Shown here: in pieces, positions 1-54,252 of the stretch | Layout of the letters: each line of letters opens with the position of its first letter | How positions within the stretch are numbered: the first letter of the stretch is position 1 | Assembly: GCA_964480175.1 (NCBI GenBank) | Contig: CAYZQM010000002.1 | Location: 25,855-80,106 of the forward strand | Direction of reading: 5' to 3' | DNA from: an uncultured Sandaracinaceae bacterium | GTDB lineage: Bacteria > Myxococcota_A > Polyangia > Polyangiales > Sandaracinaceae | DNA: 54,252 nt | Notes under the pieces: model-generated | The model's database searches: none | Seen by the model: the letters and a program-made list of their open reading frames with translations, nothing else | Told to the model about the DNA's origin: nothing | Position numbers and translations under genes: made by a program

Positions 1-276
1 AGTGGGTGTCCCGAAGGGCCAAGAGGATCGTCATGATCGCGACCTCCGGGAGCCAGCCCGACCCGTCGTCCTTCACCAGCTCCACGAGCGGCTCGAGCCC
101 GTCGAGCGCGCCGCTGCGACGCAGCGAGGTGAAGAGCTCCGACGACGCGACGCAGTGTCGATGCGAGTCCCACCCGTCGGGCTGCCTCGCCAAGTACGCG
201 CGCGCCGTCGGATAGGTCGTGAGCGCGTCGCCCGCGCTCGCGGCGTCCAGCTCTTCGCTCGCGCTCGCCCCTGGCA
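1..276 (-). CDS. hypothetical protein, N-terminal part only (gene runs off the left edge)
   Basis: Not in the ORF track because no stop lies in the window. Reverse-strand ATG at 276..274 directly abuts the spoVR stop codon (279..277). Reads MPGASASEELDAASAGDALTTYPTARAYLARQPDGWDSHRH... with G/C at nearly every third codon position. Confidence 0.5.
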
Positions 277-3015
277 TCACTTCAGCGGACGCTGGATGTG
301 CTCTTTGCCGTCGAAGCGCAGGAGGTTCGGCTTGCCCTCGATGCGGGTGTGGATCTCGACGGGCCTTCGCCAGACCCGCACCAGCGCCTTGAGCACCTCG
401 CGCGCCCAGTCGACCTTGAGATCGATGCCCTGGTGATCGTGACGCAAGAGCAGCTCGCCCCGGTTGCCGAGGTTCGCGTCTTCGACGTGGATGAAGGGCT
501 GCCCCGCGTTGGTGAGCTGAAAGAGGAGCTTCTCCTTCACCTCCTTGAACTTGCGGGTCTCGATCTCGAAGCGCTCGTTGCGCGCGTTCCAGCCGAACGC
601 GTAGAGCTTGTGCTCGGCGGCGAACTCGGGGGTGAGGAACTCGTCGATGAAGGTCACGTCCGTGTAGAGCTTGCGGACCTCGAAGATCTTCTTCTTGCCC
701 TCGCCCGCCTTGCGGTTCCAGCTGCGGCGCGCCTCGAGATCGTCGCAGTCCTCCCACTCCTTGCCGTGCTGACCGCGGTTCCATCGATCTTCGACGTGGC
801 GATAGAGCTCGACCCCGAGCTTGTACGGGTTCAGCCGCCCGCCGCCCGACTCCATCACGCCCGCGTTGCGCTCGGCGTACTCGATGATCTCGCCGTCGTC
901 GCAGACCTTCTCGGTCATCAGCTTGCTGTGCCAGTAGCTGTTGTGGCTGATGAAGCCCGCCGAGGCGTAGCGGTGGGTCTCGGCGACGGTGATGTCGTAG
1001 ACGTCGGCGCGACCTTCTTCGATCGACACCACCTCGTCGGTCCAGTCCTCGCGCTTCATCCAGCGGTGCGCGTCCACGTACGCCTCGAGCGCCGCTTGCT
1101 TGCGTGCCAAGCCGAACCCGAAGCTCGAGGCGAAGCGCTTGGCCGAAGCGCCCTTCACCTCGAGCCGGTACACGCCATCGCGCGCGAGCCGCCGGCGGCA
1201 GAGCACGCCCTCGTTGAGCAAGAGGAGCATCGTCTGGCGGCTCATCGTCTCGCTCGCCGACGAGAGCACCACGCCGCTCGGTCCGGCGTGGCCGTCGCAG
1301 TCGAAGTACGCGCGGAGGAACGCGCGCACGACGCCTCGGGGCGAGCGAAGCACGGCCGCGGGGATCGCCTTGGCGCGCGCGCTGGGTCCGGTCGTCAGCC
1401 CGAGGTGATCGACCAGGAGCGAGGTCAGCGACTGCGACGAGATCGAGACCCGGAGCTTGCCGCGCTCCTCGCGGATCCGCGGATGGACGTCGAAGAGCTC
1501 GGTCGCGAGCTGCGCGAAGCGCTCGGCCTGAGGACGATCGCCGGTGGTCAGCCCGAGGGTGCGCTTCACCGTGCTGATGTGTCCGTCGCCGCAGAGGTAG
1601 CCGAGGAACGCGCCGAAGCGCTCGTCCAGCGTGGCGGGCACCGTGATCGTGGCGCGCCGTGAGGGCTGGATGCGCTCGGTCGCTTCGTAGTGCTGGAGCG
1701 CCATCGCGATCGCGTCACCCTGACGGGTCCGCTTGCCCGCCTTGTGCCGCAGCACGGTCCACACCGACGTGCCGGCTCGTCGTGCCACGTCGTGCAGCGT
1801 CAGCGTCGTCTTCGGCGTCCAGGTGATGGGCACCTCGCGCTCGGGCCACAGACCACACCCGCCCGTCACCCGCAGCGCGTCCCCGACGCGGAGCGCGTCC
1901 ATGCGGCTCCAGCTTCCGTCGGGACGCATCAGCCGGTGGTTGTCCGATCCCGTGAGCGTCAGACCGCGCCGCGTGTGGACGGTGATCGTGCGGTGGTCGC
2001 GGATGACGTGGCGATCGATCACCGCGCGCTCGGACTCGCCATCCGAGACGGTGCCCCCGCGCGCCTCGACGAGGGACCGCATCGGCAACAGACCCTCGCC
2101 CGTGAAGATCAGCGTGTCGGGGGCCACGCAGGCCCACCCTTCGTTCATGATCTTCGTCTGCATCTGGGGCCAGAAGTAGTAGGCCTCCGCGCGGATCGCC
2201 CAGAGCACGTCGCGCTCCCACCGCTCGAGCGGCGCGTGGTCGAGCAAGAAGCCGAGCACGTCGCGGTCGGGCTGCTCGGGGATCTTCTTCTTCGCCTCGC
2301 GCTCCTCGGCCAGCTTCTCACGCTGCTGGTCCATGAACTCGCGCGGGTTGATGAACTCCTCCATGTAGTCGCGCTCGTTGCGCAGGCGCCCCGGCTCCTC
2401 CGCGGCGTCGCCCTCGAGCAGCTCGTACTCCTTCTTGGCGGCGCGCGGCTTCTGCGGGATGAAGGGCTTCTGCGGATCGATCAGGTTCTCGAGCGACAAG
2501 CACACGTCGACGAACTCTTCGACCTTGTCCATGCCCACGCGGCTGCCCCAGCGGCGGATGGTCGCGCCGTGGTTCGCCATCGTGTCGATCCACTTTCGGA
2601 TCGGCTCGCCGGTCTCGCCGTCACGGCCCTGGTTGGTCGCGCTGAACGCGAAGTTGTTCTTGAAGAAGTCGACGTGCCCCAGCACGTGCGAGATGACGAG
2701 CTTCTGATCGACGATCGAGTTCCCCTCGAGCAAGTAGGCGATCGACGGGTTGTTGTTGATCACCATCTCGTAGATCTTGCTCAGGCCGTACTCGTAGCTC
2801 TTGGAGAGCTGCTCGTACTCCATCCCGAAGCGCCAGTGGGGGTAGCGCACCGGGAAGCCGCCATAGGCGGCGAGCTCGTTCATCTGGTCGTACGCGACGA
2901 CCTCGAAGAGGGTGGGGAAGAAGTCGAGGCCGTAGCTCTTGCCGTGCGCTTCGATCTGCTGCTGGATGTCGCGGAGGTAGCCGGGGACCTCGGTCGAGAG
3001 CGAGCTTCTAGCCAT
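277..3015 (-). CDS. spoVR: SpoVR family protein interrupted by an in-frame intein (912 aa precursor, about 515 aa after splicing)
   Basis: N-terminal region (YGLDFFPTLFEVV, FPVRYPHWRFGMEYE, HVLGHVDFFKNN) and C-terminal region (SYWHSKLM..., RLNPYKLG, DEFLTPEF) read as the SpoVR/YcgB family. The conserved IMNEGWA|SYWH motif is split by a 397-aa insert. Confidence 0.85.
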   Translation of the reverse strand: MARSSLSTEVPGYLRDIQQQIEAHGKSYGLDFFPTLFEVVAYDQMNELAAYGGFPVRYPHWRFGMEYEQLSKSYEYGLSKIYEMVINNNPSIAYLLEGNSIVDQKLVISHVLGHVDFFKNNFAFSATNQGRDGETGEPIRKWIDTMANHGATIRRWGSRVGMDKVEEFVDVCLSLENLIDPQKPFIPQKPRAAKKEYELLEGDAAEEPGRLRNERDYMEEFINPREFMDQQREKLAEEREAKKKIPEQPDRDVLGFLLDHAPLERWERDVLWAIRAEAYYFWPQMQTKIMNEGWACVAPDTLIFTGEGLLPMRSLVEARGGTVSDGESERAVIDRHVIRDHRTITVHTRRGLTLTGSDNHRLMRPDGSWSRMDALRVGDALRVTGGCGLWPEREVPITWTPKTTLTLHDVARRAGTSVWTVLRHKAGKRTRQGDAIAMALQHYEATERIQPSRRATITVPATLDERFGAFLGYLCGDGHISTVKRTLGLTTGDRPQAERFAQLATELFDVHPRIREERGKLRVSISSQSLTSLLVDHLGLTTGPSARAKAIPAAVLRSPRGVVRAFLRAYFDCDGHAGPSGVVLSSASETMSRQTMLLLLNEGVLCRRRLARDGVYRLEVKGASAKRFASSFGFGLARKQAALEAYVDAHRWMKREDWTDEVVSIEEGRADVYDITVAETHRYASAGFISHNSYWHSKLMTEKVCDDGEIIEYAERNAGVMESGGGRLNPYKLGVELYRHVEDRWNRGQHGKEWEDCDDLEARRSWNRKAGEGKKKIFEVRKLYTDVTFIDEFLTPEFAAEHKLYAFGWNARNERFEIETRKFKEVKEKLLFQLTNAGQPFIHVEDANLGNRGELLLRHDHQGIDLKVDWAREVLKALVRVWRRPVEIHTRIEGKPNLLRFDGKEHIQRPLK
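940..2130 (-). mobile_element. intein (Hint domain plus LAGLIDADG homing-endonuclease domain) within spoVR
   Basis: Insert starts with Cys (codon 2130..2128, CVAPDTLIFTGEG, block A). Block B is LTGSDNHRLM (TxxH). Two LAGLIDADG motifs are present: FLGYLCGDGHI and FLRAYFDCDGHAG. Blocks F/G are VYDITVAETHRYAS and GFISHN, ending at Asn codon 942..940, followed by +1 Ser (SYWH). I verified the coordinates codon by codon. Confidence 0.85.
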
Positions 3016-3151
3016 GGCTGGCTAGTGTCGCACGATTTGATCCGACGGCCCCGGTGCAAGCAGGGCAAGCGGGGATGGGGCCCCGCGCGCAGGGAGCGAA
3101 GCGACCGAAGCGTCGCGGGTGGGGCCCCGGCGGACTCACTCCGACGGGGGA

Positions 3152-3168
3152 GGGGCTGCGACAGCCCC
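3152..3168 (-). terminator. GC-rich hairpin immediately after the stop of the 3170..4201 gene
   Basis: GGGGCTG-cga-CAGCCCC, a 7-bp perfect stem beginning 2 nt past the stop codon (3172..3170). There is no U-tract, so this is only a candidate. Confidence 0.3.
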
Positions 3169-3169
3169 T

Positions 3170-4201
3170 CTAGAAGAGCGAGGCGCCGCTCTGCATCGTG
3201 AAGAGCGCCCAGGGTGCGGCTGCGAGGACGAGCGCGACGAGCCACGCGATCGCCGCGCCGCGCGCCAGCCTCGCGCCGAGCACGTCGAGGACCTCCGCGT
3301 TCGCCTCGGGGTCGGTCGCAGCCCGCCGGACGAAGCGGGTGATGCCGACGGCGAGGCCGCGCGAGACGGCGACGAAGAGCGCGACGTAGAGCAGCCAGCC
3401 GATGCCCAGCGCCTCGTCACCGTGCAGGAGACAGAACGGGCAGAGGTGGTTGGGCGTGCCGTACGCGTGCGGCGCCACCCACGTCACGATCGCGAGCGGC
3501 GCGGCCACCAGCGACAGCGCGCTGAAGAGCGCGACCGCGCGCGCCCCGTGATCGCTGCTCTTGCGGAGCTGCACGATCGCCGCGATCAGTGCGAGCGCGC
3601 CGAACCCGAAAAACGAGGCGACGAACGCCATGCGCGGGCCGCCGTCGTGGCCGAGCACCTCGCGCGTCGCCTCGAGGCCACTCGAGCAGCACGAGGCGAC
3701 CTCGCGGAAGTCGAGCGCGAGCGCGTGCGCGGTGGAGAGCACGAAGTCCGCGGCGAAGAGCGGCGCGAGGGCCGCGGCGCAGAAGAGCTCGAGCTGGGTG
3801 AGCACCGGACGCTTCAGCGCCAGCCCTGCGCGGTGCAGCGCGAGCCACGCGCTCGCCCCGAGCGCCGCCGCGAGCGCGACGAAGAGCGAGCGGAAGCCGT
3901 AGGACGTGGCCTCGAGCACGCCGTACGCGCACATCGCGCCGCGCAGCGATCCGTGCATGCGATCCGCGCCGACGACGGCAACCGCGAGCGAGCCGATCGC
4001 GCACCACGCCGCCACCGCGGTGAGCGTCCCGATGAGCTCGGCGCGGCGATCGAGGAGCAGCTGCCCTTCACTCGAGCGCGCCAGCGCGGGCGCGCGCAAC
4101 AGCCGCACCGCGAGCACCACCACCACGACCGCGAGCACCGCACCGGTGCCGGACGTCACCAAGCGCGCGAGCAGCCAAGGGCGGAGCAGGTTGCCGAGCA
4201 C
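3170..4201 (-). CDS. polytopic integral membrane protein, function unknown
   Basis: 343-aa ORF with GTG start and about 8 hydrophobic segments. Conserved-looking Cys motifs are present (SCCSS, HLCPFCLLH). The opposite-strand ORFs here are Arg-rich shadows. Confidence 0.6.
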   Translation of the reverse strand: MLGNLLRPWLLARLVTSGTGAVLAVVVVVLAVRLLRAPALARSSEGQLLLDRRAELIGTLTAVAAWCAIGSLAVAVVGADRMHGSLRGAMCAYGVLEATSYGFRSLFVALAAALGASAWLALHRAGLALKRPVLTQLELFCAAALAPLFAADFVLSTAHALALDFREVASCCSSGLEATREVLGHDGGPRMAFVASFFGFGALALIAAIVQLRKSSDHGARAVALFSALSLVAAPLAIVTWVAPHAYGTPNHLCPFCLLHGDEALGIGWLLYVALFVAVSRGLAVGITRFVRRAATDPEANAEVLDVLGARLARGAAIAWLVALVLAAAPWALFTMQSGASLF

Positions 4202-4274
4202 GCCGAGGTCATGGGCGTCGGCGCGGAGGTTCGCAAGCGGCCGTCAGGCGGCGCGCGCCGCGGGTCGCGAGGTC

Positions 4275-5921
4275 TCAGCGGGGGCGGGAGAAGATGTCCG
4301 GGATCTTCAGGTCGCCGCCGCCCGTGCCGCCGGTGCCTCCGCCGCCCGGATCGTCGTCGCCACCGCCGCCGCTCGGGGGGCGGGCGACCAAGCGCAGCGT
4401 GACCGGCGCCATCCCTTCGCTCGGCGTCAGCGTCACCTCGCCGCGGGCGCGTCCGCGCGCGGCGCGGATCGTCACCTCTTGGCCGGCCGGCAGCTCGAAG
4501 GTGCAAGGCGTCTCGGTGCACACGTCGCCGCGATCGACGATCCACACGCGCGCGCCCGACGGGTTCGTCTCCATGCGGATGGCGACGCGCGCAGGACCCG
4601 CGTCGGGTGCGCCCGCGTCCGGCTCCTCGATCACCGGCGGGCCCGCGTCGGGCTCCAGGGCAGCCACGGCCACCGCGCCCGCGTCGGGTGCGTCCGCGAG
4701 CACGGGCTCGACGGTGTCGCGCGGACCGAGGGCGAGGTACGCGCCCACTCCCGCAGCGATCACCAGCGCCGCGACCAGCGCGATCCACGGCGCGTTGCTG
4801 CGCGGCGGCGGCGTCAGATCCATCTCGGTCGCCGCCGCGCCGATCGCCCGCGCGGTCTTCGCGCGCGCCTTCACCGGCTCGCCGTGCCCGTACAGCGTCT
4901 GCTTGCTGGTGGGATCGATCCGCACCGCTTGGCCCTCGAGCGCGCCCTCGAGCGCGCGGGCCATCTCGTCGCACGACTGGAAGCGATCCTCGGGCGCCTT
5001 CGCCAGCGCCTTGGTGATGAACGACTCGATCGCCGGGTTCTCGGCGTAGCTCGGGTTGAACGCGGCGAGCTGCGGGATCGGCTCGAACATGTGCTGCGTC
5101 AGGATCCCCATGAAGGTGTCGCCGACGAAGGGCACCTTGCCCGCGAGCATCTCGAAGAAGATCACCCCGAGCGCGTAGATGTCGACGCGGTGATCGAGGT
5201 CGGGCTTCCCCGCCGCCTGCTCGGGCGACATGTACTCGGGCGTCCCGAAGATCATCCCGGTCTTGGTCAGCTTGCGACCCGGCGCGCCGGGGGTCTCGAC
5301 GTCGCTCATCTTCGCGATGCCGAAGTCCACGATCTTCACGAAGTCCGCGCGGCCGTCGCGCTCGGTGAGGAAGATGTTCTCGGGCTTCATGTCCCGATGG
5401 ACGATCCCCTTGCCGTGCGCGGCGCCGAGCGCGCGGCAGCACTGCAAGATCACGTCGGCCGCGCGCGCGAGCGGCAGGATCGCCTCCTTGGCGAGCGCGT
5501 TCGCGAGGTCCTCGCCGGAGAGCAGCTCCATCACGAAGTACGAGGCGCCGTTCGGCATCTCGCCGAAGTCCGAGATGTCGACGATGTGCGCGTTGCCGAT
5601 GCGCGAGGCGCTCTTGGCCTCTTGGCGGAAGCGCTCGACCACTTCGGAGCGGCTGGAGAAGTCATCCCGCAGGATCTTGAGCGCCACCCGCTTCTCGAGC
5701 GCCGTGTGCTCCGCCTCGTACACGAAGCCCATCCCGCCCTCGCCGATGCGGCGGATGATCCGGTAGCGATCGTCGATGGTCAGCCCTACCAGCGGATCGC
5801 CGCCCTCGGGCTTGGGCATCTGCATCTGCGACGGCGTCTCGAGGCGCGTCGCGTCGTTCGGGCAGAAGACCTCGCCGCCAGCAAACTCGTTCTTGCAAGC
5901 CGGGCAGATCTTCACGGTCAA
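4275..5921 (-). CDS. Hanks-type Ser/Thr protein kinase with N-terminal zinc ribbon, TM helix and C-terminal PEGA-like domain
   Basis: CPACKNEF...FCPNDATRL zinc ribbon. Kinase motifs GEGGMGFVYEA, VALKIL, HRDMKPENIFL, DFGIAKM and GTPEYMSPEQ. TM segment WIALVAALVIAAGVGAYL. C-terminal PSGARVWIVDRGDVCTETPCTFELPAGQEVTIRA. TTG start per the track. Confidence 0.9.
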   Translation of the reverse strand: MTVKICPACKNEFAGGEVFCPNDATRLETPSQMQMPKPEGGDPLVGLTIDDRYRIIRRIGEGGMGFVYEAEHTALEKRVALKILRDDFSSRSEVVERFRQEAKSASRIGNAHIVDISDFGEMPNGASYFVMELLSGEDLANALAKEAILPLARAADVILQCCRALGAAHGKGIVHRDMKPENIFLTERDGRADFVKIVDFGIAKMSDVETPGAPGRKLTKTGMIFGTPEYMSPEQAAGKPDLDHRVDIYALGVIFFEMLAGKVPFVGDTFMGILTQHMFEPIPQLAAFNPSYAENPAIESFITKALAKAPEDRFQSCDEMARALEGALEGQAVRIDPTSKQTLYGHGEPVKARAKTARAIGAAATEMDLTPPPRSNAPWIALVAALVIAAGVGAYLALGPRDTVEPVLADAPDAGAVAVAALEPDAGPPVIEEPDAGAPDAGPARVAIRMETNPSGARVWIVDRGDVCTETPCTFELPAGQEVTIRAARGRARGEVTLTPSEGMAPVTLRLVARPPSGGGGDDDPGGGGTGGTGGGDLKIPDIFSRPR

Positions 5922-6028
5922 CGGAGGCGCCTCATCGCAGAACGAACCGGACGCGACGCTAGCAGAGCGCTCGCTCTGGGGTCAACGACGCGCCGAGGCC
6001 AGCACGCATCGTTCACACGCCGGCGCCT

Positions 6029-6958
6029 TCAGCCGCAGGTGTCGGCGACCGTGAACGTGCGGGTCGTGTCGTTGAACGGACCCGCGATGGCGGTGCCGTC
6101 GGCGCCGAGCAGCTCGAGGCGGATCTCGTGGCTGCCCTCGCTCAGGTTCTCGATGTAGTGCGGGGCCCAGCGGGTGATCTCGCCGCTGCGACCATCGAGC
6201 GTCCAGCGGATGCGCGAGCCATCCGCGGCGAGCGTCGTGTTGGTGACGAAGAAGTCGAGCAGCACCCGCTCGCCCGCGACGTTGCAGCCCTTGGGACGGC
6301 TGTAGGTGAGGAGCGGCGCCGAGGCGTCGAACGAGAAGTCCGGCGTCGCGCTGCGGTAGTGGAAGGTGACCGTCGCGAACGCGCCCGCGTCCTTCACCGA
6401 CTCGTGGTGACCGCGCGAAGGAAACATGCGGAGCACGTGGGTGCCTTCGCTGAGCTCGTGCCCGAGGTTCTCCTGCACCACCGCGTTCAGATCGATCGGG
6501 GCGCCCGTGTTGCGGATCGCGATGTACGGCTCGTTGTCCAAGATCAGATGCACGTGCGGGCCCTGCGGGGAGGCGAGCTCCCAGTTCGCGAGGTTCACCC
6601 GCACGGAGACGTTGCCGGTGCGGATCGTCGCGCCGTTGCGGGGCGCGGTGATGCGCAGCGTGGGCGTCGCACCCTCGATCGGCGTGGACTCACCGACCAC
6701 GATCGTCGCGGGCGCAGCCGAGGCCTCGGCGCCATCACCTTCGTCCTCGACCGCGTCGCCCTCGTCGCCGCCGCTGCTCGCCTCCTCCTCGAGGGGCGCG
6801 AGCTCCATGTCGTCGGCGCTGATGTCGGTCACGGTGACGTCGGGCATCGCGGGCCGAACGTCGCTGCCGCCGCAGCCCAAGCTCAGCGCGGCGGTGGGCA
6901 CCGCGAGGCTGAGGACACAGAGGAGGAGCCCGAGGTTCTTGCCAGACCGGATCGACAT
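6029..6958 (-). CDS. lipoprotein, function unknown
   Basis: Signal peptide with lipobox (LLLCVLSLAVPTAALSLGC), an acidic linker, then beta-rich sequence. ATG start at 6958. Confidence 0.65.
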   Translation of the reverse strand: MSIRSGKNLGLLLCVLSLAVPTAALSLGCGGSDVRPAMPDVTVTDISADDMELAPLEEEASSGGDEGDAVEDEGDGAEASAAPATIVVGESTPIEGATPTLRITAPRNGATIRTGNVSVRVNLANWELASPQGPHVHLILDNEPYIAIRNTGAPIDLNAVVQENLGHELSEGTHVLRMFPSRGHHESVKDAGAFATVTFHYRSATPDFSFDASAPLLTYSRPKGCNVAGERVLLDFFVTNTTLAADGSRIRWTLDGRSGEITRWAPHYIENLSEGSHEIRLELLGADGTAIAGPFNDTTRTFTVADTCG

Positions 6959-7016
6959 GCCCGCCGTTGTCGATCATTTGCCGAGCGCCCGCAAGAGGGC
7001 ACTTCGGGTCGGTCTC

Positions 7017-7895
7017 TCAGATCGGCAGCGCGGCCGGGGCGGGCCAGGTCTCGCCCACCCCGAAGCGGCCGTCGGTCTCTTCGACTTTCGCCATCGCGCA
7101 CTCGGCGTCGTGGGTGAAGAAGAGGCGCCCCTCGCGCGCCACCAAGTCCGTGAGCAGCGCGGTCTTCTCGTCGATCAAGAGCTCGGGGTAGCGGTCGTAG
7201 CCCATCGTGATCGGCAGGTGCACCCACGGGCGCCCAGGGATGAGATCGGCGCCGAACACGATGGGCCCTGCCTCGCTCGGCACCTCCGCGAGCATCAACC
7301 CGGGCGTGTGGCCCGACGATCGATGCAGGCGGTAGTCGGGCCCGAGCACGCCCGAGGTCTCGCCCTCGACGACCTCGAGCCGGCCGCTCCCCTCGAGCAG
7401 CCCGATGAGCTCGGGGATGAACGACGCCTTGTCTCTGGCGTGCGGATGCTTGGCCCGATCCCACGCCTCCGCCCCGACCACGAAGCGCGCGTTGGGGAAG
7501 AGCAGCGTCGGCGCCGCGCCCTCCTCGTACGCGCTCAAGAGCCCACCCGCGTGATCGAAGTGCAGGTGCGAGAGCACGACCACGTCGATCTGCTCGTGGC
7601 TCAGGCCGATCTCCGCGAGCGAGCGCAGGAGCACGTGCTCCGGCTCCACCACCCCGAATCGATCCCGCATCTTCGGAGAGAAGAACGCCCCGATCCCGGT
7701 CTCGAAGAGGATCCGCCGCGCTCGATCGCCGTCCTTCTCTTCGATGAGCATCGCCCGACAGGCCAGGGGGATCCGGTTGCGCTCGTCCGGCGCGATCCAC
7801 CGCTCCCACACGGCGCGGGGCGCGTTGCCGAACATCGCGCCCCCGTCGAGGCGCTGGGTGTTGCCCTTCAGGGCCGTCAGGGTGCGGGTGACCAT
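7017..7895 (-). CDS. MBL-fold metallo-hydrolase
   Basis: [14 protein letters not shown] (HxHxDH motif) and a later SSGHTPG. I prefer the ATG at 7895 (MVTRTL...) over the track GTG at 7937; the start is uncertain. Confidence 0.8.
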
Positions 7896-7996
7896 GCGGG
7901 TGGGTCTACCAGCCGGGCCCGCGACCTCCAACCTCACGCTTCTTTCTTCCTAGCGCTGGCCATCCGCCGCCATCTCGGGCTAACGTCCCCGCCACG

Positions 7997-8815
7997 ATGC
8001 TGGATCGCGAGCTGGTCGAGGCCGTCAAGGTCGCCCGTGAAGCAGGATCAATCCTCCTCGACATCTACGGGACCGACTTCGCCGTCGAGCAGAAGGGCCC
8101 GAGCGATCCCGTCACCGAGGCCGACCGCCAGGTGAACGCGCTCTTGGTCTCGCGCATCCGCGAGACCTTCCCCTCCGACGGCATCGTCGCGGAAGAGGGC
8201 GGCTCGCAGGTGGGCCGCGACCCGAGCCGGGTCTGGTACATCGATCCGCTGGATGGCACCAAGGAGTTCATCGCGAAGAACGGCGAGTTCTCCGTGATGA
8301 TCGGCCTGGCCGTCGAAGGCGAGGCGCGCCTCGGCGTCGTCTACCAGCCGAGCACCGGCAAGCTCTACCGAGGCGTCGTCGGCGACGGCGCGTTCTACGA
8401 GGTGGGCGACAAGACCTGGCTGCTGAAGGTCTCCGACACTGCGGATCCCGCGCAGCTGCGCTTGGTGGTCTCGCGCTCGCACCGCCCCGAGTCGACGGGC
8501 GCGCTGATGGAGAAGCTCGGCATCACCGCGGAGCGTCCCAGCGGTTCGGTCGGCTTGAAGGTCGGGCTCATCGCCGAGCGGCAGGCCGACCTCTACGTCC
8601 ACATGTCGAACCGCACGAGCAGCTGGGACGCGTGCGCGCCCGACGCGATCCTGCGCGCGGCCGGCGGACAGTTCACCGATCTGAGCGGTCGCCCGCTCCG
8701 CTACGACCCGGCCAAGACCGAGAACCCGCACGGGATCCTCGCGTGCAACCGCAAGTCGTTCGACAAGGTCCTGCCAGTCGTCGAAGAGCTCGCCAAGGGC
8801 GCCGGCCTCGTCTGA
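7997..8815 (+). CDS. cysQ: inositol-monophosphatase-family enzyme, CysQ-like 3'(2'),5'-bisphosphate nucleotidase
   Basis: PVTEADR, GIVAEE, WYIDPLDGTKEFI and SSWDACAP motifs in the IMPase/CysQ order; 272 aa. Confidence 0.75.
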   Translation: MLDRELVEAVKVAREAGSILLDIYGTDFAVEQKGPSDPVTEADRQVNALLVSRIRETFPSDGIVAEEGGSQVGRDPSRVWYIDPLDGTKEFIAKNGEFSVMIGLAVEGEARLGVVYQPSTGKLYRGVVGDGAFYEVGDKTWLLKVSDTADPAQLRLVVSRSHRPESTGALMEKLGITAERPSGSVGLKVGLIAERQADLYVHMSNRTSSWDACAPDAILRAAGGQFTDLSGRPLRYDPAKTENPHGILACNRKSFDKVLPVVEELAKGAGLV

Positions 8816-8830
8816 GCTCGACGTCCGCGC

Positions 8831-9610
8831 TCAGAACCTGAGGCGCACGCTCGCGCCGGCGTCTGCGTTCGGTGCGCCAGCGAGCAGCGAGACCTCGACG
8901 GACGCCTCGGTCGCATCGAGCAGCTCTTCGCTCCCGACCTGACCGACGATCAACATGACGAGTCCTGCGACCTCGAGCATGCCTGCGAGCGTCCCGATCA
9001 CCCACATCCCCTCGGCGTTCGATCCGCCGCCGTTGTCGATCATCGCGAGGTTGTGGAACACCGGGATGAACGTCAGCGGCCACAGCGGGGCCACCACCGA
9101 TCCTCCGACGTAGGCCGAGCCCAAGAGCGCGTGCCCGATGGTGGTGAGCACGTAGATGGGGAAGAAGACGGCCGCGCCGCCGGCCAAGAGGCCCACTCGA
9201 GGGCGACGCCCCGAGCGCGGGGGGATCGCTGCGCGCGGGTCTTCGGGGCTCCAGCCGCGGCCCGCCTCCATGCGTCGATCGCGCGAGCGGGTGTCATCGT
9301 GCTCGGGATCCCAACCTCGACCGCTCGTCACGCGGGCGCTGCCCGGATCGGGTGCCGTCTCACCCGGCGGAGCGAGCGCGGGTTCGGCGGCGGTCGCAGG
9401 CGCCACGACGCAATCGGCGCCCGAGCCCAAGAATCCCTCCGGGCAGCTCGGCGGGTCGCTGCAGCGGTTGGCGGCGACGTCGAAGGTCTGCCCGGGCCAG
9501 CAGCAATACCCACCGTCGACCGGGACGCGTCCCGTCTCACAGGCTTGCGCTTCGAGCCGACCGGCCACCGACAGGCACGTGAGGATCAGGAGCCCCGACC
9601 ACGATCGCAT
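8831..9610 (-). CDS. secreted/membrane protein with Cys-rich N-terminal module, function unknown
   Basis: Signal peptide MRSWSGLLILTCLSVAGRLEA. Cys-rich stretch CETGRVPVDGGYCCWPGQTFDVAANRCSDPPSCPEGF. Three hydrophobic helices and a tail ending ...ASVRLRF. Appears paralogous to 35026..35673. Confidence 0.6.
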   Translation of the reverse strand: MRSWSGLLILTCLSVAGRLEAQACETGRVPVDGGYCCWPGQTFDVAANRCSDPPSCPEGFLGSGADCVVAPATAAEPALAPPGETAPDPGSARVTSGRGWDPEHDDTRSRDRRMEAGRGWSPEDPRAAIPPRSGRRPRVGLLAGGAAVFFPIYVLTTIGHALLGSAYVGGSVVAPLWPLTFIPVFHNLAMIDNGGGSNAEGMWVIGTLAGMLEVAGLVMLIVGQVGSEELLDATEASVEVSLLAGAPNADAGASVRLRF

Positions 9611-9661
9611 GCGCGCAGGAGACCGAACGACGGCGATCCTGTCAACACGGCGGCGCCGCGA

Positions 9662-10375
9662 TCAGAGCGGGCGGCTGATGAGCGTCGCGAGCTGGGGGAC
9701 GAGCTTCTTTCGGAACGCCGGATCCATCGCGAGGTCTTGGCGCACCTCGAGCTCCATCGCGCGTCGGCCGTGTCGGTCGCCGTGGCTCGAGGCGACGTAG
9801 ATGAGGCCGGCCTTGCCGCTCCACGGCTCGTTGGCGCGCGCGTCGTAGCCGAGCGCGCTCAGCTCGCTCACCCACGCGTTGCCCAGCGCTTCTTCGCGAT
9901 CGAAGAGCACGCCGATCTCCACCTCGCGAGGGGAGCCTTCGTAGAGCGGAGTGAACGTGTGGATCGCGAGCACCATCGGGCAGCGCGTCGCGCGCAGCTC
10001 GCGATCGACCGTGTCGTGGAACGGGCGGTGGTAGCGCGACAAGCGCAGCGCGCGCTCGTCGTCCGACAGATCCTGGTTCAAGTGCACCGGCAGGCCCTCG
10101 GCGCTCGCGCGAAAGAGCGTGTCGCTCACATCGGGTCGATTGAGATCGATCAACAGGCGCGAGTAGCGGGCGAGCACCGCGGGCGCGTCGATCGCCTCGG
10201 CGAGCTCCAGGGTCAGATCGCGCGCGCCGAGATCGACGGCCCAGTGCGTGCCGACCAAGCGGCGGTCGGCCTCGGGCCACGCGTAGCCCTCCGGCAGGTC
10301 TTGGGATGCGTGCTCGCAGGTCAGGAACGCGGGCGCGTTCGCGCTGCCCGCGCGCACTTCGTAGCTGTCGCCCAT
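9662..10375 (-). CDS. N-formylglutamate amidohydrolase family protein
   Basis: Family-typical LTCEHAS, SRLLIDLNRP, YHRPFH and AIHTFTP motifs. ATG at 10375..10373 overlaps the upstream TGA (10377..10375) by 1 nt. I rejected the Arg-rich N-terminal extension of the track ORF up to 10813. Confidence 0.75.
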   Translation of the reverse strand: MGDSYEVRAGSANAPAFLTCEHASQDLPEGYAWPEADRRLVGTHWAVDLGARDLTLELAEAIDAPAVLARYSRLLIDLNRPDVSDTLFRASAEGLPVHLNQDLSDDERALRLSRYHRPFHDTVDRELRATRCPMVLAIHTFTPLYEGSPREVEIGVLFDREEALGNAWVSELSALGYDARANEPWSGKAGLIYVASSHGDRHGRRAMELEVRQDLAMDPAFRKKLVPQLATLISRPL

Positions 10376-12198
10376 CAGGCCGACTCGGCGAGCATCAAGG
10401 GACGACCGAGGGCCTGCTCGATGAGGCCGCGCAGCGGCGCGCCGCCGGGCTCCTGCTTGGGCAGGCAGCGGTCCATGTCGCGCACGATCTTGGAGAGGCC
10501 CTTGCGGAGCGCGGCGCGATCGTCGGCGACGTCGTACTCGAGGCGATCGAGATCGAAGCCGATGCGGTAGCTCCGCAGATCCGTCATCTCGACGAAGCGC
10601 TCGACCTGCTCGGGCCCGATCGCCTTGAGCGCGCGGCACACCAGCTCGACCACCACCTCTTGGGCCCCCGCGTAGTTCTTCTCCATCGTCGCCAGCGTGT
10701 CCGTCGGCGAGCGACGGTTCGTCAGATCGATGTGCAGGTCGGCCAAGAGCGAAGGGAAGAGCGGGAAGGGCACGAAGTCGGGCTTCGCGCTCCCGGGCGC
10801 GAGCTCGGCCCACGCCTTGAGGATCTTCTGCGCCTTCTGGTTCAGCGCGTGAAAGCGCCGGTGGGTCTCGCGGAAGCGCGCGTGCAGCTCGGGCTCGACG
10901 GCGAAGATCCGGTTGAAGAAGTAGGGGCAGACGAAGGACCAGTAGTGGAAGTTGTCCCAGTAGAGCTTCGCGGGCAGGACGGCGGGGGCGCCCATGATGT
11001 GGCTGTGTCCCCGGAAGGTCGTCGCCGTGACCTCGGCGAACGCCAAGAAGAACTCGTTGAGCTCGCGCTCGCGCGCCGCCTGCATCGCGTCGCTCTCGTG
11101 GCGATCGAGGTCGGCGCGGATCAGCTCGGTGGTCATCGAGGCGCCGATGCCGATGAAGTCCGAGCCCGGCGAGTAGAGGGGGTCGAGGAAGATCCCCGCC
11201 TCACCGATGCACGACCAGCGCTGGCTCGCGGAGAACACCTGCTTCGATCCGTACGCGTAGCGGCGGAGCGCGGCGAAGTCTTCCCACGGCAGGTCCGCGA
11301 GGTGCGCCGCGAGCGCGGGCTCGTGCTTCTCGATGAACGCCTTGGCCGTCTCGGGGCGGCCGAAGGTGGCGAACGGGTGGTGCTCTTCACCCGCGACGAT
11401 CCCGATCGACTGGTAGCCGGTCGACAGGGGAATCACCCAGATCCAGTAGCCCTTGCCGCAGAAGTGGCTGGTCGAGAGCCAGCGCCGTCCATCGAGATCG
11501 CGCCCGTGCCAGCGGTGCTCGGTCTCGGGCACCAAGTCGGCGACGTTCACGCGCTGCGCGACCCGAAACCACGCCGAGCTGTGGTGGTGATTGGGATCGG
11601 TGCTCAGCTGGAGCTTGTTCTGCAAGAGACGACGGCGTCCGGTCGCGTCGATCAGCCAGCGGGCCTCGAGCGTCTCCTTGCCTGTGTCCTTGCGCGCGAT
11701 CTGCACCTGGTGCGCCGCATCCCCCGAGCCGAGCTCGATCTGAAAGACCGACGCACCCTCCAGCAGCGTCGCGCCCGCGTCCTCGACCATCGCGCGCAGA
11801 TCCGTCTCGAAGCGCCCGCGATCGAGCTGGTAGCTCGGCACCACCGGCTGCTCGCTCGGGCCGAGCTCGCGGCGCTCGGCGACCGGCAGCTGCCCATCGC
11901 CCACGAAGTAGCGCAGCCCGAACTTCACCAGCTGTCGCGCTTCCAAGTACGACTTGAGCCCGAGCACGTCGGAGAAGAAGTGGGCGCCGATCTCGACCGA
12001 CGACTCGCCCACCTTGAAGCACGCGTCGGGCAGCGGGCGCGTGCTCGGCTCGACCACGGCGACCGAGAGCGAAGGGAGCTGCTGGCGGAGGTGCAGCGCG
12101 CTGGTCAGCCCCGCCAGGCCGCCACCCATGATCAGGACGTCGACGCGCTTCATCGAGGCGCGCATCATGGGACGGCGCCCGAGACCGAACAAGCGCAC
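10375..12198 (-). CDS. flavin-dependent halogenase-like FAD enzyme (paralogue A)
   Basis: VDVLIMGGGLAGL (GxGxxG), KVGESSVEI, VKFGLRYF, GYWIWVIPL (WxWxIP) and FLDPLYSPGSDF (FxxPxxSxG). The start could instead be the ATG at 12153 (MKRVDVL...). Confidence 0.75.
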   Translation of the reverse strand: MRLFGLGRRPMMRASMKRVDVLIMGGGLAGLTSALHLRQQLPSLSVAVVEPSTRPLPDACFKVGESSVEIGAHFFSDVLGLKSYLEARQLVKFGLRYFVGDGQLPVAERRELGPSEQPVVPSYQLDRGRFETDLRAMVEDAGATLLEGASVFQIELGSGDAAHQVQIARKDTGKETLEARWLIDATGRRRLLQNKLQLSTDPNHHHSSAWFRVAQRVNVADLVPETEHRWHGRDLDGRRWLSTSHFCGKGYWIWVIPLSTGYQSIGIVAGEEHHPFATFGRPETAKAFIEKHEPALAAHLADLPWEDFAALRRYAYGSKQVFSASQRWSCIGEAGIFLDPLYSPGSDFIGIGASMTTELIRADLDRHESDAMQAARERELNEFFLAFAEVTATTFRGHSHIMGAPAVLPAKLYWDNFHYWSFVCPYFFNRIFAVEPELHARFRETHRRFHALNQKAQKILKAWAELAPGSAKPDFVPFPLFPSLLADLHIDLTNRRSPTDTLATMEKNYAGAQEVVVELVCRALKAIGPEQVERFVEMTDLRSYRIGFDLDRLEYDVADDRAALRKGLSKIVRDMDRCLPKQEPGGAPLRGLIEQALGRPLMLAESA

Positions 12199-12312
12199 CC
12201 GATGCGCGTGGCCCAGCGGTGCAGGAGCGCCGTGAGGTCCCGCTCAGCGCGCCCGCCCGCGCTTGGCCAGACGACGGGCGCGGCGTAGATCACGGTCCTT
12301 CCTCGGACGCCC

Positions 12313-13956
12313 ATGACTGAAGACCACGCGCACTCGATCGACGTCGCCATCCTCGGCGGCGGCCTCGCCGGAAACCTCGTCGCCCGCCAGCTCCGCATGC
12401 GTTTGCCGAGCGCGTCGATCGCGATCTTCGAGAAGGACACCGAGCGCGGCTTCAAGGTCGGCGAGTCGTCCGTCGAGATCGCCAGCCACTTCTTCATCAA
12501 GAAGCTCGGCCTCTCGAGCTACATGTACGACGCGCAGCTGCCCAAGAACGGGCTGCGCTTCTTCTTCGACACGCCGGCCAAGGACGCGCCGCTCTTCGAG
12601 ATGAGCGAGGTCGGCTCGAACAAGATGCCGATGATTCCGACGTTCCAGATCGATCGGGCGCGCTTCGAAGAGGACCTGCTCGAGATGAACCGCCGCGCGG
12701 GCATCGACGTGCAGATCGGCGTCAGCATCAAGGACCTGGCGCTGCACGAGGCGGGCGAGCCCACCCACCGCCACGCCTTCAGCGTGGTGCGCGAGGATGG
12801 GAGCAGGACCCGGGTGCGCGCGCGCTGGGTGATCGACGCCAGCGGCCGGAGCCAGCTGATCAGCAAGCTGCGGGGCTACCGCGTGCCCGAGAAGCACGCG
12901 TGCGGCGCCGTGTGGGGGCGCTTCACCGACGTCACCGACATGGACTCGCTCATGGAGTACCCCGTCTCGGTCCCGCCGTTCTCCGGCAGGGAGACCCCGG
13001 TGATGCAGAAGGCCTGGCCCGGCGCGAACGCGTCGAAGGCGCGAGCGCACCACACCGCACGGATGCTCTCGACCAACCACTTCTGCTACCGGGGCTATTG
13101 GATCTGGTTCATCCCGATCGCCCGCGGCATCACGTCGCTCGGCGTGGTGGGCGAGGTCTTCGATCCGAAGATGTCGAGCGAGCAGGGCTTCGTGGACTTC
13201 CTGAAGGGGCACCGCGCGGTCGCCTCGCTGATCGAGAACGCCCGCTGCCTCGATGTCGGCAGCTACGCTCGCTATGCGTACGGCACCAGCCGCTACTTCG
13301 GGGCGGACGAGCGCTGGGCGATGATCGGCGAGGCCGCGGCGTTCAGCGATCCCTTCTACTCACCGGGCTCGGACTACATCGCGATCGAGAGCGACATGAT
13401 CACCGATCTGATCGCGCGCGACTTCGCCGGCGAGTCCGACGCCGAGCGGGCCGAGCGCGGCGAGCTCTACGACGCGTTCATGAAGTTCCGGTACGAGGCC
13501 ACGATGCTCCTCTACCGCAACCAGTACCCCGCGCTGGGCAGCTACGAGACGATGCGGTTGAAGTGGAACTTCGACATCGCCTGTTACTACAACCTCTGGC
13601 TCGACTTCTACATGAGGGACTACCACCTCGAGCCTCGCAAGATCCGCGAGCAGCTGCGCCGCAAGGAGTACGTGCTCTCGGCCCTGCGCAACTTCAGCGA
13701 GCTGTTCCAGAAGCTGGTGCGCGAGCTCGAGCAGAGCGGCCACTACCACCGCAGCAACCTGGGCCGCTTCAACGACGGCACCGATCTGCTCTACTTCCAG
13801 AGCGAGATCGGTCAGGAGCGCAAGAAGGGCGCGGTGAACCAGCGCACCGAAGAGGTCTTCAACTTCTGCCTGAAGGAAGCGCAGCGGATCCTCGGCAAGG
13901 AGAGCGGCGAGGGGCTCGAGCTCACCCAGTTCATGGAGAGCGGGCCGCTCGCCTGA
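12313..13956 (+). CDS. flavin-dependent halogenase-like FAD enzyme (paralogue B)
   Basis: IDVAILGGGLAGN (GxGxxG), KVGESSVEI, PKNGLRFFF, GYWIWFIPI (WxWxIP) and FSDPFYSPGSDY (FxxPxxSxG). Motif order matches the divergent neighbour. Confidence 0.75.
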   Translation: MTEDHAHSIDVAILGGGLAGNLVARQLRMRLPSASIAIFEKDTERGFKVGESSVEIASHFFIKKLGLSSYMYDAQLPKNGLRFFFDTPAKDAPLFEMSEVGSNKMPMIPTFQIDRARFEEDLLEMNRRAGIDVQIGVSIKDLALHEAGEPTHRHAFSVVREDGSRTRVRARWVIDASGRSQLISKLRGYRVPEKHACGAVWGRFTDVTDMDSLMEYPVSVPPFSGRETPVMQKAWPGANASKARAHHTARMLSTNHFCYRGYWIWFIPIARGITSLGVVGEVFDPKMSSEQGFVDFLKGHRAVASLIENARCLDVGSYARYAYGTSRYFGADERWAMIGEAAAFSDPFYSPGSDYIAIESDMITDLIARDFAGESDAERAERGELYDAFMKFRYEATMLLYRNQYPALGSYETMRLKWNFDIACYYNLWLDFYMRDYHLEPRKIREQLRRKEYVLSALRNFSELFQKLVRELEQSGHYHRSNLGRFNDGTDLLYFQSEIGQERKKGAVNQRTEEVFNFCLKEAQRILGKESGEGLELTQFMESGPLA

Positions 13957-14164
13957 TCGCTTCCGCGTCGGAGACCGCAGTGGGCGCTCGCCCGTCTCTG
14001 GCGTGCCGCCGGGGTGCTGAATGCCTCGCGGTTGCCTTACGTCTCCGGCGGGCTCGAAAACCCCGTGTTTCGCCCAGGTGGCGATCTTGCGGCCTTCCTG
14101 GTAAGCCCGCGCCCCTTCTGACTGACCCGGCCATCGGCCGGACCCGACACCAGCGAGACGAACC

Positions 14165-14503
14165 TTGGCCCCGATCCCCGTCCCCAGCCGCGAAGAGGTC
14201 TTCGACAAGATCACCGAGATCTTGAGCGACTCCTTCGAGCTCGATCGCAAGAAGATCACCACGGCCTCGACCCTCTACGATGAGCTGGACCTCGACTCGA
14301 TCGACGCGATCGACATCTTCACGCAGCTCCGCGAGATCACCGGCCGCCGCCCGGACCCCGCCGACGCCCGCAACGTCCGCACCGTCGACGAGCTGATCAC
14401 GTTCGTGCTCGCCGAGATCGACAAGACCAACGACGGCGTCCCCGAGGGGCCCTCGCGCCCACCCACCCCGGAAGAGCTCGCCGAGGGTGAGAAGAAGGGC
14501 TGA
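14165..14503 (+). CDS. acyl carrier protein (stand-alone)
   Basis: 112 aa. LYDELDLDSIDAIDIF carries the phosphopantetheine Ser in a DSI context. TTG start per the track, so the exact start is uncertain. Confidence 0.75.
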   Translation: MAPIPVPSREEVFDKITEILSDSFELDRKKITTASTLYDELDLDSIDAIDIFTQLREITGRRPDPADARNVRTVDELITFVLAEIDKTNDGVPEGPSRPPTPEELAEGEKKG

Positions 14504-14519
14504 GGGCGTAGAACGACCG

Positions 14520-15764
14520 ATGCGTCGCGTCGTGATCACGGGCATGGGGGTGGACTCGCCGATCGGGGTCGGCGTCGCGGAGAACGTCGCTTCGCTGAAG
14601 GCGATGCGCGGCGGCATCCGCCTGATGCACGAGTGGAACAAGGTCTCGGACCTGCACACCCGGATCGGCGGCCCGGTCAGCGGCATCGATCTGATGGCGC
14701 ACTATCCCCGGCGCCGGCGGCGCACCATGGGGCTGGTCGGGCTCTACGCGATGCACACAGCCGATCAGGCGCTGGAGCAGGCGGGCCTGACCGGCGAGGT
14801 GGGCGAGGCGATCCTGAGCGGCGGGCGCTGCGGCGTCGCGTACGGATCGACCACCGGCAGCTCGCAGGCGCTCGAGGACTTCTGTGGTCCGCTCTTCACC
14901 GAGCACACGATGCGGGGCCTGGATTCGAGCGCGTACCTCAAGTTCATGACCCACACCTGCGCCGCGAACCTCGCGAGCAGCTACGGGATCAAGGGACGCG
15001 TCATCCCCGCGATCAGCGCCTGCACCAGCGGCAGCCAGTCGATCGGCTTCGCGTTCGAGGCCGTCCGCGGCGGGGTGCAGGACGTGATGATCGCGGGTGG
15101 CGCCGAGGAGCTGCACTACGCGAGCGCTGTGACCTTCGATCTCTTGATGGCGACCAGCGTCCGCTACAACGAGACCCCCGAGCTGTCGCCGCGTCCCTTC
15201 GACACCAAGCGCGATGGCCTGGTGATCGGCGAGGGCGCAGGCACGGTGATCCTCGAGGACTACGAGCACGCCAAGCGCCGCGGCGCGACCATCCTCGCCG
15301 AGCTGATCGGCTTCGGCACCAACTGCGATGGGCTGCACATCACCGCGCCCAGCGAGGGCGGGATGCGCGGCGCGATGGAGCTGGCCCTGGCGGATGCCCG
15401 GGTGCACCCCACCGACGTCGACTACGTGAACATGCACGGCACCGCGACGGAGATCGGCGACATCGCGGAGAGCCAGGCGACGGCGAGCCTCTTTCAGCGG
15501 CCGATCCCGGCGAGCACCCAGAAGAGCTACACGGGCCATACGCTCGGCGCGTGCGGCGCGATCGAGCTGGTCTACTCGGTCGCGATGATGCGCGAGGGCT
15601 TCCTCGCCGCCAACCGCAACCTCGACGAGCTCGATCCGCGCTGCGGCAAGCTGGGCTACGTGCGCGAGACCACCAGCGCGCGCCCGCGCCTGATCATGAC
15701 GAACAACTTCGCGTTCGGCGGGGTGAACACGTCGATGCTGGTCAAGGCGTTCGATCCCTCCTGA
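14520..15764 (+). CDS. beta-ketoacyl-ACP synthase (KAS I/II type)
   Basis: MRRVVITGMGV N-terminus, active-site Cys in AISACTSGSQ, and His-His in MHGTATEIGD and TGHTLGACG, followed by NNFAFGGVN. The ATG at 14520 gives a typical N-terminus. Confidence 0.85.
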   Translation: MRRVVITGMGVDSPIGVGVAENVASLKAMRGGIRLMHEWNKVSDLHTRIGGPVSGIDLMAHYPRRRRRTMGLVGLYAMHTADQALEQAGLTGEVGEAILSGGRCGVAYGSTTGSSQALEDFCGPLFTEHTMRGLDSSAYLKFMTHTCAANLASSYGIKGRVIPAISACTSGSQSIGFAFEAVRGGVQDVMIAGGAEELHYASAVTFDLLMATSVRYNETPELSPRPFDTKRDGLVIGEGAGTVILEDYEHAKRRGATILAELIGFGTNCDGLHITAPSEGGMRGAMELALADARVHPTDVDYVNMHGTATEIGDIAESQATASLFQRPIPASTQKSYTGHTLGACGAIELVYSVAMMREGFLAANRNLDELDPRCGKLGYVRETTSARPRLIMTNNFAFGGVNTSMLVKAFDPS

Positions 15765-15927
15765 TGGAGGGGCCCGAGTAACCGGTCAAGTCTCCAGCAC
15801 TCGGCTTTTCAGGCGGCTTTCAGCGGGAGTGCGCCCGCAAGCGAGTGTTGCGGAGCGTACTCACGTACGTGACGAGACCGAGTGCGGACGCAAACCCCGA
15901 TCAAAGTCGCCTGGAAAGCCGTGGCCG

Positions 15928-16524
15928 ATGCGAAGTGAGCGCGTACAGAAGAAGAGCCGCTGGCCCAAGGGGCCGTTCCCCGACAAGTGGTCGTTCGCCA
16001 ACGTCGAGCGGCGCTTGGTCGGCGCGTGGCAAGCGCGCTCGTCGGCCTGGGACGCGCTGATCGCGAGTGGCGCCGAGCCTCTTCCCCCGCTCGACGACGT
16101 CTACGTCCGGGTCTTTGCCGGCGGCAGCGATCAGGCGATCGACGCGCTGCGCGCCGCGGGCTGCACGGTGCACGGCTGGATCGAGCCGACGAGGACTGCG
16201 GTCGAGGGCGGGGCGCAGGTCGTGCTACCCACGGCCGAGCGCTTCGACGCGCTCGTCGCGCTCGGGGTCGCCGGTCCGCACTGGGGCATCGGCAACCGCG
16301 CGATCATCCGCTTCCTGATCCAAGCACGCGCCTTCTCGAGCTTCGAGGTGCTGGCCGGCGGCGAGGACTGCCTGGTGCTCCGCATGCACGCAAAGAACGC
16401 GGACGACGCCGAGCTCTTGGCTGAGCGCTTGATGCAGCTCGTCCCCCTCTTGGCAGACGCGTCCGACCTCGCCGCCCACCTCGAGACCGGCACCCCGATC
16501 ACACTCCCCTGGACCCCGCGCTGA
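15928..16524 (+). CDS. hypothetical protein
   Basis: High third-position GC from the ATG at 15928. I found no recognisable motif and trimmed the track ORF, which starts at 15829. Confidence 0.45.
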   Translation: MRSERVQKKSRWPKGPFPDKWSFANVERRLVGAWQARSSAWDALIASGAEPLPPLDDVYVRVFAGGSDQAIDALRAAGCTVHGWIEPTRTAVEGGAQVVLPTAERFDALVALGVAGPHWGIGNRAIIRFLIQARAFSSFEVLAGGEDCLVLRMHAKNADDAELLAERLMQLVPLLADASDLAAHLETGTPITLPWTPR

Positions 16525-16572
16525 AGTCCCCTACGTACAGGCGCCGCAGCGGCACGGACGCGCCACATCGTG

Positions 16573-17068
16573 TCATGTCGGTGCGATCGTCGATCGCAGG
16601 ACGTCGAGTAGCTCGCGCACGAACCTCGCCTTGTTCCGCCCCTTCGGCATGAGGGCATGCACGGGCGTCGATGCCCACTGCCACTCTGGGAGCACTCGCT
16701 CGAGCTCGACGGCACTCGCGCGGAACCCCACCGCCACTCCTGGATGGCCTGGGCCATCGCGGAGTTCGCTCCTTCTTCGTTCCGATGGCCTGGGCCTTGG
16801 AGATCGCTCGCCTTTCTTCGCTGGCGTAGGCGCACGGCGTCGGGACGTAGGTCTTGGGTGCGGGCGGGACCGCTGGGCCTTTCCGAGGACACCGTGGCCG
16901 TCGTTCGGCAGCCGCGACGCTCGGGGAGCGTAGGCCGTCTCGCTCGGCCGACGACCTCGGCGAAAGAAAGTTTGGCAACGCTCGCAGCGCCACCTCGATG
17001 GGCACGCCACGCGCGACGGTCATGTCGGCCGAGCGCAACTCCCATCGAGAGAACTGCATCATGGCCAA
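16573..17068 (-). pseudogene. possible frameshifted gene remnant, function unknown
   Basis: On the reverse strand the frame with high GC3 switches at least three times. The run is MAMMQFSRWELRSADMTVARGVPIEVALRA..., then ...FAEVVGRARRPTLPERRG..., then ...KTYVPTPCAYASEERRAISKAQAIGTKK, then ...ANSAMAQAIQEWRW, then ...AVELERVLPEWQWASTPVHALMPKGRNKARFVRELLDVLRSTIAPT*. No single frame is convincing across the roughly 500 bp. Confidence 0.3.
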
Positions 17069-17909
17069 CTTTCAGGACACCGTCGCCCAGCTCATCAACT
17101 CCTACACCGGCCCGATCCTCGTCGCCGCGCGTCGCGCGTCCGGCTTGGTCGGTCAGCTCGAGCGCAAGGCGCCGCCCGATCTCACGCCAGACCAGCGCCG
17201 CAAGCTCCAGATCGCCAAGGAGCGCGCCGACGACTGCGACGACGTGATCAAGGCGCGCGAGCGCGTCGCGCCTGCGGCCGTTCGCACGTCGCGCAACTAC
17301 GTCGCGTCGGCGTGGAGCACGCTGGCCGGCGCCATCGACGCGACGAGCACGCTGCCGCACGAGATCAGCCCGCACGGCGAGGAGGCCAAGCGGATCTCCG
17401 AGGCGCTCTTCAGCGACGGGGTGTCGTTCGCGCAGCTCGACTCCCAGGAGTCGTGGACCCAGTCCAAGCGCAAGCTCGAGCGCATCGTCGAGGAGGGCTA
17501 CGAGGCTCGAATCGAGGCGCTCGGTCACGCGCTGTTCCTCGCGAACGTTCGGCGCGCAGTCGCCCAGCTCGGCGAGGCCACCGGCTGCGCGGGCGGACCG
17601 TCGGCGAGCGAGGCCGAGCCCAGCGCGCGGGCGCTCATCGACGCGCGCACCCGCTTCCGCGCCGCGCTGAGCGGCTACACCCGGTCGCTCGCGGTGGACG
17701 TCGACGAGACCGTGCCCGCGACGGTCGAGCGCTTCCTGCAAGCGGTCTCTCCGATCGACGACGTGCGCGCCGCCGCCCGCAACGGCGGCGACGAGGAGGA
17801 GCCGATCGAGCCGGACGACGAACTGGACACGGACGAGCCCGACACGGACGAGCCGGTCGAGCCCGAGCCGATCGACCCGAACGAGCCGGGCGGTCCCTTC
17901 ATCTCGTGA
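17061..17909 (+). CDS. hypothetical protein with strongly acidic Pro/Asp/Glu C-terminal tail
   Basis: High GC3 from the ATG at 17061 (MANFQDTVAQLINSY...). The tail is DEEEPIEPDDELDTDEPDTDEPVEPEPIDPNEPGGPFIS. I rejected the N-terminal extension of the track ORF from 16854. Confidence 0.55.
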   Translation: MANFQDTVAQLINSYTGPILVAARRASGLVGQLERKAPPDLTPDQRRKLQIAKERADDCDDVIKARERVAPAAVRTSRNYVASAWSTLAGAIDATSTLPHEISPHGEEAKRISEALFSDGVSFAQLDSQESWTQSKRKLERIVEEGYEARIEALGHALFLANVRRAVAQLGEATGCAGGPSASEAEPSARALIDARTRFRAALSGYTRSLAVDVDETVPATVERFLQAVSPIDDVRAAARNGGDEEEPIEPDDELDTDEPDTDEPVEPEPIDPNEPGGPFIS

Positions 17910-17966
17910 GGCGCGCTCGACCCAGCGCTCCCTGATCCGAGGGCGCGGGAGGGTCACCGCGGGGCG

Positions 17967-17989
17967 CAGTCCGAGCTCACGTCGGACTG
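17967..17989 (+). terminator. hairpin downstream of 17061..17909
   Basis: CAGTCCGA-gctcacg-TCGGACTG, an 8-bp perfect stem 58 nt after the stop. No clear U-tract. Confidence 0.25.
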
Positions 17990-18069
17990 TGTCTCGCGCT
18001 GAGCGGCGCACGACGAGCGCTCGGCCACGCCGACTCAGACTCGGGCGCTCGTGCTCGCCGAGACCGAGA

Positions 18070-18221
18070 GGGGCCGGCGTGGGCTTTCGGCGCGACGAGC
18101 ACGGGGAGCGAGAGGAGACGGTCCGTCGCGTCGGAGGGCTCCGCCGTTCGAGCCCTTCGGCGCGGCGGACCCTCACTGCGAGCGAGCCGCGCGCAGCGAG
18201 CCGGAAGCCCACGCCGGCCCC
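18070..18221. repeat. long-range inverted repeat (about 20-nt arms, about 110-nt spacer) in a convergent intergenic region
   Basis: Left arm GGGGCCGGCGTGGGCTTTCGG (18070..18090). Right arm CCGGAAGCCCACGCCGGCCCC (18201..18221), whose reverse complement is GGGGCCGGCGTGGGCTTCCGG. 17 consecutive nt are identical. Confidence 0.6.
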
Positions 18222-18301
18222 GGCTTGATCACCCGACCGGTCGCCTTGCGCGTCTCGGGAGGAAGGGCGCGATTGATGTCGCCCCTACTGTGGCCGAGGG
18301 C

Positions 18302-20437
18302 TCAGGAGCGTTCGACGGAGTACACGCCGTCGACGCCCTGGATCTTGCGCATGAGGATGTTGAGCTTCTGCGCCTCGTCCACCTGGAAGTGGAAGAGGTT
18401 GATCGCGGTGCCGTCGGGGCCCACGCGGCAGTTGGCCTCGGAGATGTTCACGCCGGCCTCGGTGAACGCGGCGCTCACGTTGGCGAGGATGCCGGGCTTG
18501 TCGGTGGTGGTGATGCGCAGCACCACGGGGCGAGAGGCCTTCACCCGATCCGACCAGCTCACGTCGATGCGCCGCTCGGGGTCGAGCTCCATCGCCTTGA
18601 CGCAGCCTCGGCGGTGCACGGTCACGCCGCGCCCTCGGGTGATCCAGCCGGTCACCGGATCGCCCGGCAGCGGCGAGCAGCACTGCGCGAAGCGCACCAC
18701 CACGTCGTCGACGTCGTCGATCTTGATGCCGCCGTCGTTGCCGCCGGTGACCCGGCGCACGGTGCGCTCGAAGAGCGACGGCTTGAGATCCGCCTTCTCG
18801 TCCTGCACCGCGGCGTCGTAGACCTCGGCGCCGTCGATCTTGCCGAAGCCGACCGCCGCGAAGAGCTCCTCGCCGCTCTGCACGTGTAGGACGGTCGCGA
18901 CCTTCTCGAGCTGCCCGGACTTGGTGAAGCGCGCGAAGCTCGCGTCGTGCTTGTGGAACGCGCGCTCCACCAGCGTGCGGCCCAGCGCGATGCTCCGCTT
19001 GCGCTCCTCGGCGCGGATGTACGTCCGCACCTTGCTGCGGGCGCGGCCCGTCGCGACGTAGTCGAGCCAGTCCTTGCTCGGGTGCTGCTGCGGGCTCGTG
19101 AGGATCTCGATCGTGTCGCCGTTGTGCAGCTGGTAGCGCAGGGGAACGATCGCGCCGTTCACCCGCGCGCCCGCGCAGTGATCGCCGACCTCCGAGTGGA
19201 TCGAGTACGCGAAGTCGATCGGCGTGGCGCCCCGGGGGAAGACCTTGAGCTGACCGCGCGGGGTGAAGACGTAGACCTCCTCGGCGAAGAGATCGACCTT
19301 CACCGAGTCGAGGAACTCGGCCGGGTCGGCGACCTCTTGCTGGAACTCCATCAGCTGACGCAGCCAGGCGAAGCGCGCGGCGTCCTTGGTGTCCAGACCC
19401 CCGGTCTTCTCCTTGTACTTCCAGTGCGCCGCGATGCCGAGCTCGGCGGTGCGGTGCATCTCGCTCGTGCGGATCTGCACCTCGATGCGGCGCTGGCCCG
19501 GGCCGATGACCGTCGTGTGCAGCGACTGGTACATGTTCGACTTCGGCAGCGCGACGTAGTCCTTGAAGCGACCGGGGATCGGGGTCCACTGCGAGTGGAT
19601 CACCCCGAGCGCCGCGTAGCAGTCGGCGACGTCCTCGGTGAGCACCCGGAACGCGAGCACGTCGTGCACTTGCTCGAACTCGCAGTTGTTCTGCCGCATC
19701 TTGCGGAAGATCGAGTAGAGGTGCTTGGCCCGGCCGGTGACCTCCACCGCGAAGCCCCGCTCGATCAGCATCTTCTGCAGGCGCTTCACGACGTCGCCGA
19801 TGTAGCGGTCGCGGTCGCGCTGGGCCTTCTTGGTCTTCTGGACCAGGTCCGCGTACTGCTCGGGCCACAGATACTGGAAGGCGATCTCTTCCAGATCGCT
19901 CTTGAGCCAGTTGATGCCCAGACGCCCCGCCAGCGGCGCGTAGATGTCCATCGTCTCTTGGGCGATGCGGACCTGGGCCTCGGGCTTCATGTGCTCGAGG
20001 GTCCGCATGTTGTCGAGACGGTCGGCCAGCTTGACCAAGAGCACGCGGATGTCGCGCGCCATCGCGACGACCATCTTGCGGAAGCTCTCCGCCTGCTGGT
20101 CCTCCTTGCTGGTGAAGTTGATGCGGCCGAGCTTGGTGACGCCGTCGACGAGGAACGCGATCTCTTCACCGAAGCGCTGCGCCATCTCCTCGTGGGAGAC
20201 CTCGCAGTCCTCGACCACGTCGTGCAGGAACGCCGCACACACGCTCGCGCTGTCGAGCTTCATGTCGGCGATGATCGACGCCACCGCCACCGGATGGCTG
20301 ATGTACGGATCGCCCGACTTGCGGTTCTGACCCTCGTGCTTCTGCGCAGCGAAGGAGAACGCTCGGTGGAGCAAATCGAAGTCGGCTGCCGGCTGGTAGG
20401 CTCGGACCTTGTCGACGATGTCGGTCAGGTGAACCAT
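18302..20437 (-). CDS. relA: bifunctional (p)ppGpp synthetase/hydrolase, RelA/SpoT homologue
   Basis: HD hydrolase motif (HPVAVA...LHDVVEDC), synthetase region (RAKHLYSIFRKM, YQSLHTTV), TGS (VFTPRGQLKVFPRGATPIDFAYSIH) and a C-terminal ACT-like region; 711 aa. Confidence 0.95.
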   Translation of the reverse strand: MVHLTDIVDKVRAYQPAADFDLLHRAFSFAAQKHEGQNRKSGDPYISHPVAVASIIADMKLDSASVCAAFLHDVVEDCEVSHEEMAQRFGEEIAFLVDGVTKLGRINFTSKEDQQAESFRKMVVAMARDIRVLLVKLADRLDNMRTLEHMKPEAQVRIAQETMDIYAPLAGRLGINWLKSDLEEIAFQYLWPEQYADLVQKTKKAQRDRDRYIGDVVKRLQKMLIERGFAVEVTGRAKHLYSIFRKMRQNNCEFEQVHDVLAFRVLTEDVADCYAALGVIHSQWTPIPGRFKDYVALPKSNMYQSLHTTVIGPGQRRIEVQIRTSEMHRTAELGIAAHWKYKEKTGGLDTKDAARFAWLRQLMEFQQEVADPAEFLDSVKVDLFAEEVYVFTPRGQLKVFPRGATPIDFAYSIHSEVGDHCAGARVNGAIVPLRYQLHNGDTIEILTSPQQHPSKDWLDYVATGRARSKVRTYIRAEERKRSIALGRTLVERAFHKHDASFARFTKSGQLEKVATVLHVQSGEELFAAVGFGKIDGAEVYDAAVQDEKADLKPSLFERTVRRVTGGNDGGIKIDDVDDVVVRFAQCCSPLPGDPVTGWITRGRGVTVHRRGCVKAMELDPERRIDVSWSDRVKASRPVVLRITTTDKPGILANVSAAFTEAGVNISEANCRVGPDGTAINLFHFQVDEAQKLNILMRKIQGVDGVYSVERS

Positions 20438-20752
20438 GCGACTAGATGCGCCAGACGAGTGTCCGTTCGCAAAAGTCTGCGAAGGCTACCACTCGCAAAA
20501 TATCGTCACAAGGAAGCGACGCGATCGAGCGCGCGAGGCCATCCGAGGACGAACGGGTCGAGGTAGGGGTGGGGGTGGAAGAAGCCATGCGTGGATGTAG
20601 GGCCGTGCATCTCGAGGGTGCATGGCTGGCGCGCGATCGGGTCACCTGCGTTGTGTCGCCTCTCACCGCCGGGGGTTCCGAAGCCTGTTCACCGACCCCA
20701 TGACCGGGCCGGCCTTGCGTGCGACACCGCCTCGGGGCGATGCTTGGCGGGC

Positions 20753-22450
20753 ATGCGCGGCTTCCGGCAGTTCTGCCTCGCTCTCTCGGTGACGCTGTTC
20801 CTCCCTGCGTGCGCGCCCTCGGCCACGCAGCTCATCGTCTCGGTGGACACCGATCTTCCGGTGCGGACCGCCATCGATCGGGTGACGGTGAGCGTCAGTC
20901 GCGAGGGGACGACCCACGAAGAGAGCGGGGTCCTCAACGATCGCCGCAGCTTGCCCCTCACCCTCTCGGTGATCCCGGAGGACGGCGAGTCGCTCGGGCC
21001 GATCCGGGTGACCGCCACGGGCTACCTCGCGAGCGAAGTGGTCGTCACCCGAAGCGCGACGGTGACGCTGGTGCGGGGCGAGACCCGGGTGCTGCCGCTC
21101 TTTCTCTTGGCTGACTGCCGCGACATCGTCTGCCCCCGCGCGGGCGACACCTGCGGCGAAGAGGGCTGCGTCCCCGAAGAAGTGGATCCGATGCCCTGGA
21201 CGGGGACGCCGCCCACCATCGGGATGGACGCCGGTCTCGACGCCGCGCGGCTCGACGGCGCCGTCGACGGAGCGGTGCGTGACGGGGGTCGCGACGCGCC
21301 GATCGCCACCGACTGCACCGAGGACGGCGACTGCGACGACGGCGCGGCCTGCACGGCCGACACCTGCAACGCAGCGGGGAGCTGCGAGCACGTGGGCTCC
21401 GATGCGGCGTGCGACGACGGCAACCCGTGCACCACCGACGCGTGTGAAGTCGGCGGCTGCGTGCACCCCGCGGCCGTGGGCGTCTCGTGCGAGGACAGCC
21501 TCTACTGCAACGGGCTCGACACCTGCGGCGCGGATGGCGCGTGCTCGGTGCACGGCGGCGATCCCTGCGGAGGAGGCGCCTGCGTCGAGGCGAGCGACAC
21601 CTGCGACGTGGTCTGCGGCTCGCGGGCCGACTGCCCGGCGGACAGCTTCGGCGCGTGGGGCGCGTGCGACTACGGCGACGGCTGCGACGAGAGCGCGACC
21701 CGGAGCCGCACCGCGCGACGCTGGAGTTGTGTGTCGAGCGCGTGCGTCTCGTCGGACGAGACCGACAGCGAGCCCTGCACCCGCGACACCGACGGAACGA
21801 CGTGCGGGGCAGGCAGCTGCGGTGGCTGGGGGAGCTGCGGCGGCTTCAGCGACACCTGCGACGAGTCGGGCACCGAGAGCCGCACGTGCTCCGACGTCGT
21901 GTGCACGGCGGGCTCGTGCGGCGCGGTGATGCGCACCGAGAACCGCGCCTGCTCCCGGAGCACCGGCGGCACGATGTGCGCGGCGAGCAGCTGCGGTGGG
22001 TGGGGTAGCTGCGGTGGGTATTCGGACGCCTGCGACGAGAGCGGGACCCAGAGCCGTACCTGCAACGACTACGCGTGCGCGGGCGGCACCTGCGCAGCGA
22101 GCCCGCGCTCCGAGAACCAGGCGTGCAGCCGCGACACCGACGGCGCGAGCTGCGGCAGCACGAGCTGCGGCGCTTGGAGCACGTGCGTCTACTCGACCGA
22201 GTGCGACGAGACGGGCAGCCAGTCGCGCACCTGCACCGATCGGATCTGCAGCGCGGGCTCGTGCGGCTCGCCGACCCGCACCGAGACCAACAACAGCTGC
22301 TCGACGCGCGACACCGATGGCGTGGACTGCGGAGACGACTTCGACTGCCAGGTCGATCGCTGCAGCGCCGGCTCCTGCAACTTCGTCAGCGGTGGCTGCA
22401 CCGGCGGTCGCCAGTGCTGTTACCCCGGCTGTTTCACGATCTGTCCTTAG
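20753..22450 (+). CDS. Cys-rich repeat lipoprotein
   Basis: Lipobox start MRGFRQFCLALSVTLFLPAC at ATG 20753. Myxobacterial Cys-rich repeat style segments (CDDGAACTADTCNAAGSC, CDDGNPCTTDACEVGGC), followed by four tandem modules of about 57 aa. Confidence 0.75.
   Translation: MRGFRQFCLALSVTLFLPACAPSATQLIVSVDTDLPVRTAIDRVTVSVSREGTTHEESGVLNDRRSLPLTLSVIPEDGESLGPIRVTATGYLASEVVVTRSATVTLVRGETRVLPLFLLADCRDIVCPRAGDTCGEEGCVPEEVDPMPWTGTPPTIGMDAGLDAARLDGAVDGAVRDGGRDAPIATDCTEDGDCDDGAACTADTCNAAGSCEHVGSDAACDDGNPCTTDACEVGGCVHPAAVGVSCEDSLYCNGLDTCGADGACSVHGGDPCGGGACVEASDTCDVVCGSRADCPADSFGAWGACDYGDGCDESATRSRTARRWSCVSSACVSSDETDSEPCTRDTDGTTCGAGSCGGWGSCGGFSDTCDESGTESRTCSDVVCTAGSCGAVMRTENRACSRSTGGTMCAASSCGGWGSCGGYSDACDESGTQSRTCNDYACAGGTCAASPRSENQACSRDTDGASCGSTSCGAWSTCVYSTECDETGSQSRTCTDRICSAGSCGSPTRTETNNSCSTRDTDGVDCGDDFDCQVDRCSAGSCNFVSGGCTGGRQCCYPGCFTICP
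21641..22330 (+). repeat. four in-frame tandem repeats of about 172 nt (about 57 aa) encoding a 6-Cys module
   Basis: The modules align by eye. 1: FGAWGACDYGDGCDESATRSRTARRWSCVSSAC... 2: SCGGWGSCGGFSDTCDESGTESRTCSDVVCTAGSC... 3: SCGGWGSCGGYSDACDESGTQSRTCNDYACAGGTC... 4: SCGAWSTCVYSTECDETGSQSRTCTDRICSAGSC... Confidence 0.8.
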
Positions 22451-22464
22451 CCGAGCGCCTACCC

Positions 22465-23283
22465 ATGAAGCACCTCGTCCTCTCCCTCTTCACGGCCTTC
22501 GTCCTCGCGCAGATCGCGCCGTGCGCGGCGCATGCGCAGTCCGCGAGCGAGGTCGCCGCAGCGCGCAGCCTCTTCGAAGAGGGCGTCGCGGCCGCGGGCG
22601 ATGGACGCTGGCAAGACGCGCTCTCCGCCTTCGAGCGCAGCTACGCGATCGCCCCGCGCTCGACGACGCTGCTCAACCTCGCGGGCGCGCAGGTGCAGCT
22701 CGGTCGCCTCGTCGCGGCGAGCGAGAGCTACCAGCGCCTCATCCGCGAGGCGGGGAGCAATGCTCGGGAGCGGCGGCTGCGTGATCAGGCGCGGGAGGCG
22801 CTCGGCACGCTCGAGCCCCGGATCGCGCACCTGACCCTGAACATCGCCAACCTCGAGCGCGGCGACGAGGTCCTGCTCGACGGCACGTCCGTCGCGCACG
22901 CGATCGTCGGGGTCGCGACGCCGGTCGATCCCGGCGATCACCGGGTCTCCGTGCGACGGAGCGATCGCGAGATCGGCCAAGCGAGCGTGAGCCTCGAGGA
23001 GGGCGCGACGCGCGAGCTGACCGTGCTCTTGCGTCCCGCCGATAGCGTCACCGTCGCTGCGTCGGGGGGACCGGACGAAGGGACGAGCACCGTGCCCGAA
23101 GCCGCGCTCACCGCCGACACGGACGACGGCGGCGGCGAGGACATCGCGGCCTCGCCCATCCTCTGGACGATCGTCGGTGTGGTCGTGGTGGGCGGCGTCG
23201 TCGCCGCGGTGGTCGCCACCCAGGTGCCCACGGAGCCCAGCTACTACACCGGCAACCTCGGCGACGGTCAGATCCGCTTCTGA
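22465..23283 (+). CDS. secreted protein with PEGA-like domain and C-terminal TM anchor
   Basis: Signal peptide MKHLVLSLFTAFVLAQIAPCAAHA from ATG 22465. PEGA-like segment EVLLDGTSVAHAIVGVATPVDPGDHRVSVRR. TM segment ILWTIVGVVVVGGVVAAVVA. Tail ends ...GDGQIRF. Confidence 0.65.
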   Translation: MKHLVLSLFTAFVLAQIAPCAAHAQSASEVAAARSLFEEGVAAAGDGRWQDALSAFERSYAIAPRSTTLLNLAGAQVQLGRLVAASESYQRLIREAGSNARERRLRDQAREALGTLEPRIAHLTLNIANLERGDEVLLDGTSVAHAIVGVATPVDPGDHRVSVRRSDREIGQASVSLEEGATRELTVLLRPADSVTVAASGGPDEGTSTVPEAALTADTDDGGGEDIAASPILWTIVGVVVVGGVVAAVVATQVPTEPSYYTGNLGDGQIRF

Positions 23284-23346
23284 TCGCCTCACGTCGCGCG
23301 GTGGATGGTGGGGCGCCGCCGCCGGGGGTAGAGCACGATCGCGCCG

Positions 23347-24363
23347 TTGGCGCAGCTCTCGATGGATGCCCTCGGTCGCTGTGGTCTGCACCAAGACGCG
23401 GACGCCGTCCTCGCGTGCGCGCGGTGCGGCGCGTTCGCGTGCGTGGCCTGCGCACCTTCCCCGACGCTGCTCTGCGAGGCCTGCCGCACGCGCCTGCCGC
23501 CGCGCCATCGCGGTGATCCCTTCGCGCTCCCGCCGGCGCCAGGGCGCGTGCGCCGGTGGGCGACGTCGATCCCGGTCTTCTACGGCGCGTTCGCGCTGCT
23601 CGCGATCGGCGCCCGCATGGCGACCTCGACGCGCGCGCTCGCGGCGATCGCGATCGGCGCGATCGTCGTGGTGGTGCTGGGGCTGGCGAGGCTCTTCGGG
23701 ACGCTCCGCGCGCGACGCGGGAGGGCCGTGCTGACACGGGGCCTGCGCGCGATGCGGGTGCAGGCCAGCCGCGAGGCGGCGGTGGTGTTCGAGGAGGCCC
23801 TGCACTTTTCGCGGCTCGATGCGAGCACCCGCGCGCTCGCGCTGTGGCTCTTCGGAGTGAGCGCGTCGGCGATGGGGGAGCACGCGCGCGCGCTCGCGGT
23901 CCTCGAGCCCCTGACCGCCTCGAGCTGGCGCGCGAGCGCGGCGCTGAGCCTGCTCCGCGGACCGGGGCAGATCGTGCTCGCGGTGACCCGCGCGCTCGCG
24001 GGGGACGCGGTCGGTGCGGCCCGCGCTCGCGCGGCCTATCGTCCGAGCCTCTTGCACCGCTTCACCTACTCACCGGCGTACGCTGACGCCCTGATGGCGC
24101 TGCGTCGCGGCGAGCAGGGCGATGCGGTGGCGGCGGATCTCGAAGCGAGCCGCAAGCACGGCCGGCGGATGCGCGATGCCTCGCTCACGCGCGCGGCGTC
24201 GCTGCTCGACGGATTCCATCGCGAGCGAATCGGGGCGCCCGCGGCCGCGATCGATGCGGCGCTGCTCGAGGCGCGGCTCGCGCCGCTCGAGGCGCACCGT
24301 GGTCTCGCGCGGCACTGGCCGGAGCTCTCGGCGTTCGTCGAGCGACGCTTCGCGTCACCGTGA
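23347..24363 (+). CDS. membrane protein with N-terminal Cys/His zinc-ribbon-like motif, function unknown
   Basis: CGLHQDADAVLACARCGAFACVACAP...LCEACR, followed by two TM helices and a helical C-terminal region. The start is either the TTG at 23347 or the ATG at 23362. Confidence 0.55.
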   Translation: MAQLSMDALGRCGLHQDADAVLACARCGAFACVACAPSPTLLCEACRTRLPPRHRGDPFALPPAPGRVRRWATSIPVFYGAFALLAIGARMATSTRALAAIAIGAIVVVVLGLARLFGTLRARRGRAVLTRGLRAMRVQASREAAVVFEEALHFSRLDASTRALALWLFGVSASAMGEHARALAVLEPLTASSWRASAALSLLRGPGQIVLAVTRALAGDAVGAARARAAYRPSLLHRFTYSPAYADALMALRRGEQGDAVAADLEASRKHGRRMRDASLTRAASLLDGFHRERIGAPAAAIDAALLEARLAPLEAHRGLARHWPELSAFVERRFASP

Positions 24364-24392
24364 TCGGCATGCGCACTTTTCGCGGATCACCT

Positions 24393-24422
24393 TTGACCTC
24401 CGAAAGCTCGCTCCGGTAGCAT
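24393..24422 (+). promoter_or_regulatory. candidate sigma-70-type promoter for psd
   Basis: TTGACC (24393..24398), an 18-nt spacer, then TAGCAT (24417..24422), about 25 nt upstream of the psd ATG in a locally AT-richer stretch. Confidence 0.3.
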
Positions 24423-24447
24423 CGCGTCGGCGTTTTCGCCCTTCCGC

Positions 24448-25317
24448 ATGGTCACGACCCGCCTCGCCGCCGAGACCTTGCGCCTTTTGCCTCGCAAACG
24501 GCTGAGCCGCGCTTTGGGGCGCGCTGCGGCATCCGAGCCGCCTCGCGCGCTCTTGCAGCGGGCCATCGATCTCTACGTGCGCGCCTACGACGTCGACCTC
24601 GCGGAGTGCGTGATCCCGGACGGAGGCTTTCGGAGCTTCAACGAGTTCTTCAGCCGGCCCCTGGTCCCCGGTGCGCGGCCCCTCGATCCCGATCCCGACG
24701 CGCTGCTCTGCCCTGCGGATGGCAAGGTCGAGGACCTCGGTCCGATCGAGGCGGGCTCGCGCTTCCTCGTGAAGGGCAAGGAGTACGAGGTCGGTGAGCT
24801 GCTCGGCGGTGGCGACGCGAGCGCGTTCGTGGGCGGCCAGTTCGCGGTCGTCTACCTGTCGCCGCGCGACTACCACCGCGTGCACGCGCCGGTGGACGGA
24901 GTGGTGGAGCAGATCCGGCACGTGGGCGGCACGCTCTATCCCGTGAATCGGATCGGCCTCGATCACGTGCCGCGCCTCTTCGCGAAGAACGAGCGCGTCG
25001 CCATCCACCAGCGGAGCGAGCGCTTCGGCGACGTGATCACCGTGATGGTCGGCGCGATCGTCGTCGGCGGCATCGAGCTGCCCTTCGAGCCGCGCCTCGC
25101 GACCAACAAGGGATCGGTGCTCGGCGAGGTTCGCTACGGGGCGTCGGGTCCGCGCATCGCGCGCGGCGAAGAGCTGGGGCGCTTCGTGCTCGGCTCGACC
25201 GCGATCGTGCTGACGACGCCGCGCGCCGAGCTGCGCGCGCGCGTCTCCAGCGGCACCAAGGCGAGGATGGGCGAGGCCCTCTTCACCCGTTCGTCATCGA
25301 GAGGAGGCAGCGCTTGA
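24448..25317 (+). CDS. psd: phosphatidylserine decarboxylase proenzyme
   Basis: FNEFFSRPL, VYLSPRDYHRVHAPVDG and the self-cleavage motif in FVLGSTAIVL (G-S-T). Confidence 0.9.
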   Translation: MVTTRLAAETLRLLPRKRLSRALGRAAASEPPRALLQRAIDLYVRAYDVDLAECVIPDGGFRSFNEFFSRPLVPGARPLDPDPDALLCPADGKVEDLGPIEAGSRFLVKGKEYEVGELLGGGDASAFVGGQFAVVYLSPRDYHRVHAPVDGVVEQIRHVGGTLYPVNRIGLDHVPRLFAKNERVAIHQRSERFGDVITVMVGAIVVGGIELPFEPRLATNKGSVLGEVRYGASGPRIARGEELGRFVLGSTAIVLTTPRAELRARVSSGTKARMGEALFTRSSSRGGSA

Positions 25318-27368
25318 GCGGAGGTCGAACCCGGCGGCGCTCGCTGCGCGTCCCGTTGGACGAGGTGCCGCGCGACAAGCCCGAGGTCAAAGACGAGCCG
25401 CCGGCCGACGAGCGCGCGCGCACCATCGAGATGATGGCGCCCGGACTGCAGGCGCAGGAGCGCCCGCGGACCGTGCCTCCGCCGCCTCCGCCGCCGCGTC
25501 CCAAGACGGTGCCGCCGCCTGCGGACGAGAGCCGCATGACCGATCCCTCCGTGACCTCGCCCGCGAGGACGAGCGATCCGGGCTCGGTGCTCGAGAGCGA
25601 CGAGCTCTCGGCGAGCGAACTGTTGAGCGAGGAGGAGCTCGGCAAGCCCTCGCTGGAGCTCGACGCGAGCGAGCTCGACAGTGAGCCGACCACGCTCTTC
25701 CGCGACGACGAGCCGGTCGAGCCGGTCCGCGCCGACGAGCCGGACGAGCCCGCGCCCGACGCTGCGGCGACCAGCCCCGGCGACGCGGCCGCGGCCGAGG
25801 CGGACGAGCCCTCGCAGATCATCGAGGTGCAGGAGGGACCCGACGCGTCCGATCCCGAGCTGTCGACCGCCGCCGGCGACGAGGACGCCGACGCGATCGG
25901 ATCGGAGCCGACCGTGTTGGCCGAGCGTCAGCTCGCCGAGGGCCACCGCCCCGCGAGCGAGCGACCGCTGCCCTCGACGAACGACGACGCGCCGCCGACC
26001 AGTAGCCCGGGCGTGATCCTGGTGCAGCGCACGATCGCGATCGGCGTGGGCACCCCGACGCACACGACGACCGCCGAAGAGCGGGTGTCGGCGCCGCCAG
26101 CGAGTGAGCCGGCGTTCGAGCTGAGCGACTCCGAGATCGACACCGATGGCGCCGACCTCGAGGTCGACGACTCGGGGGACGATCCCAACGAGGAGCTCGA
26201 GGAGCTCGAGGTCGAGTCGGACGCGCGCCCCGAAGCGCCCAAGACATCGCTCAAGCCGCCCCCGGCGCCTGGCGCCCCGCCCCCGCCTCCGCGCGACGCG
26301 CAGCGTCCGCCTCCCCCGCCCAAACCTCCCGCGGCCGCCGCGATCCCGCCGGACGCCGACACCGGCAAGCGCAGCCGCAAGAAGTGGTGGGAGGAGTTCT
26401 TCAACGACGACTACTTCCGCACCGTCCCGCTCCCGCAGCCCAAGACCATCCACGCCGAGAGCAGCTTCATCGCGGAGCGCTTCCGCTTGCCGCCGGGCGC
26501 CGCGATCCTCGACGTCGGCTGCGGCCTCGGGCGGCACGCGATCGAGCTGACGCGCGCGGGCTACAACGTGGTGGGCCTCGATCTGTCGCTGCCCATGCTC
26601 TCGCGCGCCGCGGACGAGGCACAGGACCAAGGCCTCAAGATCAACTTCCTCCAAGCGGACATGCGGGAGATGGCGTTCGAGTCGATGTTCGACGCCGTGT
26701 ACTGCTGGGGCACGACCTTCGGCTACTTCGACGACGACCAGAACCGGCTCGTCGTCGAGAAGCTCCATCGCGCGCTCAAGCCCGGCGGCCTCTTGCTGCT
26801 CGACGTGGTCAACCGCGACTACGTGACCCGCAGCGTGCCCAACAGCGCGTGGTTCCAGGGCGACGGCTGCGTCGTCATGGAGGAGATGAACTGCAACTAC
26901 ATCAACTCGCGCCTCACCGTGAAGCGCCAGGTGATGCTCGACGACGGACGGCAGAACGAGACCGTCTACACCATCCGCCTCTACTCGCTGCACGAGCTGG
27001 GACAGATCCTCCATCAGCGCGGCTTCCGCGTAGTCGAGGTGAGCGGTCGGCAGGCGACGCCGGGCGTCTTCTTCGGCGCGGACTCGCCGCAGCTCATCAT
27101 CGTCGCCGAGCGCCGCCCGGACATGCCGACCGGCACCTCCAAGCGACCGGAGGATCCCTCGGGTGGAACCGGCGAGAGCCAGCAGATGACCGCGGCGCGC
27201 GAGCCCAAGTCGGAGCCCGCGCCGCCGCCGCCTGCCGCGCCGGACGACGAGGGACGCACCTCGGAGGCGCCCGAGGCGATCGATCCCGAGCCGATCGAAG
27301 AGGACGGAGACGACGCGTCGCTCCTCGAGAGCGAGAGCGACGGCGAGCCGCCGTCGTCCACCTCGTAG
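25314..27368 (+). CDS. class I SAM-dependent methyltransferase with an N-terminal acidic/Pro-rich low-complexity region of about 355 aa
   Basis: Methyltransferase core ILDVGCGLGRHAIELTRAGYNVVGLDLS ... LKPGGLLLLDV. High GC3 persists through the low-complexity N-terminus, so it is probably translated. The track TTG start overlaps the psd stop (TTGA); the exact start is uncertain (alternative ATG near 25430). Confidence 0.7.
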   Translation: MSGGRTRRRSLRVPLDEVPRDKPEVKDEPPADERARTIEMMAPGLQAQERPRTVPPPPPPPRPKTVPPPADESRMTDPSVTSPARTSDPGSVLESDELSASELLSEEELGKPSLELDASELDSEPTTLFRDDEPVEPVRADEPDEPAPDAAATSPGDAAAAEADEPSQIIEVQEGPDASDPELSTAAGDEDADAIGSEPTVLAERQLAEGHRPASERPLPSTNDDAPPTSSPGVILVQRTIAIGVGTPTHTTTAEERVSAPPASEPAFELSDSEIDTDGADLEVDDSGDDPNEELEELEVESDARPEAPKTSLKPPPAPGAPPPPPRDAQRPPPPPKPPAAAAIPPDADTGKRSRKKWWEEFFNDDYFRTVPLPQPKTIHAESSFIAERFRLPPGAAILDVGCGLGRHAIELTRAGYNVVGLDLSLPMLSRAADEAQDQGLKINFLQADMREMAFESMFDAVYCWGTTFGYFDDDQNRLVVEKLHRALKPGGLLLLDVVNRDYVTRSVPNSAWFQGDGCVVMEEMNCNYINSRLTVKRQVMLDDGRQNETVYTIRLYSLHELGQILHQRGFRVVEVSGRQATPGVFFGADSPQLIIVAERRPDMPTGTSKRPEDPSGGTGESQQMTAAREPKSEPAPPPPAAPDDEGRTSEAPEAIDPEPIEEDGDDASLLESESDGEPPSSTS

Positions 27369-27415
27369 TCGTCCGCTTTCTTGCTGCCGCGCTTCGGTCT
27401 CGGGTATCCGGGGCC

Positions 27416-28063
27416 ATGCGCGGCCGTGCGATCTCCTTGCTTCCCTGCGTCGCGGCGCTGATCGCGCTGCCGTTCTCCCTCGCGTGCCGCGCACCGAACA
27501 CCGTGCCGCCGCCCAGCACCGACCCCGGCACCCAGTACCGCATCACCGGCGCGCTGACGGCGAACAGCTGCGCGCCTGGCTTCGATCCGGTCAACCCGCT
27601 GGTGTTCACGGCGTCGTTCCGCAACGAGGGATCGATCGCGTACTGGCGGGTCGGCGAGCAGGTGTGGATCCCCGGCACGCTCGGGCGCGACGGAGACTTC
27701 CACTTCACGCTGCGCACCGACGTCCAGCTCTACGGGCCCACGCCGGGCACCGACCCCGATCTCGACCCCGGCACGCCCGGCTGCGTCGTCACCATGGTCG
27801 AGTCGATCGACGGACGCTTCGTCGAGCTCTCCACGGGCGATGCGGGTACGACCGAAGCCGGCCTCTCGGACGCCGGGGTGTCCGATGGTGGCGCGAACGC
27901 TGGCGACGCCGGCACCGGCACGATCCGGGTCATGGACGCGACCAACCGCATCGAGCTCGTGCCCTTCGGCGGCACCGACTGCTCGCGCGCGCTCTTGGTC
28001 AACGGCGGCTCCTTCCCATCGCTGCCGTGCAGCGCGACGTACACGATGGAAGGCGCGCCCTAG
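27416..28063 (+). CDS. lipoprotein, function unknown
   Basis: ATG 27416 gives MRGRAISLLPCVAALIALPFSLAC (lipobox). I rejected the remainder of the track ORF 26384..28063 as an out-of-context extension. Confidence 0.6.
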   Translation: MRGRAISLLPCVAALIALPFSLACRAPNTVPPPSTDPGTQYRITGALTANSCAPGFDPVNPLVFTASFRNEGSIAYWRVGEQVWIPGTLGRDGDFHFTLRTDVQLYGPTPGTDPDLDPGTPGCVVTMVESIDGRFVELSTGDAGTTEAGLSDAGVSDGGANAGDAGTGTIRVMDATNRIELVPFGGTDCSRALLVNGGSFPSLPCSATYTMEGAP

Positions 28064-28086
28064 GCCCGCTTGCTACACCGCGCGCG

Positions 28087-29364
28087 GTGCTCGCGTGGGC
28101 CGACATCCGAAGCGCGTTCTCGCTGCGCAGGAACCTGCGGCAGATCTTCACGCGGCCGGCCGACACCGCGCACCTCTCGCCGCTCGACGGAGTGCGCGCG
28201 CTCTCCGTGCTCTGGGTGATGCTCTTTCACGTGGGCTGGTACACGTCGTTCGCCTGGCCGGTCGACAGCTACGTGCAGCTCCTGCATGCGCGCTGGATGT
28301 TGCCGATCTGGCGCGGCGACTTCGGCGTCGACGTGTTCTTCGTGCTCTCCGGCTTTCTGATTGGGGGGCTGCTCTTCTCCGAGCTGGAGCCGTCTCGCGA
28401 GCTGCGCGTCGGGCGCTTCTACCTGCGACGCCTGCTCCGGCTCTGGCCTGCGCTGGCCGCGGTGGCCGTCTTCGAGCTCGCGTTCGCCCACCCTGCGATG
28501 CCGCGCCCCGCGCACCCGCTCTGGCCGAACCTGCTCTACGTGAACAACCTGATGTCCCTGCGCGACGTGCGCATGGCCTGGACGTGGTCGCTCGCGATCG
28601 AGGAGCAGTTCTATCTGCTCGCCCCGTGGCTCTTGCTCTTGCTCGTGCGGCGCGAGCACGGCCCCCGCGGATGGCGCGCGACGATCGGCGGGCTCTCCCT
28701 CGTGGCGCTCGCGCTGGCGCTCGCGATCGTCGCGATCGCGTTCGGGAGCGATCTGCACGCGGATCACAGCGAGATCGTGGTGACCCGCGACGTCGACACC
28801 TGGATACGCCAGTACGATCTGCTCTACAGCAAGCCGTGGATGCGCGCGGGGCCGCTGCTCGCGGGCCTGGCCGCGGCGCGGCTCTACCGCGTGGAGGGTT
28901 TTTCCGCCCGGCTGACTCGGAGCGGCGCGCTCGGCGCGCTCGCGATGCTCGCCGCCGTCGTCGTCGCTGCGCTCGCGACGCACTGGCCGATCGTCGCCCA
29001 CGCGCCGCGGGCGCTCGAGCTGCTCTACCTCGGATCGTTTCGGCTCGTGTTCGGGCTCGCCGTGGCGGTGCTGATCCTGTTCGCGCTGTCGGCCCATCGG
29101 GTGGGTGCGTTCTTGGGACGCTCCCTCGCCGCGCCGCAGCTCTACCCGATCGCACAGCTCGCCTACTGCGCGTACCTCATCAACCCCATCGTCGCGACCG
29201 CGAGCCACCGCGCGTTCTCGCCCGCCGCCGCGGGGGCGCCGCTGACCTTCGTGGTCCTGGCCTTCATCGACATCCCCATCACGCTCGCGTGCGCGCTCGC
29301 GCTCAGCCTGCTCGTCGAGCGACCCTTCATGAACCTGCGCGCGCTCGTTCGCGCGACGCGTTGA
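28087..29364 (+). CDS. acyltransferase family 3 membrane protein (OafA/YrhL-like)
   Basis: LSPLDGVRALSVLWVMLFHVGWY N-terminal signature, about 10 hydrophobic helices, and WSLAIEEQFYL. GTG start at 28087 inferred. Confidence 0.8.
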   Translation: MLAWADIRSAFSLRRNLRQIFTRPADTAHLSPLDGVRALSVLWVMLFHVGWYTSFAWPVDSYVQLLHARWMLPIWRGDFGVDVFFVLSGFLIGGLLFSELEPSRELRVGRFYLRRLLRLWPALAAVAVFELAFAHPAMPRPAHPLWPNLLYVNNLMSLRDVRMAWTWSLAIEEQFYLLAPWLLLLLVRREHGPRGWRATIGGLSLVALALALAIVAIAFGSDLHADHSEIVVTRDVDTWIRQYDLLYSKPWMRAGPLLAGLAAARLYRVEGFSARLTRSGALGALAMLAAVVVAALATHWPIVAHAPRALELLYLGSFRLVFGLAVAVLILFALSAHRVGAFLGRSLAAPQLYPIAQLAYCAYLINPIVATASHRAFSPAAAGAPLTFVVLAFIDIPITLACALALSLLVERPFMNLRALVRATR

Positions 29365-29422
29365 TCGAAGGGTCGAAGTAGACGGAAGGACAGCGGCACC
29401 CCCGGCATCGCCCACGACGTGA

Positions 29423-29947
29423 TCAGCGGAGGCCGATCTTCAGTCCGAGCTCGTTCTTCATGATCAGGAGCGCCTCGGCGTTGCCCTTCGCGTCGTCGAC
29501 CGGGTGGTGGGTGTGCGCCGTCTTGCGAAGGTGCTTGAAGCTCGTGGAGAAGTCCTTGGTGAGTCCCTTGTACAGCGAGCCGAGGTTGCTGGAGCTGTGC
29601 CCGAACGGACAGCTGCCCGTGAAGTGGTGGAAGTAGAAGCAGACGAACATCCAGTCGAAGCCGTTGTTGTCGCTCACGAACATCGGTCGCTTGCCGGCGT
29701 GCTCGCCGAGCCACGCAGCGAACGCGCGCATCGTCTCGGCCGGATCGGGGAAGGTCATGCACGTCGCGCGATCGTGCCCGCTCACGGCGAGCGCCTCGGG
29801 CACGTAGCGCTCGCTCATGGGCCGGAGCTGCCCGTAGAAGGTGCGAGAGAGCGAGGGCTCCACGATCACCGCACCGAGCGAGATCATCGAGTAGTCCCCC
29901 GGGATCGGACCATCCGCCTCGACGTCGACCATCACGAACATCGCCAA
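29423..29947 (-). CDS. DEDDh-type 3'-5' exonuclease domain protein
   Basis: VDVEADGP (DxE), FVSDNNGFDWMF (D) and HHPVDDAKGNA (Hx4D); 174 aa. Confidence 0.75.
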   Translation of the reverse strand: MAMFVMVDVEADGPIPGDYSMISLGAVIVEPSLSRTFYGQLRPMSERYVPEALAVSGHDRATCMTFPDPAETMRAFAAWLGEHAGKRPMFVSDNNGFDWMFVCFYFHHFTGSCPFGHSSSNLGSLYKGLTKDFSTSFKHLRKTAHTHHPVDDAKGNAEALLIMKNELGLKIGLR

Positions 29948-30072
29948 CCTCCGCTGCGCTCATCCATGCGGCGAGCATACCCGCTCGTCGAATCACGCCC
30001 GGCCGCGATTGCGCGAGACAGTCCGCGGGACCGCGATCCCGTGTCATGCTCGGGCGGTCGGAGGATCGGATC

Positions 30073-30858
30073 ATGACGCGAGCTTTCTGCGCGGTGTTGG
30101 TGATGGCGTGGCTTGGGTGCGGGACCGAGGACCCGCCAACGGGGGAGACGCTCACGTACGTGGTGAGCACGATGCACGACCCGCCCGCGGGCCCGATGCG
30201 CGTCGTGGGCTTCGACCTCGATGGCCAGGTGAGCGCCGGAGCCAGTGACGCGTGTGACGATCAGGCCGACCAGGGTGCCGGGATCGACAACAACCTCGCG
30301 CGCGTCGAGCGAGGAAGCGTGCTCGATCCGCTGTGGTGGACCCGAACGGTGGAGCAAGCGATCGTCGATGGCGAGTACCTCTTGGTGCTCGAGGTGAGCG
30401 ACGTGGATTCGATCGAGGAGGACGCGAGCGTCGGGGTGCGCCTCTACCTCGCGCGCGCGCTCGGACCCATCGAGGTCGACGAGGGGCGCGTCGCGCCCGG
30501 ACAGACCTTCGAGCAGCTGGGCGCGGACCTCGCGACGCTCGCAGTGGGTGAGGTGGCGATCGAGGACGGGTTCCTCGAGTTCCGATCGCCGACGCTGCCG
30601 ATGCCGGAGCGCGGCGCGCCGTTGGTGCTTCACGACGCCCACGTTCGCGCACGCATCACGCCCACCGGCCTCACCGAAGGCGTGCTGGGGGGCGCGGTGC
30701 TTCTCACCGAGCTCGTGCCTCCCGACTCGAGCATCACGCTGGAGGAGGTTCAAGCCAGCGGCTACCCAGACCTCCAACCCGATCCTGGCGATTCATCGAT
30801 CTGCCACGCGATCTCGGCCGGGTTCACTTTCGAAGCCGTCTCCGCCGTCGGTGAGTGA
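30073..30858 (+). CDS. lipoprotein, function unknown
   Basis: ATG 30073 gives MTRAFCAVLVMAWLGC (lipobox). High GC3. Confidence 0.6.
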   Translation: MTRAFCAVLVMAWLGCGTEDPPTGETLTYVVSTMHDPPAGPMRVVGFDLDGQVSAGASDACDDQADQGAGIDNNLARVERGSVLDPLWWTRTVEQAIVDGEYLLVLEVSDVDSIEEDASVGVRLYLARALGPIEVDEGRVAPGQTFEQLGADLATLAVGEVAIEDGFLEFRSPTLPMPERGAPLVLHDAHVRARITPTGLTEGVLGGAVLLTELVPPDSSITLEEVQASGYPDLQPDPGDSSICHAISAGFTFEAVSAVGE

Positions 30859-31283
30859 TGACCGGCAAGCGGTCGACTTCGCGTCCCAAGCGCTCCGGCG
30901 TCACGCGCCCTCGACAGCAGCCCGTCGTCGGAGATCCGCTCGTCGGTTATCTCCAGCGCGTCCCGGCGGTGCGGGTGCTCTCGTCCGGCCGAGACGGCAC
31001 GCGCTGGTGGACGAAGCTGGCGATCGACGTCGAACATCGACTCGCGTGGCGCGTGATCCAGGAGCTCGCGCACGTGCTGAACTACCTGTCGACCACCGAG
31101 CGCCTCCCTACGCGCTTCTACCCGGTGAGCCCCCCTCCTTACCTGAACGGTGGACCCGAGGGCTTCTTGTCGTGGGTGATCGAGTCGACCGTCGATGACT
31201 TCCTGCCCGAGACAGCAGCGAAGTGGCTGGAGGGTCGTCTGCCACGACCCGTCGACGACCCATCGCAGTGGGACGAAGACTGA
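30855..31283 (+). CDS. hypothetical protein
   Basis: The start overlaps the upstream stop (ATGA). 142 aa with no recognisable motif. Confidence 0.5.
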   Translation: MMTGKRSTSRPKRSGVTRPRQQPVVGDPLVGYLQRVPAVRVLSSGRDGTRWWTKLAIDVEHRLAWRVIQELAHVLNYLSTTERLPTRFYPVSPPPYLNGGPEGFLSWVIESTVDDFLPETAAKWLEGRLPRPVDDPSQWDED

Positions 31284-31343
31284 AGCGCCCCGCCTCGGGG
31301 ACAGCAAGACGCAGGGCGCAGCCCGCTCGCGTTCCGGCCGGGT

Positions 31344-31360
31344 CTGGGGCGGAGCCCCAG
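31344..31360. terminator. hairpin in a convergent intergenic region
   Basis: CTGGGGC-gga-GCCCCAG followed by AAAAA on the + strand (TTTTT precedes it on the - strand). It lies between the stops at 31283 (+) and 31367 (-). Confidence 0.3.
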
Positions 31361-31366
31361 AAAAAC

Positions 31367-32494
31367 TCAGCGCAGAAGCAGGAACGCGGCGAAGAGCGCG
31401 CCTACCCCGACGAGCGCCAAGAGCGCGGCCGCGCCAAGCACGATGAAGGGCATGTTCGACTGCGCCGCTGGGGCGACCGCGGCGACGGGCGTCGGCATGT
31501 TCTGCACGGTCTGCGGGATCGCCTGCATCGCGCCGGCGCTCTGCACCCGCTGCGCGGGCGGCGGCTGCGAGGGCACGCTGAACTGCGGCTGGGCGGGCGG
31601 CACCGAGACCGGCGGCTGCGAGGTGGGCCGCGACAAGACCGCCTGCAGCGCCTGACCGAACTCCTGCGCGCTCTGGAAGCGATCGTTCGGACGCTTCGCG
31701 AGCGTCTTGTTGATCACGTCCCACAGCCCCTGGGGAAAGGTCCGGCTCGGCGCCCGCACGTGCAGCGGGATGGGCGTCTCCTTGATGTGCCGCTGGATGT
31801 ACTCCATCGGCTGGTTCGCATCGAAGGGCAGCTTCCCGGTGAGCAGCTCGTAGAGGATGATCCCCAGCGAGTAGATGTCGCTGCGGCCATCGAGCTTCTC
31901 GCCGCGCGCCTGCTCGGGGCTCATGAACTCGGGCGTGCCGAAGACCATCCCCTCTTGGGTGAGGATCAGCGAGCCGGGCCGCATCTCGCGCTCGGTCACC
32001 TTCGCCAGACCGAAGTCGAGCACCTTCGGGTAGTCCGCGATGCCACCGAGGTTGGTGAGGAAGATGTTCTCGGGCTTCAGATCGCGGTGCACGATGCCCT
32101 GCGTGTGCGCCTCCTGAAGCGCGCTGCACACCTGCACCATGATCGGGATCGCGCGCTCGGGCGCCATCGGCCCTTCGGCACGCACCGTCTGCGCGAGGTT
32201 CTTGCCCGCGAGGTACTCCATCACGAAGTAGCAGGCGCCGTCCTCGAGCTGACCGTAGAGGAAGACCTTGGCGGTGTTGGGGTGCGACAGATGGCTCATC
32301 GCGCGCGCCTCGCGGCGGAAGCGCGAGACCAGATCTGCGCGCGCGAGGTAGCGCGGGTGCAGGATCTTCACCGCGACGAAGCGGCGCATGTCGGGCTGCT
32401 CGGCCTTGTAGACCGCACCCATGCCGCCGCTCCCGATCTTCTCGAGGATCTTGAATTGGTTCGCGAGATCGCGACCTACGTAGGGATCCGCCAC
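31367..32494 (-). CDS. Hanks-type Ser/Thr protein kinase, C-terminally TM-anchored
   Basis: GSGGMGAVYKA, VAVKIL, HRDLKPENIFL, DFGLAKV and GTPEFMSPEQ. C-terminal TM segment FIVLGAAALLALVGVGALFAAFLLL. I infer the GTG start at 32494 (VADPYVGRDL...) and rejected the upstream extension to 32713. Confidence 0.85.
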   Translation of the reverse strand: MADPYVGRDLANQFKILEKIGSGGMGAVYKAEQPDMRRFVAVKILHPRYLARADLVSRFRREARAMSHLSHPNTAKVFLYGQLEDGACYFVMEYLAGKNLAQTVRAEGPMAPERAIPIMVQVCSALQEAHTQGIVHRDLKPENIFLTNLGGIADYPKVLDFGLAKVTEREMRPGSLILTQEGMVFGTPEFMSPEQARGEKLDGRSDIYSLGIILYELLTGKLPFDANQPMEYIQRHIKETPIPLHVRAPSRTFPQGLWDVINKTLAKRPNDRFQSAQEFGQALQAVLSRPTSQPPVSVPPAQPQFSVPSQPPPAQRVQSAGAMQAIPQTVQNMPTPVAAVAPAAQSNMPFIVLGAAALLALVGVGALFAAFLLLR

Positions 32495-32597
32495 GGCGCC
32501 GCGAGGATAACAAGGTGCGCCCCAGGCACAACGACCATTTTTGTGAGGATCCCGAAGCTTGCCCTCCGGACGAATCTGGATTCCTCTTCGCCCCACG

Positions 32598-34166
32598 ATG
32601 TCGGTCCCCTGTCCTGCGTGCGGCACGCCGAACGAGCCGCACGCTCGGTTCTGCGCGCACTGCGGGGCCACCCTCATCACCCCCAAGGGGAGCGATCCGC
32701 TGATCGGAAGCACGCTCGCCGAGCGCTACCGGATCACCAAGCCGTTGGGTGAAGGCGGCATGGGCACGGTGTACTTGGCCGAGCAGACGATGGGCACCAC
32801 CGTCCGCAAGGTCGCGGTGAAGGTGCTCAAGGGCCAGGCGACCGAGCAAGCGCGAGGACGCTTTCTCCGCGAGTGCGAGACGGTGGTGCAGCTCAACCAC
32901 CCGAACACGATCCGCTTCTTCGACTTCGGCGCGCTGCCCGACGGGCGCCTCTTCATCGCGATGGAGTACGTCGAGGGCCGCACGCTGACGGCCGCGATCG
33001 CGGATGGTCCGATGCCGCTGATGGTGGTGGAGCGGCTCGTCACCGAGATCGCGGGCTCGCTCGCCGAGGCCCACCGGCGCGGGATCGTCCACCGCGATCT
33101 CAAGCCCGACAACGTGCTGCTCGCGCGCGACGACGACGAGGAGCACGCGCGCGTGCTGGACTTCGGCATCGCCAAGCAGCGCGAGACCGAGAGCGGCCCC
33201 GAGATCACCGCCGCGGGGACCATCGTGGGGACGCCGGCGTACATGAGCCCCGAGCAGCTCGCGGGGCGCGAGGTCGATGCGCGCTCCGATCTCTACGCGC
33301 TCGGCCTGATGACGTTCGAGATGCTGACCGGCAAGCGGCCCTTCACGGGGAGCACGCCGCTCGAGTGGGCCACGCTGCACACCACCAAGCCTCCTCCTTC
33401 GTTCGATGACTACCCCTCGACGCGGCTCTTGCCCGAGGAGAAGCGGCAGGCGATCTACAAGGCGCTCGGCAAGGAGCCCGAAGAGCGTCAGGAGTCGGTG
33501 AAGCGCTTCGTCGAGGAGCTCACCAACCGCGGGCAGTCGATCTCGAGCGGCGCGATGACGCGGCCCGCATCCCTCGGCGAGGTGACCCCGCCGCGATCGC
33601 GCGGCTCGGCCGGCGCGATGCTCTTCGGCGCGGTGATCATGGGCGCGCTCGCCGTCGCCGGCGGCTACTGGTGGTGGCTCGATCACCACGAGTCCGAGCA
33701 CCCCGTGGTGCCGATCGACGCGGCCGTGATCGAGCTCGACGCGGGCGCGCCGGACGCGGGTCCTCCGGCGCCCGAGATCGCGTGGCTCCAGATCGTCGCG
33801 GCGACCAACGCGGCCGACGATCCTTCGCTCGCGCTCGGCCCCCCCGACGGACGCTGCGCGGTCCTCCGCCCGAACGGAAAGATCGTGCTCGAGATCACCT
33901 CCGGGATGCCCGCGATCGGCGATGGCACCGACCTGCCCGAGCTGCAGATCTACGTGGACGCCGATCGCAGCGGTCCGTACCGCGTGGATGTCGCCAGCGC
34001 GCGCTCGCCGGAGAGCAACTTCGTGAACGTCGCGTCCGATCTCGTCGGCACCGCGCCGCTCGACGTCGATCAAGTGCGCGGCACGGCCTACCGCTACGTG
34101 CGCATCAAGAACCGCAGCACCCGAGGCAACGTCTGCCTCGACGCAGTCGGCCTCTACGTTCGCTGA
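32598..34166 (+). CDS. Hanks-type Ser/Thr protein kinase with N-terminal zinc ribbon, TM helix and extracytoplasmic beta-rich C-terminal domain
   Basis: MSVPCPACGTPNEPHARFCAHCG, GEGGMGTVYLA, VAVKVL, HRDLKPDNVLL, DFGIAKQ and GTPAYMSPEQ. TM segment MLFGAVIMGALAVAGGYWWW. Confidence 0.9.
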   Translation: MSVPCPACGTPNEPHARFCAHCGATLITPKGSDPLIGSTLAERYRITKPLGEGGMGTVYLAEQTMGTTVRKVAVKVLKGQATEQARGRFLRECETVVQLNHPNTIRFFDFGALPDGRLFIAMEYVEGRTLTAAIADGPMPLMVVERLVTEIAGSLAEAHRRGIVHRDLKPDNVLLARDDDEEHARVLDFGIAKQRETESGPEITAAGTIVGTPAYMSPEQLAGREVDARSDLYALGLMTFEMLTGKRPFTGSTPLEWATLHTTKPPPSFDDYPSTRLLPEEKRQAIYKALGKEPEERQESVKRFVEELTNRGQSISSGAMTRPASLGEVTPPRSRGSAGAMLFGAVIMGALAVAGGYWWWLDHHESEHPVVPIDAAVIELDAGAPDAGPPAPEIAWLQIVAATNAADDPSLALGPPDGRCAVLRPNGKIVLEITSGMPAIGDGTDLPELQIYVDADRSGPYRVDVASARSPESNFVNVASDLVGTAPLDVDQVRGTAYRYVRIKNRSTRGNVCLDAVGLYVR

Positions 34167-34202
34167 TCGCCCACGCCTGCGCCTTCGCGCTACCATCGCG
34201 CG

Positions 34203-35018
34203 ATGGACGACACGGGATCGGGGGCGAGCACGCGCGCACGATGCGCGGTGCACGCCGATCGGGATGCATCGAAGACCTGCGCGCGCTGCGGCAACTTCGG
34301 ATGCGAAGCGTGCTTCTCGGATGCCGCGGGCGCGCGATTCGAGCTCTGCGCCAGCTGCCGTGAGCGCGAGGGCGTCGGCCAGATCCCCTGGGAGCGACCG
34401 GGCGGCGTGCTCCGTCGCTACAGCGCGACGATCGAGGCCGCGATCCGCGAGCCGAGCCTGACGTTCGGCGCGCTGCGCGGCGGCCTGGTCTCGCGCTCGC
34501 TCACCTTCGCCCTCATCTCGTGCACGCTCGGAGTGTCCCCGTTCATGATCGCCGGCGCGCTCCTCGCGCTCGCCTTCGGATCCAGCGGGATGGGCGGGAG
34601 CGAGATCACGAGCGTGCTGATCGGTCCCGTGCTGTATCCCGCCGCGTCGCTGTTCTGCTTCAGCCTGACCGGCGTGATCTTTCACGCGGCCGCGCGGCTG
34701 GCGGGCGGCCGGGCGTCGTTCGGCGACTCGATGCGGGCGGCTTGGTACACCACCGCGTGGGAGCCCATCGCGGCGTTGATCGCGCCGCTGTTCTGCATCC
34801 CTGCGTTGGGCGTGCTCCTGGTGGGCGCAATGTCTGCGGTGAGCGCGTGGTGGCGGGTGGTCGCGCTCCGAGCGTTTGCAGTGGGCGCGCACGGTCTTTC
34901 CCGCAATCGCGCGCTGGTTGTCGCGTCCGTCGCGGGGCTCGTGCTCCTGATGATGTGGGTCACCCCCGTCGTGCTGGTGATCGGCTTCGCGATCTGGCAG
35001 CGCACGCGGACCCACTGA
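34203..35018 (+). CDS. membrane protein with N-terminal Cys/His zinc-ribbon-like motif, function unknown
   Basis: CAVHADRDASKTCARCGNFGCEACF...CASCRE, then about 5 TM helices. The same N-terminal motif pattern occurs in 23347..24363. Confidence 0.6.
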   Translation: MDDTGSGASTRARCAVHADRDASKTCARCGNFGCEACFSDAAGARFELCASCREREGVGQIPWERPGGVLRRYSATIEAAIREPSLTFGALRGGLVSRSLTFALISCTLGVSPFMIAGALLALAFGSSGMGGSEITSVLIGPVLYPAASLFCFSLTGVIFHAAARLAGGRASFGDSMRAAWYTTAWEPIAALIAPLFCIPALGVLLVGAMSAVSAWWRVVALRAFAVGAHGLSRNRALVVASVAGLVLLMMWVTPVVLVIGFAIWQRTRTH

Positions 35019-35025
35019 CCGAAGA

Positions 35026-35673
35026 TCAGAACGTGAGCGTGGTCGTCGTCATCGCGCTGCCGGGACCGGCGGACGCGTCGAAGGTGAGGCGGCGACCTTC
35101 GCCGAGATCGGCCATCACCCACACTTGCTCTTCGACGGTCTCCTTCAGCACGAGGCCGAGGATGAGCATGACGGCCGCGACGTCCTGCACGATGCCCATC
35201 GCGACCGCGAAGCCCTCGTAGCCGTTGAGCGGCTGGGTGAGCATCAACCACGGACCGATGACCGGGATGTACGACATCTCGATGGCGTCGCCGTAGAGCG
35301 GCAGCGCCGTCGACGCGATCGTCCAGGTGAGGAGCCACGAGACCGGGAGCGCGATGAGGCCCGGGATCCACAGCTCGCGGATCGAGCGCTCGCGGGTGCG
35401 CGTCTCCATGTGCGGCGCCCGCGCGTTGAGGGTGACCGTGCTCGACGCGGGGTACGCGGTGCCCGGCGCGACGTAGCCGCCCGACGTGGTCGGCGGCGGG
35501 GTGGTCGCGGGGACGACGACGGTCGCGGAGCCGTCGCCATAGCCCGGCGGCACGTAGACCTCACCGGTCTGTGCGCTCGCGATGCCTGCCATTCCCCAGG
35601 CGGCCGTAGCGACGATCGAAGCGAGGACGAACAAGCGCACGGCCAGTAGGATAGCATCGTTCCCTTCCTGCAT
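35026..35673 (-). CDS. membrane protein, function unknown (paralogue of 8831..9610)
   Basis: ATG 35673 gives MQEGNDAILLAVRLFVLASIVATAAWGMAGIASA (signal peptide), then a Pro/Thr-rich linker, three hydrophobic helices and a tail ending ...TTTTLTF. Confidence 0.55.
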   Translation of the reverse strand: MQEGNDAILLAVRLFVLASIVATAAWGMAGIASAQTGEVYVPPGYGDGSATVVVPATTPPPTTSGGYVAPGTAYPASSTVTLNARAPHMETRTRERSIRELWIPGLIALPVSWLLTWTIASTALPLYGDAIEMSYIPVIGPWLMLTQPLNGYEGFAVAMGIVQDVAAVMLILGLVLKETVEEQVWVMADLGEGRRLTFDASAGPGSAMTTTTLTF

Positions 35674-35693
35674 TGGCTCGCCGAAAGAACTCG

Positions 35694-37985
35694 ATGCGAC
35701 CTTCACGCACCCGCACCCACGCGCTGCTCGCTCTCTTCGCTCTCGTCGGGTGCGATCCTGCGATGGATCCGGACGCGGGCTCCGATGCAGGTCACGACGC
35801 GCCGCTCGACACGGGTCCGCCGCCTCCGTCGCGCGCCGCGCCGCGCCCTCTGACGCAGTGGGTCGATCCATTCGTCGGCACCGGGGGCTTGGGCTTCAAC
35901 GACATCGGCAGCGCGTTCCCAGGTCCGCAGCGTCCGTTCGGGATGGCGCGGCCCGGTCCCGATGGCGGCACCGCGAGCGGCGGCGGCGCGCCGTTCCTCC
36001 ACTGCTCCGGCTACCACGTGAACGACACCCACGTGCGCGCGTTCTCGATGTGGCGCTTGCACGGCATCGGCATCAACGACGGCGGCGCGGGCGCCATGAT
36101 GCCCGTCACCGACTTCACCTCGCCGCGCTGGGATGCGGACGGAATCCGCACCGCGATCACCGAGGACAGCCAGCGCGCCTCGCCGGGCTTCTACGAGGTC
36201 GGCCTCGAGGGCGGCACCCGCGTCGAGATCACCGCGACCGAGCGCGTCGGCCTCTACCGAGTGACCTTCGCGGGCGCGAGCGAGCCGGGCTTCGTGTTCC
36301 CGCTCGGGCACACCCACCCCGGCGTCGATCCGGTCGAGGGGCATCTGCGCGTCGTGCCCGACGCGCGCGAGATCGAGGGCGAGGTGCTCCTCGATGGCGG
36401 CTACTCGGGGCGCTACGGCGGGCAGCGCATCTTCTTCGTCGCGCGATTCGATCGCGACTTCACCCGGTCGGGCACGTTCGCGGCGGGGACCCCCACCGAC
36501 GGCAGCACGAGCGTCGAGGGGACCGACGCGGGCGGCTTCGTCGCGTTCGCCGCGGGCACCACCGAGGTGAGCGTCGCGATCGCGATGAGCTACCTCGACG
36601 TCGCGCGCGCGCGCATGAGCCTCGATGCGGAGGCCGCCGATCTCGACTTCGATCGGGTGCGCGCGGAGACCGAGTCGATCTGGGAAGCGTGGCTCGAGCG
36701 CGTGGAGATCGACGCGCGCACCGATCGCGACTTCCGCCTCTTCTACACCGCGCTCTACCACGCGTCGCTGATGCCCACGCTCGCGACCGAGGCGGACGGC
36801 GCCTACCGCGGCATCGACGGCGAAGAGCACGTCGCGGACGGCTTCACCTACTACACGGATCTGTCGCTCTGGGACACGTACCGCACGCTGCATCCCTGGG
36901 TGCACCTCGCGTATCCCGAGCACGGTTTGGACTTCGTGCGCTCGCTGATGGCGATGGCGACCGACGGCGGCGCGTATCCCCGCTGGCCGATGGGCAGCGG
37001 CGAGACCGGCGGCATGCTCGGTGATCCCGCGGCGATCGTGCTCGCGGACGCGTGGGCCCGCGGGGTGCGGGACTTCGACGTGGACGTCGCGCTCGATCTC
37101 TTCGACAGCACCGCGTTCGGTGATCGTCCGGGGGCGTACTCGCGCGGCGGCATGGAGCCCTACCTGAGCCTGGGGTACGTGACCACCGAGAGCGGCGGCA
37201 GCAGCGCGGCGCGGACGCTCGAGTTCGCGTGGGCCGACGACGCGCTCGCGAACCTCGCGGCGGCGGCGGGGCGTCCGGACGAAGAGGCGACGTTCCGCGA
37301 GCGCGGCCGCAGCTACGAGAACGTCTTCGACCCGGCCCAAGGCTTCTTCGTCGGGCGCAGCGCGTCCGGCGCGTTCGGCGTGCTCGAAGACGAGCACGCC
37401 TGGAACGAGTTCTACGCCGAGGGCAACGCGTGGCAGTACCTCTGGCTCGCGCCGCACGACGCGGCCGGGCTCGCTGCGCTCCTCGGCGGCGAGGCGATGG
37501 CGCTGAGCCGTCTGCGCACGTTCTTCGAGGAGTCCGCGCGCGAGCGGCGCAGCATCGCGGCGCCGAGCTGGTACTGGCAGGCGAACGAGCCCGACATCCA
37601 CGCGCCCTTCCTCTTCGCGCTCTGGGGCGAGCCCGACGAGACCGCGCGCTGGTCGGCGTGGGCGCGGCGCGAGCACTACGACGACGCGCCCACGGGCATC
37701 CCAGGCAACGACGACAGCGGCACCATGAGCGCTTGGTACCTGTTCGCGTCGCTCGGCATCTACCCGATCGCGGGGAGCGCGACCTACGCCATCGCGAGCC
37801 CCGGCGTCACCCGCGCGGTGCTTCACCGCGACGCAGGCGACGTGATCATCGAAGCGCCGGAGAGCAGCCTCGGGGTCGAGCGGGTCACGCGCTTCTCGGT
37901 CGATGGCACGGAGCGAACCGAGCGCGCGACGCTGTCGCACGACGAGCTACAGGACGGCGCGACCCTCAGCTTCGTGCTCGAGTAG
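35694..37985 (+). CDS. glycoside hydrolase family 92 (alpha-mannosidase-like) lipoprotein
   Basis: Lipobox THALLALFALVGC. GH92-typical segments FYTALYHA, NEPDIHAPFLF and GNDDSGTMSAWYLFASLGIYP. Confidence 0.85.
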   Translation: MRPSRTRTHALLALFALVGCDPAMDPDAGSDAGHDAPLDTGPPPPSRAAPRPLTQWVDPFVGTGGLGFNDIGSAFPGPQRPFGMARPGPDGGTASGGGAPFLHCSGYHVNDTHVRAFSMWRLHGIGINDGGAGAMMPVTDFTSPRWDADGIRTAITEDSQRASPGFYEVGLEGGTRVEITATERVGLYRVTFAGASEPGFVFPLGHTHPGVDPVEGHLRVVPDAREIEGEVLLDGGYSGRYGGQRIFFVARFDRDFTRSGTFAAGTPTDGSTSVEGTDAGGFVAFAAGTTEVSVAIAMSYLDVARARMSLDAEAADLDFDRVRAETESIWEAWLERVEIDARTDRDFRLFYTALYHASLMPTLATEADGAYRGIDGEEHVADGFTYYTDLSLWDTYRTLHPWVHLAYPEHGLDFVRSLMAMATDGGAYPRWPMGSGETGGMLGDPAAIVLADAWARGVRDFDVDVALDLFDSTAFGDRPGAYSRGGMEPYLSLGYVTTESGGSSAARTLEFAWADDALANLAAAAGRPDEEATFRERGRSYENVFDPAQGFFVGRSASGAFGVLEDEHAWNEFYAEGNAWQYLWLAPHDAAGLAALLGGEAMALSRLRTFFEESARERRSIAAPSWYWQANEPDIHAPFLFALWGEPDETARWSAWARREHYDDAPTGIPGNDDSGTMSAWYLFASLGIYPIAGSATYAIASPGVTRAVLHRDAGDVIIEAPESSLGVERVTRFSVDGTERTERATLSHDELQDGATLSFVLE

Positions 37986-38391
37986 TCGCGGAGCGACCTC
38001 GATTCGCCGAGTGACGCAGCGCGAGGCCGAGGAGCGACACGCCGAAGAGCGAGAGCCCCCCGACACCTCTCCCGCGCGAGGCGGAACATCCTTCGTGGCT
38101 CTCCGCCTCGGGGATCTCGGGGCTCGACGCGTCGGGGCTCGATGCGTCGGGGCTCGATGGCTCACACACGCAGATGTTCAGCTCGTGGCACGACTGGCTG
38201 CCGGGGCAGTCGTCGTCCGTGGTGCACGCGATCCACTCGCCTCGGCCTCCGTCGGTGCACCGTCCGTTCGGGGGCCCAGCGTCGCTCGTCGCCCGCGCCT
38301 CGCTCACCCCGACGAGCAGCATCGCTGCTCCGGCGAGGCCCGCCCATCCCGATCCCTTCCAACGCACACGCACACCGCTGACCGCCTGCAT
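37966..38391 (-). CDS. small secreted Cys-rich protein with MYXO-CTERM-like sorting tail
   Basis: The ATG at 38391 is preceded by GGAGG (38402..38398) with a 6-nt spacer. Signal peptide WAGLAGAAMLLVGVSEARA. C-terminal GCSASRGRGVGGLSLFGVSLLGLALRHSANRGR (GC motif, TM helix, basic cluster). Its 3' end overlaps the GH92 3' end by 20 nt. Confidence 0.65.
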   Translation of the reverse strand: MQAVSGVRVRWKGSGWAGLAGAAMLLVGVSEARATSDAGPPNGRCTDGGRGEWIACTTDDDCPGSQSCHELNICVCEPSSPDASSPDASSPEIPEAESHEGCSASRGRGVGGLSLFGVSLLGLALRHSANRGRSATTRARS

Positions 38392-38404
38392 CCGGCACCT
38401 CCTG

Positions 38405-38425
38405 GCACAAGCCGCAGGCTTGTGC
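38405..38425 (-). terminator. hairpin between the DUF4230-like gene and the MYXO-CTERM gene
   Basis: GCACAAGCC-gca-GGCTTGTGC, a 9-bp perfect stem lying 24 nt after the 38449 stop and 14 nt before the next ATG. Confidence 0.35.
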
Positions 38426-38448
38426 AGCATGCGTGCCAGTCGCCCGTG

Positions 38449-39090
38449 TCACTCGAAGCGAACGGTGACGTGCTCGTAGCCCAGCGCGGTGATGAGGGAG
38501 GTCAGGGTGTGACGCGCGCTGGTCTCCGCGCGCTCGAGGATGCCGGCCTCGAGCGCGGCCTGGCTCAAGGTCCGCTCCGCTTCGGCCCGGGCCCGCGACT
38601 CGAGGCTGGTGCTCCGCTCGGCCAAGAGATCCGTGTCGCGGGCGTGCACGAACGTGCGCGTCGAGTCGAGGCGCGCGCTGAAGATGCTCGCGCGAGGCAC
38701 CGTGATCGTGACGCTGTTGCTCGCCTCGTCGACCTCGACCGCGTCGTCCCGCACGCCCGCGAGATCCACGCCCGCGATCACGTCGGCCGCGGCGACCAAG
38801 AGGATCGTGTCGGTCGCCTCGGTCATCCCGAAGAGCACCCGCTGGGTGTCGGTCATCTCGATCACCCGCTCCATGTGCATCTCGGTCGCCTCGAGGCGCG
38901 ACAGATCGCGCACCGCGAGGATCACGCTCGGCGTGGGACGCGTCGTGGTGACGAGGCTGGGCTCGGGCTCGCCCTGCGAGAGCCAGACGAGGATCCCCAC
39001 CAGCACCGCCCCGCCGAGCAGACCCAGCGAGACCAGCTGCCACGGAGGAGGGAGGCGCTCGGCCTGCGCGCGTGAAGGGACGTCGGACAC
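38449..39090 (-). CDS. DUF4230-like membrane-anchored protein
   Basis: N-terminal TM segment (LVSLGLLGGAVLVGILVWL). Then LAVRDLSRLEATEMHMERVIEMTD...ILLVAAADVIAGVDLAGV...VTITVPRASIF, a pattern typical of DUF4230 as I recall it. Confidence 0.55.
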   Translation of the reverse strand: MSDVPSRAQAERLPPPWQLVSLGLLGGAVLVGILVWLSQGEPEPSLVTTTRPTPSVILAVRDLSRLEATEMHMERVIEMTDTQRVLFGMTEATDTILLVAAADVIAGVDLAGVRDDAVEVDEASNSVTITVPRASIFSARLDSTRTFVHARDTDLLAERSTSLESRARAEAERTLSQAALEAGILERAETSARHTLTSLITALGYEHVTVRFE

Positions 39091-39123
39091 GTCCCGAGTG
39101 TGGCACGCAGCGCGCGCGATCGT

Positions 39124-39723
39124 TCACTCGCTCGCGTCGGTGTCGAGCGAGTCGCAGTGCATCGCGGTGAACGCGCCGATCGCCGTGCCCTCGTCGAAGG
39201 TGATGTCGATGCTCCCGCTCGCGATCCCCGCGGCCTGATCGAGCACCACGAGCTCCAGACGCGTCGCAGTCGAGGACGCTGGCGCGATCTCCTCGCGGAA
39301 GCTGCCCTCGAAGTCGAAGAACGCGGTGGTGATCCCGGCGTCTTGCTCGCCGACGTCGGTGCCCGCGTAGCCCGAGACCGTGAGGATCTGATCGGGCGTC
39401 GCGCTCGACGCGCTGGGGCATCCGTCGTCGCCGCCGCGCGACAGCTCGAGGTAGACCTCGGTGATGACGCCGTCTGCGCGCTCGTAGCCGAAGAGCGCGC
39501 GCGGGATGGTCTCGGTGTGTCCTCGGTAGGTGAGGGTCACGGCCGTCGCCGGGAGCGACGCGTCGGTGCCGGCGTCGACGGTCGCGACGTCGCGGGCTTC
39601 GTCGGCGTCCGTCGCGCCGCCGTCGCCCGCGCCCACGTCTTGGGGCGGTGCGCTCGCATCGCACGACGTGAGTGAGAGCAAGAGCGAGAGCGTGGCGAGT
39701 CGGGGCATCGTCATCGGCGGCAT
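39124..39723 (-). CDS. lipoprotein, function unknown
   Basis: MPPMTMPRLATLSLLLSLTSC lipobox. High GC3. Confidence 0.6.
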   Translation of the reverse strand: MPPMTMPRLATLSLLLSLTSCDASAPPQDVGAGDGGATDADEARDVATVDAGTDASLPATAVTLTYRGHTETIPRALFGYERADGVITEVYLELSRGGDDGCPSASSATPDQILTVSGYAGTDVGEQDAGITTAFFDFEGSFREEIAPASSTATRLELVVLDQAAGIASGSIDITFDEGTAIGAFTAMHCDSLDTDASE

Positions 39724-39787
39724 CTAGCAGATGCGCGCTCGTGCGTGCCTCTTGCGGTCGGGGTCCCGGGCCTCATGACGGGGAGCC

Positions 39788-40777
39788 GTGATCGATCTGA
39801 GCGTCCTGGACCTGGCCCCCATTCCTCTCGGGAGCGACGCGACCGCGGCGCTGCGAAGCAGCCTCGCGCTGGCCCAGCACGCGGAGCGCTGGGGCTACCG
39901 CCGCTTCTGGCTCGCAGAGCACCACGGGATGCCCGGCATCGCGAGCGCTGCGACGTCCGTCGTGATGGCGCACATCGCGGCGGGCACGTCGAAGATCCGG
40001 GTCGGTGCGGGCGGGATCATGCTGCCGAACCACGCGCCGCTCGTGATCGCGGAGCAGTTCGGGACGCTCGCCGCGCTGCACCCGGGGCGCATCGATCTGG
40101 GCCTCGGGCGCGCACCCGGGACCGATCCCCACACAGCGCGCGCGCTGCGGCGCACGCTCACCTCGGACGTCGACGAGTTCCCCCGCGACGTGCTCGAGCT
40201 GATGCACTACTTCGATCCCGACGAGGGCGCGCGCGTCCGGGCGATCCCCGGCGAGGGCCAGGACGTGCCCGTGTGGATCTTGGGCTCGAGCCTCTTCGGA
40301 GGTCAGCTCGCGGCCGCGCTCGGTCTGCCCTTCGCGTTCGCGTCGCACTTCGCGCCGACCCACCTGGAGGAGGCGATCGCCCTCTACCGGCACCGCTATC
40401 GACCGAGTGAGCCCAACCCCGAGCCGCACCTCATGCTCGCCGTGAACGTGTTCGCCGCCGACACGACGGAGGAGGCGGCGCTGCTCTCGACCTCGATCCA
40501 GCAAGCGTTCGTGCAGCTCCGCACCGGCAAGCCGACGCAGCTACCGCCTCCCATCGAGGGCTACGCCTCCCGCTTGGCGCCGGCCGAAGCGGCGATGCTC
40601 CAGCAGCTCATGACCTGCACGTTCATCGGGACGCCGGATCAGGTGGGCCCCGCGCTGCACGCGTTCGCGCGCAAGCACGGCGCGGACGAGCTGATCGTCA
40701 CGTCGCAGATCTTCGATCACCAAAAGCGCCTGCGCTCGTACGAGCTGACGATGGACGCGTACCGCCGCGCGGGATGA
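39788..40777 (+). CDS. LLM-class (luciferase-like) flavin-dependent oxidoreductase
   Basis: [12 protein letters not shown]-terminus, [29 protein letters not shown] and PVWILGSS are typical of the YhbW/MsnO8-like LLM group. GTG start. Confidence 0.8.
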
Positions 40778-40780
40778 GCC

Positions 40781-42583
40781 TCAGCCGAAGAGCGCAGCCT
40801 CGAGGGTGTCGTAGTAGCTGGGATCACCGGGCGACAGATCGCGCGCCGCGATCAGCGGCGCGATCGTCGAGGACGCCTCGCGGAGCAGCACGCCGATCGC
40901 TTCCGCCTCGGCGCCCGTGACCGCCGGGCCCGCGCACAGGGTGTCGCCGGGGATCGCCTCGGACACCGCGAGCACGGTGATCTCCGGGTGACCCGCGAAG
41001 GGCCCGACCACCGCGCCGTCCTCGACGCGGCAGTAGGTGCCGCCGATGTCCGCCGTGCCCGCGGTGAGCGCTTCGATCACCGCCTCGTGCCCTCCGACGA
41101 AGCCCTGCGCCGCGAGCTCCGCGTCCGGCGCGATGCCCGCGCGGGTGAGCAACGTGCGCGGGACCAAGTAGCCCGCGGCGCTCCAGCCATCGACCCACGC
41201 CGCGCGCTTGCCTCGGGCGTCGTCGACGCGCTCGACGCTGCCACGACGACCGAGGAGCGCAGCGTGGTAGCTCGCCGCCTCGCCGTCGGCGCGCAGCGTC
41301 GAGAAGAGCAAGCGCAGGCCCGCGGCACGGCGCGCCCGCACGTAGGCGACGGGCGGCAGCCACGCGAGCTCGACGTCCGACTCGAGCACCGCGTCGACGA
41401 GCTCCGCGTAGCTCTTGAAGCGGAGCACGTGGATCGGTCGCGCGAGCGCCGCGTGCATCGCGCGCGCGACGCCATCGAGGTCGACGTCCTTGGCGGTCCA
41501 CACCAGGCCGAGGCGCATCGGCTGCGCGCCCGCGCGATCGGAGGCGATGGTCCCCTTCATGAACTCGGTGTCGTCGCCCTCGCCCTCGTCGATCGCGTCG
41601 ATCTGCTCGCTCGGATCGACGGGATCGATCGGCTCGATCGCCGAAGGAGGGCGCAGCGTCGGTCGCGCCTCTTCGCGGAGCCCTATCAGGTCCGCCAAGA
41701 ACGCCCGCATGGACGGCGTGCGATGACGCAGATCGATCGTGAGCGCGCGCTCGAGCACCGCGTCCACCGACGCTGGCAGGCCCGGGGCCGCGCGGCTCGG
41801 CGGCGGCAGCTCGCGGCTCGAGGCTTCTCGCGTCAGCGCCTCGGGCGTGGTGCTCAGGTAGGGCAGCCCCCCGGTGAGCGCGCGGTACAGGCAGAGCGCG
41901 AGCGCCCAGATGTCGACGCCCGGATCGGGCGGGCCATCGCGCTGCTCGGGCGCGCGGAAGTACAGCGCGTCGAGCCCCTCGGTGCGGCTCGCGAGCACGG
42001 CGTCCGCGTGCCAGCGCCAGAGGCCGAAGCCCGTCACCTTGGGCGCCGCGCGGTCTTCGGACATGCGCACGAGGCGGATGCAGCGCGGCGACAGGTTGCC
42101 GTGCACCACCCCCTCGTCGTGCGCGAGCGCGAGCGCATCGGCGATGGGCTCGATCAGGCGCAGCGCCTCACCGAGCGGCAGCGCCCCGCGCCGCGTCAAG
42201 TGCGTCTCGAGCGTCTCGCCCTTCAAGAGCTCGAGCACCGCGTAGGGCGCGCCCCGCTCGTCGCTCCCGAGGTCCAGGACCTGCACCAAGTGCGGATGCA
42301 CCAGCCGCGCGGCGGCGCGCGCGGTGGAGAAGAAGCGGGTGACCTCTTCTCTGCTCGGCACCACGTGCAGGCGCTGCAGCGCGACTCTTCGGCCGGTCCA
42401 CGTGCTCTCCGCCTCGTGCACCACGCCGCGCGTCCCGCGACCGAGCTCGCGCACCAGGCGGTAGCTGCCCGCGACGATCGAGGGATCCGCCGCCGCGTCC
42501 CCGCGCGCAGCAGGCGGAGGAATGCTGGGCGAGAGCGCCGCGAAGATCTCGATTTCGTCGGAGTCGCCTGCACCCTCGTGCAT
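40781..42583 (-). CDS. predicted pseudokinase (degenerate Hanks-type kinase domain) fused to a PhnD-like periplasmic-binding-protein domain
   Basis: Kinase fold landmarks are present (LGRGTRGVV, YFRAPEQ, DIWALALCLY) but the catalytic positions read VALQ (not VAxK), HGNLSPRC (not HRDLKPxN) and GFG (not DFG). The C-terminal roughly 245 aa (FKSYAELVDAVLESDVELAWLPPVAYV...YHAALLG...GYLVPR...) resembles the phosphonate/solute-binding PhnD family. Confidence 0.7.
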   Translation of the reverse strand: MHEGAGDSDEIEIFAALSPSIPPPAARGDAAADPSIVAGSYRLVRELGRGTRGVVHEAESTWTGRRVALQRLHVVPSREEVTRFFSTARAAARLVHPHLVQVLDLGSDERGAPYAVLELLKGETLETHLTRRGALPLGEALRLIEPIADALALAHDEGVVHGNLSPRCIRLVRMSEDRAAPKVTGFGLWRWHADAVLASRTEGLDALYFRAPEQRDGPPDPGVDIWALALCLYRALTGGLPYLSTTPEALTREASSRELPPPSRAAPGLPASVDAVLERALTIDLRHRTPSMRAFLADLIGLREEARPTLRPPSAIEPIDPVDPSEQIDAIDEGEGDDTEFMKGTIASDRAGAQPMRLGLVWTAKDVDLDGVARAMHAALARPIHVLRFKSYAELVDAVLESDVELAWLPPVAYVRARRAAGLRLLFSTLRADGEAASYHAALLGRRGSVERVDDARGKRAAWVDGWSAAGYLVPRTLLTRAGIAPDAELAAQGFVGGHEAVIEALTAGTADIGGTYCRVEDGAVVGPFAGHPEITVLAVSEAIPGDTLCAGPAVTGAEAEAIGVLLREASSTIAPLIAARDLSPGDPSYYDTLEAALFG

Positions 42584-42637
42584 GCCCGTGAGTGTGCCCG
42601 ATGTCGTCGGCTCCGGTCACCTGCTAGGGTGGCGCGC

Positions 42638-43111
42638 ATGAGCGATGGACAGAGCAACACGCTGAAGTACGTGGGGATCGGTTGCTTGATCGTGGGGCTG
42701 CTCGGGGCGTGCGGCGTGGGCGGTTGCATCACGTGCGTGGGCGCCGGCGCGGGCGGCATCATGGTCGCGGTCGCCGCGCCCGCCGAGGCCGCGCACGGCT
42801 TCATGCGGGAGGTCCGGACCGGCAACCCCGCGGCGGCGTACGCGCGGATGAACGCGGGCTACCGCGCGGCCCACACCCAAGCCGACTTCGAGGCGCGCCT
42901 CGCGGCCGTCCCCGCGCTGACCGCGGCGACGGACGCGACGATCTCGCAGCGCAACGTGAACGGCAGCACCGCCGTGATGAGCGGGACGCTCGATGGCACG
43001 GTGTGCGCGGCGGGCGGCACGGGCTGCGCGGTCCCCGTCAGCTTCGATCTGCACCAGGAGGGCGAGGCCTGGTTCATCGACACGATCACGGTCGACGGTC
43101 AGGTCTTCTGA
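42638..43111 (+). CDS. small membrane-anchored protein, function unknown
   Basis: ATG 42638 gives MSDGQSNTLKYVGIGCLIVGLLGACGVGGCITCVGAGAGG (Gly/Cys-rich TM segment), followed by a soluble domain. I rejected the upstream part of track ORF 40988..43111 as antisense to the kinase-like gene. Confidence 0.55.
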   Translation: MSDGQSNTLKYVGIGCLIVGLLGACGVGGCITCVGAGAGGIMVAVAAPAEAAHGFMREVRTGNPAAAYARMNAGYRAAHTQADFEARLAAVPALTAATDATISQRNVNGSTAVMSGTLDGTVCAAGGTGCAVPVSFDLHQEGEAWFIDTITVDGQVF

Positions 43112-43191
43112 GCGAGGCGGCGCGCCGCCGCTAGGCAGGCTCTCGTGCGCCGGCCTTCTCATCTCCGGAGTGACGTGCGAACGTCCCCCGC

Positions 43192-44124
43192 ATGCCTCGC
43201 TTCTCCTTCGCGATCGCCGCATCGATGCTCGCGGTCGCCTGCAGCACCACGCCTGCTCCGGACGACGCGGCGACCGACGACGTGCCGGCGCCCCGCGACG
43301 CGGGCACCGACCTCGGCGTCGACACCGGTCCGGTGCGCATGAACCCCGCGCTTCCGAGCGCCAGTGGCACATGCCCGTCGTTTCTCACCTCCGGGACGCT
43401 CTCGTTCGCGCCTGCGGGGATCATCGCGCGGCAAGCGCGGGTCTGGGTGGGGCCCGAGGCAGCCGATGCCGACGGCCCACTCGTCTTCTACTGGCACGGC
43501 GCAGGCGGCTCACCCGACGAGGCGAGCTACGTGCTCGGTGACGCGCTGAGCGCGATCACGGAGGCCGGTGGTGTCGTGGTGGCGCCCGTACACGACCCCG
43601 AGGCGGGCACGCTGCCTTGGTACCTCAGCACGGGCAGCCGCCTCGACGATCTGATCTTGGCCGACGAGATCGTCGCCTGCGCGGAGCAGGAGATCGGCAT
43701 CGACGATCACCGCATCCACACCGTCGGCTTCAGCGCAGGCGCGCTGCACAGCACCCAGATGACGTTCCGCCGCGCGGCCTACCTCGCGAGCGCAGTGGTC
43801 TACAGCGGTGGCCTCCTCACCGCGCGCGCCCCCGAGACCGACGCCCCCGACGCGCGCTTCGCGGTGATGATGCTGGTGGGCGGCCCGAGCGATCAGGTGG
43901 TGATCCGCTTCGACACTATCACGCAGAACTATCTCACGATCGTCGAGCGCATCGGTCACTTCGGCTTCGTGTGCGATCACGGGATGGGCCACACGGTCCC
44001 CACCAGCGCGCGCAGCAGCGCGTGGCAGTTCTTGAGCGATCACCCCTACGGCACCTATCCGGCCGCGTACGTCGATGGGCTGCCCAGCGGCTTCTACTCG
44101 CCCTGCGCGCTGCCCGAGGGATGA
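43192..44124 (+). CDS. alpha/beta-hydrolase lipoprotein (esterase/depolymerase-like)
   Basis: Lipobox ASMLAVAC, PLVFYWHGAGGSPDEA, and nucleophile elbow HTVGFSAGALHS (GxSxG). Confidence 0.65.
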   Translation: MPRFSFAIAASMLAVACSTTPAPDDAATDDVPAPRDAGTDLGVDTGPVRMNPALPSASGTCPSFLTSGTLSFAPAGIIARQARVWVGPEAADADGPLVFYWHGAGGSPDEASYVLGDALSAITEAGGVVVAPVHDPEAGTLPWYLSTGSRLDDLILADEIVACAEQEIGIDDHRIHTVGFSAGALHSTQMTFRRAAYLASAVVYSGGLLTARAPETDAPDARFAVMMLVGGPSDQVVIRFDTITQNYLTIVERIGHFGFVCDHGMGHTVPTSARSSAWQFLSDHPYGTYPAAYVDGLPSGFYSPCALPEG

Positions 44125-44142
44125 CGTGGTAGAGCCCGCCGC

Positions 44143-44595
44143 ATGACGGGCACCGAGTACGCGAACCTGGTGGCGGGCTACCTGGTGAAGACCTTCGGCC
44201 ACCGGGGGATCACGGTCTACCGCGAGGTGCCGTTCGGCAAGACACTGATCGGCAAGAACCGCCGCATCGACATCCTCTTGATCGAAGAGTCGAGCCGCAC
44301 GGCGATGGCGCTCGAGTGCAAGTACCAAGGCTCGATGGGGACGACGGACGAGAAGATCCCGTACGCGCTCGCCGATCTCGGGCAGCTCGGGATGCCCGCG
44401 TGCCTCGTGTACGCGGGCGAGGGCTTCTCGCCAGGCATCGAGCACATGCTCGCGGCGTCGCCGCTCACCGCGTACTGCCGCCCGGCCCAGCCCCACCGGC
44501 CGGATGCCGACACCCGCGAGCTCGACGCGGCGCTGGCCCGCACGTTCCGCTGGTGGGACGTCGTCGTCGCAGGTCGAACCCCGTTCGGTCGCTGA
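44143..44595 (+). CDS. small PD-(D/E)XK-like nuclease-fold protein
   Basis: 150 aa. RRIDILLIEE...(13 aa)...ALECKYQ fits D-x(n)-E-x-K with alternating beta-strand-like hydrophobic runs. Assignment is by motif only. Confidence 0.45.
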   Translation: MTGTEYANLVAGYLVKTFGHRGITVYREVPFGKTLIGKNRRIDILLIEESSRTAMALECKYQGSMGTTDEKIPYALADLGQLGMPACLVYAGEGFSPGIEHMLAASPLTAYCRPAQPHRPDADTRELDAALARTFRWWDVVVAGRTPFGR

Positions 44596-44606
44596 GCTCG
44601 ACACCG

Positions 44607-45077
44607 ATGCCATCGAGCGCGTCGCGGGTGACGTCGCCGGCGGTGATCGCTGGGCAGGCGCGCGCCCTCGGTCCGCTCGAGACCCCGGACGTCGCGCTGC
44701 GCTGGCGCATCACCGGTCCGTTCGGTCTGTGGTGCCGGAGCACGGGCTGGATCGGCTCCGACCTCACCGTGGCGATCGGTCGCGAGCAGGTCCTCGTGCC
44801 CTTGCAGGGGCTCACGGTCCACGCGGACGAGGGCTACTGGCTCCGCACCTACGAGATGCCAGCGGTCGTTCCCGCGTTCGTCGAGCAGCACTTTCACCGC
44901 GGCGTCGGGATGTGGTGGGAGCTCTGCCTGAGGCCCGGGGTGCGGGTGTGGTTGGAGGAAGATCGGCCCGCGGCCCGCGGCGGCTACCGCAGCGCAGAGG
45001 GGCCGCGCGTCGCTTCGCGTCCGATGATCTCGCTGGACCCGCTGGGGTCTGCCGGCGATCGCCGCGATCAGGCGTAG
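44607..45077 (+). CDS. hypothetical protein (not separately listed in the ORF track)
   Basis: The in-frame ATG at 44607 lies 12 nt after the previous stop, inside track ORF 44316..45077. High GC3 from here to the TAG at 45075..45077. Reads MPSSASRVTSPAVIAGQARALGPLETPDVALRWRITGPFGLWCRSTGW... Its 3' end overlaps the convergent ATP-grasp gene by 10 nt. Confidence 0.5.
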   Translation: MPSSASRVTSPAVIAGQARALGPLETPDVALRWRITGPFGLWCRSTGWIGSDLTVAIGREQVLVPLQGLTVHADEGYWLRTYEMPAVVPAFVEQHFHRGVGMWWELCLRPGVRVWLEEDRPAARGGYRSAEGPRVASRPMISLDPLGSAGDRRDQA

Positions 45078-46282
45078 TGCACGCGCACGTTCTCGATCAC
45101 GAGCTTGAGGAGCTCGCGCACCGTGTCGGTCTTTGGGTGTTTGAGGATCGCGAAGCCGTCGCCCTCGTAGCTGTCGCTCTTGGGCGCGCCGACGGTCGGG
45201 AGCTTCGCCTCGACCACGTACTTGCCGACCTTCTTGTTCACCGCGTCCACGCCGTCGACGCGCACGACGCGACCCGAGCCCATGCCCCGCAGGTACGCGC
45301 AGCCGACGGAGACGTCGCGGGTGTAGGGACCATCGAATGCGTCGTCGACGACGGCGCGCGCCCAGGCGCGGTAGGGGTCGAAGCCGTGCGCCTCGCCCGT
45401 CATCCGGGTGATGTTCGCGCCCGGCGGACGCAGCGCGATCTCGCCGATCGCGAGCGAGCCGTCGGCCCGCTGAAACCACTCCATGTGGGTGAAGCCCGAG
45501 TCGAGCCCGAGCGCCTTCACCGCGGCCAATCCCATCTTCTTCGGTCCCTCGTACTCGCTTCCCGAGATGTCGCGGGGCAACAAGCACGTCCACTGGATCC
45601 ACGGGTTCTCCAGCACCTCGAGGCAGGCGGGCAGGTAGTGCGAGATCGAGTGGAAGCGCGGCTCGCCGTGGGTGGTGAGCGTCTCGAAGCTGAACTCGCG
45701 CCCTTTGAGGAACTCCTCGGCCAGCACCGGGCGATCGGGGTTGGGACGGATCTGCTCGATCGCGCTCGTGAGGCTCGCATGATCGCTGACTCGAAACGTC
45801 GCCTTCGCCCCCATGCCCGCCGGCGGCTTGAGCACGATCGGAAAGCCGACCTCCTCGGCGAACGAGAGGGCGTCGGACGCGCGCTTCACCAGCCGATGCC
45901 GTGCGGTGGGAAGGCCGGCCGCGCGCAGCGCCTCTTTCATCCGCGCCTTGTCCCGAAACAGATCGGCCGTGTGCGGCAGCGTGCCCGGCACCTCGAAGTG
46001 GGCGCGGGCTTCGGCGAGCTGCACTTGCAGCGGCTCGAGGATCCCGAGGATGCGGCCGATGCGCCCGTACTTCTTCTTGAGCGCGCCGATCGCGGCGATG
46101 AGCTCCTTGGTCGACAGCCCGTCCTTCACCTGCACGACGTCGTCGAAGATCTTGCGGTCCTTGCCGCGCGGCAGCTCCTGAAAGACCCCGAGGAATTGGA
46201 CGCCCTCGAGGCGCGCGGCGGCGCGCGCGAAGCGCATGGTGGTCTCGAGAGGGAAGGGCGCGACGAAGACGACGTTTCGCAT
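45068..46282 (-). CDS. ATP-grasp domain ligase
   Basis: ATG 46282 gives MRNVVFVAPFPL. DKARMKEALRAAGLPTA, GFPIVLKPPAGMGAKATF, VLAEEFLKGREFSFE and HMEWFQRADGSLAIGEIALRPPGA follow the ATP-grasp layout. Confidence 0.75.
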   Translation of the reverse strand: MRNVVFVAPFPLETTMRFARAAARLEGVQFLGVFQELPRGKDRKIFDDVVQVKDGLSTKELIAAIGALKKKYGRIGRILGILEPLQVQLAEARAHFEVPGTLPHTADLFRDKARMKEALRAAGLPTARHRLVKRASDALSFAEEVGFPIVLKPPAGMGAKATFRVSDHASLTSAIEQIRPNPDRPVLAEEFLKGREFSFETLTTHGEPRFHSISHYLPACLEVLENPWIQWTCLLPRDISGSEYEGPKKMGLAAVKALGLDSGFTHMEWFQRADGSLAIGEIALRPPGANITRMTGEAHGFDPYRAWARAVVDDAFDGPYTRDVSVGCAYLRGMGSGRVVRVDGVDAVNKKVGKYVVEAKLPTVGAPKSDSYEGDGFAILKHPKTDTVRELLKLVIENVRVHYA

Positions 46283-46316
46283 CGGCGGCGATGATCGCTG
46301 CGCAGTCTGCGGGCGG

Positions 46317-47240
46317 TCAACGGCGATCGAGCAGGTCCTCGAGCATCGGGCGCAGCGCATCGAAGCGGAACGAATACCCCGCATCCAGCGCCTTCTTCGG
46401 CACGACGTTGCGGGACTCGAGCAGCTCCTGGGAGAAGTCGCCCAGCGCCGCCTTGAGGGCGAACGCGGGCGCGGGGAGGAACGCCGGCCGGTGGAGCACC
46501 GCGCCCAGCGTCTTGGCGAACTCCGCCTGCCGCACCGGGTGCGGCGCCGTCGCGTTCATCGGTCCTTCGATGTCCTCTCGATCGATCGCGAAGCGGATGA
46601 GCTCGCACGCATCACGCAGGTGGATGACCGGCCAGTACTGCTGGCCCGAGCCGAGCTTGCCGCCGAGCCCGAACTTGAAGAGCGGCAGCTGCGCTCCCAG
46701 CGCGCCGCCCTCCTTGCTCATCACCAGACCCATGCGCGGCGTCACCACCCGCACGTCGTGCGCCCGCGCGTTGAGCGCTTCGTTCTCCCAGCGCTCGCAG
46801 AGCTCGGCCAAGAAGCCCTCGCCACGCGGCGCGCTCTCGGTCACCTCGCGCTCGCCGGTCTCGCCGTAGAAGCCGATCGCGCTCATCGAGACCAGCACCT
46901 TCGGGCGCTCGCTCGGCGCGAGCTTGCCGATCTGCAGGACCAGCGAGCGGGTGCCCTCGATGCGGCTCGACTCGATCGCCCGTTTGCGTGCGTCGGTCCA
47001 CGGGGCGTTGCCCACGTTCTCGCCCGCGAGGTGCACCACCGCGTTCGCGCCCGACAGGATGGATGGCCCCGTCAGCGGCCAGCGCGCGGTGTCGGCCAGC
47101 GCCGCCGTCGCGCGCTTCAGGGCGTCGGGATCCCGCGACGTGCCTCGCACCTCGATCCCTTCGCGGGTCAGGAGCGCGACGAGCGCGGAGCCGATCAGAC
47201 CGCTCGCGCCGGTGATGACGATCGGGCCTCGCGTGCTCAT
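46317..47240 (-). CDS. TIGR01777/YfcH-like NAD-dependent epimerase-family protein (SDR fold plus DUF1731)
   Basis: IVITGASGLIGSAL Rossmann motif. C-terminal PAPAFALKAALGDFSQELLESRNVVPKKALDAGYSFRF. The ATG at 47240 overlaps the upstream TGA (ATGA). Only the last 307 aa of track ORF 46317..48644 are accepted. Confidence 0.8.
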   Translation of the reverse strand: MSTRGPIVITGASGLIGSALVALLTREGIEVRGTSRDPDALKRATAALADTARWPLTGPSILSGANAVVHLAGENVGNAPWTDARKRAIESSRIEGTRSLVLQIGKLAPSERPKVLVSMSAIGFYGETGEREVTESAPRGEGFLAELCERWENEALNARAHDVRVVTPRMGLVMSKEGGALGAQLPLFKFGLGGKLGSGQQYWPVIHLRDACELIRFAIDREDIEGPMNATAPHPVRQAEFAKTLGAVLHRPAFLPAPAFALKAALGDFSQELLESRNVVPKKALDAGYSFRFDALRPMLEDLLDRR

Positions 47241-47932
47241 GCCGCGTACTCCGCCTCGAGGTGTCGGGTGGCGGCGAGAGCCCCAGTGAGCGTGGCGCCC
47301 ACGGTCTCGTCGATCAGCCGCGGCGAGGAGCCCGACGCGCTCGCGCTGCCCGCGGCGTCGGGACGCCACAGGTAAGGGAGCTCGAGCTCGCTCAGCAGCT
47401 CCTTGATCGGTCGGGCGTCCGCCTGGCCTTCGTGGGCGTAGAGGACGAGGTCGGGATCGTCGCCCGGCTTTCGGGAGCGAATCCGGCTGCCCCGCCCGGC
47501 ACGCAGCGCGGTGCTCACCCCGGAGAGCGCGTTGCCCACGGCGCCTGCACGAAGAAGCGCCGGCGCGCTCGTCGCTCCGTAGCGCGCGAAGAGCACCTCC
47601 ACGATGCGATCGGACTCCTGCATCACCTGCGCGCCCTCGGGCTGGTTGGGATCCACCAGCGTGGGAAACGATGCCTTGCCAGCCAGCGCGATCGCGCGGG
47701 GGCGGAACCGGCGTCCCTGCTTGGGACAGGGCCAGACGCGGGTCGTGAGATCGAGGACGCTGATCGCCTCGCGGGCCTTTCGGCAGAAGGGACAGCCCTC
47801 GAACTCGTAGAGCTCCAGCGGGGACGCTGGGCGCGGGCCGAGCGGCGCGAGTCTCGAACCGAGGTTGCCGCGGAGCGCGCTCGCCGCGTGCGCCGCCATC
47901 GACGTTCGCATCCCGCAGTCTTGCACGCGCAT
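47237..47932 (-). CDS. tandem glutaredoxin/GST-N-like thioredoxin-fold protein
   Basis: LELYEFEGCPFCRKAREAISVLDL...FPTLVDPN, plus a second degenerate copy LVLYAHEGQADARPIKELLSELELPY. The start is uncertain (ATG at 47932, 47911 or 47899). I rejected the track start at 48043 because it spans a perfect palindrome. Confidence 0.6.
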   Translation of the reverse strand: MRVQDCGMRTSMAAHAASALRGNLGSRLAPLGPRPASPLELYEFEGCPFCRKAREAISVLDLTTRVWPCPKQGRRFRPRAIALAGKASFPTLVDPNQPEGAQVMQESDRIVEVLFARYGATSAPALLRAGAVGNALSGVSTALRAGRGSRIRSRKPGDDPDLVLYAHEGQADARPIKELLSELELPYLWRPDAAGSASASGSSPRLIDETVGATLTGALAATRHLEAEYAA

Positions 47933-47947
47933 TTCGATCCTGGGCGC

Positions 47948-47967
47948 GCATTTCAGACCTGAAATGC
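47948..47967. promoter_or_regulatory. perfect 9-2-9 palindrome, candidate operator in a divergent promoter region
   Basis: GCATTTCAG-ac-CTGAAATGC. A half-site-like direct copy GCGCATTTC lies about 20 nt to the left (about 47926..47934). Confidence 0.35.
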
Positions 47968-48057
47968 TGTCGCCTGCGCCCCTCATCCGTCGGTTGCGGA
48001 CTCGGCCGGAGTTCTCGTATTTGTGGCCAACACGGCGTGGCACGGTAATCGCTGTGG

Positions 48058-49116
48058 GTGTCGTCCATGATCGCTTCCATCGAGCAACGAGCCGTCTTCA
48101 CCCCGCTGCACACCGGCCAAGCGCGCCTCGCTGCGTGCCATGTCGCTGCAACGAGGCTCCAGGCGCTCGACTGGGTGAACCAGCCCGAGCGGTGGTTCCG
48201 CGATACGCGAGACATCCTGCGCGACACCATCCGGGTGCTCGCCGACTTGGTCGCGGCCGTCGACACGCCGGAGGCCAACGCGGCGCCGCTTCGGGGCGAC
48301 AGCACGGGCCAGTTCGGGATCCAGCTCGACGCGATTCTCGACGCGCCGAAGGTGACCGACGACCGGGTGGGCGACCTCGCGTTCATCGCGGCCTCGCAGC
48401 TGCGCCGCAAGCTCGCGGCGCTCGAGGACGCGCAGCGCGCCCACGAGGGCGACCCGTCGGCTCCGCACGTGCTGGCGCATTTCGCGGACGCGATCGGGAG
48501 CGGCATCCGCCACGTGCTTCGCGCGACCTGCATCGTCGAGCCGGAACTGGCGCGCGTTCGAGGGCTCGCCCCGCGCCTCTCGATGGAGGCGGAGCGCGCG
48601 CGCTCGCTCGCGGTCCGCGGGGCGTACACCGCGTTTCGTCGCACGGTCGATGCAGCGCCCGAAGATCGCGAGGGGCTGTGCGAAGTGCAGCGCGCCCTGC
48701 GAACGCTGGTGCTCGACGTCGCCTACCGCGACGCGCGTCCGTCGGATCGGGTGCAGATCGAGGCGCTTCGCGATCGCGTGGAAGACGCGATGGCGCTGCG
48801 CGTGGGGGCCGCCGATTCGGCGCGGCTGCTCACCGACGTGCGCTCGTTCGCCTCGATGCTGCGCATCGTCGGCCGTCGCGAGGTCCTCATGACCCACGAC
48901 CTCGAGGTCCTGCCGCAGATCATCGGTCAGGTGCGCGACCTGATGGCGCGCGGTCGTCCCGTCCTTCGCGGACACCTCGATGGGATCCGCGGGATCGACG
49001 ACGCGGTCGAGGCGCTGCTCGATCCCGGGCGGAGCATCGACCCCACGCAGCTGCTCGCAGAGCTCGAGCGAGCGCAGGGCGAGCGCCTCGCGAGCATGGG
49101 CGGCGGCTTCGCTTGA
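48058..49116 (+). CDS. hypothetical alpha-helical protein
   Basis: 352-aa ORF with high GC3 and no recognisable motif. The start is the GTG at 48058 or the ATG at 48067. Confidence 0.55.
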   Translation: MSSMIASIEQRAVFTPLHTGQARLAACHVAATRLQALDWVNQPERWFRDTRDILRDTIRVLADLVAAVDTPEANAAPLRGDSTGQFGIQLDAILDAPKVTDDRVGDLAFIAASQLRRKLAALEDAQRAHEGDPSAPHVLAHFADAIGSGIRHVLRATCIVEPELARVRGLAPRLSMEAERARSLAVRGAYTAFRRTVDAAPEDREGLCEVQRALRTLVLDVAYRDARPSDRVQIEALRDRVEDAMALRVGAADSARLLTDVRSFASMLRIVGRREVLMTHDLEVLPQIIGQVRDLMARGRPVLRGHLDGIRGIDDAVEALLDPGRSIDPTQLLAELERAQGERLASMGGGFA

Positions 49117-49120
49117 TCGG

Positions 49121-51106
49121 CTACTCGATCACGAACACGTGCGCGCGCTGATCGGGGATCGTCACCATGAAGCCGTTGGTCACCAGCTGATCGCGGGTGA
49201 TCGGCCCGAGCGAGGTGTCCGTCGCGCCGTCGCCCGTCAGCACCTCGCGCACCACGAACGCGCGACCGCTCGGCAGACCCGCCGCCGTGCTCAGCTCGAG
49301 CGGCACCCGGATGCGTCCGCTCGAGCTGCTGCCCGCCGCGAAGTTCGCCACCACGATCACGAGGCGCCCCGAGTCGGGGACGAAGCGCGCGAACGAGTAG
49401 AACGCCTCCGGCACGTCCCCGAAGCGCGAGGGGTCGTTGTAGTACTCGAGCCCCCAGTAGCCGGTGCCGCGCACCGCGGGGTCTTGCGCGAGCGCGAGCA
49501 GATCGGCGTAGTAGCTCCGCAGCGCGGCGGCGTCGGCGCTCAGCGCGCCGCCGTCGTACGCGCCGCCGTTCACCCAGCCCAAGAGCGCGGGCATCGCGCC
49601 GTAGTCGAAGATCGAGGTGCGCCCGTCGTCGCCTCCGAAGCCCTCGATCCCGGCGCCCGTCTCACCGACCTCTTGGCCGTTGTAGAGGAGCAGCGGGCCG
49701 TGGCTGTAGAGATAGAGGAGCGGCGCGAGCTGGTAGCCCGCGTTCGCCGAGCCGAAGCCCGAGTCGTCGGTACCGCCGGTGGTGACGATCGGTGAGGCGA
49801 TGCGCCGCTCGTCGTGGTTCTCGAGGTAGTGGAGGTAGCGCCCGCGGTCGGCGTCGTTCAGCGAGCCGAAGAGATCGGAGAGCTGCTCCTGGGACGTCCT
49901 CCCCAAGTACAGCCCCTTGAGCGAGTCGTAGGCGGCGTCGTGGTAGACGGCGTCGAAGCCTGCGCCGAGCAGCCCGGGGAGATCGTCGTACGCCTCCGCG
50001 AAGAAGAAGACCTCGGGATCGCGCTCGCGCGCCCGATCGATCAAGTACCGCCACGCGTCGTTGGGGACGAAGTGCGCGAAGTCGGCGCGGAAGCCGTCGA
50101 CGCCGAGGTCCTGCCAGTAGGCGAGGATCTGATCGAAGCGCGTCCAGGTCGCGGGCACCGGGTCGTACGCGGTGGTGCCGTCGACGAAGTTCAGACCCCA
50201 GTTGAGCTTCACCGTCTCGTACCAGTCGTTCTGCGACGGCGTGGGCGACGTGACGTTGTTGCCGGTGGCGCGCGGCGGGCGACCCGCGCTTCCGTCCTCG
50301 CGGGCGAAGCGCCCGTCGAAGGTGACGTCCGAGATCGTCCAGCTCGCCGGGCGGCTCAGCATCAGCGGCGTCGTCGCCGAGCTCGCGAGGTAGAAGAACG
50401 AGTTGTCGCGCGCGAAGAACGCGCTGGTGTCGTCGCCGACGCCGAAGTCGCGCTCGGGGTGGATCACCGAGCCGTAGCTCCGCGCCACGTGGTTCGGGAC
50501 CAGATCGATCACCACGTCCATGCCCGCGGCGTGCACGCGGTCGACGAGCGCCGAGAACTCCGCGAGCCGGTCGGCGGGATCGTCCGCGTAGTCGGGGCAC
50601 ACGTCGTAGTAGTCGCGCACCGCGTAGAACGAGCCGGCGCGTCCCTTCACGATGTCCGCGTCGTCGGCGGCGAGCGCGGGATCGACGCTGCTGTAGTCGG
50701 TGAGCGTCGCTTGCCGCAGCACGCCCGTGAGCCACACGTGCGTCGCGCCGAGGCTGCGGATCTCGCCGAGCGCGGTCGCGTCGATGTCCGAGAAGCGGCC
50801 CACGCCGTTCTGCGCGATCGTCCCGTCACGCATGCGGGCCGGGTTGGTGTTGCCGAAGAGCCTCACGACGAGCTGGTAGATGACCGGTCGCTCCGTCTCC
50901 ATCGGCATGCCTCCATCGACCTCGGCGTCGAGCGCCTCGCCTGCGTCCGTCGGGCCCGCGTCCTCGAGGTCGCCCGTGTCGTCGTCCTCCGGCGCGTCGC
51001 TCGCGGGGCTGTCTCGGCGTCCCGCATCGGCCCCGGCATCGGTCATCGGGTCGGACGGGCAGCCGCTCAGGGCCAGGAGGATCGCGACGAGGGCGGAGAG
51101 GCGCAT
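49121..51106 (-). CDS. glycoside hydrolase family 13 (alpha-amylase family) lipoprotein
   Basis: Lipobox ILLALSGC. GH13 conserved regions MDVVIDLVPNH, GVDGFRADFAHFV, FFFAEAY and YLENHDE. Confidence 0.85.
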   Translation of the reverse strand: MRLSALVAILLALSGCPSDPMTDAGADAGRRDSPASDAPEDDDTGDLEDAGPTDAGEALDAEVDGGMPMETERPVIYQLVVRLFGNTNPARMRDGTIAQNGVGRFSDIDATALGEIRSLGATHVWLTGVLRQATLTDYSSVDPALAADDADIVKGRAGSFYAVRDYYDVCPDYADDPADRLAEFSALVDRVHAAGMDVVIDLVPNHVARSYGSVIHPERDFGVGDDTSAFFARDNSFFYLASSATTPLMLSRPASWTISDVTFDGRFAREDGSAGRPPRATGNNVTSPTPSQNDWYETVKLNWGLNFVDGTTAYDPVPATWTRFDQILAYWQDLGVDGFRADFAHFVPNDAWRYLIDRARERDPEVFFFAEAYDDLPGLLGAGFDAVYHDAAYDSLKGLYLGRTSQEQLSDLFGSLNDADRGRYLHYLENHDERRIASPIVTTGGTDDSGFGSANAGYQLAPLLYLYSHGPLLLYNGQEVGETGAGIEGFGGDDGRTSIFDYGAMPALLGWVNGGAYDGGALSADAAALRSYYADLLALAQDPAVRGTGYWGLEYYNDPSRFGDVPEAFYSFARFVPDSGRLVIVVANFAAGSSSSGRIRVPLELSTAAGLPSGRAFVVREVLTGDGATDTSLGPITRDQLVTNGFMVTIPDQRAHVFVIE

Positions 51107-51233
51107 CGGCGCATGATAGTCGAGGCCGCCCGCCTGACGGCAGCGTCATCGCTCGGGCGTGACGAGTGCGCGACGAGTCCGCCCGATGCCCGCATCTGCC
51201 GGTGCTCCGCTATCATCACGCCCCGAGGTCTCC

Positions 51234-52649
51234 ATGCGCATCGCTTCGTCCGCCATCGCTTCGCTCGCGATCTTGTCCCTGACCGCGTGTGATCCCACCA
51301 CCACCGAGCCCGAGGACGCAGGCGCCGACGCGCCGCGGATGCCGCGCGACGGTGGCCCCGATACCCGCGAGCCGTACGACGCGGGCAGCGGCCCTCGCAT
51401 CCCCGAGAGCGAGGCGGCGGCAGGTCGCGAAGGCTGCGCGTACGAGCGCGGCGCGATGCCGTGGGAGACGATCGGCGAGGAGTTCCCCATCGGCGCCGAG
51501 ATCCCCATCCGGCACTTCATCCTCGTGATGCAGGAGAACCGCAGCTTCGATCACTACTTCGGCGCGATGGAGGGCGTCGATGGGATCACACCGGAGATGT
51601 CGAACCCCGAGGCGGACGGAACCCCCGTGCCCGCGTTCCACACCGACGAGTACTGCATCGACGATCCCCACCACGGCTGGACCGCGACCCACGGCCAGTG
51701 GAACGACGGCGCCAACGACGGTTTCGTCACCCACAACGGCGAGAACGGCGCGCGCGCGATGGGCTACCTCACCGAGGAGGATCTGCCTTTCTACTACGAC
51801 CTCTACTCGCGCTTCGCGATGAGCGATCACCACTTCTGTTCGGTGCTCGGTCCCACCTGGCCCAACCGCGAGTACTACCTGGCCGCGAGCTCGTTCGGCA
51901 TGACGGGCAACGACCCGATCGCGCGCGACCGCTACGTCGATGCCGGCGATCGGATCATCTTCCACGGGCTCGAGCGCGCGGGCGTCGACTGGCGCATCTA
52001 CCACTCGACCGTGCCGTTCGTGTGGGGCGCGTTCGCGAGCTGGGCGTTCGCCGAGCCCGCGCGGGGCCGCACCCGCGATCTGGAGCGGTTCTACGAGGAC
52101 ATCGAGAACGGCGAGCTTCCCGAGGTGGCATGGGTCGATCCGACGTGGTCGCTCAGCAGCACCCAAACCACCGACGAGCATCCGCCCGCCAACCCGCAGA
52201 TCGGCCAGGCGTGGCTGCGCGATCTGGTGACCCGAGTGATGGCCAGTCCGCAGTGGGCGGAGACCGCGATCATCATCACGTACGACGAGCACGGCGGCTT
52301 CTGGGACCACGCGCCGCCCCCCGAGGCGTGCCCGCCCGGCGACTACCCTGCGGAGGGCGGCGGCGGCGACGGCTTCGATCGCCTCGGGATCCGGGTGCCC
52401 TTCGTGATCGTCTCGCCCTACTCGCGCGCGGGCTACGTCTCGGATCGGGTCACCGATCACGCGTCGATCCTCCGGCTGCTCGAGGCGCGCTATCTCCTAC
52501 CTGCCATGACGGGGCGCGACGCGAACGCGTGGCCGCTGCTCGACATGTTCGACTTCGAGGGCGTGCCCTTCATGACGCCGCCGACCGATCTGGCCGCCGC
52601 GCCCGTGAACGAGGCGCGCAACGAGGCGTGCAGGAGCTTCTCCGAGTAG
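51234..52649 (+). CDS. phospholipase C/acid phosphatase-type phosphoesterase family lipoprotein
   Basis: Lipobox LAILSLTAC from ATG 51234. Hallmark HFILVMQENRSFDHYFG, then HPPANPQIGQ, ITYDEHGGFWDH and GIRVPFVIVSPY. Confidence 0.8.
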   Translation: MRIASSAIASLAILSLTACDPTTTEPEDAGADAPRMPRDGGPDTREPYDAGSGPRIPESEAAAGREGCAYERGAMPWETIGEEFPIGAEIPIRHFILVMQENRSFDHYFGAMEGVDGITPEMSNPEADGTPVPAFHTDEYCIDDPHHGWTATHGQWNDGANDGFVTHNGENGARAMGYLTEEDLPFYYDLYSRFAMSDHHFCSVLGPTWPNREYYLAASSFGMTGNDPIARDRYVDAGDRIIFHGLERAGVDWRIYHSTVPFVWGAFASWAFAEPARGRTRDLERFYEDIENGELPEVAWVDPTWSLSSTQTTDEHPPANPQIGQAWLRDLVTRVMASPQWAETAIIITYDEHGGFWDHAPPPEACPPGDYPAEGGGGDGFDRLGIRVPFVIVSPYSRAGYVSDRVTDHASILRLLEARYLLPAMTGRDANAWPLLDMFDFEGVPFMTPPTDLAAAPVNEARNEACRSFSE

Positions 52650-52676
52650 CTTGCGCGTTCGGCGCTTCATCCCAAA

Positions 52677-53318
52677 GTGCCGCCCGTGCCCGCCCAGCGA
52701 GACGCGAACCGACCCGGACCTGCGGAGTACCTCGCCGCGATCGTGACCTTGGCCGTGGGCGGCCCGCTGCTCTTCGCGTTCGCCTCGGCGCTGGCCGATG
52801 GGGAGATGCGCCGCCGCGAGGCCCCGCTCCGCGCGCTCCTGGGCGAGGCCTACGAGCCGTTGGTGCGCGGCGAGCCGACCGAGATCCACTACCTGGGCGA
52901 CGATCGCCTCGCGCCCGACTTCACCCTCGAGGACGTCGACGGCCAGCCGTGGCGCCTGAGCGATCACCGAGGCCAGGTCGTCGTCATGAACTTCTGGTCG
53001 ATCACCTGCGGGCCCTGCGTGCAGGAGATGCCGTCGATCATCGATCTGGGCCGCATGGTCGAGGATCGCGACGACATCGAGGTGGTGACCGTCACCATCG
53101 ATCGGCGCGAGTCCGACGTCCGCAGCGTGGTGCCCGCGAGTGCCTCGCTCCGCGTGTTGATGGACCGCGATCGCGCCGTGGTGCGCGGCCAGTACGGCAC
53201 CGTGCTCTTCCCCGAGACCTGGATCATCGATCGCGAAGGCGTGATCCGGATGCGGATCGACGCGCCCTTCGACTGGTCCAGCGCCATCGCGCTCGACGCC
53301 ATCGAGTCGTTCCTCTGA
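52677..53318 (+). CDS. TlpA-like thiol:disulfide oxidoreductase (redoxin)
   Basis: N-terminal TM anchor, then VVVMNFWSITCGPCVQEMP (CxxC in a thioredoxin-fold context). GTG start. Confidence 0.75.
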   Translation: MPPVPAQRDANRPGPAEYLAAIVTLAVGGPLLFAFASALADGEMRRREAPLRALLGEAYEPLVRGEPTEIHYLGDDRLAPDFTLEDVDGQPWRLSDHRGQVVVMNFWSITCGPCVQEMPSIIDLGRMVEDRDDIEVVTVTIDRRESDVRSVVPASASLRVLMDRDRAVVRGQYGTVLFPETWIIDREGVIRMRIDAPFDWSSAIALDAIESFL

Positions 53319-53393
53319 TCGACGCTCCGCAGGTGCGCGCGAGGTGAGGGAACTCCGGGCCGTCCGCCCGGGCGGAGCGCAGCATCGCCCCCG

Positions 53394-54252
53394 ATGCGTG
53401 TGAACGTCCTCGGCGGCGGCCCTGCGGGGCTGTACCTGGCCATCCTCCTCAAGAAGCGCGATCCGGATCACGTCATCCGGGTGATCGAGCGGAACGCGCC
53501 CGACGACACCTTCGGCTGGGGCGTGGTCTTCTCCGACGAGACGATGGGCAACCTCGAGGAGGCGGACCCCGAGACCTACGCGCTCATCACGGCGGAGTTC
53601 TGCCGCTGGACCGACATCGACGTGTTCGTCGAGGACGCGCACGTGCGCTCGAGCGGGCACGGCTTCTGCGGCATCGCGCGCAAGCGCCTCTTGCAGATCC
53701 TCCAGGAGCGCGCGGCGGGCCTCGGCGTCGAGCTGAGCTTCAAGACCGAGATCAGCGACATCGCCGCGCTGCGCGCCGACTGCGATCTCTTGGTGGGCGC
53801 CGATGGTCTGCGCAGCGTGGTGCGCCAGCACTTCGCCGACGTGTTCCGACCCTCGCTGGACGTCCGCAAGGCCCGCTACATCTGGCTCGGTACGACCAAG
53901 CGCTGGGACACGTTCACTTTCAGCTTCCGCAAGAACGAGCACGGCCTCTTTCAGATCCACGCGTACCCGTTCGACGCCGCGCACGGCACGATGATCGTCG
54001 AGACCGACGAGGCGACGTACCTGCGCGCCGGGCTCGATCGGGCGAGCGAGGCCGAGAGCGTCGCGTACTGCGAGCGGCTCTTCGCCAAGGAGCTCGAGGG
54101 CCATCGCTGCATGCCCAACCGCTCGAGCTGGATCCAGTTCACCACCATCAAGAACGAGCGCTGGTGGCACGAGAACGTCGTGATCGTCGGCGACGCGGCG
54201 CACACCGCGCACTTCTCGATCGGCTCGGGCACCAAGCTCGCGCTCGAGGACG
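53394..54252 (+). CDS. FAD-dependent monooxygenase, N-terminal part (salicylyl-CoA 5-hydroxylase-like); continues beyond the right edge
   Basis: Not in the track because no stop lies in the window. MRVNVLGGGPAGLYLAILLKK (GxGxxG), TFGWGVVFSD, LLVGADGLRSVVR (GADG) and VVIVGDAAHTAHFSIGSGTKLALED (GD motif). High GC3. Confidence 0.75.
   Translation, partial: MRVNVLGGGPAGLYLAILLKKRDPDHVIRVIERNAPDDTFGWGVVFSDETMGNLEEADPETYALITAEFCRWTDIDVFVEDAHVRSSGHGFCGIARKRLLQILQERAAGLGVELSFKTEISDIAALRADCDLLVGADGLRSVVRQHFADVFRPSLDVRKARYIWLGTTKRWDTFTFSFRKNEHGLFQIHAYPFDAAHGTMIVETDEATYLRAGLDRASEAESVAYCERLFAKELEGHRCMPNRSSWIQFTTIKNERWWHENVVIVGDAAHTAHFSIGSGTKLALED

What the first reader, a model, noticed from the sequence alone, without database searches (positions are those of the whole stretch)
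940..2130. Complete LAGLIDADG-type intein splitting SpoVR inside its conserved NEGWA/SYWH motif
The 912-aa ORF reads as SpoVR up to ...QTKIMNEGWA, switches to a 397-aa insert beginning with Cys, ends the insert at ...GFISHN, and resumes with SYWHSKLM. All canonical splicing blocks are readable:
- Block A: CVAPDT.
- Block B: TGSDNH (TxxH).
- Blocks F/G: VYDITVAETH... and terminal HN, with +1 Ser.
There are also two LAGLIDADG motifs that both keep their acidic residue (GYLCGDG and YFDCDG), so the homing endonuclease may still be active. An HTH-like stretch (TLHDVARRAGTSVWTVLRHKAG) sits between the Hint N-lobe and the endonuclease.
Excision gives a 515-aa protein with a contiguous NEGWASYWH, which matches normal SpoVR length and motif. 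Inteins are overwhelmingly reported in replication, repair, recombination and ATPase proteins. I cannot recall SpoVR as an established intein insertion site, so this may be a new intein allele and host-protein class.
Basis: partly seen in the sequence, partly recalled or inferred. Interest (0 to 1): 0.75.

Follow-up and report, generated by a model that had tools for sequence, protein, structure and literature searches.

The report
Mobile intein inside the spoVR gene
The spoVR gene in this window is interrupted by a complete self-splicing protein element (an intein) carrying its own DNA-cutting homing enzyme; it is real and looks functional, but SpoVR is already a catalogued intein host and hundreds of database SpoVR genes carry the same element at the same spot.

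Summary
ORF 277..3015 (minus strand, 912 aa) is a SpoVR precursor. Residues 296-692 (window 940..2130) form a 397-aa insert, and removing it leaves a 515-aa protein that matches the SpoVR model end to end.

The insert is a canonical class-1 intein:
- It has Cys1, a block B His, block F, a terminal His-Asn and Ser+1.
- It is built as a Hint domain, a helix-turn-helix accessory domain and a double-motif LAGLIDADG endonuclease.
- The AlphaFold model (pLDDT 93.6) matches solved endonuclease-bearing inteins (TliVMA, PI-PfuI, PI-SceI).

The splicing residues are invariant or nearly so in 121 homologous SpoVR inteins, and both catalytic Asp residues are kept in 117 of 121. The endonuclease is under purifying selection (dN/dS 0.16). 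Intein-free alleles with an intact NEGWA-S/T-YWH motif are common in close relatives, and copies with a decayed endonuclease sit at the same site. Together this is the classic homing-cycle picture.

The novelty claim fails. A 2025 preprint cites an InBase entry for a SpoVR intein in Chloroflexus. I also found at least 120 database clusters with this intein at this site, in Myxococcota, Acetothermia and a haloarchaeon. Some SpoVR homologues carry inteins at two further sites.

Verdict: a new member of a known kind, of modest interest. Splicing and DNA cleavage are inferred, not shown.

The parts
277..3015 (-). SpoVR precursor ORF (912 aa plus stop), made of N-extein, intein and C-extein
   Evidence: ORF list. 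Pfam SpoVR E=6e-127 in two stretches, plus LAGLIDADG_3 and Intein_splicing.
2131..3015 (-). N-extein, SpoVR residues 1-295, ending ...QTKIMNEGWA
   Evidence: Coordinates. NEGWA is invariant in 121 of 121 homologues.
940..2130 (-). Intein, 397 aa (precursor residues 296-692), from Cys1 to His396-Asn397
   Evidence: AlphaFold2 pLDDT 93.6. Foldseek top hits are endonuclease-bearing inteins: 7qsu E=6e-25, then 7qst, 2cw7, 1dq3, 1vde.
277..939 (-). C-extein, SpoVR residues 693-912 plus stop, starting with Ser+1 (SYWHSKLM...)
   Evidence: S+1, W and H are invariant in 121 of 121.
1828..2130 (-). Hint N-lobe (intein residues ~1-101), with block A (C1) and block B (S62-x-x-H65, window 1936..1947)
   Evidence: Beta-strands 7-101 in the model. 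C1 and H65 are invariant. TIGR01445 matches residues 1-68.
1651..1827 (-). Accessory domain (intein residues ~102-160): three helices containing the HTH-like LHDVARRAGTSVWTVLRHKAG
   Evidence: Helices 112-119, 123-130 and 138-150. Weak LacI HTH hit. L112, A116, A119, S122, T125, V126, R128 and G132 are at least 90% conserved. HTH-like accessory domains are described for the TliVMA and PI-TkoII inteins (PMC8966425).
1057..1650 (-). LAGLIDADG homing-endonuclease domain (intein residues ~161-358). Motif 1 is AFLGYLCGDG (window 1582..1611, D182). Motif 2 is FLRAYFDCDG (window 1291..1320, D279). The block D Lys is K254.
   Evidence: PF14528 E=4e-17. D182 and D279 are each kept in 117 of 121. K254 is invariant. 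Foldseek matches I-DmoI at TMt 0.7-0.78. dN/dS is 0.16 against the closest orthologue.
940..1056 (-). Hint C-lobe (intein residues ~359-397): block F (VYDITVAETHRY) and block G (GFISHN)
   Evidence: Strands 364-396. D379, H386, H396 and N397 are invariant or nearly so. TIGR01443 hit.
2131..2154 (-). Left half of the presumed homing site (AAGATCATGAACGAAGGGTGGGCC, which encodes KIMNEGWA)
   Evidence: Most positions of the same 24 nt are over 90% conserved in 80 intein-free alleles.
916..939 (-). Right half of the presumed homing site (AGCTACTGGCACAGCAAGCTGATG, which encodes SYWHSKLM)
   Evidence: The joined window flanks match the empty-site consensus at 42 of 48 positions.

Best explanation
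This is a canonical class-1 intein with a nested LAGLIDADG homing endonuclease, inserted in the most conserved motif of SpoVR/YcgB.

Inferred mechanism, following the established class-1 pathway:
1. The 912-aa precursor is translated.
2. The Hint domain converts the Ala295-Cys296 peptide bond into a thioester.
3. The N-extein is transferred onto the side chain of Ser693 (+1).
4. Asn692 cyclises and releases the intein.
5. An O-to-N shift leaves a native NEGWA-SYWH peptide bond in a 515-aa SpoVR.

The insertion point lies inside a predicted long helix, so SpoVR is probably non-functional until it is spliced.

The released 397-aa intein is a monomeric double-motif LAGLIDADG endonuclease with an HTH-type accessory DNA-binding domain. 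It would cut intein-free spoVR alleles across the conserved sequence AAGATCATGAACGAGGGCTGGGCC|(A/T)C(C/G)TACTGGCAC. Repair from the intein-bearing allele would then copy the intein in (homing).

Shown here: the motifs, the fold, the family-wide conservation, purifying selection, empty-site alleles, decayed-endonuclease alleles and intein/extein discordance. Inferred: actual splicing and actual DNA cleavage.

My confidence that it is a genuine splicing intein is about 0.97. My confidence that the endonuclease of this copy is still active is about 0.65.
For: - Exact boundaries, and an extein that becomes contiguous once the insert is removed (SpoVR model positions 7-406 of 407, E=8e-134).
- Hint and LAGLIDADG HMM hits and sequence hits to solved VMA inteins.
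- The AlphaFold2 model (pLDDT 93.6, pTM 0.89) matches solved endonuclease-bearing inteins: TliVMA 7qsu E=6e-25 (TMq 0.65), PhoVMA, PI-TkoII, PI-PfuI and PI-SceI. It also matches I-DmoI.
- In 121 SpoVR inteins, C1, H65, N397 and S+1 are invariant and H396 is kept in 120 of 121. The LAGLIDADG Asp residues are each kept in 117 of 121.
- This copy differs at only 3 of 94 columns that are at least 95% conserved, and all three changes are conservative.
- Against the syntenic orthologue L081, dN/dS is 0.16 for the endonuclease, 0.10 for Hint-N and 0.06-0.10 for the exteins.
- All 80 of the best genome loci (Sandaracinaceae, Polyangiaceae, Sorangium) are intein-free with an intact NEGWA[S/T]YWH, at up to 81% extein identity. 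An 86%-identical intein-free protein also exists (P0280).
- Intein-bearing and intein-free alleles are interspersed on the extein tree, with at least 27 parsimony changes.
- Decayed-endonuclease inteins sit at the same site (P0184/L083 and P0191/L084).
- At close range the intein diverges about four times faster than the extein (16% vs 4% amino-acid divergence). Yet in distant hosts, where exteins are 29-49% identical, the intein is as similar as the extein or more so (for example 0.46 vs 0.35). One 80%-identity extein cluster holds 7 intein lineages that are under 65% identical.
Against: - No experiment: neither splicing nor cleavage has been shown for this or any SpoVR intein I could find.
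- Intein_splicing scores only just above its Pfam cutoff (35.9 vs 35.8), and TIGR01445 is below its cutoff. The Hint assignment therefore rests mainly on the structure model and the conserved residues.
- Block B has Ser instead of the usual Thr.
- The intein's GC3 (0.92) matches the host's. That indicates long residence rather than recent arrival.
- The 120 intein-bearing homologues were chosen on combined score to the query, which can bias the intein-versus-extein identity comparison.
- The NJ tree is crude.
Confidence: 0.8

Rival explanations
1. The intein splices, but its endonuclease is no longer an active homing enzyme. On this view it is a vertically inherited resident whose endonuclease fold is kept for structural reasons (correct folding and splicing) or for DNA binding only.
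For: - Close relatives show co-divergence: extein identity of 0.95 or more goes with a median intein identity of 0.77.
- The window and L081 are syntenic and both carry the intein.
- Codon usage is fully adapted to the host.
- PMC8966425 reports the PhoVMA intein as having an inactive endonuclease, so inactive endonucleases do occur in full-length inteins.
Against: - Both catalytic Asp residues and the block D Lys are conserved across the family.
- dN/dS for the endonuclease is 0.16.
- Where the endonuclease is evidently unneeded it visibly decays (P0184, P0191). The intact state therefore looks maintained by selection for function.
- Intein-free alleles remain abundant as targets.
- Long-range intein identity is at least as high as extein identity.
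Confidence: 0.25
2. The intein is domesticated as a conditional switch. Splicing would be held back until a redox, temperature or starvation cue, so that active SpoVR appears only under stress. This could coexist with homing.
For: - The insertion is inside an invariant motif and a predicted helix, so the precursor is probably inactive.
- From general knowledge, SpoVR/YcgB belongs with PrkA/YeaG and YeaH in starvation and sporulation responses. The operon link is seen in most related loci.
- The intein has a catalytic Cys1 plus internal Cys residues (C92, C180, C278, C311) that could in principle form a disulfide trap.
- The intein is retained over a very wide host range.
Against: - Many close relatives function without the intein, so it is not required.
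- C180 is Val or Ile in most homologues, and no conserved Cys pair near Cys1 was identified.
- Insertion in conserved motifs is what any homing intein does, because conserved DNA makes a stable target.
- There are no experimental data.
Confidence: 0.1
3. It is not a splicing element at all. It would be a non-splicing insertion, a bacterial intein-like (BIL) domain, a pseudogene or an assembly chimera.
For: Intein_splicing and the TIGR N-terminal model score at or below threshold. No protein-level data exist.
Against: - All class-1 catalytic residues are present and invariant or nearly so in 121 homologues.
- The reading frame is open across 912 codons, with host-like GC3.
- The same architecture is seen in at least 120 independent clusters and many contigs, which excludes a chimera.
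- The insertion is at an invariant motif of a conserved protein with a conserved +1 nucleophile. From general knowledge of the family, BIL domains instead sit in variable regions.
- The fold matches true inteins.
Confidence: 0.02

Closest known systems
InBase 'Cau SpoVR' intein (SpoVR-like protein of Chloroflexus aurantiacus J-10-fl), as cited in bioRxiv 10.1101/2025.01.02.630785
   Same: Same host protein family (SpoVR), and an intein associated with a LAGLIDADG endonuclease.
   Different: The preprint says the Chloroflexus intein carries its LAGLIDADG endonuclease on the anti-sense strand. Here the endonuclease is in frame on the sense strand. I could not retrieve the Chloroflexus sequence, so whether the insertion site is the same is unknown.
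TliVMA / PhoVMA inteins (PDB 7qsu, 7qss, 7qst; PMC8966425)
   Same: Best sequence and structure matches (phmmer E=3e-17; Foldseek E=6e-25, TMq 0.65). They share the three-part build of a Hint domain, an accessory domain and a LAGLIDADG endonuclease. The TliVMA accessory domain is also HTH-like.
   Different: The host is archaeal V-ATPase subunit A, not SpoVR. Identity is only ~20%. The +1 residue and flanking motifs are unrelated.
PI-SceI (yeast VMA1 intein), PI-PfuI and PI-TkoII
   Same: Class-1 splicing chemistry. A double-motif LAGLIDADG endonuclease is nested in the Hint domain, with an extra DNA-recognition module. The homing-cycle population pattern is also shared (Foldseek E=1e-12 to 1e-19).
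   Different: Identity is 13-17%. In PI-SceI the DNA-recognition region is an insertion within Hint rather than a linker domain between Hint and the endonuclease.
Bacterial inteins in class II ribonucleotide reductase (NrdJ), MutS and UvrD-like helicases
   Same: These are the nearest non-SpoVR relatives in the representative search, at 30-36% identity over the endonuclease and Hint-C regions.
   Different: They sit in replication, repair or nucleotide-metabolism proteins, the typical intein hosts. SpoVR is a stress/sporulation protein of unknown biochemistry.

Membership tests
Class-1 intein (Hint-domain protein-splicing element) | Nucleophile (Cys/Ser) as first residue (block A) | tested here: met
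   Cys296 (intein C1), invariant in 121 of 121 homologues.
Class-1 intein (Hint-domain protein-splicing element) | Block B TxxH motif | tested here: met
   The motif is S62-D-N-H65. His is invariant and Ser is kept in 119 of 121. Ser replaces the usual Thr, a conservative variant.
Class-1 intein (Hint-domain protein-splicing element) | Blocks F and G with a terminal His-Asn | tested here: met
   VYDITVAETHRY...GFISHN. D379 is kept in 121 of 121, H386 in 120, H396 in 120 and N397 in 121. TIGR01443 scores above its cutoff.
Class-1 intein (Hint-domain protein-splicing element) | Ser/Thr/Cys at +1 of the C-extein | tested here: met
   Ser693 is kept in 121 of 121. Distant homologues have Ser or Cys.
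Class-1 intein (Hint-domain protein-splicing element) | Hint fold | tested here: met
   AlphaFold2 pLDDT 93.6. Foldseek matches 7qsu, 7qst, 2cw7, 1dq3 and 1vde at E=1e-12 to 6e-25.
Class-1 intein (Hint-domain protein-splicing element) | In-silico removal restores a contiguous host protein, and intein-free homologues exist | tested here: met
   The spliced extein covers PF04293 positions 7-406 of 407. Eighty intein-free loci have NEGWA[S/T]YWH. P0280 is 86% identical and 515 aa.
Class-1 intein (Hint-domain protein-splicing element) | Demonstrated protein splicing | not testable with these tools
   Needs expression with western blot or mass spectrometry.
LAGLIDADG homing endonuclease (monomeric, double-motif) | Two LAGLIDADG helices, each with the catalytic acidic residue | tested here: met
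   D182 in GYLCGDG and D279 in YFDCDG. Each is kept in 117 of 121 homologues. PF14528 E=4e-17.
LAGLIDADG homing endonuclease (monomeric, double-motif) | Pseudo-dimeric alpha-beta-beta-alpha-beta-beta-alpha fold | tested here: met
   The secondary-structure order in the model fits. Foldseek matches I-DmoI at TMt 0.67-0.78 and I-Tsp061I at 0.68.
LAGLIDADG homing endonuclease (monomeric, double-motif) | Population signature of homing: sporadic distribution, empty sites, decaying copies, intein/host discordance | tested here: met
   Caveat: the tree is crude and the sampling was biased by combined score.
LAGLIDADG homing endonuclease (monomeric, double-motif) | Site-specific cleavage of the intein-free allele | not testable with these tools
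   Needs an in-vitro cleavage assay. The candidate target is given.
SpoVR/YcgB family (PF04293 plus SpoVR_C) as host | Full-length match of the extein to the family model | tested here: met
   PF04293 E=8e-134 and PF24755 E=7e-8. NF008737 matches positions 24-489 of 505, but its score of 210 is below the equivalog cutoff of 679. The protein is therefore a family member, not the E. coli YcgB equivalog.
InBase SpoVR intein allele (Cau SpoVR) | Same insertion site in SpoVR as the Chloroflexus entry | not testable with these tools
Only the preprint's statement is available.
Bacterial intein-like (BIL) domain | Hint domain in a variable region of a non-conserved protein, without a conserved +1 nucleophile or a nested endonuclease (definition from general knowledge) | tested here: not met
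   The insert lies in an invariant motif, with an invariant Ser+1 and a nested LAGLIDADG domain.

The most novel reading that the evidence does not exclude
The SpoVR inteins may form a large, uncharacterised population that is still homing and spans Bacteria and Archaea. They use three insertion sites, after query residues N87, H114 and A295, all inside invariant His/Asp/Glu-rich motifs (YEMVINN, HxxxHVDFFKNN, NEGWASYWH). The sites would then mark the unknown catalytic centre of SpoVR. In lineages such as this one, splicing could act as a conditional gate on the PrkA/YeaH/SpoVR stress pathway. The myxobacterial A295|S site would also be an insertion site distinct from the single InBase (Chloroflexus) entry.
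Probability: 0.15. Interest if true: 0.55.

Novelty: new member of a known kind. Interest (0 to 1): 0.3.

Why it matters
- For annotation: this gene and hundreds of database entries are labelled only 'SpoVR family protein' at ~900 aa. The intein should be annotated and the mature product given as 515 aa.
- For intein biology: SpoVR is one of the few intein hosts outside replication, repair and nucleotide metabolism. This family shows every stage of the homing cycle in one data set: empty site, intact endonuclease and decayed endonuclease.
- For SpoVR itself: its biochemistry is unknown and it has no solved structure. Three intein sites fall on three invariant motifs, which is a cheap pointer to the functionally critical surface.
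- In practical terms: the endonuclease would be a new rare-cutting enzyme with a GC-rich target of roughly 20-40 bp, and the intein is a Cys1/Ser+1 splicing module from a mesophilic, high-GC host.

None of this changes current understanding of how inteins work.

Tried and rejected
- **Literature on SpoVR/YcgB inteins.** 'spovr'+'intein' found one paper. 'Cau SpoVR' and 'intein'+'YcgB' found none. One query failed on term length. The intein survey PMC4760082 does not mention sporulation or SpoVR in its main text, and its supplements are not held.
- **Chloroflexus insertion site.** I could not obtain the sequence.
- **Anti-sense endonuclease architecture.** I looked for it in the two same-site inteins that lack a sense LAGLIDADG hit (L083, L084). 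There is no anti-sense LAGLIDADG ORF. Both are sense-strand endonucleases in decay.
- **Organism names for distant SpoVR-intein representatives.** Only 2 of 20 carried a name.
- **Prevalence estimate from an extein-only protein search.** The list was almost entirely intein-free proteins and omitted P0001, which has 96% extein identity. The ranking evidently disfavours split matches, so no prevalence figure can be given.
- **SpoVR fold.** There is no PDB relative by sequence. The AlphaFold2 model of an intein-free homologue is only moderate (pLDDT 68), and Foldseek found nothing significant.
- **Large anti-sense ORFs over the gene** (298..1662 + and 1690..3201 +). I rejected these as high-GC artefacts, because they fail the GC3/GC2 coding pattern that picks out 277..3015 (-).
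- **Second copy in the window.** There is no second intein or SpoVR copy, no Rfam family and no tRNA.
- **Failed call.** The first Pfam call on long multi-intein hits exceeded the residue limit and was repeated with fewer proteins.


Full report
**What is there.** The window holds a 912-codon ORF on the minus strand, 277..3015. It has the coding signature of the surrounding genes: GC3 0.94, GC1 0.65, GC2 0.43. Its product reads as SpoVR up to ...QTKIMNEGWA (residue 295). A 397-residue insert then runs from Cys296 to ...GFISHN (residue 692), and SpoVR resumes at SYWHSKLM. The insert is window 940..2130, exactly as the finding states, and removing it leaves 515 residues. The precursor matches Pfam SpoVR in two pieces. 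The in-silico spliced protein matches positions 7-406 of the 407-position model in one piece (E=8e-134) and also matches SpoVR_C. The finding did not say that the gene is on the minus strand.

**The insert is an intein.**
- *HMMs.* Hits are LAGLIDADG_3 (E=4e-17), Intein_splicing (E=8e-9, just over its cutoff) and the TIGR N- and C-terminal splicing models. The insert also matches the intein parts of many intein-containing NCBIfam models: V-ATPase A, DnaB, RFC, GyrA and RNR.
- *Solved structures by sequence.* The best relatives are the Thermococcus/Pyrococcus VMA inteins and PI-PkoII.
- *Predicted structure.* An AlphaFold2 model built on 41 homologues is confident (pLDDT 93.6, pTM 0.89). Foldseek places it with the solved endonuclease-bearing inteins: TliVMA 7qsu (E=6e-25), PhoVMA, PI-TkoII, PI-PfuI and PI-SceI. 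Its central part matches the monomeric LAGLIDADG enzyme I-DmoI (TMt 0.7-0.78).
- *Domain order in the model.* Hint N-lobe (~1-101), three helices (112-119, 123-130, 138-150), a short disordered linker (155-157), two alpha-beta-beta-alpha-beta-beta-alpha halves led by the LAGLIDADG helices (170-182 and 265-279), and the Hint C-lobe (364-396).
- *The HTH-like stretch.* It lies in the three-helix module. PMC8966425 describes this 'accessory domain' between Hint and endonuclease, and reports that it is helix-turn-helix-like in TliVMA and PI-TkoII. It is therefore a known part of the architecture and probably adds DNA contacts. Its core positions are at least 90% conserved in the family.

**Catalytic residues.** I aligned the query with 120 homologous ~900-aa SpoVR proteins.
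- Splicing residues: C1 is kept in 121 of 121, block B His65 in 121, block F Asp379 in 121 and His386 in 120, His396 in 120, Asn397 in 121 and Ser+1 in 121.
- Endonuclease residues: the two LAGLIDADG aspartates (D182, D279) are each kept in 117 of 121, and the block D lysine (K254) is invariant in the 42-sequence alignment.
- This copy departs from the family at only 3 of 94 strongly conserved columns, and all three changes are conservative. It shows no sign of decay.

**Evidence that it behaves as a mobile element.**
1. *Empty sites.* A scan of one genome per species with the spliced extein returned 80 loci: Sandaracinaceae, Polyangiaceae, Sorangium and other Myxococcota. None contains the intein, and all read NEGWA[S/T][Y/F]WH without interruption, at up to 81% extein identity to the query. 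An 86%-identical intein-free protein also exists. The closest intein-free loci share a lineage trait with the window: they lack the DUF444 gene that precedes spoVR in most Polyangiales. Two of them keep a neighbouring metallo-beta-lactamase gene. This argues that they are orthologues rather than paralogues.
2. *Interspersion.* On a neighbour-joining extein tree, intein-bearing and intein-free alleles are interspersed, with at least 27 parsimony changes.
3. *Decayed copies.* At the same site there are inteins whose endonuclease has decayed: P0184 (294 aa) and P0191 (~375 aa), both with the LAGLIDADG aspartates lost.
4. *Purifying selection.* The syntenic orthologue L081 has 96% extein identity and 84% intein identity. 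Against it, dN/dS is 0.16 for the endonuclease and 0.10 for the Hint N-lobe, compared with 0.06-0.10 for the exteins.
5. *Discordance.* At that short range the intein's amino-acid divergence is about four times the extein's. Yet in hosts whose exteins are only 29-49% identical to the query, the intein at the same junction (NEG[WF]A|C...HN|[S/C]) is as similar or more similar, for example 0.46 vs 0.35 and 0.40 vs 0.33. Within one cluster of exteins at least 80% identical there are seven intein lineages under 65% identical. Across all pairs, extein and intein identities are uncorrelated (Spearman -0.004).
6. *Target site.* The presumed target DNA is highly conserved in empty alleles: AAGATCATGAACGAGGGCTGGGCC|ACCTACTGGCAC.

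There are caveats. The homologue set was selected on combined score, the tree is crude, and nothing here measures activity.

**How it most likely works.**
- *Splicing.* The precursor undergoes class-1 splicing. This comprises an N-S shift at Cys296, trans-esterification to Ser693, cyclisation of Asn692 and an O-N shift. The products are a 515-aa SpoVR with a native NEGWA-SYWH bond and a free 397-aa intein.
- *State of the precursor.* In a moderate-quality model of an intein-free homologue, the junction lies inside a long helix (residues 285-307; local pLDDT 60-89). The unspliced precursor is therefore probably inactive.
- *Homing.* The free intein would act as a LAGLIDADG endonuclease on intein-free spoVR alleles and spread by double-strand-break repair.
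- *Status of the steps.* All of these steps are inferred from established intein biochemistry. The sequence, fold and population data are what is shown here.

**Comparison with what is known.** The claim that SpoVR is an unrecorded intein host does not hold.
- A 2025 preprint states that InBase lists an intein in the SpoVR-like protein of Chloroflexus aurantiacus J-10-fl, notable for an anti-sense LAGLIDADG gene.
- Public databases hold at least 120 clusters (at 90% identity) of SpoVR proteins with this sense-strand intein at this site.
- In a library clustered at 50% identity, 46 of the best 150 intein matches are SpoVR proteins with the insert at the same model position.
- These include Ca. 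Acetothermum autotrophicum BAL58630.1 and the haloarchaeon Haloplanus halobius WP_248896077.1. The source names in the hit lists read only 'SpoVR family protein' or 'stage V sporulation protein R'.
- I could not obtain the Chloroflexus sequence, so whether its site is the same is untested.
- The nearest inteins outside SpoVR sit in NrdJ-type ribonucleotide reductase, MutS, a UvrD-like helicase and a glycosyltransferase, at 30-36% identity.

**Verdict.** This is a genuine, intact, probably still mobile intein. It is a new member of a known kind, in a host family already on record. Interest is modest at 0.3. The features worth keeping are that the full homing cycle is visible in one family, that the element occurs in both Bacteria and Archaea, and that SpoVR has at least three intein sites, all in invariant motifs of a protein of unknown biochemistry.

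Noticed in passing
Homologues P0132 (residues 100-535) and P0156 (residues 105-474); corresponds to window SpoVR residues N87|N88 and H114|V115 (window ~2752-2757 and ~2671-2676, minus strand): Some SpoVR proteins carry TWO inteins. Besides the NEGWA|S site, P0132 has a Hint+LAGLIDADG insert after YEMVVN (+1 Cys). P0156 has one after IIGH (+1 Ser, in the HxxxHxDFFKNN motif). SpoVR therefore has at least three intein insertion sites, all in invariant motifs.
   Followed up: partly
L083 3001-5112 (P0184) and L084 2501-4378 (P0191): These are inteins at the same NEGWA|S site whose endonuclease has decayed. They are 294 and ~375 aa, with the LAGLIDADG aspartates lost and remnants such as FLKSFLEGRG. 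There is no anti-sense endonuclease ORF. They represent the late stage of the homing cycle.
   Followed up: yes
P0128 (Haloplanus halobius WP_248896077.1, intein residues 298-690) and P0123 (Ca. Acetothermum autotrophicum BAL58630.1, residues 283-680): The same intein at the same junction occurs in a haloarchaeon and in Acetothermia. Intein identity to the query is 45-49%, equal to or above extein identity (44-45%). This suggests transfer across phyla and domains, of the intein alone or of spoVR together with the intein.
   Followed up: partly
window 3016-5921 and loci L001-L005, L031, L081, L082: In this lineage (Sandaracinaceae-like) spoVR is not preceded by DUF444/yeaH and prkA, unlike 69 of 84 related loci. 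Here the upstream genes are a 343-aa protein with no Pfam hit that looks hydrophobic by eye (3170..4201, -) and a Ser/Thr kinase (4275..5921, -).
   Followed up: partly
window 940-2130 versus 277-939 and 2131-3015: The intein is more GC-rich overall than the exteins (70.6% vs 64%) although GC3 is similar (0.92 vs 0.93-0.96). The difference therefore reflects amino-acid composition (an Arg/Ala/Gly-rich intein) rather than foreign codon usage. Intein dS against the orthologue L081 (0.64) is higher than extein dS (0.30-0.45).
   Followed up: partly
window 20591-22450 (+), tandem repeat 21774-22170: A 619-aa ORF contains a 174-bp tandem repeat (2.3 copies, 73% matches). The repeat encodes Cys-rich units (C-TRDTDGTTCG-SCGGWGSCGG-SD-CDE-GT-SRTC...). 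By eye it resembles the secreted cysteine-rich repeat proteins I recall from myxobacteria.
   Followed up: no
window 10375-15764: Two FAD-dependent tryptophan-halogenase-like genes (10375..12198 - and 12313..13956 +) lie next to a beta-ketoacyl synthase (14487..15764 +). This may be a small secondary-metabolite cluster.
   Followed up: no
window 18302-20437 (-): A full-length RelA/SpoT (Rsh) homologue with HD, RelA_SpoT, TGS and ACT domains lies 15 kb from spoVR. Both belong to starvation responses, but no link between them was examined.
   Followed up: no

Follow-up and report, generated by a model that had tools for sequence, protein, structure and literature searches.

What might a bacterium of the Sandaracinaceae make with two halogenase-like flavoenzymes encoded head to head, beside a stand-alone acyl carrier protein (ACP), a ketosynthase (KS) and an amidohydrolase-like gene of the FGase family? 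The earlier note on the window (the whole stretch of DNA that was analysed, 54,252 nucleotides) had regarded this locus as an orphan. All five genes that it proposed lie at or near the positions it gave (Table 1), each with a profile match and a coding-type GC3 of 0.90–0.95, and a sixth conserved ORF, orfX, found 3' of the KS gene, is part of the locus by its conserved position in relatives. The HalA gene is retained with a different start, as the previously proposed position 12198 is an upstream GTG and 12168 is used here. The spacer between HalA and HalB presumably carries a bidirectional promoter; a search for the sigma-70 consensus in its 144 bp gave no match. On the other side of HalA, the reported coupling is visible in the sequence, where the stop codon of HalA and the ATG of the FGase-family gene overlap by a single base (TGATG; GGCCTGATGGGCGAC).

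Table 1. Genes, spacer and flavoenzyme motifs of the locus, with positions in the window.
Feature	Position	Strand	Details
FGase-family (PF05013) amidohydrolase-like gene	9662..10375	-	237 aa; PF05013 E 2e-31
HalA, flavin-dependent halogenase-like enzyme	10375..12168	-	597 aa; HalA subfamily; PF04820 63.5 bits
HalA/HalB divergent intergenic region	12169..12312		144 bp (with 12168 start); read from sequence
HalB, flavin-dependent halogenase-like enzyme	12313..13956	+	547 aa; HalB subfamily; PF04820 42.8 bits
Stand-alone acyl carrier protein (ACP)	14165..14503	+	112 aa, TTG start; PP-binding; NF003757
ApeR-type (FabB-like, homodimeric) beta-ketoacyl-ACP synthase (KS)	14520..15764	+	414 aa; NF006587
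orfX, distantly DUF4253-like	15928..16524	+	198 aa; DUF4253 E 0.008
HalA GGGLAG	12109-12126		residues 15-20
HalA KVGES	12001-12015		residues 52-56
HalA KFGLRYF (Lys82)	11905-11925		residues 82-88
HalA WIWVIP	11428-11445		residues 242-247
HalA FLDPLYSPG	11164-11190		residues 327-335
HalB GGGLAG	12355-12372		residues 15-20
HalB KVGES	12454-12468		residues 48-52
HalB KNGLRFF (Lys78)	12544-12564		residues 78-84
HalB WIWFIP	13099-13116		residues 263-268
HalB FSDPFYSPG	13342-13368		residues 344-352

The two genes following HalB were correctly recognized as encoding a stand-alone ACP and a KS, and the latter gives a first indication of the cluster type. The KS has an intact Cys168-His306-His340 triad (motifs ACTSG, HGTAT, and GHTLG) and passes the NF006587 cut-off (516 vs. 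470 bits). Its best solved relatives are the ApeR structures 4EWG (PpApeR, E 3.6e-123) and 7F27 (AbApeR, E 1.9e-120), which outscore FabB (about 1e-72) and FabF by 50 orders of magnitude. It also keeps the equivalents of the AbApeR residues R64, R68, F118, Y135, A163, F202, H268, and F394, which were named as cavity and surface residues, with Tyr135 and Phe202 tied to aryl stacking (PMC8358021). We thus assign the KS, by its sequence, as an ApeR orthologue. The ACP (NF003757, 82 bits vs. a cut-off of 65) carries its phosphopantetheine serine in the motif DLDSI (residues 42–46) and ends in a Pro/Glu-rich tail of ~25 aa; its orthologues are 112–119 aa long, with a dN/dS of 0.05.

The flavoenzymes HalA and HalB share 37% identity and contain the complete halogenase motif set described earlier (Table 1). 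Both exceed the PF04820 cut-off of 21 bits, and all 17 of their sequence matches in the PDB are halogenases or the halogenase-like 3NIX. In an alignment of 15 diverse family members, GGGxAG, KVGES, Lys82, WxWxIP, and FxDPxYSxG are invariant, and the lysine, previously proposed as the catalytic residue, aligns with that of Q-K-F-G-A-K-F in 3NIX and of K-K-[YF]-G-A in ChlB4 and PltA. The AF2 model of HalA (pLDDT 87, pTM 0.89) finds flavin-dependent halogenases at ranks 1–45 of a Foldseek search against the PDB, before KMO and PieE. Membership of both proteins in the flavin-dependent halogenase superfamily, as predicted by profiles and model, is thereby upheld, and both are probably halogenating enzymes. 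Alternatively, they could be flavin monooxygenases (hydroxylases or epoxidases), or serve another redox role on a polyene or aryl intermediate, and merely have kept the halogenase scaffold. FAD_binding_3 also exceeds its own cut-off, sequence identity to proven halogenases is a mere 16–22%, and the family is entirely uncharacterised, a literature search having found no assay of any member. However, the lysine and WxWxIP, which separate halogenases from monooxygenases, are invariant in both subfamilies, and this and the ranking of the structural matches make such a role decidedly unlikely.

Among characterised enzymes, PltA, CndH, Mpy16, Bmp2, and CmlS share with HalA and HalB the fold, the motif set, the [IV]GES segment, and a lysine ~30 residues further on, and the window resembles the systems of the carrier-dependent PltA, CndH, Mpy16, and Bmp2 in encoding an adjacent carrier protein. 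CndH and CmlS have an extra C-terminal region, as do HalA and HalB, but none of the five has a counterpart of their helical C-terminal domain (200–260 aa). The GES segment had been read as a marker of the CndH/PltA subgroup; since it also occurs in CmlS and further halogenases, and free-substrate enzymes (CtcP, PltM, RadH, and MalA') match the fold equally well, it does not distinguish carrier-dependent enzymes.

Homologues place HalA and HalB in the putative-halogenase family embedded in xanthomonadin-type clusters. Of 92 loci with a family member, 43 encode a CLF, 60 a KS, 33 a KR, and 28 an MMPL protein. In Xanthomonas prunicola, the homologue (40% identity) has KS-CLF-GT2 genes on one side and KR-MMPL-acyltransferase genes on the other, a position that fits the putative ‘halogenase’ of the xanthomonadin cluster, and xanthomonads bearing a homologue make brominated pigments, whereas Lysobacter, without the gene, makes a non-brominated one (PMC3691225), a further argument against a monooxygenase role. 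The Azoarcus homologue is annotated as a halogenase, but a keyword search in the paper on arcuflavin gave no mention of a halogenated arcuflavin, which would fit a monooxygenase. HalA and HalB are ~40% and ~36% identical, respectively, over ~450 aa to the GT2/KR-flanked gene of X. prunicola and X. axonopodis, and the ApeR-type KS and the ACP of related gammaproteobacterial clusters (L038, L069, L075, and L076) are 49–51% and 38–39% identical to those of the window. With an ApeR orthologue and this halogenase family, the locus is not an orphan. It differs, nevertheless, from the Xanthomonas clusters in its host phylum, Myxococcota, in lacking the KS-CLF pair, GT2, KR, MMPL, acyltransferases, and XanB2/XanA2, and in having two family paralogues instead of one, plus the FGase-family gene and orfX. 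With the aryl-polyene (APE) clusters of A. baumannii (7F27) and P. phymatum (4EWG), the window shares the KS triad, the FabB-like type, and a dedicated neighbouring ACP. There, however, ApeR is auxiliary to ApeO-ApeC and works with ApeH, ApeI, ApeP, and ApeQ, whereas in the window the ApeR-type KS is the sole KS and none of these partners is linked.

Within the Myxococcota, a conserved module unites the HalA/HalB pair with the KS and the ACP: at least 11 loci combine divergent HalB/HalA genes with an ApeR-type KS and an ACP (L001, L003, L004, L007, L008, L011, L014, L083, L087, L089, and L091). The divergent duplication, previously thought unusual, thus consists of two old paralogous subfamilies in an arrangement conserved across the phylum, HalA being marked by the insert RPLPDA together with a long helical C-terminal domain and HalB by a C-terminus ending in PLA. 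In six of the loci (L003, L004, L008, L014, L089, and L091), the core is flanked by ApeI-like, ApeP-like, DUF3261, PlsC-type AT, MMPL-like, and KR genes. At this locus, the subclade of the window has no dehydratase, acyltransferase, or exporter genes and has exchanged the genes of the fuller clusters, by loss and gain, for the FGase-family gene and the DUF4253-like orfX. All five originally noted genes co-occur in L083/84 and L087/88, while L092 lacks HalA and hd_si79d lacks HalB, both retaining the FGase-family gene, ACP, KS, and orfX; we count these natural variants in favour of a tailoring role of HalA and HalB. If the locus were what is left of a formerly complete aryl-polyene cluster, now decaying and without a product, this would agree with these single losses and with the absence of most fuller-cluster genes. 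Such decay is very improbable, given that every ORF is intact, as are the catalytic residues of the KS, the ACP, and both halogenases, that gene order is conserved in subclade relatives despite differing flanks, and that purifying selection acts on each of the six genes (dN/dS 0.05–0.31 vs. L083 and 0.15–0.48 vs. L087).

We consider it on balance probable, if only a little better than even, that we see here a type II PKS cluster of the aryl-polyene/xanthomonadin kind in a reduced, myxobacterial (Sandaracinaceae-like) form, keeping only the ApeR-type KS, its ACP, and two probable halogenases of the known cluster type along with two lineage-specific genes. The ACP would bear both the starter, an aryl or another acyl group, and the chain during its growth, and the KS would perform a few malonyl-ACP condensations, ApeR alone being able to form short polyenes in vitro. 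The ‘aryl’ nature of the starter is unsupported, because no CLF, aryl-adenylating enzyme (ApeH/XanA2), or XanB2 chorismatase was found in the window or within 10 kb either side of any Myxococcota paired locus. Ketoreduction and dehydration may come from enzymes acting in trans, comparable to a second Sandaracinus amylolyticus locus, 1.66 Mb away, with ApeI-like, ApeP-like, and KR genes and a third halogenase paralogue. This supply is assumed by analogy with that other genome, because, in agreement with the earlier note, no KR, DH, ER, AT, or TE, nor a CLF or adenylating enzyme, is encoded anywhere in the 54-kb window.

HalA and HalB would receive FADH2 from a flavin reductase encoded elsewhere (none is linked to the locus) and, with O2 and halide, form hypohalous acid, steered to the substrate by the conserved lysine. 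Xanthomonadin I contains two bromines, on ring and chain, and in parallel the two predicted halogenases may each act on a different position of an ACP-bound or released intermediate. Of the ACP-tethered acyl or amino-acyl substrate suggested before, the amino-acyl part finds no support, and an aryl-polyene-like intermediate or polyenoyl-ACP is a better guess. Release or processing could be due to the FGase-like hydrolase and orfX.

A self-contained small pathway of the six genes, outside the aryl polyenes, is unlikely too, though it has a real chance. NodF/NodE-type modules consist of an ACP and a KS only and borrow housekeeping fatty acid synthesis enzymes. In the same manner, the ACP and KS of the window might draw off a fatty-acyl or beta-ketoacyl intermediate of housekeeping metabolism. 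The two halogenases would halogenate it, e.g. at an activated alpha-carbon, as has been suggested for CmlS, and the FGase-like hydrolase would release the product or trim it. Like NodF/NodE, the window pairs a stand-alone ACP with an elongating KS in an operon without KR, DH, and ER. Neither it nor its closest relatives encode a CLF, aryl-activating enzyme, KR, DH, AT, or exporter, and the FGase-family gene, ACP, KS, and orfX are the constant subclade set. CmlS is the best NCBIfam match of both flavoenzymes, albeit far below the cut-off, and LuxE, LuxC, and a class III aminotransferase directly beside the operon in L087 hint at fatty acid, aldehyde, or amine chemistry, although these neighbours are limited to one lineage. 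In contrast to NodF/NodE, however, halogenases accompany the module and the KS is ApeR-type rather than NodE-type, with the residues tied to aryl stacking, and the orthologous pairs of the fuller clusters accompany ApeI-like/ApeP-like dehydratases, DUF3261, and an MMPL-like exporter.

As for the two lineage-specific genes, the coupling of the FGase-family gene to HalA is real but confined to the subclade of the window, with orthologues adjoining the locus in L083/84, L087/88, L092, and hd_si79d and none coupled in S. amylolyticus or any of the fuller clusters. Its nearest structure is PDB 2ODF (Atu2144, E 8e-30), its dN/dS is 0.20, and an identity as true HutG was rejected because TIGR02017 scores 29.5 bits, far short of its cut-off (278.75). 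A confident model of orfX matched no fold in the PDB. Within the subclade, this gene (dN/dS 0.31) invariably lies 3' of the ApeR-type KS; it is rare, as 5.8 billion proteins yielded just 10 homologues and 1.84 billion yielded 32 representatives, and its remote relatives are DUF4253 C-terminal domains of ankyrin proteins.

Six genes occupy positions 9662-16524 of the window and all have coding-type composition under the third-position G+C filter, which was applied to the ORFs of the window as its G+C content is ~70% (Table). They include HalA and HalB, two paralogous halogenase-like flavoenzymes encoded head to head. The families proposed in an earlier, sequence-only note for five of the genes were recovered by Pfam and NCBIfam, HalA and the FGase-family gene do overlap by one base (TGATG), and within the window the locus does stand alone: Pfam scans of the 54 kb found only unrelated genes among the other gene-sized ORFs, encoding SpoVR, Ser/Thr kinases, a metallo-beta-lactamase-fold protein, inositol monophosphatase, RelA/SpoT, phosphatidylserine decarboxylase, a methyltransferase, GH92, and others. 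A promoter and terminator scan of 8700-17000 yielded no sigma-70-like site and no meaningful terminator among the terminator-like matches. In a search of sequencing runs, matches came from metagenomes only (soil, activated sludge, root, and biofilter), with at most 16% of the sampled words present. All six genes are under purifying selection, with dN/dS values of 0.05-0.31 against the related locus L083 and 0.15-0.48 against the related locus L087; that the locus is a dead remnant is highly improbable.

Genes of the halogenase-ketosynthase locus
Gene	Position	Strand	Basis or remark
FGase-family gene	9662-10375	minus	Pfam/NCBIfam
HalA	10375-12168	minus	Pfam/NCBIfam
HalB	12313-13956	plus	Pfam/NCBIfam
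ACP	14165-14503	plus	Pfam/NCBIfam
Ketosynthase	14520-15764	plus	Pfam/NCBIfam
orfX (198 aa)	15928-16524	plus	Coding-type composition; missing from the earlier gene list

The ketosynthase (KS) had been described as KAS-type. It is a KS, but not a generic KAS, as its best solved relatives, 4EWG (E 3.6e-123) and 7F27 (E 1.9e-120), are far closer than FabB (~1e-72) and FabF (~1e-66). These structures are ApeR of the Acinetobacter baumannii aryl-polyene cluster (7F27) and a Paraburkholderia ApeR (4EWG) (PMC8358021). All eight residues singled out in ApeR (Arg64, Arg68, Phe118, Tyr135, Ala163, Phe202, His268, and the gate residue Phe394; PMC8358021) are kept in the window KS when the alignment is read against the published numbering (R64, R68, F121, Y139, A167, F206, the His of CDGLHIT, and the Phe of NNFAFGG, respectively), and the Cys-His-His triad is intact. 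ApeR alone produces short polyenes with up to about four double bonds (PMC8358021). The adjoining ACP scores above the NF003757 cut-off, and the window thus contains one feature of aryl-polyene clusters, an ApeR-type, FabB-like KS with a dedicated ACP. At its C-terminus, the ACP has a Pro/Glu-rich tail of ~25 aa (…KTNDGVPEGPSRPPTPEELAEGEKKG), and ACPs of reduced loci like that of the window are 112-119 aa long, compared to 95-102 aa in two fuller clusters (L089 and L091).

HalA and HalB share 37% identity, and the halogenase motifs that the earlier note had quoted were all found in the two proteins. The GxGxxG FAD-binding motif (GGGLAG, residues 15-20 in both) is invariant in an alignment of 15 diverse relatives, as are the W, W, I, and P of WxWxIP (WIWVIP, HalA 242-247; WIWFIP, HalB 263-268) and the putative chlorination lysine (HalA K82, HalB K78). 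In HMMER alignments, this lysine of the K-x-G-L-R-[FY]-F segment pairs with the Lys of QKFGAKF in the halogenase-like structure 3NIX and, in ChlB4 and PltA, with the segment KK[YF]GA. The alignment splits into a HalA type (~590-600 aa, with two inserts, RPLPDA and an additional C-terminal one) and a HalB type (~515-550 aa, with the C-terminus PLA), and GGGxAG, KVGES, the lysine, GLRxF, WxWxIP, and FxDPxYSxG are invariant across both subfamilies. PDB sequence matches of both proteins are exclusively flavin-dependent halogenases or 3NIX (E 1e-5 to 1e-16), including ChlB4, PltA, CmlS, CndH, Mpy16, Bmp2, MalA', CtcP, and RadH. A Foldseek search of the PDB with the AlphaFold2 model of HalA (pLDDT 87, pTM 0.89) placed halogenases or 3NIX at all of ranks 1-45 and the first monooxygenase (KMO) at rank 46. 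Due to the invariant motifs, the PDB sequence matches, and the fold matches of HalA, membership of both proteins in the flavin-dependent halogenase superfamily is well supported, and halogenating activity is predicted. The alternative that HalA and HalB perform non-halogenating monooxygenase chemistry is unlikely. Our literature search found no biochemically characterized member of this halogenase family or of its close relatives, and no report of a xanthomonadin or aryl-polyene halogenase with tested activity. The carrier-dependent variant B enzymes PltA, CndH, Mpy16, and Bmp2 are among the PDB matches (E 1e-7 to 1e-16) and the ACP gene adjoins, and free-substrate halogenases match HalA and HalB equally well by sequence and fold; the two enzymes may act on carrier-bound or on free substrates.

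The exact HalA protein of the window has no database record, and gene contexts were taken from relatives. The halogenase family is large, with thousands of metagenomic protein matches, the named ones being mostly from Sandaracinaceae, Nannocystaceae, and other Myxococcota. Among species-representative genomes, members occur in Xanthomonas, Luteibacter, many Burkholderiales, Steroidobacteraceae, and Methylococcaceae, as well as in Planctomycetota, Acidobacteriota, Chitinophaga, Flavobacteriales, Microcystis, and Streptomyces. We collected 92 loci holding a family member, and these encode a KS (60/92), CLF (43/92), KR (33/92), or MMPL protein (28/92).

The brominated aryl-polyene nature of xanthomonadins has been known since the 1970s, and xanthomonadin-type clusters with a putative halogenase are very widespread. 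The homologue in X. prunicola (40% identity) is flanked by KS-CLF-GT2 and KR-MMPL-acyltransferase genes, a layout that corresponds to the xanthomonadin cluster with its "halogenase gene" (PMC3691225). Lysobacter lacks the halogenase gene and its pigment is non-brominated (PMC3691225). Aryl-polyene and xanthomonadin clusters with a putative halogenase are already known, and the HalA/HalB family is recognizable in them. Compared to these clusters, the window shares the ApeR-type KS and the ACP but lacks most other components. No CLF or second KS of a KS-CLF heterodimer (the ApeO-ApeC or ORF16-ORF17 pair) was found in the window by Pfam survey and tblastn, and the 54 kb contain no genes for aryl starter supply or activation (XanB2 chorismatase, ApeH/XanA2 adenylating enzyme), no KR (ApeQ) or dehydratases (ApeI/ApeP), and no lipid-anchor acyltransferase or MMPL/LolA-type export genes.

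The gene neighbourhood, whose conservation the earlier note had offered as a check, proved to be conserved: the five genes occur together in close relatives, and the core of HalB/HalA, KS, and ACP recurs in Myxococcota. Sandaracinus amylolyticus (L001) and the MAG or metagenome loci L003, L004, L008, L011, L014, L083/84, L087/88, L089, and L091 all encode a divergent HalB-HalA pair together with an ACP and an ApeR-type KS (57-95% identity), and L007 holds the halogenase pair alone. The flanks of the six more distant loci (L003, L004, L008, L014, L089, and L091) encode ApeI-like and ApeP-like dehydratases, DUF3261, a PlsC-type acyltransferase, and an MMPL-like protein, with a KR only sometimes; a CLF is absent from these flanks, as it is from the Myxococcota paired loci in general. 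These Myxococcota loci are a distinct cluster type with ApeR as the only KS and two halogenases. In the literature, we found neither this architecture nor the reduced version that carries the FGase gene and orfX described, and nothing specific on aryl polyenes of Sandaracinus.

In an approximate, midpoint-rooted neighbour-joining tree, the HalB clade consists of Myxococcota genes only, each partnered with a HalA-clade gene, and branches outside the group formed by HalA with xanthomonadin-type and other lineages. This tree suggests that the pair is old and its duplication not recent; from its topology and the 37% identity, we rejected a recent tandem duplication. The divergent arrangement of the duplicated halogenases, which had been considered unusual, recurs in Myxococcota loci.

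The nearest relatives of the window locus are L083/84 (HalA 88% identical, syntenic), L087/88 (67%, with different flanks), L092, and hd_si79d, the gene context of a further relative. They share the FGase gene, ACP, KS, and orfX, and have no dehydratase, acyltransferase, or exporter genes. HalA is absent from L092 (5642-10591; FGase gene, then, divergently, HalB-ACP-KS-orfX), where the FGase gene is nevertheless kept, and HalB is absent from hd_si79d (FGase gene downstream of HalA, divergent from ACP-KS-orfX). Each halogenase is therefore individually dispensable, as expected of tailoring enzymes acting at separate sites, and an obligate HalA-HalB heterodimer is unlikely, as natural relatives have lost either one. 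On another contig of the L092 metagenome (L085), a HalA-clade gene neighbours genes for a 411-aa Trp_halogenase-like protein and a Na+/H+ exchanger. In L087, positions 1-3563 encode a class III aminotransferase, LuxE (acyl-protein synthetase), and LuxC (acyl-CoA reductase), convergent with the adjoining orfX-KS-ACP-HalB operon, which may reflect fatty aldehyde or amine chemistry or coincidence.

As the genome of S. amylolyticus demonstrates, the genes of such systems can lie at separate loci. L001 holds the core of four genes but neither the FGase gene nor orfX, and a third halogenase paralogue (47% identical to HalA) is located in L002 (5202-12318; CP070225.1, ~5.31-5.33 Mb) together with ApeI-like, ApeP-like, KR, and 2TM genes and a coupled 183-aa ORF. 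This second locus is unlinked to the KS-ACP-HalB/HalA locus, which lies 1.66 Mb away in this genome. The arcuflavin clusters of Azoarcus are likewise not physically linked (PMC3949708). We consider it somewhat probable that the window locus is a pared-down myxobacterial form of an aryl-polyene-like pathway, with a KS-ACP elongation pair and two tailoring halogenases that would modify a substrate of aryl or other nature. Such a pathway would rely on supply in trans for its reductive steps and on an unlinked reductase for FADH2. Because its core PKS genes are distributed over separate loci, this architecture will probably be overlooked or mislabelled by genome-mining tools. The locus also documents a Myxococcota-specific arrangement (paired HalA/HalB, ApeR only, and no CLF) and its stepwise reduction. 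Together with the natural single-halogenase variants, it offers a minimal setting, with a single ACP, a single ApeR-type KS, and two halogenases, for asking whether these are true halogenases, whether they work on carrier-bound intermediates, and how two sites are told apart.

The main rival, to which we assign a minor, if appreciable, probability, is that the pathway is autonomous and leads to a small halogenated acyl compound other than an aryl polyene. It is favoured by the LuxE, LuxC, and aminotransferase neighbours in L087, and by the fact that CLF, aryl-activation, KR, and DH genes are completely absent nearby. A more far-reaching form of this idea, unlikely when taken as a whole, is that the six-gene set is a complete autonomous pathway derived from an aryl-polyene cluster, whose product in Sandaracinaceae-like myxobacteria is a small, doubly halogenated acyl or aryl compound of a new class, which might serve, for example, as a signal or toxin instead of an outer-membrane pigment. 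In that case, HalA and HalB would be the first carrier-dependent halogenases acting on polyenoyl- or beta-ketoacyl-ACP, and the FGase-family enzyme would catalyse an unprecedented off-loading or amide-processing step.

In the pared-down aryl-polyene-like pathway that we favour, a release or processing role of the FGase-like hydrolase is only a guess, and orfX, too, could be assigned a role only by conjecture. The FGase-family protein matches only the broad domain PF05013, its nearest structure being the uncharacterized Atu2144, and we rejected its identification as a true HutG (TIGR02017, 29.5 bits vs. an equivalog cut-off of 278.75). An FGase gene located 8 kb from the halogenase pair in L089 was taken as unrelated (34% identity over 80 aa only, beside MATCAP). 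For orfX, which is distantly DUF4253-like, only 10 homologues were found among 5.8 billion proteins, and a full profile search gave 32 representatives; the remote relatives of orfX are C-terminal DUF4253 domains of ankyrin-repeat proteins. Its confident model (pLDDT 84) has no PDB match below E 0.001. An acyltransferase occupies the position of orfX in L089 and L091, and BLASTP found no similarity that would make orfX a diverged form of it.

The window has several features besides the locus. The 913-aa SpoVR-like protein (277-3021, minus strand) is interrupted by an intein, its SpoVR match being split around a LAGLIDADG_3 domain (E 2e-16), with an Intein_splicing match (33 bits) just under the cut-off. 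The protein encoded at 40781-42616 (minus strand) is a fusion of a Ser/Thr protein kinase domain with a periplasmic substrate-binding domain of the phosphonate type, and three more Ser/Thr kinases are encoded at 4275-5981, 31367-32725, and 32547-34166. The long ORF at 20567-22450 (plus strand) has an atypical codon-position G+C (GC2 > GC1), a single Dicty_CTDC repeat match only, and several overlapping high-GC3 antisense ORFs, making this gene call uncertain. Finally, the metallo-beta-lactamase-fold protein (7017-7949, minus strand) has an orthologue in L083 with a weak precomputed match to the Anti-Pycsar Apyc1 family.
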